A stretch of DNA of 35,277 nucleotides, from positions 1 to 35,277 of the forward strand of contig CAVRJL010000002.1 of the NCBI GenBank assembly GCA_963721525.1, written 5' to 3'. Each line of letters begins with the position of its first letter. Positions within the stretch are counted from its first letter, which is position 1. Source of the DNA: an uncultured Negativicutes bacterium (GTDB lineage Bacteria > Bacillota > Negativicutes > JBAXTZ01). The position numbers and the translations under genes were made by a program. Of the stretch, positions 1 to 35,277 are shown in pieces. A model generated the notes under the pieces. It was not told the origin of the DNA and did not search any database. It saw only the letters and a list, made by a program, of their open reading frames with translations.

Positions 1-213
1 CACAAACGCCTGTGGTAGTTAATTCTGCATCAAACTGCGGGAGGAATAAATACAGTAAAACCGGGTGATTCCTTATGGATGATTGCACAAAAGGTATTTA
101 ATAATGGGGCACGCTTTGTAGATCTAATCACACAAAATATTGACAGATACACATCCTTACACATCTCAACTGTTATTCATCCTAATTGGGTCTTAAACTA
201 TAATTGTAAATAA
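1..213 (+). CDS. 3' end of a LysM-domain protein (partial, frameshift near nt 50)
   Basis: Frame from nt 52 reads TVKPGDSLWMIAQKVFNNGARFVDLITQN...IHPNWVL, a typical LysM pattern; stop TAA at 211-213. Not in the ORF track. Confidence 0.8.
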
Positions 214-423
214 AATACCCCCCTCTAGTTTTGAGCATATAACTACATTTGAGATTCAATCGTTCTCACGCTTCATGATGATGTTACAATGCGAAGTTGT
301 AAAAAAGTTTTTAGTTCGGTGAAAATTTATTGCTTTTAATATCTAGGTATAGTGTCTTGTTTTCCTCATTGGGTTGGAATTCATATAGTTTTTGTGAAGT
401 TTCCAGTGCTTCTTTTTTGTTCC

Positions 424-2078
424 CTACCATATATGAGACTTAATACTTGCCAAGAAAGCTAAAAGTAATGTGTCAGAGGGGTATTTCTGTAGAGCATATT
501 CACTTAATACTTTTGCCTCACCAGGGTTTTTCTCATTGACAAGTGCAATTCGCGTTAAGCCTTCATAAGATATATATTTAGGTAGTCCATCAGTAATATG
601 AATATCTTGCCAATATAATTTGTAAGCTTTTAAATAATCTTTTTTAAGTTCATACCATTCTGGGAACACGTAATTGCAATGTATCCGCCAAGCGGATCTA
701 GTGTAATTGCTTTTTGCAAATATCCTTCAGCTTGATTAAAATGGCCATTTTCAGCAAGTGTTGTTCCATAGTAATTGTTAAGAATTGGACTACTTTTGCT
801 ATATTCTAAATCGTGACCATACAACAAAAGAGGTGATTGCCACTGCATTTCTCGTTTTAGTGTAAGAAGAGAAAGTAATAAAATAATAATTCCTAACACT
901 ATAAAGACACTTTTTTCTTTACTGTCTAAAAAAAAGTTGCAACATTATTCAACAACGTGAAGTAATCCAATGATAGGAAAATAAAACCAGTGATCTGATA
1001 CTGTTTGGTCTAAGGGAAAAATCTGAAGATGCATTGATAGACCAACAAAAAACCACAGAGAAAAAAATAAATATGTTTTTTCTGAAGTCCTATTTTTCTT
1101 AATGATATAAATACCTAGTAAGAGAATAATTATGAAAAAAAGAATGTCAATCAATAATGGAAGATAAAAATTTGAGAATTGGATTTTTGTAACTAACCAT
1201 TCTTGGCCAACCGCGAGATGAATTGGCAATAAAAAGTGAGAAATATAATATAGAATAATCTGAGGTATTGAATAAAGCCGAATAACAAATGGCGCTCTTT
1301 GTATAAGACTTGCATGGGAAACAAAAAGTAGATGAGATGAGCTAATCAGTCTTAATGTGCAATAGACAACAAGAGACATAAAAACTGACGCCGTAATGTG
1401 TCTAATATTTGTAAAACTAAACAGATACACATACGTTAAAATAATAATGATAAATAATATTCCACTTTCTTTTGCAAGAAGTGATAACAGAAGAAAAAAG
1501 AAAATAAATATAAGTTTTGCAAAAGATAGAATTTCCTTTCGGTCTCTCATAAGAATATGAAGCGATATTAAACCGAAAAAAAGAAAATAACGTGTCTTGT
1601 AATGAAGAGATATAGATAACAGATTCAATATTTATCGGATGGACAATAAAGATAAGTGAAAGAAAAAGTGCCAGAGGTCGTTTAAAAAAACGGGTAAAAA
1701 TATAAAAAAGCAAAATTGCATTTGCAATATGGATAAAGAGCTGAAACAAGTGCAAGGGGAAGGGGGAAAGACCGAATAAGTTATAGGAAAAGTGTAGAGA
1801 AAGAAAACATACATAAGAGGTTTATAATTAATGTGAAAAAAAGCCAGAGCGTGTGTCCCCGAATAGTAATTACTTGAATAAAAAAATTGAGGGATATTAT
1901 TTAGTTTTAATACGAAAGGACTTAAAACAATTTGAGAAATATCATCAAGAACAAAGGGATTGAAAAGACTATTTACGAAAACCATTACTCCCAAGATGAT
2001 AATTATCCAAATAGCTTTTTTTGTGCTGAGTGGAATAAATAGACTCTTTAAGGAAAAATAGTCTTTTTGCTCTTGCAT
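424..2078 (-). CDS. TMTC-like GT-C glycosyltransferase with C-terminal TPR, paralog 1 (several frameshifts)
   Basis: ORF pieces 1632-2078, 1417-1755, 945-1628, 630-899 and 424-669 join colinearly with intact paralogs; motifs [28 protein letters not shown] and TPR-like helices. Confidence 0.85.
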
Positions 2079-2114
2079 AGATTAAATACTAACAGCAGTA
2101 ACACTTCCTATCAA
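2079..2114 (-). promoter_or_regulatory. sigma70 promoter of paralog 1, probably leaderless
   Basis: TTGATA (2114-2109), 17 nt, TAGTAT (2091-2086), 7 nt, ATG. Confidence 0.7.
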
Positions 2115-2177
2115 GATTAAGAAATAAGTAGTAATTAATATATATTGTAAATAACTAAAATAAGATATACTTTAATC

Positions 2178-3432
2178 ATGCTTCGATTTTTAAGTCTTTC
2201 GGAATCCTTAGAAAAAATTAAATCTTCGCAAAAATTGCTTTACATTACTTGTCTCATGGTTTTTTTCTGGACTTTGTTTGATGGAACTGTTTCTTATATC
2301 ACTCCTCTAAAAATTAGTCAGGCTGGATTTTCAGATACTACTTTGGGTCTTATCATCGGATTTTCATCTATAGCTGGAGGTGCTTTTGATTTCTTTTTAA
2401 GTAAATTTCTCACAAATACTCATTATAGAAGAGTCTATCTAATAATGTTTGCACTTTGTTTTATCTATCCTCTTATTATCTGGCAAGCGAAAGGCATTTG
2501 GTTGTTTTTAATAGCTATGGCGATATGGGGTTTTTACTTTGATCTTAATAACTTTGGGGAATATGATTTTGTAGGGAGAGAATTTGACCATTCCCGGCAC
2601 TCAGCTACTTTTGGGTTACTCGGTGTATTTAAAGATCTAGGTTACATGCTTGCTCCCCTTATCGCCGGTTTTACCTTAGGCTTAGCTGCCAGTATTAATT
2701 GGAAGCCGATTCTACTTATGGTTATTTTTATAACTATTTCTTTCTCATTTTACTTACTAATTAGGTATAAATTCAAAAACATCAAAAAAGAATTTATAGA
2801 GGAGAAAACATATAAACCCCTGCACTATTTAAAAGAATTATCTTTATTAAGAAGTGTTGGATATATTCTAATCCCTCCTCTCGTTATTACTATGCTATTT
2901 AATATATACGATAGTTTCTTTTGGACACTTGGGCCACTACTTGCACAAAGCTATAAGGATCTTTTTCCCTTTAATGGATTATTTCTTACAGCGTATACTC
3001 TACCATTTTTATTTGTTGGTTGGTTTATCGGTTCAATTACGAAAAAGTATGGCAAAAAGAGAACGGCTTTTACAGGATTTCTAATAGGTTCTTTTATCCT
3101 CGCTTTTTTCTTTTTACTACATTCTCCTCTTCTTATTCTCTCTGATGTGTTTCTTGCATCGTTTTTTGTCGGTCTAACGCTTCCGGCAATCAATGGTGCA
3201 TACGCAGATTATATTAGTGAATCTTCTCGAGTAGAAAAAGAAATAGAGGCGTTAAGCGATTTTTTTACGAATATGGGTTACGTAGTCGGGCCTATTATTG
3301 CAGGGTTTTTAGCAGACAGGATAGGATATTTAAATACATTTTACTTTAGGTTTAATTGGTGTAATTGTCTCTATTATCTTACTTCTAACTACTCCCAAAA
3401 AAATTAATGTAAATGTAGTAATACCAAGATGA
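2178..3432 (+). CDS. MFS transporter (frameshift near 3' end; ORF track ends 3407)
   Basis: About 12 hydrophobic segments; motif-A-like GSITKKYGKK and GFLADRIG; alternative frame ends ...KKINVNVVIPR at TGA 3430-3432. Confidence 0.85.
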
Positions 3433-3504
3433 ATTCAGTCAAAATATAACTCTTTTTTAAGATGTCTATTGCATTTATAATTGTCTTGTGCTACTTTAGG
3501 CTTA

Positions 3505-4193
3505 ATGAATAAAAATCTTCTCATCGGCCTTGGTATTTTCATTATCCTCATTCTCGTTGGTGGAGGAATATACGCTAGCATGCATAAATCTTTAAATACG
3601 CCTCAAAACAAGTCCTCTTGTGGCCCAGGCTAAGCCAACGGTGTCTACAATGAAAATGGCAGAAGGAACATTAAAAAGCTTATTATCCATGGGCTCATCG
3701 CAAGTATGTACATATTCAACTACTAATACGAACAAAGCTTCTGTTACTGGCACAGTCTATGTCTCAAGTGGAAAAATGAGAGGGGATTTCGTTTCAACAC
3801 GGGCAGATATGAAGGTCAATGGGCATATGATCGTAGATAATGGCTATACATATATGTGGACACATTTGAGTAATCCAGGTTTTCTTCGGAATGTCGAGGT
3901 AAGTCAAATGGAACCGTCTGTTACACCTACAGCTACTAATAACCAAGCACCTGATTTAAATCAATCAGTGAGTTACTCGTGTCAGGGATGGACAGAGATA
4001 ATTCTAAGTTTAGTCTTCCTTCTAATATCTCATTTGCATCTTTTTCATCTTTCGTAGTTCCATCAGTAGCTATGCCTTCAGGTGTTGTAACAAGTCCTGG
4101 TGCAATGTCAAATCAGGCTGCATGTTCAGCTTGTAATAGTATCCCTGCAGGAGCGGAAGAACTGCATGTCTAACTCAACTCCACTGTCAATAG
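3505..4193 (+). CDS. Membrane-anchored/secreted hypothetical protein with Cys-rich C-terminus (frameshifted)
   Basis: ATG 3505 gives MNKNLLIGLGIFIILILVGGG (signal anchor); joins ORFs 3620-4057 and 3979-4173; final frame RTACLTQLHCQ ends at TAG 4191-4193. Confidence 0.65.
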
Positions 4194-6370
4194 AATTTTA
4201 TCCTCTTTTTGTATACTAAAATCAGAAGTATCATACATAAAAGAAAAGTACTTATTGAGATAGTAAGTCCTGTTACAAATGACTCAGGATAATAGTATAA
4301 TCTAACAACTGATTCTCCCTTTGGGATATAGACAGCTTTTTCAAATGTGTTGGCAAGTAATATCTTTGACTCTTTTCCATTTACATTTACTTTCCAACCA
4401 GGGTAGTACGTGTCTGATATTATAAGATATCCAGGAGAGAGAGTGTCTGTTTGTAGCCATATCTGCTGGTCAGTTGATTTTGTGATTATGACTTTGTCTT
4501 TTAGATTAGTATTAGTTTGATAAACAGACTTCATATCGTCATTTGATAGTATTACTGTAGTCCAAGGATTAAACTTATTACTTTGTAAAAAAGAATAGGC
4601 TTTTTCGTTATCCATTATTGTTTTTTCATGCACAATATATGCTCTTTTTGATGTGGGGAGAACAGATAGATAGATAGATGGTAAGTTATTTTGGGATAGT
4701 GTTGCTTTTTGTTTAATATTGCTATTGTTTATTATAAAAGGTGAAGTGAGATAAGAAATGTTTTGCATCAATAAAAGTTTTAAGGAGGGAGAACTGATAT
4801 AAATTTGCTTATTTTTTCCAAGCGTTAAGCCTAAGTAAACAATATTATTTAGTTTTGTGTTTTCTGAAAGAGTATTTCCTAGATAAACCCCAGATTGGTT
4901 AATAGCATATAACGCACTGTTATCTTGACGCATAAAGTTATTCATAAATGGGATCATATTCGTAAATTGCCATCCATGATAAAAAATAAGATTCCAGGCA
5001 ATCGTGTCTCCGATTGTTTGTACTCTTCCGGAGGACTTATCAATCATGTTTACAAATTTAGGAGGCTTTAAGATTTTATTTGCTTCAATTATAGGGTTGT
5101 AGTGGTAAAAATAGCTTTGTACATCGACTATGCTAAATATAAAAATGAATACAAAAGTAATAAATAAATATAACTTGGATATATCTTTATTTATATTTGT
5201 TTTTATAAATTCAAAAGATATACCGGCAAGTATTACTAGAGACCATACGAAAAGTAATATAAAACGTGAGGGAACTCTGAAAAGAGAGAAAAAAGGCAAG
5301 GAATAGGCATACTTAAAAGGAGTGAAATGTCCTAGCATGAGAAAAAAACTTAAAAAAAGCAATAGTAAAAAAAATGGGATCCTTGTATTTTTCTTAATAA
5401 TGAATATGGAAAATACAGCTAGTAGTAAAGGAATAAGGCCAATGTATCCGGTATTTTCCCAAAAAATAGAACCTGAAAAATTGTTAAAAGGAGGATATGT
5501 TCCTAATGTCGGATCTCCAAGAACAAAAGGATCAATAAGGGTAAAAAGGTGCTGAGGGGGAAATGAATAATAGGTTGCTACATCTAAATTTAATCCTCCT
5601 GAGCGATCGGAATTTTGCAAGAATTCATATGCAGGTAATAATTGAGCTGCACCCATTACCAGTCCTAAAAGTATTCCTAGGGAAAACAGAATAAAAGGCA
5701 AAAAATGTTTTTGTTTAAAATCATTGATTGAGAGATATAAGGCATACAGACTACTTGCAAAGATTGATATAAAAATAATCTGAGGATAGGTTGAAAAAAC
5801 ACTTAATACGACAACTAGACTTAAGAAAAATACCGATAAGATTTTTTTATTGCCGCGTATTAAAATATCAGTAGCATAAAAATACCAGGGAAGAAATACT
5901 ACCGTTTGGGTAATATCTGTATGAGGAATTTGGGCAATGAAATATCCCGAAAAACTATAGATAATACTTATATATAATGAAACCGGTTTTGAAAGCTTTA
6001 TTCTATTACAAAAAAAATAAGTTCCTAATGCGTTTAAGCCAAAACTTATTACGTAGATAAGATTAAAAGCGACTACAAAAGGAAAAAATTTAAATAAGAT
6101 CGAGTTTATAGGATTAAGAGCGCCAATTTCCAGTCCTGCCAATAAGGGGAATCCGTCTCCTAGTTTTTGCGTCCAAAAAGGAAGAGCATTCTCCTTAAGG
6201 GATTGATACAGTAAATACTTCATTGGTATATGCAGATCAAGAATGTCGCTTTCTCCAAAATCAGGTGTCGCAAAAAACATAAGGTGGGGGAAAAACAGGT
6301 GAGCGAAATAACAGCAACTAAAAAGGATTATAAAAATAACAGGAAAATATTTTTTTAAAAATAAAATCAT
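4187..6370 (-). CDS. YfhO-family polytopic membrane protein (GT-C-like glycosyltransferase)
   Basis: 727 aa; DFGESDI, LPFWT..LGDGFP, QLLP, WENTGYIG, FRVPSRF, C-terminal SDTYYPGWKVNVNG...YYP. Confidence 0.85.
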   Translation of the reverse strand: MILFLKKYFPVIFIILFSCCYFAHLFFPHLMFFATPDFGESDILDLHIPMKYLLYQSLKENALPFWTQKLGDGFPLLAGLEIGALNPINSILFKFFPFVVAFNLIYVISFGLNALGTYFFCNRIKLSKPVSLYISIIYSFSGYFIAQIPHTDITQTVVFLPWYFYATDILIRGNKKILSVFFLSLVVVLSVFSTYPQIIFISIFASSLYALYLSINDFKQKHFLPFILFSLGILLGLVMGAAQLLPAYEFLQNSDRSGGLNLDVATYYSFPPQHLFTLIDPFVLGDPTLGTYPPFNNFSGSIFWENTGYIGLIPLLLAVFSIFIIKKNTRIPFFLLLLFLSFFLMLGHFTPFKYAYSLPFFSLFRVPSRFILLFVWSLVILAGISFEFIKTNINKDISKLYLFITFVFIFIFSIVDVQSYFYHYNPIIEANKILKPPKFVNMIDKSSGRVQTIGDTIAWNLIFYHGWQFTNMIPFMNNFMRQDNSALYAINQSGVYLGNTLSENTKLNNIVYLGLTLGKNKQIYISSPSLKLLLMQNISYLTSPFIINNSNIKQKATLSQNNLPSIYLSVLPTSKRAYIVHEKTIMDNEKAYSFLQSNKFNPWTTVILSNDDMKSVYQTNTNLKDKVIITKSTDQQIWLQTDTLSPGYLIISDTYYPGWKVNVNGKESKILLANTFEKAVYIPKGESVVRLYYYPESFVTGLTISISTFLLCMILLILVYKKRIKFY

Positions 6371-6447
6371 TTTAAAACATTATATCTAGCTAAGCCATAA
6401 TAACAGTATTATGTCTATATTTCAAAATCGTTTTTTGAAAAAGTCAA

Positions 6448-8176
6448 TTATCTAAAGTTAAGCTTTAAGGGTAAATTGTTAGATATCTGGTGTAGAAAAT
6501 AATATGTATTTTCATTAGGTTCTAGACTATAACCCTTTTTTGCTTCTTGCAAAGCCTGTGAGATTTTCCCACTATCATAGTCTGAAATGGCAAGGGTCAT
6601 ATATAACGCTGCATCACTAGGCACTGTCTCTAGTCCCTTTTGGCTTATTTCTTTTGCGTTGTTATAATTTTTCTCTTTTAGTTCTAATATAGCCAGATTT
6701 TCATAACCTCCTTGATAGTTACCCGTATTAATTGATTTTTGATAATACTTTTTTGCAAGGTCTATTTGTCCCTCGTGTTCATATAAAACTCCTAAATTGT
6801 ACCAATTAGTCCAGAAATAGGGAGCTAGTTGTGTAGATCTTAATAAGTGATATTTTGCTTTATTAATTTCACCTATCTGGAAAAATAACGACCCTGCGTT
6901 ATTTTCAGAACATAGCTTGTGGAATTATTTTTTAAATCGTGAAAATATAGCGTTTGATTATCCTGCCAATTTGTATTTCTAATAATAGTTCTTAAAGATA
7001 AAAGAGAAAGTATTATTATAATAAGAGTCATAATCCATTTATTATTCAATTTGACTTGAGGAGTATTAAGTATTACCCCAATCATCCCCAAAAGACCAAC
7101 CATTGGAAAATAAAACCACCGATCAGCAACAGTCATATCCAGAGGGATTATTTGTATATGCATCGCTAAGCCAATAAAAAACCAAATAGCCAAAAATATG
7201 AATGTACTTAAGGCCTTTGTTTTTGAAATGTATAGCTTTATTCCATACATTGCTATACCAAGACAAAACAAGAAATCTATAAGCAGAGGGAGGTAAAAAT
7301 CAGCTAAAGTTGGGACTTTTATAATCCAATATTGAGATGTTATTAAATCTTTGGGAAAAAAGAAGGTTTTAAGATAAAAAAAGAAAATGTTTGGCATTGT
7401 ATACAAACGAATAAGAAAGTTTGCTCTTGCTATTGGTGCAAGACGTTGTGACATAAAACTCAAATCCGCTATATGAAGACGAAGAAATAAATATATACCA
7501 ATAAGGCATAGAGATAATAGAATATGTATAAAAAGAGTTTTTTTATTATTAAACATTAAAATCAATAAAGTCGTTGTAACGATAAATAATAACCCAGTCT
7601 CTTTTGATAGAATCGAGATGAATAACATAAAAGTTGCAATTATCAAATAGATTGGCGGTAGTTTTTCTTTAATTACAATCAAGGTGGCAAGCATTCCGAA
7701 AAAGAAAAATAATCCTTCTTGAAGTGATGCAATATAACTTACAGCCTCGACATTGATCGGATGAGTCAAAAACACGAGTGATAGTAAGAAAGATAATCTT
7801 TTTTTAAAGAAATAAGAAAAAAATATAAAAACAAGAATAGAATTACTTATATGAAGTAAAACTTGAAAAAGGTGGAAAAAAAAGGATTTGCGCCAAACAG
7901 AGAATATAAAAGGGTAAATGTAATTGGTAATAATGGTTTGTAATACGTTCCGGTAAGATTAATAAAGGTACTTCCTTTAAAGAAAAGTGGAACATTACTA
8001 AGTGAATGTACTAATTTATTATTTACTATCTGGCCTTGATCATCCCAGACAAATCCGTTAAATAAACTATTAAAATAAACTATAAAACCAATAAAAATGA
8101 TAATATATATCGCTTTTTTTGTTGTGAGTGGAATAAATAGACTCTTTAGAGAAAAGTATTCTTTTTGCTCATGCAT
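6448..8176 (-). CDS. TMTC-like GT-C/TPR glycosyltransferase, paralog 2 (frameshifted)
   Basis: ORFs 7847-8176 and 6873-7775 plus a TPR tail read manually to ...HQISNNLPLKLNFR, TAA at 6450-6448; motifs FVWDD, YYKP, HPINVEAV, SKET, ADRWFYFP. Confidence 0.85.
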
Positions 8177-8212
8177 AGATTAAATACTAACAGTACTATC
8201 TCTCCCTTTCAA
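8177..8212 (-). promoter_or_regulatory. sigma70 promoter of paralog 2
   Basis: TTGAAA (8212-8207), 17 nt, TAGTAT (8189-8184), 7 nt, ATG. Confidence 0.75.
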
Positions 8213-8488
8213 GGTTAAGATTTTCATAATTAGGTACTAAAAAGTTAATAAAGAAGCTATACGTTCTTAGATAAATAAGACTGACTCAGAACAGTCAATG
8301 TTGTGATATCTAATGATATACTCATTAAATAATTATTATAGCCTGACATATCAATCTAGGTTGGAAATGAAGACATTGTTCAACTGCCTCACTTTCTGGC
8401 CCTGAAAGGTCCTTACCTTTAAGAAGTTTTATTCTCAAAAATATTACTCCTGTATTCCTTTATTATCTTTTGTTGTATAATATTGTTG

Positions 8489-8902
8489 ATGCTTCAAGGA
8501 TTTAAACAGTTTATTTTAAAAGGTAACGTTGTCGATTTAGCGGTAGGCGTTGTTATTGGAGTAGCGTTTGGCTCAGTCGTTACTGCGCTTGTAAAAGATA
8601 TTATTACGCCAATAATTGGAGCTATCGGAGGTAAACCCGATTTTTCAGGAATATCTTTTACTATTAATAACAGTAAATTTTTGATTGGCGATTTTCTTAA
8701 TGCTGTGATATCTTTTCTTATTATTGCAGCAGTCATCTACTTCTTTGTAGTGATCCCGATGAATAAATTAATAGCATTAACCAGAAAAGAAAAACCTGTA
8801 GACCCAACGACTCAAAAGTGTCCTGAGTGTTTGAGTATTATTCCTCTTGGTGCAAAGCGTTGTGCGTTCTGCACTACGGTTCTTAGCTCCAAAAAAAAAT
8901 AG
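8489..8902 (+). CDS. mscL: Large-conductance mechanosensitive channel with C-terminal CxxC...CxxC tail
   Basis: FKQFILKGNVVDLAVGVVIGVAFG...GDFLNAVISFLIIA; ATG 8489 lies 7 nt after TATAAT. Confidence 0.95.
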   Translation: MLQGFKQFILKGNVVDLAVGVVIGVAFGSVVTALVKDIITPIIGAIGGKPDFSGISFTINNSKFLIGDFLNAVISFLIIAAVIYFFVVIPMNKLIALTRKEKPVDPTTQKCPECLSIIPLGAKRCAFCTTVLSSKKK

Positions 8903-8905
8903 GAG

Positions 8906-9652
8906 TTATTTTTCGTAATATATTAAATTAGTTCCGCAATAAAATAATTTTAAAATTGTCAGTTTTTCTATATAGGGTTCAACTCTCTTCAATAATCTGG
9001 CAATTTTTTCCGGACAAAAATATGGAACTATACTAAAAAAACTTTGTTCTCTTACAGTAAAATTATTATTTCTAAACCATTTATTAAGTGTGGGCGGCCA
9101 ATATGATTTTTCTTCATGCTTTATATGATAAGGTGAAGTCCTTTCAATAATCTTTAACATCGGATTATAACCATTTGGCTCTAAGACTATGATTTTATTT
9201 GAAAGTTGACTAAGAGATTTTATAGCTTGTTGGGGATTATATAAATGATGCAGTACACCACGTATTACAATAACATCAAATGAGTAAGTTTTTTTAAACA
9301 TTCTGTGTGCATTATAAACATTTCCATGTAGGAATATAATATTTTTCTTATCTTTAGTTTTAACAGATTTAGACGCAACATTTATTGCGGATTTTGCATC
9401 GTCAAAACCAATAATTATTTTAGGATGAAATCTTTTATATATTTCAAATGTAAATGTTCCATCGCCACAACCTACATCCAAAATACTAGAGTTTTTCTTT
9501 ACATGTAGCTTTAATACTCTTACGATTTCTTCCGTTTGTCTTTTTGTTGCAATGTAAATTGAATACTTTTCAAAATTTGCGTATTGATATCTTCCCTTAT
9601 TTTTAATATCATCATTAAAAGCTTTTACATTTATCTCTTTTTTTCTTTTCAT
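8906..9652 (-). CDS. Class I SAM-dependent methyltransferase
   Basis: ILDVGCGDG, FDVIVIRGVLHHL, EPN. Confidence 0.9.
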   Translation of the reverse strand: MKRKKEINVKAFNDDIKNKGRYQYANFEKYSIYIATKRQTEEIVRVLKLHVKKNSSILDVGCGDGTFTFEIYKRFHPKIIIGFDDAKSAINVASKSVKTKDKKNIIFLHGNVYNAHRMFKKTYSFDVIVIRGVLHHLYNPQQAIKSLSQLSNKIIVLEPNGYNPMLKIIERTSPYHIKHEEKSYWPPTLNKWFRNNNFTVREQSFFSIVPYFCPEKIARLLKRVEPYIEKLTILKLFYCGTNLIYYEK

Positions 9653-9796
9653 AACAGCTGGTTTCTAATTATATGTACCCCTCATGTTAAAATCAATAGA
9701 AGCTAACATTGACTAAATAGAAATAACGCTAGAAGATTTTGATTACTAAATTGAATCTAAAAAAAGCATTTACCAAGCGCACACTATTACTTCTTA

Positions 9797-10693
9797 TTAT
9801 TTTTGAGCAATAATTCCGATATTACCGGCTCTAAGGGTAAGTGGTAAATTTGCTAAGTTTGTTTTATTAAGAAGAAGTAATATGTATTGTTTGACTTTGG
9901 TGGGTATAGGAGACATCCTAATCCAATATTTTAAAGGATATCTATTTTCAACTGCAAATGTCTTAATAATCTTGAATTTGTTTTTTATAAATATTTTTTC
10001 CAACGTTGTTTTATTAAATAAATAAATATGTTCAATGTCAAAAATCGGTGATTTTTCTTTGAATAATTTTACTGATAGTCCTTCTGTATCGTGAACAATA
10101 AATAACACTTTTCCTCCTCTTTTAAGAGACTCATAAGTATTTTGCAAAAATGTATTCGGATCAACAATATGATCAAGTGTATGAAAGCAACAAACTATGT
10201 CATATGTATTATTTTTGACAATACCTTTCTCAAATATTCCCATTTTTATATTCTTACGCAACCAAGATGGAGCTTTTTTAATTGTTTCTTTGCCTGGTTC
10301 TATACCATAAACGAATCCAACTCCCATTTCTTTTGCTTCTTCAAGAAAAAATCCATTTCCGCAGCCTATATCAAGCAAACGTATTTCTTCTCTTTTTACA
10401 TTCTTCAGCACTTGGCGTAGATAGTAACCATATGTTTTTTTTAAATAAAATGCTTCAAGGTCATAATCAAACGTGCTATGCAAATAAAACTTATCGATTT
10501 TATTTGCCGGTAAAATAGGACTTGAGAAAATCATTCCGCAATTCAGACATTTTAAAAATCTGTAATGCAACCTATCGGGAGTTCTTCTTGCAGAAAAAAC
10601 ATGAGAGTTAATTTTACTGCTGCTAAAATTCTCTTTATAAACTTCTTCTACGTTTTGTTTTACACCACAAATCGCACATTGTGTTGAAACCAT
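9797..10693 (-). CDS. Class I SAM-dependent methyltransferase with N-terminal Zn-binding Cys pairs
   Basis: CAIC...CLNCG, LLDIGCGNG, GIEP, HTLDHIVDP, EHIYLF. Confidence 0.9.
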   Translation of the reverse strand: MVSTQCAICGVKQNVEEVYKENFSSSKINSHVFSARRTPDRLHYRFLKCLNCGMIFSSPILPANKIDKFYLHSTFDYDLEAFYLKKTYGYYLRQVLKNVKREEIRLLDIGCGNGFFLEEAKEMGVGFVYGIEPGKETIKKAPSWLRKNIKMGIFEKGIVKNNTYDIVCCFHTLDHIVDPNTFLQNTYESLKRGGKVLFIVHDTEGLSVKLFKEKSPIFDIEHIYLFNKTTLEKIFIKNKFKIIKTFAVENRYPLKYWIRMSPIPTKVKQYILLLLNKTNLANLPLTLRAGNIGIIAQK

Positions 10694-10759
10694 AGGATAT
10701 ATAATATCATAGAAGAGTTCATATGGAGAATGTACAAAAAAGAAACAGTTTCTTTATAA
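10635..10759 (+). repeat. About 125-bp direct repeat, copy A (methyltransferase start, divergent promoter, decayed epimerase start)
   Basis: Shares ttttgttttacaccacaaatcgcacattgt and tatataatatcatagaagagttcatatg with 13189-13312. Confidence 0.9.
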
Positions 10760-10869
10760 TAAAAGCAATGACAATAGAGATCCTAGTAACTATCTAGTCA
10801 TACAAGCAAGATATCAATAAAGGTTTATTAAGTCTCGATTATAAAGCAAAAAAGGTATAAGATAATCTT

Positions 10870-13062
10870 GTGTTTAAAAAAATAATTGATTATAGGGATA
10901 TTTTTGCGATTATATTTTTGTGTTGCTGTAGTTTCATTTTTCTAAATAATCTTTTTTTGCAATCACAGATATTTACAGCTCAGGATCTAGGTCGAGGGGA
11001 TATCACGCATTACACTTATCCAGACAGAAATTACTATGGACAAGAGATTAAGTCCTATAGAATTCCTTTGTGGACAAATTATATCTCAACAGGTTACCCA
11101 ATTTTTGCAGAAGGCCAACTAGGTGCATTTTTTCTACCCAATCTTATATCCTATTTTTTATTTCCAGCATATTTTGCTTTTAATTTAACCTATCTTATTG
11201 CCTTCATTACCGCTTCAATTGGTGTTTATTTTTATTGCCGTTATTTACACTTTAGTCTATTCTCTTCTCTTTTTGCCTCAATTGCCTATTCCTTCAGTTT
11301 TGTATTCATTGGACAAATTCTTCATATTACCGTGCTGCAGGCTATTTCTCTTTTCCCTTGGCTTATGCTACTTACTGACAAATATTTTTCTACAGGCAAA
11401 AGAGTATATTTACTTATTTTTGCGATTTTATTTGCCCAGCAATATTTAACCGGATTTATACAATGTGTGATTTATTCAATAATAGCAATCTATATAATGG
11501 TATTTTTCCGCTATTTTAGACAGGCTAACTTTATAAGAAATACAATGTTTTTATTTCTCGCATGTCTTCTGGCGCTTTGTATCTCAGCAATACAATTCAT
11601 ACCAAGTATTGAATTATACCTTAATTCAACTAGCAGCAATTCTGTTGTGGATAATTCAAAATATCTTTACTCTGTTAAAGATTTAATCTATTTTGTAGAT
11701 CCATTTTATTGGGGTGACCCTTCAAAAGCAACTTATGTACGTAATCCCGTTGATGGACTATTTTGGGAAAATAATATTTATTCAGGAATTCTTCCCTTTA
11801 TTTTCTTACTCATTGGGTTTTTATATTTTAAAAAACAAGAAAATCTAAAACCCTTTATCTATTTATTTTGTTTAACACTATTTTTCTCATTAGGCTGGTT
11901 TTTCTTCTTACAGTATTTTCCGCCATTTTCTATGTTTCGTCTTCCGCAACGTGCTCTTTTTATAACTTCTTTTGCCTATGCAATTATTGCCGGATTTGGA
12001 TTCGACTTAATTTATTATAAATTCAAAAAGAAGATATCCCAAAAATTTATAATTAGTATTATAGGTACTATTATTGTAGTTGCTGCTTTTTTGGATTTAT
12101 TCTTATATGGTTTTGGCTACAACGGTGGTATTGCAAAAAATGTGTGGCTTAAGACTCCTGACACCGCAAAATATTTAGAAAGCCAACATATTTCCGGACG
12201 GATTCTTTCACTTGGAGGAATAGACACTTGGTTTTATGTATACAATACTCTCTCACATGGTTGGAGAGGTCCTAAAGCAAGTAAACTCCTGGCAACCAGG
12301 GCTACTCTTAATTCCAATGCAAATATGCTTTATGGAATTTCCACAGTTGATAGTTATACTCTTTTTGAGACACCTAATTCTGTATTAATAAACCAAATTA
12401 TATTTTACGGAGATAAAGCAAACAGAAGTACTTATGATATAGGAACCAGCTCGGCAAAATTGTTGGGAATGGAGGCAGTTGAATATCTAGTTTCTACAAA
12501 AAATGTTACTTCCGATTCAAATGATTTTCAGCTTGTTTGGCAAAAATTTAATACAGACTCGCAAACTATGTATTCAATCTATAAAAACAAACAGTTTGTA
12601 GGGCGTATACATGCAGTTTCAGAAATCCGTGGTGAGCAATCAGTACAACAAATGGTAAATGATCTACTAAGTTCTAACTTCACGCCCCAAAATACAGCTT
12701 TAGTTTTAGCTATAAATCCGCCTCAGAAGTTTACTGATAAGGTTTCTATTACTCAGATAAAGGATGATAGCCCCAACATAAGTTTTCATACGAGTTCACT
12801 GGGGAATTCTTTTATTGTTATTGCAGATAGTGATTATCCTGGTTGGAGAGTATTCATCGACAATCAAGAAAGTTCTCTTTTGTCCGTAAATATCAACAGT
12901 AAAGGAATGATTATTCCACCTGGTAATCATAATATTGTCTTATTTTATGATCCAGATAGTTATAAATATGGTAAATTTATTTCCTTTATATCTTTACTAA
13001 TCGTAGTTGTATTATTATTATGGCCAAAAGTTAAAAAAATTATAAATCACACTAATCAATAA
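10870..13062 (+). CDS. YfhO-family polytopic membrane protein, second paralog
   Basis: 730 aa; QDLGRGDI, IPLWT..ISTGYP, QFIP, WENNIYSG, FRLPQR, DSDYPGWRVFIDN. Confidence 0.85.
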   Translation: MFKKIIDYRDIFAIIFLCCCSFIFLNNLFLQSQIFTAQDLGRGDITHYTYPDRNYYGQEIKSYRIPLWTNYISTGYPIFAEGQLGAFFLPNLISYFLFPAYFAFNLTYLIAFITASIGVYFYCRYLHFSLFSSLFASIAYSFSFVFIGQILHITVLQAISLFPWLMLLTDKYFSTGKRVYLLIFAILFAQQYLTGFIQCVIYSIIAIYIMVFFRYFRQANFIRNTMFLFLACLLALCISAIQFIPSIELYLNSTSSNSVVDNSKYLYSVKDLIYFVDPFYWGDPSKATYVRNPVDGLFWENNIYSGILPFIFLLIGFLYFKKQENLKPFIYLFCLTLFFSLGWFFFLQYFPPFSMFRLPQRALFITSFAYAIIAGFGFDLIYYKFKKKISQKFIISIIGTIIVVAAFLDLFLYGFGYNGGIAKNVWLKTPDTAKYLESQHISGRILSLGGIDTWFYVYNTLSHGWRGPKASKLLATRATLNSNANMLYGISTVDSYTLFETPNSVLINQIIFYGDKANRSTYDIGTSSAKLLGMEAVEYLVSTKNVTSDSNDFQLVWQKFNTDSQTMYSIYKNKQFVGRIHAVSEIRGEQSVQQMVNDLLSSNFTPQNTALVLAINPPQKFTDKVSITQIKDDSPNISFHTSSLGNSFIVIADSDYPGWRVFIDNQESSLLSVNINSKGMIIPPGNHNIVLFYDPDSYKYGKFISFISLLIVVVLLLWPKVKKIINHTNQ

Positions 13063-13188
13063 ATAGGAATTTCTGATGGGAATACATAAGATACTTTCGA
13101 GAATATCTAAATTAGTTCAGTGTATCAGGCTAAATGATAGTTTTGTATAGTCAAAAGGAATGTTGAAAATTATTTTTGATTAGCATTC

Positions 13189-13312
13189 TTATAAAGTTCT
13201 TCTACATTTTGTTTTACACCACAAATCGCACATTGTTTTGATATCTTAGGATATATATAATATCATAGAAGAGTTCATATGCATGCACAAAAAAGAAGCA
13301 GCGTTTTTATAA
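13189..13312 (+). repeat. About 125-bp direct repeat, copy B (decayed methyltransferase start, promoter, functional epimerase start)
   Basis: Alignment with 10635-10759. Confidence 0.9.
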
Positions 13313-14231
13313 CAGGGGCAAGCGGATTTATCGGAGCGAATCTCACAAGAAGTTTATTGAAAAATAACTATTCCGTCCATATACTCAATCGTACAAAGAA
13401 TCTTTCCTGGAGGCTAAAAGACATAGAAAATTTAATAACTGTTCATTCAGGAGATATAGTTAACTTCGATTCGGTAAAAGAAGCTTTAAAAGAGTCTAAA
13501 CCTGATAATATTATTCATCTTGCAACATATGGAGCGTATCATTTCCAAACAGAATTTGAAAAAATTGTACAAGTAAATATTGACGGTATAAAAAATCTTC
13601 TCGAAGCATCAAAAGATATTCAATATAAGACCTTTATCAACACAGGCAGTTCTTCTGAATATGGTTATAAAAATAAGGCGATGAAAGAAACTGATGCATG
13701 CAATCCAATAAGTTATTATGCGGCCACAAAGAATGCTGCAACACAGATATGCAAAGTATTTTCTAGATTAACAATAAACCGATTATTACTCTTAGGCTAT
13801 TTTCAGTTTATGGTCCATATGAAGCACCTACAAGACTAATACCAGCAATAATGAAAGCAGTAATTTTAAAAGAAAATATAAAACTTGCTCCAGGCAGCCA
13901 AAGAAGAGATTTTATTTATGTAGAGGACGTCTGTGAAGCATATCTTAAAGCATTAAAACTTGGGGCAAAACTAAAAGGGGAAATTTGTAACATTGGTACG
14001 GGAAGCGAATATACAAATGATGAGGTTGTCAAAAAACTATTTAGGGTAACAAAAAGGAAAACAACAATTGATAAAGGCTCCTATTCTAAAAGGCCCTGGG
14101 AGGCCTCTCACTGGAAAGCAAATATCCAACACGTTAAAAAATGCTTAGATTGGGAGCCAAGCCACACTATTGACAAGGGACTCGAATACACGTATTCTTG
14201 GTTTGAAGAAAACATGGGATTTTACCAATAA
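13279..14231 (+). CDS. NAD-dependent epimerase/dehydratase (extended SDR), frameshift near 13770
   Basis: ITGASGFIG, TGSSSEYG, YAATK (YxxxK); continues into RDFIYVEDV...NIGTG in 13851-14231. Confidence 0.9.
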
Positions 14232-14966
14232 ATGTTTATGCATAAATTTCTCTTAAGAACCCTCTCTCATGAACAAAAAAAATTAAGAAAAAGAATACTT
14301 GAGTTAAGCTTTGAATCAGATTTATCACATCTTGGATCATGTCTAAGTGCCATTGACTTGATAGATGCTGTATATAAAGTTAAAAAAAAAGATGAAGAAT
14401 TTATCCTTTCCAACGGACATGCAGGTATTGCATGGTATACTGTTTTGGAGAAATACGGATATTTTAAAAACTCTAATACAATTAAGAGTTTATATGTCCA
14501 TCCGGACAGAAATGTTAAATATGGCATTCACGTCTCAACAGGTAGTCTTGGACAAGGCCTACCAATCGCACTTGGCATGGCCCTTGCTGATAGGAAAAAA
14601 AATGTCTACTGTATGATTTCAGATGGTGAATGCACAGAGGGAAGTATTTGGGAAGCATTAAGAGTTGCGTCTGAGTATAAAGTATGTAATTTAAAAATTA
14701 TAGTTAATGCGAATGGCTGGTCTGCTTATGACAAAGTAGACTTAACCTCTCTTGTTAAAAGAATTAAAGGGTTTGGCTACATGATAGAAAAAGTAGATGG
14801 TCATGATAGTAAAAGTATTTTAAAAGTTTTAAAAAAACTAGCTCGTAAAACTCCAACATTGCTATTTGCTTATACAACTGTCGAGCAATTCCCATTCCTG
14901 AAAGGTCAGGATGCACACTATTATGTCATGAAACGAGAAGAATATGATCTTGCAATGAAAATTTAA
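14232..14966 (+). CDS. Transketolase-like TPP-binding (N-terminal) subunit
   Basis: SHLGSCLS, LSNGHA, STGSLGQG, SDGECTEGSIWEA...N, VDGHD. Confidence 0.9.
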   Translation: MFMHKFLLRTLSHEQKKLRKRILELSFESDLSHLGSCLSAIDLIDAVYKVKKKDEEFILSNGHAGIAWYTVLEKYGYFKNSNTIKSLYVHPDRNVKYGIHVSTGSLGQGLPIALGMALADRKKNVYCMISDGECTEGSIWEALRVASEYKVCNLKIIVNANGWSAYDKVDLTSLVKRIKGFGYMIEKVDGHDSKSILKVLKKLARKTPTLLFAYTTVEQFPFLKGQDAHYYVMKREEYDLAMKI

Positions 14967-15467
14967 ATGAATCAACCAAACATAACATCAATAAGATCTT
15001 ATTTTGCAGACTGTATTCATGAACAAATGGGGAAAAACGATAATATTTATATTGTAGTAAATGACTTGGGATACAAAATTTGGGATAAAATACGCAAGGA
15101 TTTTCCAAATCGTTTTATTAACGTCGGTGCTGCAGAGCAAACATTAATCGGAGTTGCAGTTGGACTAGCATTAGAAAATAAGGTTCCTATTGTTTACTCA
15201 ATTACATCATTTTTACTCTACCGTCCTTTTGAAACAATTAGAAATTATGTTAATTATGAAAAAATTCCAGTGAAATTAATCGGTGCGGGAAGAGACAGGG
15301 ATTATTTAGAGAATGGTATTTCACACTGGTCAGAGGAAGATAAAGAAATAATGGCAATATTTAAAAACATTAAATCCTTTTGGCCTGATGAGCGTAAATC
15401 AATTCCTAAATTAGTTGAAAAAATGATAGCTAGTAAAGAACCATGGTATATAAACCTCAGAAGATAA
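14967..15467 (+). CDS. Transketolase-like pyrimidine-binding subunit (short)
   Basis: DLG, RFINVGAAEQTLIGVAVGLA, RPFE.IR, GISHW. Confidence 0.9.
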   Translation: MNQPNITSIRSYFADCIHEQMGKNDNIYIVVNDLGYKIWDKIRKDFPNRFINVGAAEQTLIGVAVGLALENKVPIVYSITSFLLYRPFETIRNYVNYEKIPVKLIGAGRDRDYLENGISHWSEEDKEIMAIFKNIKSFWPDERKSIPKLVEKMIASKEPWYINLRR

Positions 15468-16404
15468 AACTTACAAAGAAAAAGATCTCTGCCATAATTG
15501 CTTGCTATAAAGATGTTCAGGCAATTCCTATCATGCACCAACGCCTCAGTAAAACTTTTAAGAAATTGGGATTGGTTATGAAATTATTTTTGTAAACGAC
15601 GATAGTCCTGATAATACTGAATCCGTTTTGAAAAAATTAGTAGACACTGATTCGCATGTTATTGCAGTAAACCTTTCAAGAAACTTTGGCTCACAAATGG
15701 CATTTACCAGCGGCATGGAAATTGCAACAGGAGACGGAATTGTTTTTCTTGATGGGGATTTGCAAGATCCTCCGGAAATGATTGAAAAATTTTATAAAAA
15801 GTGGATTGAGGGATTTGATGTAGTCTACGGTATAAGAAGCAAAAGGGAAGCCCCTATAGTTATGGCAATTGCTTATAAACTATTTTACAGACTTTTTCAT
15901 AAAGTGTCATATATAAAAATCCCACTTGATGCCGGTGATTTTTCTCTTATAGATAGAAAAGTAGTAGAAGTTCTTAAGCAATTCCCAGAAAGAGACAGGT
16001 TTTTGCGGGGTCTGAGAGCTTGGGCAGGTTTTAAACAAACAGGAATTCCTTATACTCGCCCCGAAAGAATGTTTGGAAAAACTACAAACAGTTTTTTAAA
16101 AAATTTTCAATGGGCGACAAAAGGTATTTTTTCTTTCTCATATGTTCCTCTTCAATTTATGACACTACTCTCTCTATTAGTCTTCCTAGTCGCATTATTG
16201 GGAATAATAGTACAAATTATACTTAAAATTTTGTTACCAAAAACTCCTGTAGGTGTAACAACAATTTTAGTCGTTGTACTTTTCATGGGGTCTATACAAT
16301 TACTCGGTATCAGTATATTGGGAGAATATATTGGAAAGATTTTTGAAGAAGTCAAACAAAGACCGAAATACATTGTTAAAAGTATATACAAAAAACGTAA
16401 TTAA
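15443..16404 (+). CDS. GT2 polyprenol-phosphate glycosyltransferase, GtrB/DPM-like (frameshift near 15570)
   Basis: ATG 15443 frame ...ISAIIACYKDVQAIPIMHQRL joins YEIIFVNDDSPD; SRNFG, DGDLQDPP, GDFSLIDR, two C-terminal TM helices, GEYIGKIFEEVKQRP. Confidence 0.9.
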
Positions 16405-16499
16405 ACAGAAGTCACAAAGATGGCATAATTGCAAATGAATATCTGTTATATTTCCCCAAATTTGTTTTAAGCTAAAAAGGATATATTCTTTACTGATTG

Positions 16500-18253
16500 T
16501 TATTTACCGACATGAAATTTAAGTGGTTGGTTATTCATAATAACCGGATAAATGTTAGTAATTTCTTGTACGCCATCTATATTGTACGTATATGCCTTCG
16601 AAATCTCATCTTTAGCATTACTGGTATTTCCAATTCTATAATCCAGTACCGCCAAATATAGCCATAACCTCTCATCCAGTGGATACTTTTTAAGCGCAGT
16701 GTTTTTGATAAACTCGATATTTTCTTTTGGATTACCATAATCTGTTCCTAATGCTGATAAATTATCATAAGTTGCTAAATTATCTCCGTATCTAATTGCT
16801 TTAAGGTAAGCTGATTTTGCACCTTTGTAGTCACCTAGATAGAGATCTGCATTTCCTAAATCTGTATAATTAAATACATAGGGGAAAAGTTTTATTGATC
16901 TTTCGGCGTGAAGTCTTGCATCCTCATATCTACCTTGAGCAAAATAGTTATTGCTTAGCTCATGTTCCAAAGCATAAGCCTCCCTAGATACTTTAATATC
17001 GTGACTGGCTAAAGTGAAATTATCCTTCCAATCAAAACTTCTAATAAATGTCCTTGTCGCTAATATAATTAAAATAATAATTGTCATAAAAAGAATCATT
17101 TTGTTTTTAAAATTTATTTTGAATACTTCTAAACTTAGTCCGATCATGCCAAGTAAACCTACTATTGGATAATAGAACCATCGATCTGCTACCGTTTGAT
17201 AAGGGTATGATTTGAAGGTGAAATATTATTCCGAGTAAAAACCAGACACTAAAAAAAATATAAACGGTAAAATATTTTCGAGGGGACTTTTTTATAAAGA
17301 AAGACGGCAAAAAGAGATATTGCTAACAAGAATAATAAGTCGATTAATAAGGGAAGGAAAAAATGGCTTAAATCAATTTGCGTATATACCCACTGATATG
17401 ATACTGCAAGGTCACGAGGGAAAAGAAACGTTTTTATATAGAACAAAAACATCTCGGGTATATTTATAGCTCTGATTAGCAAATTAAGTTTTTGAATTGG
17501 AGCATTTGCTGTTGATATAGCAGTTATACCGATTGCATATATTCTTGACTAGTTCAGTAGATACCAAGAACAAGTATTGAATATCCCAATGTTTGATAAA
17601 AACTTTTTCTTTTAAATAAAAATGAATATAACAGCGATATGAAAACAAAGAGTATGCCCGGTTTCTTTTGAGAGTAAGGAGAGTAAAAGGAGTAAACTTG
17701 CCACTATGAGAGCTTTCTGTGAATGATACTTTTTAAGTAGCAATAAAGCAATCATCCCGAATAGAAAAAAGAGTGTCTCTTGAGTATCAGATATATAAAA
17801 AGCAGATTCACTATTTATTGGATGAATCAGAAAGACTATTGATAATATAAATGCAATCGGTTTATTGAAGAAAGATTTAAAAAGAAGAAAAACAAGACAA
17901 GCATTTATTATAAATATCAGTAGCTCGAAGAGATGATAGGCGAAATAATTTGGGCCAAATAAGGAATAGGTAAGAGAATATGATGTCTCAAGTAACGGTT
18001 TATAATAAATTCCTCCAAGATTTAATCCTGGTCCTTTATAGAAAGTACTTCCGGAGAAAAATGCCGGGATATTATTAAAGGACTGAATAGTTAGATTGTA
18101 GATTATTTGTGGATAATCATCACCAACAAACCCATTGAATAGTCCGTTGAAAAATACAATAATTCCAATAATTGCAATAAAACTAAAGGCTTTTATTGTA
18201 GTAAGTGGCACAAATAAACTTTTTAAAGAAAAATAATTTTCTTGCTCAGGCAT
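16500..18253 (-). CDS. TMTC-like GT-C/TPR glycosyltransferase, paralog 3 (frameshifted)
   Basis: ORF pieces 17612-18253, 17249-17482, 17107-17310, 16500-17147; FVGDD, YYKP, HPINSES, SKETG, TPR tail. Confidence 0.85.
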
Positions 18254-18288
18254 GATTAAATACTAACAGTATAATGTTTCCCTTTCAA
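18254..18288 (-). promoter_or_regulatory. sigma70 promoter of paralog 3
   Basis: TTGAAA (18288-18283), 17 nt, TAGTAT (18265-18260), 6 nt, ATG. Confidence 0.75.
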
Positions 18289-18492
18289 GCAAGAAAGTAA
18301 GAATTAGGTATTAAAAGAATATTTAAGCTAAATCCATGAGACCTTTTACGTATTGCCCTAAATTGAGAAGCTGGCTTAAAGTGTTGATAGTTATTTCCAC
18401 TCAATAATACTTATATTGGAATTTGAGAAAAAGAAAGCATTTAGACAAAAATGCTTTAGAAAATATAATTAGAGAAAAAAAATTTTAAATTA

Positions 18493-20244
18493 TTAATTTC
18501 TATTATGTAGTTTTTCATATAACGAATTTATTGCTGGATTTGTAGGATTTAAATAATATGCGTGATTGATTGGACTTATTGCATTATTCAACTCATTTTT
18601 CTGATATTCTATTTCTCCTAAATATAGCCATAAATTTGAGTCCTGGGGAAACTTCTTTATTGCTATACCTGAGTAATATAAAGCAGTGTTAGTCTGATTA
18701 TTTTTCATTAAAACTACTACCAATCGTTCGTAGACAGAAGCTTGGTCAAAAAGGTTAATCATTTTCTCATAACACTTTATTCCTTTCTCTTTCAAGCCAG
18801 AGTCTTTATTTGTATTACCCAAGATAATAGTAATTGTACAATAATTACTATAGTTAATTACCGAATATGGATAGGCAGTGACTGATTTTTCTATCTCTTG
18901 CTGTGCACCTTGTAAGTCACCCCTTTGAAATAACTCATAACCAAGATTTCCTTCCATAAAATAATCATTGGGATTAAGTTTTAAATCATGTGTATAAAGT
19001 GTTATACCATCTCTCCAATCCGAGCTTCTTATAAAGGTTATCATACTTAATAATATAATTAATGTAATTGAAAACATAAACAAAACATTTTTTACATATA
19101 CTGTTTTTATCTTAATAGAGCTTATAACAGTTCCGATAATTCCTAATAGGCCAACAATTGGGAAATAGAACCATCGGTAAGCTATTGTCTGGTCCAGAGG
19201 AATTATTTGAAGATGTATAGATAACCCGATTATAAACCACAAGCAAAAAAATAAATAAATAAGTTTTTTGTCACTTTTTTTATACCAGATAAAAACTCCT
19301 AATGTCAGTATGCATATTATTGTAAATAAATCAATTATAACCGGAATATAAAAGTTACCGAAATTTGCAGTTTCTACAACTACGTTATTTGACATTGGTA
19401 AATTAAAAGGATAAAAAAATCCTAATATATAAGATGACATGATTAAAGGAACTGTTAATAACCTATGAAATAAATCCGCATACATAATAGGACTTGCTTT
19501 GGGACTATTTACATATATCCCAACTGCAGGGATTCTAAGTAAGGCATAAATTAATAATGCCGGTATAAAAGATGAAATCTGAATCAATTTTTGTTTTTTA
19601 ATAAAAATTAAAATAAAAGTGACAATTATCAGAAAATAAAGTATCCCTGATTCTTTTGACAATAGTGATAAAAGCAACAGTGCTGGAGCCAGATATCTAA
19701 CTAAGTAAGTCTTTGTTTTATACATTATAAGTAGTAAGGATGAGATTCCGAATATGAAAAATAAACTTTCCTGAAGATTGGCAATATATAAAACAGTCTC
19801 TGAATTTATAGGGTGGACTAAAAATATGAGTGATAAAAAGAATGCTAGTTTTTTGTTAAAAAAATATTTAAATAAATAAAAAACGAATATACTATTTATA
19901 ATCTGTATCAATAATTGAGCCCCATGGAAAAAAAATGGGTTGAGACCAAATATTGAAGAAATCAATGCAAATAATGTTAGCGTTACAGGTTTATAATAAA
20001 TACCTGATAGATTACCCTGTTGAGAAGAATAGTATTGACCGCCTTGAAAAAATGAAAAGATATTAGAAATGGATTGAACTTTGGGATTATAAACTATAAG
20101 CGGTAGGTCGTCGGCAACAAAATTATTAAAAAGTCCTGTGCCAAAAATCAGTAGTCCAATAATAATGATAATGTAGGTTGCTTTTTTTATAGTAAGAGGC
20201 ACAAATAAACTTTTTAGGGAAAAATAATGTTCTTGTTCAGGCAT
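18493..20244 (-). CDS. TMTC-like GT-C/TPR glycosyltransferase, paralog 4 (intact, 583 aa)
   Basis: FVADD, YYKP, HPINSETV, SKESG, RWFYFP; about 11 TM segments then TPR-like repeats. Confidence 0.88.
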   Translation of the reverse strand: MPEQEHYFSLKSLFVPLTIKKATYIIIIIGLLIFGTGLFNNFVADDLPLIVYNPKVQSISNIFSFFQGGQYYSSQQGNLSGIYYKPVTLTLFALISSIFGLNPFFFHGAQLLIQIINSIFVFYLFKYFFNKKLAFFLSLIFLVHPINSETVLYIANLQESLFFIFGISSLLLIMYKTKTYLVRYLAPALLLLSLLSKESGILYFLIIVTFILIFIKKQKLIQISSFIPALLIYALLRIPAVGIYVNSPKASPIMYADLFHRLLTVPLIMSSYILGFFYPFNLPMSNNVVVETANFGNFYIPVIIDLFTIICILTLGVFIWYKKSDKKLIYLFFCLWFIIGLSIHLQIIPLDQTIAYRWFYFPIVGLLGIIGTVISSIKIKTVYVKNVLFMFSITLIILLSMITFIRSSDWRDGITLYTHDLKLNPNDYFMEGNLGYELFQRGDLQGAQQEIEKSVTAYPYSVINYSNYCTITIILGNTNKDSGLKEKGIKCYEKMINLFDQASVYERLVVVLMKNNQTNTALYYSGIAIKKFPQDSNLWLYLGEIEYQKNELNNAISPINHAYYLNPTNPAINSLYEKLHNRN

Positions 20245-20315
20245 TCTTAAATACTAACAGTACAATGTTTCCCTTTCAAGCTTCAGATTAATAATTAGGT
20301 ACTAAAAAAGACTTA
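20245..20315 (-). promoter_or_regulatory. Promoter and conserved upstream block of paralog 4
   Basis: TTGAAA (20279-20274), 17 nt, TAGTAT (20256-20251), 6 nt, ATG; 20246-20315 matches 32901-32970 inverted at 67/70. Confidence 0.8.
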
Positions 20316-20326
20316 GAACTGAATCC

Positions 20327-20375
20327 ATGTCCCAAACAAAGAAAAGGTTTACGTAGTGATGTCCAGAATAAAGAA
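20327..20375 (-). repeat. TGTTTGGGAYAT-family site (core 20327-20338) plus degenerate partner
   Basis: + strand atgtcccaaacaaaga...cgtagtgatgtccagaata resembles the pair at 23312-23385. Confidence 0.7.
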
Positions 20376-20508
20376 ATAATATATGTAGATAAAGACTTAA
20401 GAAGGGAAGGTCAATATGTTAGTGGGAGTATAGAGATTTTTTTCTTATAATTATATAATATATATAGGAGAAGGATTTTTAGAAAAATTAGCTTCAAGAT
20501 TGTAATAT

Positions 20509-20534
20509 ATCTGCGTGTACGCGTACACGCAGAT
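20509..20534. repeat. Perfect 26-bp palindrome
   Basis: ATCTGCGTGTACG|CGTACACGCAGAT. Confidence 0.95.
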
Positions 20535-20703
20535 TATTAGTTTCTTTTAAACCTCGGAAACATATTTTTTTGGACAAAAATTATAGTAGCTGTAATAGTA
20601 TAAGATCGATTGGATCACTATCACTGTTTAGAAATTGGGCAATTTACCAAAAAAGATGTCTATTTTGTCTGATTTAGATTTTATACTTTTGTATAATTAT
20701 TTA

Positions 20704-22380
20704 TTATTTTGTTGCCTGTTGTACGTCATTCTTACTGCTCATCTTGTACTCACTTGTCACAAGAGTGTATTGTAAGTCAGCGGAATTTGGATAATACCGA
20801 AGACCGATTAAGCTTGTCTGCTTCGCTGCATCTGGTTTGTTTAATCTGATTTGTGCTAATGCTAACCTAAAATAAATATCAACTATGTGTTGATGGTTAG
20901 TTATGGAGTTTGTAGAATTAAACGCTTTAGAATAATATTCTTCTGCCTTTTGTAGATTTCCAGTAGACTCGTACGCAACACCTAAGTCATAAAGATTAAT
21001 GCCATAAGGATAAAGGTTTACTGATTTTTGAAGATGCATGATACTTTGGGGAATATTTCCTTCCTGCATATATTCTGCGCCAAGACTTGACTCCAGTTCA
21101 TAATTGCCTTCAACCTGCGTATCATGGGATAAGAGTGTTGTTTCATCATAGTAGTTTGTATTTCTTAACATTGTTCTAAGAGAAAAAATTATCAGTATAC
21201 TGATTGCAAATGGAAGTAAAAATGGTTTAACAAGCGGCTTCTTTATTAATAGCTGTATACCTACTCCTATCATTCCTAAAAGACCAATCATTGGGAAGTA
21301 AAACCAACGATCGGAGACTGTCATATCTAATGGGGAAAATGGTAGATGTAAACCAACTCCTATCAAGAACCAAATAAAAAAGAAACAGAACACTTTAAAA
21401 AGCGCTTTATTGTATTTCCAAAGATAGAGAGCTATTCCAAATATACATAGAAAAAAGAAGGAATCTAGTAACAAAGGTAGATAAAAACCACTAAAATTGA
21501 TTGATGAAATCGTCCAAAATTGTTCAATTGCTAATTTTGATGGGAAAAGAAACGTTTTTATGTAATAAAAAAATATGGCAGGTATGTTGATTAACTTTTG
21601 ATAGAACGATAGATGTGCGATCGGGACAAATATAACTTCACTTGGAGTATTCGATTGTAAAGTAAAAGTAAGAAGTTCCTTTCCAATTGTAATTCTGCAT
21701 AATAAATAAGCGGCACTTGCACTAAGAGAACAAAGGAAAATATATTTGAAATGTTTTTTCAGAAATAGAAAAGAAAATAGTGCGACAACGATTACATAAA
21801 GAACTCCTTCCTCTTTTGTAAGTAAAGCAAGAAATAGTAATAATGTAATGAAAAAATATATTTTCTTTGTCAATTTAGTTTTTTGGACTAATAATAGAGA
21901 AAGTAAGCCAAATAAAGAAAATAAAGGACCAACATTTCCCGCTATATATGATGCTGATTCAACATTCATTGGGTGGACAAGAAAAATAAGTGAGAGAAAT
22001 AAAGATAGTACCCTATTAAAAAAATATGTTAATACAATAAAAAGCAGAGCAACTACAAATATATGGATACTTAATTGAAATAGGTGATAATAGAAAGCAT
22101 TTTGTTGAAAAAAGAGATAGATGATTGAAAAAAGCCAAGCTGTAAAGGGCCGATAATACGTTCCATTATTAAATATACTTGGTCCAAATATTTTCGCAAA
22201 ATTAATTGTATGAATCTCAGAATTATTGACTATAAAAACAATATCATCCCAGACAAAACCATTAAAAAGAGAGTTAAAGAAAACAAGAAATCCAATGATC
22301 GATATACATATGATTGCTTTTTTTGCCGTGAGGGGAATAAATAAGCTTTTAAAAGAGAATTTTTGATTCGTTGGTTGCAT
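20704..22380 (-). CDS. TMTC-like GT-C/TPR glycosyltransferase, paralog 5 (intact, 558 aa)
   Basis: FVWDD, YYRP, HPMNVES, TKEEG, SDRWFYFP, TPRs (LYDLGVAYESTGNLQKAEEYYSKA). Confidence 0.88.
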   Translation of the reverse strand: MQPTNQKFSFKSLFIPLTAKKAIICISIIGFLVFFNSLFNGFVWDDIVFIVNNSEIHTINFAKIFGPSIFNNGTYYRPFTAWLFSIIYLFFQQNAFYYHLFQLSIHIFVVALLFIVLTYFFNRVLSLFLSLIFLVHPMNVESASYIAGNVGPLFSLFGLLSLLLVQKTKLTKKIYFFITLLLFLALLTKEEGVLYVIVVALFSFLFLKKHFKYIFLCSLSASAAYLLCRITIGKELLTFTLQSNTPSEVIFVPIAHLSFYQKLINIPAIFFYYIKTFLFPSKLAIEQFWTISSINFSGFYLPLLLDSFFFLCIFGIALYLWKYNKALFKVFCFFFIWFLIGVGLHLPFSPLDMTVSDRWFYFPMIGLLGMIGVGIQLLIKKPLVKPFLLPFAISILIIFSLRTMLRNTNYYDETTLLSHDTQVEGNYELESSLGAEYMQEGNIPQSIMHLQKSVNLYPYGINLYDLGVAYESTGNLQKAEEYYSKAFNSTNSITNHQHIVDIYFRLALAQIRLNKPDAAKQTSLIGLRYYPNSADLQYTLVTSEYKMSSKNDVQQATK

Positions 22381-22415
22381 GTAGATATCCTAGCATTGTT
22401 TAATGTGTGTATCAA
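22381..22415 (-). promoter_or_regulatory. sigma70 promoter of paralog 5 (same geometry, different sequence)
   Basis: TTGATA (22415-22410), 17 nt, TAGGAT (22392-22387), 6 nt, ATG. Confidence 0.7.
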
Positions 22416-22485
22416 TTACAGTAGGAGTGGTATAAATCTTTTTTTCTATATATTTGTAGCAATATCGTAAATAAAGATAATTTGC

Positions 22486-22542
22486 TGATATATGGGCCAA
22501 TGTCCAAAACAGAGATATATGGCCATTTATCAAATATCGGGA
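22486..22542 (-). repeat. Tandem TGTTTGGGAYAT-family sites
   Basis: + strand tgatatatgggccaatgtccaaaacaga followed by gatatatggccatttatcaaatatcggga. Confidence 0.75.
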
Positions 22543-22635
22543 CAATACTACTATTAAAATTTAATATGGCGAGAGACTTCACTGCAGAGGTCTGTTGATA
22601 TTTTGGTAGATTCTGATTTATTTTATACTATTTAT

Positions 22636-22974
22636 CTACGACAATTGAAAAACTTTTACTAATTTATTTTTTAATTCAGGGATGAGTTCGTCAGGTAATG
22701 ATCCTTGTCCTTCTTTTAAAACATTTGATTGAAACGTAACGAGTCGATGGAGCTTTAAAACGGATTTTTGTATTAATCCTGTTGAAGAAAAATATGCCTC
22801 TTTAGGATCAAGAATGATATCTGTTTCCAAAATCTCATCTAATTGGGTTGTCACATAGGCAACTATCACTTGTTGATGCTTACCGAACGCGGAAGAAATA
22901 ACAAAAGCAGGGCGAGGTTTTCCCTTGTTTGCATCATTTGCAAATGGAAATGTAACACTAACTAGCTCGTACAT
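22636..22974 (-). CDS. PemK/MazF-family toxin
   Basis: ELVSVTFPF...GKPRPAFVIS...VTT...GL...SVLKLHRLVT. Confidence 0.85.
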   Translation of the reverse strand: MYELVSVTFPFANDANKGKPRPAFVISSAFGKHQQVIVAYVTTQLDEILETDIILDPKEAYFSSTGLIQKSVLKLHRLVTFQSNVLKEGQGSLPDELIPELKNKLVKVFQLS

Positions 22975-23245
22975 ATGGTTTTGGAGTAAACGGTTTTAGC
23001 TTTTCTGGGTGAGCAATATTATTAACATTAAGCGTTTTGTCCATTTTAGACCATTCGTAAAATAATTGAGATGAGACTATATCCATTTCATTTGGATTCA
23101 TTTCAGTATTTTTTGACTGTGCAAAAGTCCCAACAGCCATTTTAATAAGCTCTGTAGTATTTAACGTGCCCAAGGTTGATTGGCGTAAAATTTGGAGAGC
23201 TTTTTCCAAATCTGGAGTAACGGTAAGACGGATAGTTTGTGACAT
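22958..23245 (-). CDS. Putative cognate antitoxin (RHH-like N-terminus)
   Basis: 95 aa, overlaps the toxin start; beta-alpha-alpha-like TIRLTVTPDLEKALQIL...TTELIKMAV. Confidence 0.65.
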   Translation of the reverse strand: MSQTIRLTVTPDLEKALQILRQSTLGTLNTTELIKMAVGTFAQSKNTEMNPNEMDIVSSQLFYEWSKMDKTLNVNNIAHPEKLKPFTPKPYVRAS

Positions 23246-23247
23246 AT

Positions 23248-23283
23248 AATGGCTATATTATACCATAAATAGCCATTTGTCAA
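23248..23283 (-). promoter_or_regulatory. TA promoter with operator-like inverted repeat
   Basis: TTGACA (23283-23278); AATGGCTAT-N12-ATAGCCATT (23248-23277) spans the -10 region. Confidence 0.75.
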
Positions 23284-23311
23284 CCATAATTATGAATTTG
23301 ACTTCTCACGA

Positions 23312-23385
23312 TGATATATGGGCCAATTTTCCAAACAAAAGACAATTATATTCTTATTCGTAGCGATGTCCCAAACAGCGGGAAT
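23312..23385 (-). repeat. Two TGTTTGGGAYAT-family sites (cores 23326-23337, 23366-23377)
   Basis: + strand tgatatatgggccaattttccaaacaaaaga and cgtagcgatgtcccaaacagcgggaa. Confidence 0.8.
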
Positions 23386-23485
23386 TTATTTTGAATCAAT
23401 AGATTAATAAGGCATTACAGATCCTAACTAATCTAAGTGATTTATCCTAACCAGCTGCGTTGCTAAATAATGGATTTATTTCAAA

Positions 23486-23878
23486 TTATGGTTCTGAAAC
23501 ACTAATAGTGTGAATTGAAGAAAGTCTTTTGTCGTAGGTATAAAGGGTCATATTCCCTAATTCTGCAAATGCTGCTAAATAAGAGTCAATGTATGAAATA
23601 TTATTGTCTTTCCATATTTTTAAAGCTCTTCCAATTAGGAACGCATTACATTCAACACTATCTACATGAATTAACGCCATTACTTTATCAATTACCTCCT
23701 GTTTTTCCAGAGAGTAGTATGAATTTAGTACCCATATTATTTCAGCAATAACAGTATCAGGAATAATATTGTGGTTACTTGAGTCTTTTAAAAGTCGTTC
23801 AACGCGGGAGACTTTTACAGGGTCGTCATTAACAAAGAAACGGATAATAAGATTAGTATCAATTAAGTTTTTTGACAT
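23486..23878 (-). CDS. vapC: PIN-domain toxin (VapC family)
   Basis: IDTNLIIR, VIAEIIWVL, SYIDS, TYDKRL acidic PIN residues. Confidence 0.9.
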   Translation of the reverse strand: MSKNLIDTNLIIRFFVNDDPVKVSRVERLLKDSSNHNIIPDTVIAEIIWVLNSYYSLEKQEVIDKVMALIHVDSVECNAFLIGRALKIWKDNNISYIDSYLAAFAELGNMTLYTYDKRLSSIHTISVSEP

Positions 23879-24110
23879 ACTTAACTATTAGGGCGTCTTC
23901 AACAGCTTTTTCCATAGCTTCAATATTAAAGGGTTTATGAGATTTAATAGAACCTTTAAGAGCAAAAAAGTCAGCAACAGGTTTAATTGATACGGTATTA
24001 TCATTAATTTCAAACACTATTTTTGTGTTTGGCTTAATTCCAAGCAACTGACGAATTTGGACAGGAATTGTAGCTTGTCCTTTTTGAGTTACAGAAGTTG
24101 TAAATTGCAT
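23859..24110 (-). CDS. vapB: AbrB/MazE/SpoVT-family antitoxin
   Basis: VTQKGQATIPVQIRQLLGIKPNTKIVF. Confidence 0.88.
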   Translation of the reverse strand: MQFTTSVTQKGQATIPVQIRQLLGIKPNTKIVFEINDNTVSIKPVADFFALKGSIKSHKPFNIEAMEKAVEDALIVKYVKKLN

Positions 24111-24158
24111 ATTAATACGATATCAAAAAAGTATTACTATGTCAATAGGGTAATACTT
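24111..24158 (-). promoter_or_regulatory. vapBC promoter with operator-like inverted repeat
   Basis: TTGACA (24145-24140), 17 nt, TATCGT, 6 nt, ATG; AAGTATTAC-N12-GTAATACTT (24129-24158) straddles the -35. Confidence 0.75.
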
Positions 24159-24250
24159 ATTTGTGTGTTAGGAAAAACGAATAAGAGAGCACATTACGCA
24201 CGAATAAAACATTCTTTCGTTGGCTGTTCCCAACGGTGAATAGTTAAAAC

Positions 24251-24277
24251 GGGCCAATATCCCAAACAAAAGATAAC
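24251..24277 (-). repeat. TGTTTGGGAYAT-family site (core 24257-24268)
   Basis: + strand gggccaatatcccaaacaaaagataac versus gggccaattttccaaacaaaagacaat at 23320. Confidence 0.8.
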
Positions 24278-24325
24278 TCGTGCGTAAATATTTCAATAAT
24301 ATTCCCAGTTCAAGAAACTTGATGT

Positions 24326-24838
24326 ATGATACATGTAATGGATCTTTCTAATAACTCTATCTCTTTAGCAGGTGAATTTGCAGTACTATCTCAGTTGGCC
24401 TTACGTGGTTTTGATGCAAATATGACGCTGGGCAATACAAAAAGCGTAGATATTCTAGTATCTGATCCACAACAAAATAGATTGTTTAAAATTGAGGTAA
24501 AAACTCATTATAGAGTAACTCCAACTCAATCTAAGTTATTTGGGCATCATTTAGGTTGGATGATGTCGCAAAAACACGAAAACATTATTGATCCAAATCT
24601 ATATTATGTCTTTGTTAATATTGGTAATGACTCTAGAATATTCAGATTTTTTATTGTTCCCAGTGTAATTGTAGCTAACTATGTGAAAGAACAACATATA
24701 TATTGGCTTTCTCATAAATTGAGTGAGGAGAGTGATTCTTCAATTCGTAGTTTTAGAATAGGTTTGGATGATGGGGTTTACGCAATACAAACACCTTTGG
24801 CAAAAGATTTTGAGAATAAGTGGGAATTTACGCTTTAG
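24326..24838 (+). CDS. PD-(D/E)XK nuclease-family protein
   Basis: AGE.AV...L..RG, VDILV, IEVKT (E...D...ExK). Confidence 0.75.
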   Translation: MIHVMDLSNNSISLAGEFAVLSQLALRGFDANMTLGNTKSVDILVSDPQQNRLFKIEVKTHYRVTPTQSKLFGHHLGWMMSQKHENIIDPNLYYVFVNIGNDSRIFRFFIVPSVIVANYVKEQHIYWLSHKLSEESDSSIRSFRIGLDDGVYAIQTPLAKDFENKWEFTL

Positions 24839-24938
24839 TGATTAATGTAAGTTTAGGAGATCAGTGTATCAAGGCCACTATTATATACAACTAGAGGAAG
24901 TATAAGAATTATAGTGCTATAATCGAAAGAGCATAAAC

Positions 24939-27900
24939 ATGAATCTTTTTAACCCTAAAATTCTTCAACAACGACTCGCTGCTTTTGATTTTCCTACCGG
25001 AGAAAAGTCACAACAGATTGCTAAAGGTATTACTGGTTGGCAAACTGCACTAAAAGATCGGGATTTGGCTAAAACAAAAGAGAAAACCATACAAGGATTA
25101 TTTTTACAAAAGTTTTTTGGAGAGATCCTAGGCTATACATTAGTTTCAGAAAACATTGAAGAATGGAATTTAATCCAACATCCCACCTCAGAAGTTGATG
25201 CACAAGAACCTGATGGCTCACTTGGCTTTTTTACTAAAGAAGAAAAAATTACCAAGGCGGTTATTGAGCTTAAAGATGCAAAAACCTCACTTGATAAAAA
25301 ACAAACTGGACGGGGAAAAGGCTATACACCAATTGAGCAAGCATATTTGTATTCAACAAAGTTTGATAGATGTAACTGGATTATCGTGTCAAATTTTAGA
25401 GAGATACGACTATATAATGAAAATCGTACACAGGATTATTTTGAAAAGTTTGATGTGTTGGAGCTTCATAAAGAGGGAGAGTTTAAGCGCTTTTATTATC
25501 TTCTTTGCAAACAGAACTTACTTTCAAAAGCAGCAGCATCAATTATTGATGACTTGGCCAACGATACAACTGTAGTCAATGAAGATATTACCAAAAAGTT
25601 TTATGGAGAATATAAAAACGCTCGTTTAAGTTTATTTAATCACCTTGTAGAGCACAATCCCACGATAGATAAAACAATCTTACTTGAAAAAGCACAAAAG
25701 ATTATAGATAGATTTATTTTTATTCTATTTTGTGAGGATACCGGTAATTTGATGCCTCAAAATTTAGTGAAAGATACGTATGAATTTGGGATTCGATCAC
25801 GAGAGAGAAGCGATGAGCGGGTATGGCGAGAATATAAAAATTTGTTTATGGATATTGATGTCGGAAGAAGTGATATAGACCCTAAAATAAACAAGTATAA
25901 TGGAGGGCTTTTTGCAAATGACGAGATTTTAAATAATCTAAAAATAAAGGATTCAATTTGGAAGGCACTAGTTGATCTAAATACCTATGATTTTGAAAGT
26001 GAGCTAAATGTAAATATTTTAGGACACATTTTTGAGCAAAGTATTAGTGATTTAGAAGCTTTAAAAACATCAATTCATCTTCTCACGGAGGATGGGAATT
26101 ATTTAACGACAGAAAACGGTGATAGATTAATAGCAGAGCAGGAAGATATACAAATTGTTGAAAAAAAAGGGGAGAAGAAAGAAAGAAGGAATTTTTTATA
26201 CGCCTGAATTTGTCACCCAATACCTTATCGAAAATGTTGTCGGCCGTTTTCTTGAGGATAATCCGAACAAACTTGAGAGTATAAAGATACTGGATCCCGC
26301 CTGTGGGAGTGGTGCGTTCTTAAATCAAGCACATACGTTTCTCATGAATGAATATAAAGTGAGACATGAACAACGGCTAGTAGAGCAAACAAATAAGCGA
26401 CAACTAGATTTTTCTGACGTAAATTTAGCCGAAACGAATAGGAGCATATTACTTAATAATTTATATGGAGTCGATTTAAACCCTGAAAGTGTCGAGATAA
26501 CTAAATTGTCGTTGTGGCTTAAGACTGCACGTTCATCTGAACCTCTCCAAAATCTTGATAAAAATATTAAGTGTGGCAATAGTATAGTTGATGATCCGGA
26601 GTATGCCGGATCACGAGCCTTTCACTGGCAAAAAGAGTATCCTGAAATTCTTAGAGATGGTGGATTTGATGTCATTATTGGTAACCCTCCATACGTGCGA
26701 CAAGAGTTGATAAAAGACATAAAGCCATATTTGGAAAATAAATATAAAGTATACTCCGGTGTGTCTGATTTATATGTGTACTTTTTTGAGAAAGCCCTAG
26801 ATCTCTTAAGAGATAACGGATATTTCGCATTTATTGTCTCGAGTAAATTCTTACGCGCTGATTATGGAAAGAAACTTACTCAGTATCTACAACAAAATTA
26901 CACTATTCTTGAGTTAATCGACTTTGGAGATTTACAAATATTTGAAGGTGCTACAACTTATCCTTGCATCATTACTATTAAGAAGAAAAAACCCGAGGAC
27001 TTGCAGCAGGTGAGCTTTCTCAAACTAAAGTCTTTAGATGTGGTTAGCGACTTAGGAATGGCCATGAAAAAGGAAGGGCAGACGATTGAGATTAAGAAAG
27101 ACGATGAAAATTGGCAATTGAGAACAATAGAGGAAAATAACATATTATTAAAACTTAAATCAAATAAAAATATTTTGGACGATTTTGCTGATAAACAAAT
27201 ATTAAGGGGAATAATTACTGGCTTCAATGAGGCTTTTATAATTAATTCTAATACTAAAGAAAGATTAACTAGGGAAGATCCAAAATGTGTTGAAGTTATT
27301 AAACCAATTTTTATCGGGAAAGATATCAATAGGTATGATGCTACATGGCAAGAGCTCTGGTGTATCGTCTTACCGGCAGGATGGACAAATAATAATAGGG
27401 GGGAAGAAGATCCAGAAGCTTATTTTCAGACGTATTACCCTTCTATTTACACTCATCTTAGGAATGTTCAATCTGCCTTTAATAACAATAATGGGAATGG
27501 TGATGCTAGAAAAAAAGGGTTGTTGAATCGAGATGATCAAGGAGACTATTGGTGGGAACTAAGACCATGTGTCTATTATAAATTGTTTGAACAACCAAAA
27601 ATTATTTGGGGTAATTTGTCCACGCATGCTTCTTTTTCTTATGATTCAAAAGGTTTTTATATCAGCGCGCCTGCTTGTTTTATTCCAACCAAAGAAAAGT
27701 GGCTACTAGCTATATTAAATTCACCAATCTCAAGCTACTTTTTGAGAATTACAGCGATTGAGCGACAGGGTGGATTCATAGAACAAAAACCAATGTATGT
27801 TAAAGAAATTCCAGTACCTAACCTCCCCAGCGAGCTAAAATCTGTTTTGTCAAGTGAGGTAGACTTATTATTACAGTTATATAAGGGGGAACAGGAACTC

Positions 27901-28236
27901 ACTTATCAGTCGTTGGAATTATTAAAGACTGAATATGCCAACATCAAAATTACTAAAAAGTTAGAAAATTTTTTATCGTTAGGTTGGAATGAATTTATAG
28001 AAGAATTAGAAAAGCAAAAGATAAAACTTTCCTTACAGAAAAAAGATGAATTAACTAAATGGTTTCGAGAGAAACAAACACGTTTCCAAAAAGCAGAGCA
28101 ACAAATTAAAACAATTGATGAGTCGATGGACAAGGAAATATATAAGATTTACAAACTTTCCAATAGCGACATACAGATAATTTTGAATAATATTCACCAA
28201 AATATTTCACAAAAGGATTTACCCGCAATATCATAA
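24939..28236 (+). CDS. Type IIG restriction-modification enzyme (nuclease + N6-adenine MTase + TRD), one frameshift near 26165
   Basis: EPDG...IELK nuclease, YNGGLF, ILGHIFEQ; then GIFYTP, LDPACGSGAFL, IGNPPYVRQE and a TaqI_C-like TRD. Confidence 0.9.
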
Positions 28237-28478
28237 ATGTCTGACTACATGAGCTTTAGGTCTTCTATATAAATTATAATATTTTTTCTTTCGAATTTAT
28301 TTAATGTATGTTTGAACCTAGAATTTATTTTTAAGGCATTTACTGTGCATGGAATTGGTTGTTTTGAAAGTTGATCTAAACATTTATATGGAGTAGTAAA
28401 AGAATTATAGTGTACTATTATATCTTAATTTAATATAATTATTAATGTAATTGTATTATTATTCGAGAGTTTTTAGTA

Positions 28479-29300
28479 CTAAAAATTATTAAACCATGCA
28501 GTATCAATCTCAAGTATTTCTTTAGTGATAACCTTAACTCCTAAGCCTAGATCGCACATTTTTTGTGCTAGCTCATCTCCCTCTACTAAATCTATTGGTA
28601 TTGATCCATCTCTATTTGCTTCTTGTTTTGCGTCTCGTGTGAAAGTACCCGTTGTAATAAAAAGACCTTTATCAGCTCTTCCAGACATTGTACCTTTAAA
28701 CTCTCGGATTTCTTTGGAAGAAACACTTCCTTTGTATCTTTTACATTGAAAAATAACTTTAAAACTTAAAAATCCGCCAATTTTAATTAATCCTGTTCCA
28801 TCTATTCCACCATCACCTGATTTTCCTGTTACATTGACTTGTATAAAACCAGCTTCTCTTAAAATTCGTTGACATAATCTTCAAAATCTTTTGGCGACAA
28901 ATTTTTTAAGATTGTCAGTAATTCATCCTTCCATGAGTCAATGTCTGTATTCCCAAATTGTTCTACAATTTCTCCAGCAAATTTACTTAAACCTTTTACG
29001 AAAGTATTGACTTTGTCTTTATCGACATTCGATGTATTTTTGCCTAGCGATGTTAGTACCCAAACACCTCTTGAAGAATTTTCTAGTAATCCGTATCTTT
29101 TTAAATAGTTCCTTGCCCAAGCCAGACGATAATTTAGTACAGTTCTATTTCCCTGATGAATTTCGTTAACTTCTCGATCTGAAAGATTAAGGATACTTGC
29201 TACTTTCTGTTCCTGCTCGGCAATTGATGCAGGACCCGCCCAATTCGTGAAGTGCTTTTAGTAATGGATTGAATAACCCATCGTATTTTGGTATTGCCAT
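28479..29300 (-). CDS. mrr: Mrr-family type IV restriction endonuclease (frameshifted)
   Basis: From ATG 29300: MAIPKYDGLFNPLLKALHELGG...YRLAWARNYLKRYGLLENSSRGVW (Mrr N-terminal domain); then VTGKSGDGGIDG, FQCKRYKG, GLFITTG.FTRDA. Confidence 0.88.
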
Positions 29301-29441
29301 ATATGTATTTTATCAGATCTCCGCAATGTTTTAATTTTATCTTTAGTGCCTGCCTACAGCTGGTTGTTTTGGAGATACAAGGATATCCTATCTTTATTAT
29401 ATTGTCTAATTACTAAATTCGCGTTATAGTTATTTGCGCGT

Positions 29442-29995
29442 TTATTCGTTTGTAGATTGTGCTACATTTTTTAAATGTTGTTCAACATTTTTAAATGCAG
29501 CACGTACATTGTTTGCTTGGTCGTCTATATCTGACACTGTCCAGTCAAGAGCCATAGCTACATAACTTTCATCTCCTAATGTTTGACTGTGAGAGTCTCT
29601 ATTAGCTATGTCATAGGTAATCATAGAATTAAAAATTCTAACTTCATTATAAGCAATAATTAACTGGTTACCTAGCTCTTCAGGTAATAAATATATAAGT
29701 CCTTTATAGATATTCCACGCTTCAGTTACGAAAGGTACCTTTCTATTTCTATTTGCCCTTTTCATTCAACTGAAGATTTTCTTGAGCTTCAATAAATAAC
29801 CCTCTGATCATAGCTTTTTTTCTCGTCTGTAATTTTTTTCAACTGTCGATCTCTTGCTTGTCTTGCAAATTCATTTGCAGTTACCCTCAAAGTAAAATAA
29901 GCAGTTAAGATCGCGAATACTCAGACAGAACCCCCAACCAACCCTCCTGAAACTGCACCCCAATTGCCGTCTTTTAAATATAACAGTAAATTCAT
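29442..29995 (-). CDS. Hypothetical protein with N-terminal TM helix (interrupted)
   Basis: ATG 29995 lies 7 nt after TATAAT; MNLLLYLKDGNWGAVSGGLVGGSV, in-frame TGA, VFAILTAYFTL; must join ORF 29442-29765 through indels. Confidence 0.5.
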
Positions 29996-30059
29996 TTGGT
30001 CTATTATAGCACTGCTATTATATAGTTTTGTTTGTGGCACACGATTTTTTAGTATACTT

Positions 30060-30216
30060 TTCGTGCCTATTTTCTCGCTGTTTGGGATATTCTCAATTCT
30101 TCAGTTGTGCCTATTTTTTTTGGTTGGGATTATCAGTATCGGTTTAATGGTGATTAAGCATCATTTTGTGCGTAATTTTTTGTTTGGGATAGGCCGTATT
30201 TAATTCTGTTTGAGTA
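30060..30216 (+). repeat. Cluster of four TGTTTGGGAYAT-family sites (cores 30079, 30121, 30181, degenerate 30207)
   Basis: gtgccta-N9-tgtttgggatatt; gtgccta-N7-tggttgggatt; gtgcgta-N6-tgtttgggataggcc; tgtttgagt. Confidence 0.8.
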
Positions 30217-30230
30217 ACGGAAAAAAGCCA

Positions 30231-30268
30231 TTGACAAGACTTTATCAAACCATTATAATTATATTATC
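30231..30268 (+). promoter_or_regulatory. Consensus sigma70 promoter of the RelBE-like operon
   Basis: TTGACA, 17 nt, TATAAT, 9 nt, ATG. Confidence 0.85.
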
Positions 30269-30553
30269 ATGAATAAAACAATCCTTCAAGTACCATTAAG
30301 TCAACAGATCAAAAATGAAGCTGAAAAAGCAGCTACAGCCCAAGGATTTTCTTCCTTACAAGAAGCAGTTAGAATATTTCTAAATAAACTTGCTCAGGGT
30401 GCAATACAGGTAACTTTTGAGGAAACGATCCAGTTATCTGAAGATGCAACAAATCGTTACAATAGAATACTTGCTGATATAGAAAACAATAAAAATATGA
30501 ATGAGGCAGAAAACATTGATGATTTAATGAAGCAACTTCATAATGCGTCTTAA
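30269..30553 (+). CDS. RelB/DinJ-like antitoxin
   Basis: ILQVPLSQQIKNEAEKAATAQGFSSLQEAVRIFL; acidic tail NIDDLMKQL; overlaps the toxin start. Confidence 0.75.
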   Translation: MNKTILQVPLSQQIKNEAEKAATAQGFSSLQEAVRIFLNKLAQGAIQVTFEETIQLSEDATNRYNRILADIENNKNMNEAENIDDLMKQLHNAS

Positions 30554-30806
30554 TTATACTCAAAACTTCATAAAGAATTATTCAAAGCGAATAGTAAAGA
30601 ATAAAAGTATTGATAAACGGTTTCAAGAGCGGTTGCAATTATTTCTAGCTAATCAACATAGTCCAATTCTTAGAACTCATAAACTAGCTGGTGCAAAGAA
30701 GAACTTATACTCCTTTTCCATTACTGGAGATATTAGAGTTATATATTTTCAAGAAGGAGAATCAATTTTCTTGGTTGATATTGGAACTCATAATCAGGTT
30801 TATTAA
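30543..30806 (+). CDS. RelE/YafQ-family mRNA interferase toxin
   Basis: F.K.Y.K...LRTHKLAG...YSFSITGDIRVIY...DIGTHNQVY. Confidence 0.9.
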   Translation: MRLNYTQNFIKNYSKRIVKNKSIDKRFQERLQLFLANQHSPILRTHKLAGAKKNLYSFSITGDIRVIYFQEGESIFLVDIGTHNQVY

Positions 30807-30842
30807 TATACAACCACTTAAAACAAACATATACTATTTCTT

Positions 30843-30913
30843 TGTTTGAGATCTATCTTGTTTTATTAAAGTTTTATTCGTGTCTAATTCTTTTATGTTT
30901 GGGATATTCTCAA
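30843..30913 (+). repeat. TGTTTGGGAYAT-family site (core 30896-30907) plus degenerate copy at 30843
   Basis: ttcgtgtctaattcttttatgtttgggatattctcaa versus ttcgtgcctattttctcgctgtttgggatattctcaa at 30060. Confidence 0.8.
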
Positions 30914-30916
30914 CAT

Positions 30917-30959
30917 TCTGAAGCTTGAAAGGGAAACATTGTACTGTTAGTATTTAAGC
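30917..30959 (+). promoter_or_regulatory. Promoter of paralog 6
   Basis: TTGAAA (30925-30930), 17 nt, TAGTAT (30948-30953), 6 nt, ATG; 42 bp identical to the paralog 4 promoter. Confidence 0.8.
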
Positions 30960-32732
30960 ATGCGTGAGCAAAAAGATTATTTTCCCTTAAAAAGTTTATT
31001 TGTGCCTCTTACTACAGAAAAATCAATCTACATTATTGTTATTTTGGGTTTTATTGTTTATTTCAATGCTTTCTTTAATGGATTTGCCGCTGACGATATA
31101 CTATATATCGTTAATAATCAATTAACTCATGTAGTAAATATTATTCTTGCATTCGGAGTAAATGACTTTAATAGTTCTGGGCAATATCGTCCTATACCAG
31201 CGTTTTATTTTTCATTACTTTATTCGTTATTTAGTACAATTCCATTTTTTTATCATCTACTACAAATTATTTTGCATATTATTTGTACAGTATTAATTTA
31301 CTTTTTATATCGTAAATTTCTATCACCAGCTATTGCATTATTTTTAAGTCTTGTATTTCTTGTCCATCCTATGAATGTTGAATCAGTTTCATATATTGCA
31401 CAAACAGTAAGCCCTCTGCTCTTTCTTTTTGGAGTAATAGCACTTCTTTTTTCTGCTTCAAAAAATTTATCCAATAGCAAAATTGTTATAATTTTTTCTT
31501 TACTACTCCTTTCGCTCTTGACTAAAGAAAGTGGTGGAGTCTTTCTTCTTTTAGTGCCTCTATATCAATTCCTTTTTACCAAGAAAAATCGACTAAAACT
31601 TGCCTTTGATCTCTTTTTGTGTACTTATAACATATCTATTAATACGTCTGGGAATTGGCCAAGTTGGTTTTTCAGCACGTCCGTTAGCAAATATTGCTGG
31701 AATATCTCTTAGTAGAACGTTTACTTAATATTCCCGCAATAATTTTTTTCTACCATACATACCTTCTATTCTATCCCAAGACTCTTGCCTTTGATCAACA
31801 ATGGGTTATTAGTTCAGTAAGTTTCTCTACTTTCTATATACCATTTCTATTTGATGCAGTATTTTTTGGTTTTATTTGCGTATTAGGTATCTATATATAT
31901 AAATGGCAAAAGAATTATTTTAGGCCTTTTCTTTTTTTCTCTCTTTTGGTTTGTTTTCGGCCTGGGTCTATATTTACAAATATTCCCGCTTGATAAAACA
32001 GTCGCTGAACTTTGGTTCTATTTCCCAATGGTAGGTTTACTTGGTATAGTAGGAATTTTTTATCAAATACTAACTTATAAGTTTTCTGCATACTACAGAA
32101 TTACTCCCATACTTGTTATTATTATTCTTTCTTTATTATCGCTGCGGACTATTGTTCGCAATACCAATTGGCAAAACAATTTCACACTTTATACTCATGA
32201 TATTGTCTATAACGATAACTTCGATATTGAAAATAACCTTGGAATAGTTTATGAAGATAATAATGAATATACACTGGCATTGCAGCATTATAAAAAGTCG
32301 GTTGCATTAAAGCCATTCGAATTGAATTTAGCTAATCTGGCAATTACTTACCAGAGTATCGGAGACTTGCAAAAAGCTAAGCAATATTACTACCAGGCTT
32401 TTCATGCAAAAGACTACAAGCTCGATTCCAACCATAAGCATAATCCAAACTTAGATGTTGGCTATGCAACTTTTTTAGTGTTTTATGAGAATTCTCCTTC
32501 TGCAATATCTTTTATTCAATCAGCAGTGAATGATTATCCAAACCAAGCAGACTTGTGGACACTGTTAGCACTTGCTAACTATATAAATCGTGATAATCAA
32601 AAAGCCCTTTATGCGGCAAATAAAGCATATCAGTTAAACCCACAAAATGCATATATATATAATCAAATCCAAAATGATCAACCTGTTGAGTTTAACTTAG
32701 ATAGTAAAACCTTTCACATTAAACCAAGATGA
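30960..32732 (+). CDS. TMTC-like GT-C/TPR glycosyltransferase, paralog 6 (frameshifted)
   Basis: ORFs 30960-31712, 31694-31993, 32028-32732; FAADD, QYRP, HPMNVESV, TKESG, TPRs. Confidence 0.85.
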
Positions 32733-32900
32733 GAACCTTAGTAATGAATACAAATTGGTCAGATGAGATTACCTTATTGAACCATGATTTCAAAGTTCAG
32801 TAGAAATGTTCCCTTATAAGCTAAACTATTAGGAGATAGGGTTTATTTACGAACGAATAGGGAATAACAGCTATGTATACAATTAAACAATAATTAGTCT

Positions 32901-32971
32901 TAAGTCTTTTTTAGTACTTAATTCTTAATCTGAAGCTTGAAAGGGACACATTGTACTGTTAGTATTTAAGC
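32901..32971 (+). promoter_or_regulatory. Promoter and conserved upstream block of paralog 7
   Basis: TTGAAA (32937-32942), 17 nt, TAGTAT (32960-32965), 6 nt, ATG. Confidence 0.8.
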
Positions 32972-34705
32972 ATGCATGAGCAAGAATATTATTTTTCTTT
33001 AAAAAGTTTATTTCTACCTCTGACAACGAAAAAAACAATTTGGATTATTGTTATTGTCAGTTTTATAGTTTTCTTCTATATGTTATTCAATAATTTTGTT
33101 TTGGATGATTTAACATATATTCAATTTAACACAGATATTCATTCATTCAATATAGAAAAAATATTTGGCAATAGTTTTTTTAATGATTCCTCATACTATC
33201 GACCAATAGCTGCTCTATATTTTACAATTTTATATTTATCGTTTGACAATACGACTTTTTTCTACCATGTTTTCCAGCTAGCATTCCATATAACAGACGT
33301 AGTATTATTATTTCTTGTTTTCAAACATTTCTTTAACCGTAAACTCTCTTTATTTCTTTCCCTCATTTTTCTTGTACATCCGATACAAGTTGAGTCGGTT
33401 TCGTATATTTCAGCATCTGACAGTACAATATTCTTTCTTTTTGGTATCATTGCGTTACTGCTTTCTTTAAAAAATGAAATTACACTGAGAAGACTGATGG
33501 GAATATCAGGATTACTGTTATTATCTTTACTTACTAAAGAGACTGGGTTTCTTTTTCTTGTAGTTATTTTCTTTTATTCACTTTTATTTAAGAGAAAGTA
33601 CTTGGTTAAATTTTCTATAGCATTTGTAATTATTACATTACTCTATTGCTTTATCCGCTTCATTATTGGAGGAGTTTTTTTTACAAAACCGAATGCAATA
33701 CCGATTAGTGGTCTTACTCTGTTTGAACGGTTTATCAATGTACCAGCAATTATTTACTATTATATTAAAACAATATTTTTACCTCTACAATTGGTAGTTG
33801 ATCAACAATGGATAATCAAAACTGTGGATTTTCCTAACTTTTATTATCCACTGATTATTGTTATAAGTTTTTTCCTATTTATTGCAGCTTTCATATTTTA
33901 CTTAAGAAGTAACAGAAAGCCTATATCACTATTTATGTTTTTTTTACTTTGGTTTATCATGGGATTGTTAATTACTTTACCTTTTTTCCCGATTGATGCG
34001 ACTGTCGCGGATAGATGGATGTATTTTCCAATGGCCGGGTTTTTAGGAATGCTTGGTGTTATATTATCTTCAATAAAGATAACTAAATATAAAATAAAAA
34101 CAGTAGGTTATATATCAGGAAGTCTAATCTTGTTGTTTTTATCACTGAGGACAATGGTAAGAGATACAAATTGGTATGATCCTATTACTCTTTATTCTCA
34201 TGACAGTCAAATACAAACAAATTATGATTTGGAAAATTGGCGGACCCTTGAATATGCTTCAATGAATAAGTATGATGAAGCGATACAACATTATAAAAAA
34301 TCAGCTGCCTTATATCCTTACGAAGTTACTTTTTCTAACCTAGCACATACTTACCGACAATCAGACGACAACAATAAAGCTAAAGAGTATTATATTAAAA
34401 CTTTAAATGCTCAATATATCTCACCAATACATAAACAGGTAACTGAAGATGCTTATGAAGGATTAGCGGATTTGTCTGTTCTCTCTAATAAACCTAATGA
34501 CGCCCTACTTTTTATTGAAACTTTATTGCGAAAATATCCAAAGTCTGGGAAATTATGGGCGGATTTAGCAATGAATGAATATAAATTACATAATCAAAAA
34601 GCAGCACTTAATGCAGCATTTAAGGCAAAAGTACTTACTCCTGATGACAACATAAATTATATATATTCTCAAATCCTAAATAATCAGCCTATTAATTTAC
34701 CATAA
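32972..34705 (+). CDS. TMTC-like GT-C/TPR glycosyltransferase, paralog 7 (intact, 577 aa)
   Basis: FVLDD, YYRP, HPIQVESV, TKETG, ADRWMYFP, TPRs. Confidence 0.88.
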   Translation: MHEQEYYFSLKSLFLPLTTKKTIWIIVIVSFIVFFYMLFNNFVLDDLTYIQFNTDIHSFNIEKIFGNSFFNDSSYYRPIAALYFTILYLSFDNTTFFYHVFQLAFHITDVVLLFLVFKHFFNRKLSLFLSLIFLVHPIQVESVSYISASDSTIFFLFGIIALLLSLKNEITLRRLMGISGLLLLSLLTKETGFLFLVVIFFYSLLFKRKYLVKFSIAFVIITLLYCFIRFIIGGVFFTKPNAIPISGLTLFERFINVPAIIYYYIKTIFLPLQLVVDQQWIIKTVDFPNFYYPLIIVISFFLFIAAFIFYLRSNRKPISLFMFFLLWFIMGLLITLPFFPIDATVADRWMYFPMAGFLGMLGVILSSIKITKYKIKTVGYISGSLILLFLSLRTMVRDTNWYDPITLYSHDSQIQTNYDLENWRTLEYASMNKYDEAIQHYKKSAALYPYEVTFSNLAHTYRQSDDNNKAKEYYIKTLNAQYISPIHKQVTEDAYEGLADLSVLSNKPNDALLFIETLLRKYPKSGKLWADLAMNEYKLHNQKAALNAAFKAKVLTPDDNINYIYSQILNNQPINLP

Positions 34706-34871
34706 TTTAATGTCTAGTCTAAAACCTTGCTGAAGTAATAATTCAGAATAAGAAAATAAATGAATAGCTAATCAACAAGATTCGGATATTGGTCCATGAC
34801 TAGGTACTAACTACTCTTGATTTTGGAAAGACTTCTATAGCGAATTTTGTACCAGACGCGATTTTGATATA

Positions 34872-34900
34872 TTGACAAAGGCACAAGAATAAACTCTAAT
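34872..34900 (+). promoter_or_regulatory. Candidate sigma70 promoter
   Basis: TTGACA, 17 nt, TCTAAT upstream of ATG 34934. Confidence 0.55.
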
Positions 34901-34933
34901 TAAGTTGCATAGATAAGCAAATATAAGACAAAT

Positions 34934-35277
34934 ATGCGAATAAAATTTAAGTTTTTGTCTATTCTTATTTTCAGTTTATTTGTTGGATTATTTTTTACTA
35001 AGACTGCATTTGCTGATAGTTTTACTCTCTCGGGCAGTGTTAAAGACTCTTCAGGAACTGCTATTTCTGGCTCTACGATTAGCGTTAACGATGCAAACTC
35101 TGATAGTACAACAACAGATTCTTCTGGGAATTATACACTTTAATACCGGGAGGAACATATAATGTTCAAGTGACTCCACCTTCTGGTAGCAATTATTCAT
35201 CTGCAGTTGCATTGAATCAAAAGATAACTTCAAATACTGTATTAAATTTCTTTCTAACTATCTCTGGAACGGTCGTT
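34934..35277 (+). CDS. Secreted Ser/Thr-rich protein with carboxypeptidase-regulatory-like domain (5' part, frameshift near 35140)
   Basis: Signal peptide ending AFA-D; TLSGSVKDSSGTAISGSTISV...TTTDSSGNYTL then IPGGTYNVQVTPP. Confidence 0.8.

What the first reader, a model, noticed from the sequence alone, without database searches (positions are those of the whole stretch)
20160..33050. Constant 5' module (promoter plus ~22 codons) fused to variable glycosyltransferase bodies
Seen: six paralogs (1-4, 6, 7) share cTTGAAAgggaaacattgtactgtTAGTATttaa-ATG (paralog 1 most diverged) and [21 protein letters not shown]. Paralogs 4 and 7 match at 67/70 bp upstream, paralogs 4 and 6 share 42 identical bp, and paralogs 1 and 2 are close even at synonymous sites, while downstream coding sequence is highly diverged. 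Non-coding DNA more conserved than the enzyme body is unusual. Inference: gene conversion or recombination at this block swaps gene bodies; the inverted copies (4 versus 6/7) could also invert 10.6-12.6 kb. Alternatively, it is strict co-regulation.
Basis: partly seen in the sequence, partly recalled or inferred. Interest (0 to 1): 0.78.

Follow-up and report, generated by a model that had tools for sequence, protein, structure and literature searches.

The report
Copied promoter-anchors on old glycosyltransferase genes
Six anciently diverged membrane glycosyltransferase genes on a contig that likely comes from a tiny Patescibacteria bacterium share a near-identical predicted promoter plus the first ~22 codons, most likely because ordinary recombination copies this start block between them, a known process that recurs with a different block in several related genomes.

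Summary
Observation confirmed. Seven TMTC-like GT-C/TPR glycosyltransferase paralogs lie on this contig, which is likely a misbinned Levybacteria (Patescibacteria) contig. Six share a predicted leaderless sigma-70 promoter: the 36 bases before ATG match at 33-35 among paralogs 3, 4, 6 and 7. They also share excess synonymous identity in codons 1-22 (73/93 versus 521/1091). The bodies are 32-43% identical and fall in seven separate subfamilies with foreign relatives; monophyly is rejected (p-AU 7e-27). The N-terminal protein motif is family-wide, so it is not evidence by itself. The DNA block is lineage-specific (0 of 245 related genomes). Other Levybacteria show the same pattern with their own blocks: 19/246 within-genome pairs versus 1/6519 between genomes, but only 2/57 pairs in an unselected sample. 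The freshest tracts end at the catalytic DD motif. Best explanation: RecA-type ectopic conversion of a promoter-plus-membrane-anchor block. Capture of foreign bodies at that block is not excluded. No dedicated recombinase was found, and an inversion would switch nothing. This is known concerted evolution in an unusual setting (enzymes, promoter included). The scan noted similar 5' conversion in other Patescibacteria paralog sets.

The parts
2013..2125 (-). 5' block of paralog 1 (predicted -35 at 2114, -10, ATG 2078, codons 1-22); most diverged copy, subtype shared with g2
326..2078 (-). Paralog 1, GT-C/TPR gene with frameshifts (likely assembly errors); 3' end approximate
8111..8245 (-). 5' block of paralog 2 (predicted -35 at 8212, ATG 8176)
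6454..8176 (-). Paralog 2, two frameshifts; 3' end approximate
18188..18340 (-). 5' block of paralog 3 (predicted -35 at 18288, ATG 18253); similarity to g4 extends about 85 nt upstream
   Evidence: (D7)
16500..18253 (-). Paralog 3, frameshifted; body nearest foreign genes at 58-60% aa
20179..20315 (-). 5' block of paralog 4 (predicted -35 at 20279, ATG 20244); encodes short helix 10-13 and start of TM1 (19-39)
18493..20244 (-). Paralog 4, intact 583 aa GT-C fold + TPR, DD at 45-46
20704..22380 (-). Paralog 5, 558 aa; own promoter, no synonymous excess (internal control)
30916..31025 (+). 5' block of paralog 6 (predicted -35 at 30925, ATG 30960); 42 nt identical to g4
30960..32732 (+). Paralog 6, frameshifted
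32729..32797 (+). Relic internal fragment (profile positions 400-422) of a further paralog, abutting the g6 stop
   Evidence: (D19)
32901..33037 (+). 5' block of paralog 7 (predicted -35 at 32937, ATG 32972); 67/71 to g4 upstream
32972..34705 (+). Paralog 7, intact 577 aa
6393..6425 (-). Degenerate promoter-like copy (22/33 to block consensus, at the level of chance hits elsewhere in the bin) between g2 and the YfhO-like gene
   Evidence: (D11)

Best explanation
The shared block is a predicted compact leaderless sigma-70 promoter plus the codons for the N-terminal helix and first membrane helix of a GT-C glycosyltransferase, and it is likely kept alike within one genome by RecA-type ectopic recombination (gene conversion) between old paralogs. 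Shown: the bodies belong to separate subfamilies older than the species, the 5' blocks group by genome, and fresh tracts in relatives run from about -73 to the catalytic DD motif. Inferred: the family-wide conserved N-terminus supplies the homology that lets conversion start. Once converted, promoter and start form the longest near-identical stretch and are converted again. Tracts running past DD into the first external loop would change substrate binding and are purged. The inferred result is a set of enzymes with different specificities under one promoter strength. It is not a programmed switch.
For: Body tree (78 rows, FastTree): the 7 window bodies need 7 changes, each sits with foreign genes. 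AU test (22 rows) rejects g3+g4+g6+g7 (p 7e-27), g4+g7 (1e-106) and g3+g6 (1e-53) as clades. 5' DNA tree (28 hand-picked rows): six window blocks in one group (SH-aLRT 91); 9 genome changes, minimum 8, shuffled mean 18.6. Same-codon use in codons 1-22: six paralogs 158/235 vs body 1199/2639; g5 control 33/69 vs 513/1122. Column test g3/4/6/7: 8/13 vs 17/79, p=0.005. No such 5' excess between genomes (0.42-0.47 vs 0.43-0.45 for bodies up to 55% identical), so 5' codon bias does not explain it. Upstream >=26/36: 14/21 window pairs, 19/246 other within-genome pairs, 1/6519 between genomes. Among genes that both have a canonical promoter: 29/75 vs 0/870. G044 tandem pair: near-identical from -73 to DD with 117 nt exact, middle mostly 43-72%, last ~300 nt 87-100%. 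G042 pair: 114 nt exact, ending just before DD, body 36% aa. G044 has a MscL 90% identical to the window's, yet its nearest relatives of g6 and g7 match upstream at only 15 and 18 of 36. RecA in 5 of 5 relatives.
Against: A position-free permutation on silent codons is significant for only 1 of 21 window pairs (g3/g6, p=0.008 uncorrected), so the window's coding signal rests on a pre-specified region and on non-independent pairs. In the window the 17-nt spacer (15-17/17) is better conserved than silent codons (78%), which one neutral tract would not give; selection on the promoter or shorter later tracts must be added. One ortholog pair at 60% body identity keeps 32/36 upstream, so promoters can be conserved by selection, although orthologs at 78-82% had 16-26/36. 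In an unselected sample only 2 of 57 within-genome pairs (2 of 13 multi-copy genomes) share a promoter. Conversion is not confined to the 5' end: one internal tract (codons ~346-414, G042) and one 3' tract (G044) were seen. RecA was not looked for in the window's own organism, and direction is not shown.
Confidence: 0.6

Rival explanations
1. 5'-anchored capture. Foreign glycosyltransferase bodies taken up by natural transformation (or moved from another locus) recombine into a resident or freshly duplicated gene through the conserved promoter/TM1 block. The 3' joint is made at a second conserved stretch or illegitimately. The block acts as a docking site and the body is the mobile part. This can coexist with conversion.
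For: A 23-codon relic of another paralog (profile 400-422) abuts the g6 stop, as if g6 displaced the first ~400 codons of an older gene. The G044 tandem pair has near-identical 5' and 3' ends, a foreign middle, and a junction that copies the tail of the upstream gene (read as dnaJ from its sequence) right after the first gene's stop. Seven subfamilies are gathered in 35 kb, whereas G044's relatives of g6 and g7 lie on different contigs and its mscL contig has no family member. ComEC in 5 of 5 relatives. Natural competence shown in Saccharibacteria, com genes conserved across CPR (PMC10633639, passages).
Against: No comparable relic was found after family genes in loci L014-L103. No close foreign donor was found for any window body (best 45-60% aa for the genes reported). 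The same patterns follow from duplication, deletion and conversion inside one genome.
Confidence: 0.25
2. Co-regulation. A lineage-specific transcription factor binds the spacer/-10 region, and selection keeps the site alike in all regulated paralogs.
For: The spacer is more conserved than silent codons in the window. A short inverted repeat (5+3+5 nt) overlaps the -10 box (seen in the sequence, untested). In G053 identity covers about 50 nt of promoter and only the first 2-3 codons. One ortholog pair keeps 32/36 at 60% aa. A degenerate copy lies before the unrelated YfhO-like gene.
Against: It cannot explain silent-site identity over 100+ coding bases ending at DD or the copied tail of a neighbouring gene. 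Genome-specific promoter patterns hit only paralogs: 3 of 3 in G043, 3 of 3 in G041, 6 of 6 in the own bin; the patterns were built from those paralogs and the genomes are incomplete. The site is absent from 245 related genomes at 3 mismatches, so many copies would have had to change in parallel in each lineage.
Confidence: 0.1
3. Invertible switch: the inverted copies (g4 versus g6/g7) flip the 10.6-12.6 kb defence-gene segment and change expression.
For: Inverted arms of 160-231 nt at 73-85% complementarity, with a 42-nt exact core, could support rare RecA inversion.
Against: No recombinase family among the 24 window proteins scanned. Every copy has its own full promoter, so a crossover would exchange only far-upstream flanks. 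The arms are not near-perfect. Direct-orientation copies and copies on other contigs show the same pattern in relatives.
Confidence: 0.03
4. Assembly artefact: a repeat-collapsing assembler pasted one 5' block onto several bodies.
For: The contig has many frameshifts at homopolymers, also in unrelated genes. One G042 copy begins 40 nt from a contig end.
Against: The six copies differ from each other in structured ways, with two subtypes and different upstream boundaries. The pattern recurs with different sequences in independent assemblies, including a tandem pair inside a 418-kb contig.
Confidence: 0.02

Closest known systems
Helicobacter pylori babA/babB/babC and homA/homB segmental concerted evolution (review PMC3960876, passages read)
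   Same: Paralogs with homologous ends and variable middles. One segment is more alike within a strain than between strains. Most likely RecA-dependent intragenomic conversion, giving chimeras.
   Different: There the homogenised segment is the 3' end of adhesin genes. Here it is the predicted promoter plus the first membrane helix of enzymes only 32-43% identical, ending at or before the catalytic DD motif.
Staphylococcus aureus lpl tandem paralog cluster (PMC2568036, abstract and outline read)
   Same: Conserved DNA in each paralog serves as a recombination site. 5' and 3' parts of one gene have incongruent phylogenies, and the unit of evolution includes intergenic DNA.
   Different: In lpl the conserved region is central and the unit spans two adjacent same-strand genes. 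Here the conserved region is the gene start, and copies are partly inverted or dispersed.
Borrelia erp upstream homology box (named in scan note e1-3796883; otherwise recalled, not read)
   Same: Divergent paralogs share a conserved promoter/5' block.
   Different: As recalled, that box is a species-wide regulatory element on prophage plasmids with known binding proteins. Here the block differs from genome to genome and no binding protein is known.
Shufflons and hsdS inversion systems (recalled)
   Same: A constant 5' part can be joined to variable 3' parts.
   Different: They have one expressed constant part, silent cassettes, precise crossover sites and a dedicated recombinase. None of these was found here.
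TMTC1-4 / GT-C protein O-mannosyltransferases (PMC7801869, passages read)
   Same: GT-C fold, DD after TM1, YY(K/R)P, KE(S/T/E) and an RW-x-Y motif, C-terminal TPR.
   Different: Bacterial; sugar donor and acceptor unknown. The RxD and DW motifs were not confirmed, and orthology to TMTC was not tested.

Membership tests
Segmental concerted evolution by ectopic gene conversion | Segment more alike between paralogs of one genome than between orthologs of different genomes | tested here: met
   Upstream >=26/36 in 33/267 within-genome vs 1/6519 between-genome pairs; 5' tree groups by genome
Segmental concerted evolution by ectopic gene conversion | Rest of the gene has an older, incongruent history | tested here: met
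   Body tree and AU tests
Segmental concerted evolution by ectopic gene conversion | Excess identity at silent sites, with discrete tract ends | tested here: met
   (pre-specified region); sharp ends at DD in G042 and G044. The position-free test is weak in the window (1 of 21 pairs)
Segmental concerted evolution by ectopic gene conversion | Non-reciprocal, RecA-dependent transfer | not testable with these tools
   RecA present in 5 of 5 relatives; no strains or reads available
Shufflon / site-specific inversion system | Dedicated site-specific recombinase beside the cassettes | tested here: not met
   No recombinase family among 24 window proteins; the window is the whole contig, so a recombinase elsewhere is not excluded
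Shufflon / site-specific inversion system | One expressed constant 5' part, promoterless silent cassettes | tested here: not met
   All seven paralogs have their own -35/-10-like site and start codon
Shufflon / site-specific inversion system | Mixed orientations in the population | not testable with these tools
   No sequencing run was listed
Transcription-factor regulon | Same site before non-homologous genes | tested here: inconclusive
   Found only before paralogs in three incomplete genomes; one weak 22/33 copy before a YfhO-like gene
Cis-regulatory structured RNA | Fold more stable than shuffles | tested here: not met
   z = 0.37, 0.79, -0.29, -0.12 for four blocks
GT-C glycosyltransferase, TMTC-like | GT-C membrane fold | tested here: met
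   AF2 model pLDDT 92; VIA-align Z 20.8 AglB (rmsd 4.1, 331 aligned), 20.6 Pmt (4.1, 349), 19.9 ArnT (4.6, 342); PMT_2 Pfam hits on g3 and g6 pieces
GT-C glycosyltransferase, TMTC-like | DD motif after TM1, YRP-type and KET-type motifs, C-terminal TPR | tested here: met
   DD at 45-46, YYKP/YYRP, KES/KEE/KET in g4, g5, g7; motifs as defined in PMC7801869; TPR
GT-C glycosyltransferase, TMTC-like | Protein O-mannosyltransferase activity | not testable with these tools
   Needs biochemistry

The most novel reading that the evidence does not exclude
In Levybacteria the leaderless promoter plus first-membrane-helix block is a recombinase-free docking site. Glycosyltransferase bodies from a shared pool of subfamilies are captured behind it by natural transformation, joined at or before the catalytic DD motif, and are expressed at once from the resident promoter. 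This would be an integron-like way for an episymbiont to diversify surface glycosylation, and possibly a general consequence of leaderless gene architecture in Patescibacteria.
Probability: 0.25. Interest if true: 0.7.

Novelty: new variant of a known kind. Interest (0 to 1): 0.42.

Why it matters
It is a clear bacterial case of old enzyme paralogs (32-43% identical) being brought under one promoter sequence by recombination rather than by parallel evolution of a regulator site. The tract boundary matches protein anatomy: everything up to the catalytic DD can be shared, and the part inferred to set specificity is not. If capture is the direction, it gives a testable route by which naturally competent Patescibacteria renew their surface-glycosylation enzymes. 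Practically, shared upstream motifs among CPR paralogs should not be read as operators without this test. The mechanism itself is textbook.

Tried and rejected
Relatives of the bin (40 genomes) were uninformative: 1 weak TPR-only hit. The contig lacks Shine-Dalgarno-type starts (1/30 ORFs, versus about 35-45% in the large contigs), so it is likely misbinned. The exact block was not found in metagenome contigs or in 245 genomes of the order. No sequencing run was listed, so inversion and frameshifts were not checked against reads. One search had g3 and g6 codon alignments shifted by an included stop; its coding numbers were discarded and redone. In one search, exact matches of 80-146 nt starting at -150 or near gene ends were overlaps of adjacent genes, not tracts, and were ignored. 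The 78-row IQ-TREE run did not finish; FastTree and a 22-row IQ-TREE without mixture model replaced it. The generic promoter scan is not above shuffles (107 vs 101), so the promoter call rests on its fixed spacing to ATG (27 of 90 family genes fit the pattern, no shuffled control). Structured RNA was rejected. Sequence and Foldseek searches of the PDB returned only TPR matches among listed rows; VIA-align found GT-C. Phase variation at homopolymers was considered for the frameshifts and set aside, because unrelated genes, including ATP synthase subunits on contig C7, are split too. Literature searches (listings only) showed no paper on 5' conversion of these Patescibacteria genes; subscription papers are not covered, and no supplements were consulted.
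Full report
SETTING. The window is the whole of contig C2 of bin G000. It carries seven paralogous genes of about 560-590 codons: g1 ATG 2078(-), g2 8176(-), g3 18253(-), g4 20244(-), g5 22380(-), g6 30960(+), g7 32972(+). g4, g5 and g7 are open; g1, g2, g3 and g6 carry frameshifts, several at T runs. Unrelated genes are split too, so these are likely assembly errors (inference). The contig probably does not belong to the bin. None of 40 relatives of the bin has a real homologue. Named homologues are Patescibacteria, often Levybacteria. Only 1 of 30 ORFs has a Shine-Dalgarno-like start, versus 35-45% in the large contigs. The window's MscL is 90% identical to that of G044, whose record title names Ca. 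Levybacteria.

THE PROTEINS. The g4 model (pLDDT 92) has a short helix 10-13, TM1 at 19-39, DD at 45-46, further membrane helices and a TPR tail. It matches GT-C enzymes: AglB Z 20.8, Pmt 20.6, ArnT 19.9. DD, YY(K/R)P, KE(S/T/E) and RW-x-Y are present. They correspond to TMTC motifs in PMC7801869, where DD in the first external loop is the active-site position and that loop helps bind both substrates (passages). Sugar and acceptor are unknown.

CHECKING THE OBSERVATION. The upstream block reads as TTGAAA, 17 nt, TAGTAT, 6-7 nt, ATG, i.e. a predicted leaderless sigma-70 promoter (no start site was mapped, and the generic scan alone is not above chance). It occurs six times in the bin, each time before a paralog. 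g5 has a promoter of the same layout but a different sequence. Over codons 1-22 the six genes use the same codon at 158 of 235 shared residues, versus 1199 of 2639 in the body; g3/4/6/7 give 73/93 versus 521/1091; g1/g2 14/18 versus 69/168; g5 against the others 33/69 versus 513/1122 (pairs are not independent). A column test gives 8/13 versus 17/79 (p=0.005). A position-free permutation is significant for only 1 of 21 pairs, so the window's coding signal is real but modest. The non-coding signal is the strong one. The amino-acid motif is no evidence: 25 of 120 listed homologues match it strictly and 65 loosely. The block forms no unusual RNA structure.

IS THE BLOCK OLD OR RECENT? The 29-mer is absent, at 3 mismatches, from 245 genomes of the order. 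From related loci I extracted 110 foreign family genes and compared them with the 7 window genes. Identity of the 36 bases before the start reached 26 or more in 14/21 window pairs, 19/246 other within-genome pairs (7 of 15 multi-copy genome groups) and 1/6519 between-genome pairs; that one pair is 84% identical in the body and scores 27. Limited to genes with a canonical promoter layout, the counts are 29/75 versus 0/870. Between genomes the first 22 codons show no silent excess over the body. Each genome has its own shared block; patterns for G043 and G041 hit only paralogs and only their own genome among five. Five of these genomes were chosen for having many hits, partly after I saw shared promoters. 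So I took the next 40 handles unselected: 23 have the family, and I fetched 40 regions from 14 multi-hit genomes (single-hit genomes, matches lacking a 5' end and one G083 copy were left out). There 2 of 57 within-genome pairs, in 2 of 13 multi-copy genomes, share a promoter (33/36; bodies 34-40%). Orthologs at 78-82% score 16-26, but one ortholog pair at 60% scores 32. A few genes of this sample also occur as single loci in the first set. The pattern is therefore recurrent but patchy, and this window is an extreme case.

TREES. In a body tree (after codon 46; 78 rows: window genes, five top homologues, ten multi-copy genomes and six near neighbours) the seven window bodies need seven changes and each sits with foreign genes (FastTree). 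On 22 rows the AU test rejects g3+g4+g6+g7, g4+g7 and g3+g6 as clades (p 7e-27, 1e-106, 1e-53). A tree of the 5' block (28 rows I picked as near relatives of window bodies or as promoter-sharing sets, which favours clustering in the foreign genomes) groups six window blocks together with g1/g2 as a subgroup, and needs 9 genome changes against a minimum of 8 and 18.6 shuffled. G044's nearest relatives of g7 (60% aa) and g6 (51%) match upstream at only 18 and 15 of 36. Recent duplication followed by fast body divergence is thus excluded; recombination has joined young 5' blocks to old bodies.

FRESH TRACTS. In G044 two tandem genes are nearly identical from -73 to the DD codons (117 nt exact), mostly 43-72% in the middle and 87-100% over the last ~300 nt. 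The second copy's upstream begins with the tail of the gene before the first copy, joined right after the first copy's stop (that gene reads as dnaJ from its sequence, not from a search). In G042 two genes are identical for about 170 nt bar one base, to just before DD, with bodies 36% identical (one copy is near a contig end). Coding windows of 85% or more starting in codons 1-50 occur in 17/267 within-genome versus 10/6513 between-genome pairs. Against a purely 5' rule, G042 also shows an internal tract (codons ~346-414). In the window, tracts begin at about -44 (g6), -70 (g4/g7) or -85 (g3/g4) and fade by codon 23-31, inside TM1. A 23-codon relic of another paralog abuts the g6 stop.

MECHANISM. 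Shown: incongruence, silent-site excess, discrete tracts, genome-specific blocks. Inferred: RecA-type ectopic recombination (RecA and ComEC in 5 of 5 relatives; not checked for this organism) starts in the family-wide conserved N-terminus. With a leaderless layout the promoter lies within 40 nt of it and is carried along. Selection removes tracts that enter the first external loop. I favour copying of the block between resident genes (0.6) over capture of foreign bodies behind the block (0.25); the g6 relic and the G044 pair keep the latter open. An operator may add constraint, since the spacer is better conserved than silent codons, but cannot explain the coding tracts (0.1). Inversion between g4 and g6/g7 is physically possible, but no recombinase was found and it would only exchange far-upstream flanks.

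COMPARISON AND VERDICT. It works like segmental concerted evolution in H. pylori bab/hom genes (PMC3960876, passages) and like the recombining S. aureus lpl cluster (PMC2568036, abstract). It fails the tested shufflon features. Homology-facilitated illegitimate recombination is recalled; I saw only titles in a reference list. Seven literature searches (listings only) showed no report for these genes. Earlier scan notes describe similar promoter-plus-5' conversion in other Patescibacteria paralog sets and an array of this enzyme family; I did not test those. Verdict: a real feature, a known mechanism in an unusual setting; interest 0.42.

Noticed in passing
window 13189-13310 (-) versus 10635-10760 (-): The promoter region and first ~21 codons of the methyltransferase gene 9797-10693 are duplicated (91% over 69 nt; start codon lost in the copy), flanking the YfhO-like gene 10870-13062. 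The footprint is the same size as the glycosyltransferase block, in an unrelated family.
   Followed up: partly
window 22636-30806: Defence-type island between the divergent g5 and g6: PemK/MazF-like, PIN with AbrB/MazE-like and RelB/YafQ-like toxin-antitoxin pairs, a split Eco57I/MmeI-like restriction-modification gene, and a small ORF at 28479-28688 that reads like an Mrr fragment (recalled, not searched).
   Followed up: no
window 30045-30096 and 30862-30913: A 52-nt direct repeat (73%) flanks the RelB/YafQ-like pair; the second copy ends right where the g6 block begins.
   Followed up: partly
G000 contigs C2 and C7: Both lack Shine-Dalgarno-type starts (1/30 and 0/39 ORFs) and carry split genes, unlike the large contigs; the bin looks chimeric, with Patescibacteria-like contigs.
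   Followed up: partly
G041:C80:29390-32213 and G044:C3:349869-362916: recA lies about 300 bp upstream of a family gene in G041 and about 8 kb from two family genes in G044.
   Followed up: no
L016 (gene at 6648) versus L047 (gene at 2242), genome G042: Internal conversion-like tract, 70 nt exact, codons ~346-414, beginning at the conserved RW-x-Y region.
   Followed up: partly
window 20509-20534: Near-perfect 26-nt palindrome in the g5-g4 intergenic region, a terminator-like hairpin.
   Followed up: no
window 20704-22380: g5 ends about 25 residues earlier than its paralogs, lacking the last TPR helix; possibly a frameshift or true truncation.
   Followed up: no

Follow-up and report, generated by a model that had tools for sequence, protein, structure and literature searches.

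Patescibacteria have tiny genomes with hypervariable islands of defence and surface genes, and the assembly of these islands is poorly known. The stretch of DNA analysed here, 35,277 nucleotides of contig CAVRJL010000002.1 (hereafter the window), raises the question through a short intergenic repeat found among toxin-antitoxin, restriction and glycosyltransferase genes. The original prediction read the repeats as crossover sites of a site-specific recombinase that builds integron-like cassette arrays and is encoded elsewhere. We found that the repeat, here called the X box, delimits small modules of accessory genes in Levybacteria, has no fixed polarity relative to the cargo genes and is not attC. 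Comparison of the sequences suggests that the boxes are probably the ends of mobile modules, each a tyrosine-type recombinase arm with a 6-bp crossover beside it.

The window contig looks like a mis-binned piece of a Levybacteria (Patescibacteria) genome. Its tetranucleotide signature correlates with that of contigs C15 and C16 of the bin at r 0.47, against 0.81-0.89 for same-size chunks of C15 among themselves, and two ATP synthase sets are present in the bin. The named relatives of a TMTC-like GT-C/TPR membrane glycosyltransferase encoded in the window (18493..20244, minus strand) are Patescibacteria, several of them Levybacteria. Because the contig is apparently mis-binned, the host bin is uninformative about it; the bin and 60 supposed relatives were dropped as context, contig C7, like the window contig, differing from the bin in tetranucleotide signature. 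A first scan of genome contigs with a single protein gave no match, and matches in two genomes (G003 and G025) had no flanks in common with the window sites.

The word TGTTTGGGA has six exact copies in the window, all of them intergenic and all at the positions first listed. The exact 12-mers lie on the minus strand at 20327-20338, 23366-23377 and 24257-24268 and on the plus strand at 30079, 30181 and 30896. Shuffled windows held 0.29 copies on average and two at most (0 of 100 reached six), in agreement with the earlier estimate of well under one chance copy. Of the seven copies in the whole 769-kb bin, six are in the window, the seventh falling on C15 in what by eye is coding sequence; no exact 12-mer occurs in 49 kb of core genes on C7. 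Genome-wide counts of the bare 9-mer are misleading, since, in other genomes, most copies near TMTC-like genes simply encode amino acids (FVWD within the TMTC-like genes themselves, LFG-type words in membrane proteins). With a weight matrix trained solely on boxes of other genomes, the window has eight intergenic and two coding sites of at least 13 bits, on a background of 0.4-0.6 per 10 kb. Among the near copies first listed, those at 22500 and 23326 reach at least 13 bits and those at 29365 and 30843 score 11-12 bits, but those at 30121, 30207 and 20637, like a copy at 30029, fall under the 10-bit listing and are counted by position only. Copies in the window are more degenerate than those of genomes G301 and G190.

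The X box belongs to a composite element some 75-110 bp long. Its partners stand at fixed distances: a GAGGCTAA-type box 8-10 bases ahead of it, a second box 26 bases on and, in some copies, an inverted arm at a distance of six bases. Further boxes are labelled A, B and C; the B-to-C spacing is 11-6-11 in 7/7 full units, and a short B-C-X unit of about 49 bp has inverted ends. The composite element stands at module borders in three further Levybacterales genomes (G301, G190 and G302) and in metagenome contig L160, so that the predicted placement at gene-module boundaries extends to related genomes, and it was found in part in four more (G180, G181, G179 and G092). In G301, four intergenic units surround a HigBA-type pair, a Fic gene and a small gene.

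Along the left part of the window all boxes face left (20.3-24.3 kb). An exact X box (20327..20338, minus) lies 94 bp before the glycosyltransferase gene named above. Beyond a TMTC-like TPR membrane protein paralog (20704..22380, minus), an X box with one mismatch and a TGGCCC-class hexamer (22494..22511, minus) separates this gene from mazF. The MazF/PemK toxin is encoded with a 95-aa probable antitoxin without a Pfam hit (22636..23245, minus; promoter match 23283-23255), and ahead of the mazEF promoter come an X box with two mismatches and a TGGCCC hexamer (23320..23337, minus) and, 40 bp from it, an exact 12-mer (23366..23377, minus). A PIN (VapC) toxin and AbrB/MazE antitoxin pair with its own promoter match at 24145-24117 follows (23486..24110, minus). 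The innermost left end is an exact X box with a TGGCCC hexamer (24251..24268, minus), flanked by two inverted C-type boxes (24194-24204 and 24277-24287).

Between the innermost ends are encoded a 170-aa cargo protein (24326..24838, plus) that has a nuclease-like acidic motif by eye only and no match in Pfam, NCBIfam or PADLOC, a type IIG restriction-modification gene in two overlapping frames (24939..28236, plus), a Mrr-like type IV restriction gene in several frames (28479..29310, minus) and, in two frames, a cargo protein whose N-terminus contains a hydrophobic stretch (29442..30000, minus; upstream limit approximate). A B-type arm, a 13-bp inverted X variant, lies at 29365..29377 (plus), and its sequence recurs at 6326 in locus L107 of G301.

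From 30.0 to 30.9 kb all boxes face right. The innermost right end (30029..30096, plus) comprises a degenerate A box, a C box (30060-30070), an exact X box (30079-30090) and a TCTCAA hexamer. A weak C box and weak X box, then TCAGTA, occupy 30104..30138 (plus), and this hexamer class is also found in G181, G190 and G180. At 30165..30218 (plus) a C box and an X box (30181-30192) are followed 26 bp on by a weak second box, a spacing that recurs in G301, G190 and G181. Next come a 94-aa probable antitoxin without a Pfam hit and a YafQ/RelE toxin (30269..30806, plus), behind a promoter match at 30231-30259. The window's most complete composite unit (30843..30913, plus) has an A box, a degenerate B arm, a C box (30877-30887), an exact X box (30896-30907) and TCTCAA. 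The common leader of the TMTC-like paralogs begins just after it, and a TMTC-like GT-C/TPR gene in three frames (30960..32732, plus) directly follows this last X box. In line with the prediction that the cargo has its own promoters, each of the three toxin-antitoxin pairs has a sigma-70-type promoter match, of 12/12 for the YafQ/RelE pair and 10/12 for each of the other two. The surface glycosyltransferases, also named as cargo, are only loosely tied to the sites; an exact box precedes 2 of 6 aligned paralog leaders, and a near copy lies ahead of a third glycosyltransferase gene.

Six bases beside the box are conserved with it. In the arrays of the other genomes, GCGGTC follows 6 of 7 exact intergenic 12-mers (background frequency 8e-5), and these seven were found without reference to the hexamer, although the counts are not independent because kin share sequence by descent. 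Across ten sites, of which four were picked with the help of the hexamer, column identity is 0.9-1.0 over the six bases after X and 0.3-0.7 past them. Arm-6 bp-inverted arm junctions occur in G301, G190, G302 and L160. Since the six bases behave as a crossover or coupling sequence, the box is probably an arm; the predicted recombination-type module boundary distinct from attC is supported, but the box itself is probably beside the crossover and not the crossover.

Each of the six window clusters lies 64-158 bp ahead of a co-oriented gene. The claim that sites lie upstream of, and co-oriented with, the next gene therefore holds in the window, whereas in other genomes just 5 of 16 boxes conform to it; 7 of these 16 point at gene 3' ends, and 4 of the 7 have a 3' end behind them too. 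In G190, two outward-facing boxes bracket a single AHSA1 gene, with the same hexamer outside both as a direct repeat and arms that are 11/12 complementary. For two random hexamers the probability of a match is 4.3e-4, a figure for a single case noticed after the fact. The bracket is the pattern of tyrosine-recombinase integration. In G180, an island of 10 kb that contains type I restriction-like genes lies between outward-facing boxes whose hexamers do not match, and in the window none of 5 left-end hexamers equals any of 7 right-end ones in direct orientation. Paired inverted ends with a matching hexamer thus occur in one of the three loci with outward-facing pairs. L160 and G301 have helicase and MazG cargo in common left of the unit and differ by two genes between; the two extra G301 genes have no box at their far border. 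The symmetric arm-6 bp-arm junction expected of such modules did not emerge: at 1-2 mismatches it matched in 4 of 13 genomes, against 3 of 13 for controls, and in no viral contig. Neither an excised junction nor an empty-versus-filled allele pair was found.

Integrons are defined by RYYYAAC/GTTRRRY sites that form a hairpin and by IntI, and CALINs are arrays without an adjacent integrase. The present arrays resemble CALINs in their accessory genes, in toxin-antitoxin pairs with their own promoters and in having no adjacent integrase. Unlike integrons and CALINs, they have no RYYYAAC/GTTRRRY pairs, mostly no hairpin, genes facing both ways and, among the four recombinases scored, no IntI. In a simple pattern test (not IntegronFinder), the two motifs 40-130 bp apart occurred in 0 of 16 site neighbourhoods (background 4/500), and 17 of 20 folds had z above -2, which bears out the predicted lack of an attC signature; the exceptions are window positions 24190-24300 on both strands (z -3.2 and -3.0) and L160 (z -2.7). 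These four recombinases fell far below the integron-integrase cut-off; the MAGs covered are incomplete, with about 84 kb for the window's organism. The integron-like array of the original prediction gives way here, the two orientations fitting outward-facing module ends or inversion instead. Two other identities were rejected, X as a LexA box and C as a variant DnaA box. No X or C box lies within 300 bp of lexA in 5/5 genomes. The dnaA regions carry DnaA boxes of the usual kind, the recognition motif is likewise ordinary, and a lone C box, without clustering, occurs at one of six dnaA loci.

None of the arrays examined has a recombinase gene next to it. As predicted, the window genes include no tyrosine integrase or excisionase, and neither do the ORFs scanned in the arrays of G301 and G190. 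G190 and G302 have two housekeeping-type Xer paralogs only, no serine resolvase was found in G190, G301 or G302, and an X cluster near the second Xer paralog is absent at 5/5 loci.

The boxes could also be degenerate dif copies used by the dif-linked host Xer, with the arrays as ordinary IMEX or dif modules. A dif-like palindrome stands beside xer in 11 of the 41 loci scanned. The reversed X box resembles the Levybacterales dif-like arm (post-hoc P 0.006 for the C variant and 0.055 for the T variant), C boxes are crowded around the dif-like site as well, and the 11-6-11 spacing of B and C would suit such sites. The polarity of the resemblance is wrong, however, since the hexamer-facing end of X corresponds to the end of the dif arm that lies outermost. 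In the window and the arrays there is no intergenic full match to dif (the best in the window, 8.2 bits, is inside a gene), and G190 and G302 keep an intact dif-like site beside xer, on contigs other than those of the arrays. The X box is not a copy of this site, and we consider a degenerate-dif origin distinctly unlikely. Two apparent 'canonical dif' families from a pattern search were discarded, both falling within conserved genes and showing their variation at third codon positions. As a guide to the replication terminus, skew along the window is confounded by its gene content.

Terminal inverted repeats of non-autonomous, MITE-like cassettes, moved by a DDE transposase with a 6-bp target duplication, would account for the inverted ends and direct repeat of the AHSA1 module, and the 49-bp B-C-X unit could be an empty element. 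Yet different genomes and modules have one and the same hexamer after the box, an outcome not expected of random target duplication; most boxes have no partner bearing a matching hexamer, and the ORFs adjoining the arrays of G301, G190 and the window include no transposase. We regard this origin as unlikely. Slightly harder still to credit is that the boxes bind a regulator or nucleoid protein of this lineage by which defence and stress genes are controlled or silenced. The placement of the window clusters, the spacings of 26 and 53-55 bp, which suit protein arrays, and the C box, a common intergenic word in Levybacterales that also occurs beside promoters and the xer locus, speak for it. The boxes before 3' ends argue against an operator, as do the clustering of sites in single islands away from the C7 core genes, the absence from lexA and the fixed 6-bp extension, which an operator would not be expected to have. 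Many frameshifts and paralog repeats on the contig, and the inverted likeness of the sequence after the boxes at 24268 and 30181, might indicate inert relics of local duplications and inversion, or in part an assembly artefact. This reading is very improbable, being largely refuted by conservation across genomes: the box and its spacings recur, beside unrelated cargo, in independent genomes with ATP synthase gamma subunits that share only 53-67% identity with the C7 subunit.

For mobile modules with recombinase arms at their ends, known systems offer partial precedents. The pdif-bounded dif modules of Acinetobacter plasmids (PMC13141974) are small accessory modules, often toxin-antitoxin, with arms around a 6-bp spacer; they occur in either orientation, spacer identity matters, inversions and deletions are expected, and each pdif site is a complete XerC-6-XerD copy of the host dif, in alternating orientation. 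The Levybacteria modules are alike in size, toxin-antitoxin content, arms with a candidate 6-bp spacer and use of either orientation. They differ in that most sites have a single conserved arm, further boxes stand at set distances, sites keep one orientation over long runs and none matches the host dif-like site. IMEX at dif (TLC phage, gonococcal island) have one conserved arm, a conserved centre and a divergent second arm (PMC5357621). One-arm sites with a conserved central region and tandem accumulation are shared with the IMEX so described, whereas the G190 and G302 arrays are not at a dif-like site, and their arm polarity misfits that site. Tn916-type elements have outward-facing terminal arms and a 6-bp coupling sequence. 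According to PMC5812530, coupling sequences flank the element and need not match at both ends. Outward-facing arms and short flanking sequence without need to match recur here, but in modules of one to few genes without integrase, excisionase or transfer genes. The junctions are apparently a variant of dif-module or Tn916-type junctions, undescribed so far; a literature search that covered subscription journals thinly found no paper on such a border site or on a dif-like site in Patescibacteria.

In the mechanism that we propose, modules would carry outward-facing arms at both ends and would excise or integrate through an arm-6 bp-arm junction, the hexamer being either carried along, like Tn916 coupling sequences, or required to match, like pdif spacers. 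Landing beside existing arms, modules may accumulate in tandem or nested arrays, and the split between left- and right-facing boxes in the window would be a product of nesting or later inversion. By elimination alone, the second Xer paralog of these genomes, the one not linked to dif, is a candidate for the enzyme. A dedicated Levybacteria gene-capture system, with outward 12-bp arms, a carried 6-bp coupling sequence, an accessory box shared with the dif locus and a second, divergent Xer, is a doubtful but conceivable elaboration. On that reading the second paralog would be catalytically divergent and without a dif of its own, and the system would be host-level, separate from integrons and dif modules, with promoter-bearing defence or stress modules.

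Model R1, run over 101 family genomes, gave strong matches only in its three source genomes, the rest being at E 5.7e-4 or weaker. At 2 mismatches, 50 of 396 Microgenomatia genomes matched, with controls frequent too, and among the 30 Microgenomatia loci read, intergenic placement was limited to the sites already known in G301, G180 and G167 and to four isolated matches. The element was present in 1 of 28 metagenome matches (L160), and an Rfam search of L110 returned tRNAs only. Viral scans gave 9 coding matches and 2 in unrelated phages without the element, and two further scans gave 0. A C box and a weak X box lie ahead of a prophage integrase in G301, and no relatives of this locus were found in viral contigs. 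A conserved border site with a candidate crossover opens island assembly to tests that combine synthetic sites with either of two candidate host recombinases. The analysis also yields a candidate Levybacterales dif-like site.

The 9-mer on which the original prediction rested is present in the window at all six positions claimed for it, each of them intergenic, and shuffled sequences give 0.29 copies. A 10.6-kb stretch of the window holds six of the seven copies in G000, the bin to which the contig was assigned. The cargo between and beside the boxes comprises toxin-antitoxin pairs of the MazF, VapC and YafQ types, one gene each for type IIG restriction-modification and an Mrr-like protein, and genes for TMTC-like (GT-C/TPR membrane) glycosyltransferases. 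The expectation that this cargo carries its own promoters was borne out in part, namely for the toxin-antitoxin pairs of the window, each of which has promoter matches. About seven TMTC-like paralogs (945-2078, 6873-8176, 16500-22380 and 30960-34705) have a leader of roughly 45 bp in common, and a perfect GC-rich, terminator-like hairpin separates two of these genes at 20509-20534. Several window genes, including several of the paralogs, are split across frames, so that single-base errors in T-runs may also have altered the spacings within sites.

In tetranucleotide composition the window contig correlates with the two largest contigs of the bin at 0.47 and with contig C7 at 0.71, whereas chunks of the same size from one of those two largest contigs reach 0.81-0.89. 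Bin G000 has two ATP synthase sets, one on contig C5 and one on C7, and the gamma subunit of C7 is nearest to those of G182 (83%), G179 (67%) and G180 (66%). Named homologs of the window glycosyltransferase belong to Patescibacteria, including several Levybacteria. The window contig and C7 probably derive from Levybacteria and were wrongly placed in a non-CPR bin, and their composition suggests that they come from one organism. Recombinases were looked for in bin G000 and none was found, which is uninformative because the window contig is foreign to most of the bin. The comparison set was re-centred on the order containing the best Levybacteria-type match (245 genomes).

An exact 12-mer containing the 9-mer, here called the X box, matched 94 of these genomes. 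The 20 regions read, from nine multi-match genomes, contained mostly coding matches, and intergenic clusters of co-oriented boxes with common flanks were found in three of the nine (G301, G190 and G302). The full unit consists of an X-like box A, six bases, an inverted 13-base arm B, a C box of the GAGGCTAA type, 8-10 bases, an exact X (box D) and a conserved hexamer, frequently with a further X 26 bases past D; partial units occur in G180, G181, G179 and G092. A matrix trained on the boxes of other genomes alone selects eight intergenic sites in the window, so the window boxes are of the same family, though more decayed. The element is real and conserved. A metagenome scan placed it on one further contig (one of 28 matches), strong matches to a whole-unit model across 101 family genomes were confined to its three training genomes, and a class-wide search gave no additional array; the element is therefore patchy and seemingly confined to some Levybacterales among those searched. 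We found no description of it in the literature searched. In both G190 and G181 a tRNA-Val(TAC) gene has the array on its 5' side, the two arrays being oppositely oriented (L110:8604-8678 and L316:3515-3588), and the G190 array begins directly past tRNA-Leu.

The best explanation, which we hold to be modestly probable, is that the boxes are putative ends of mobile accessory modules, and that the enzyme acting on them is a tyrosine-type recombinase whose crossover or coupling sequence is 6 bp long. In G301, four units part a HigBA-type pair, a Fic gene and an 83-aa gene irrespective of gene direction. Identity between sites spans the box and six further bases and then drops. Three hexamer classes recur, the first in G301, G190, G302, G180, G092 and the metagenome contig and a TCAG-type class in G190, G180, G181 and, weakly, the window; two classes are confined to the window. 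An AHSA1 gene of G190 is flanked by two outward-facing boxes, complementary at 11 of 12 positions, with one hexamer outside each box as a direct repeat; a random hexamer pair would match in this way with P 4.3e-4, for a single case picked out post hoc. This layout is the one expected if a circle whose ends had joined in an arm-6 bp-arm junction integrated into a one-armed target. Against this reading, the five left-end and seven right-end hexamers of the window, compared in direct orientation, have none in common, the two boxes flanking the G180 island have no common hexamer, and the symmetric arm-6 bp-arm junction was not above control in 13 genomes and was absent from viral contigs. According to the available text of PMC5812530, a Tn916-type integrase requires no homology between coupling sequences, and similar chemistry would tolerate unequal hexamers at module ends. 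Inversion of the two halves of the window could alternatively account for them; the stretches following the boxes at 24268 and 30181 are similar when inverted.

That the boxes are instead inverted repeats of a transposon type is unlikely, though it is the least improbable of the other readings. Next comes binding by a regulator, also unlikely: among 16 boxes outside the window, five have the start of a co-oriented gene ahead, seven a 3' end and four no gene in the locus, directions unlike those of an operator. Slightly less probable still is that the boxes serve the host Xer linked to dif. Reversed X does resemble an arm of the dif-like site (post hoc P 0.006-0.055), but with polarity opposite to the conserved hexamer, and the arrays contain no intergenic full match to that site. 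It is very improbable that the boxes are relics. The claim that the sites are not attC was upheld, since 16 sites lack a nearby RYYYAAC/GTTRRRY pair and in 17 of 20 folds the site did no better than shuffled sequence. As far as the available text of PMC2731167, PMC5357621 and PMC13141974 describes dif and pdif, X sites would work like dif-module junctions, yet they are not members of that group.

The dif-like site is a symmetric 11-6-11 palindrome adjoining an XerD-like gene in 11 of 41 Levybacterales loci, as judged by DNA comparison beside the gene (L319:2418-2446; also L369, L371, L372, L373, L375, L383, L386, L387, L393 and L394). It is surrounded by many C boxes and is a likely candidate for the Levybacterales dif; its distance from the skew switch in G167 is about 70-170 kb. 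Two pattern families resembling canonical dif were rejected as coding. They are conserved stretches of an ftsW-like gene and a GT-C gene (L213-L224 and L270-L278) that mimic canonical dif and would misdirect dif-prediction tools in this order.

G190, G302 and G301, all incomplete genomes, have two Xer-like proteins each and no serine resolvase was seen in them. One Xer adjoins the dif-like site. The second paralog, kept in all five genomes checked (L171-L175), adjoins tRNA genes and is altered at a catalytic histidine position, with Asn/Asp replacing His-x of the HxxR motif; no X cluster lies near it. The symmetry of the dif-like site would leave this paralog free, so it is a candidate enzyme, though only by elimination. 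G301 additionally has a prophage-type integrase, placed between lysis-like and terminase-like genes; it is preceded, at a distance of 85 bases, by a C box accompanied by a weak X (L176:960-990, on G301 contig C7). In G190, G301 and G302 (L337-L339), a short palindrome overlaps the promoter of lexA and is a candidate LexA box of the lineage.
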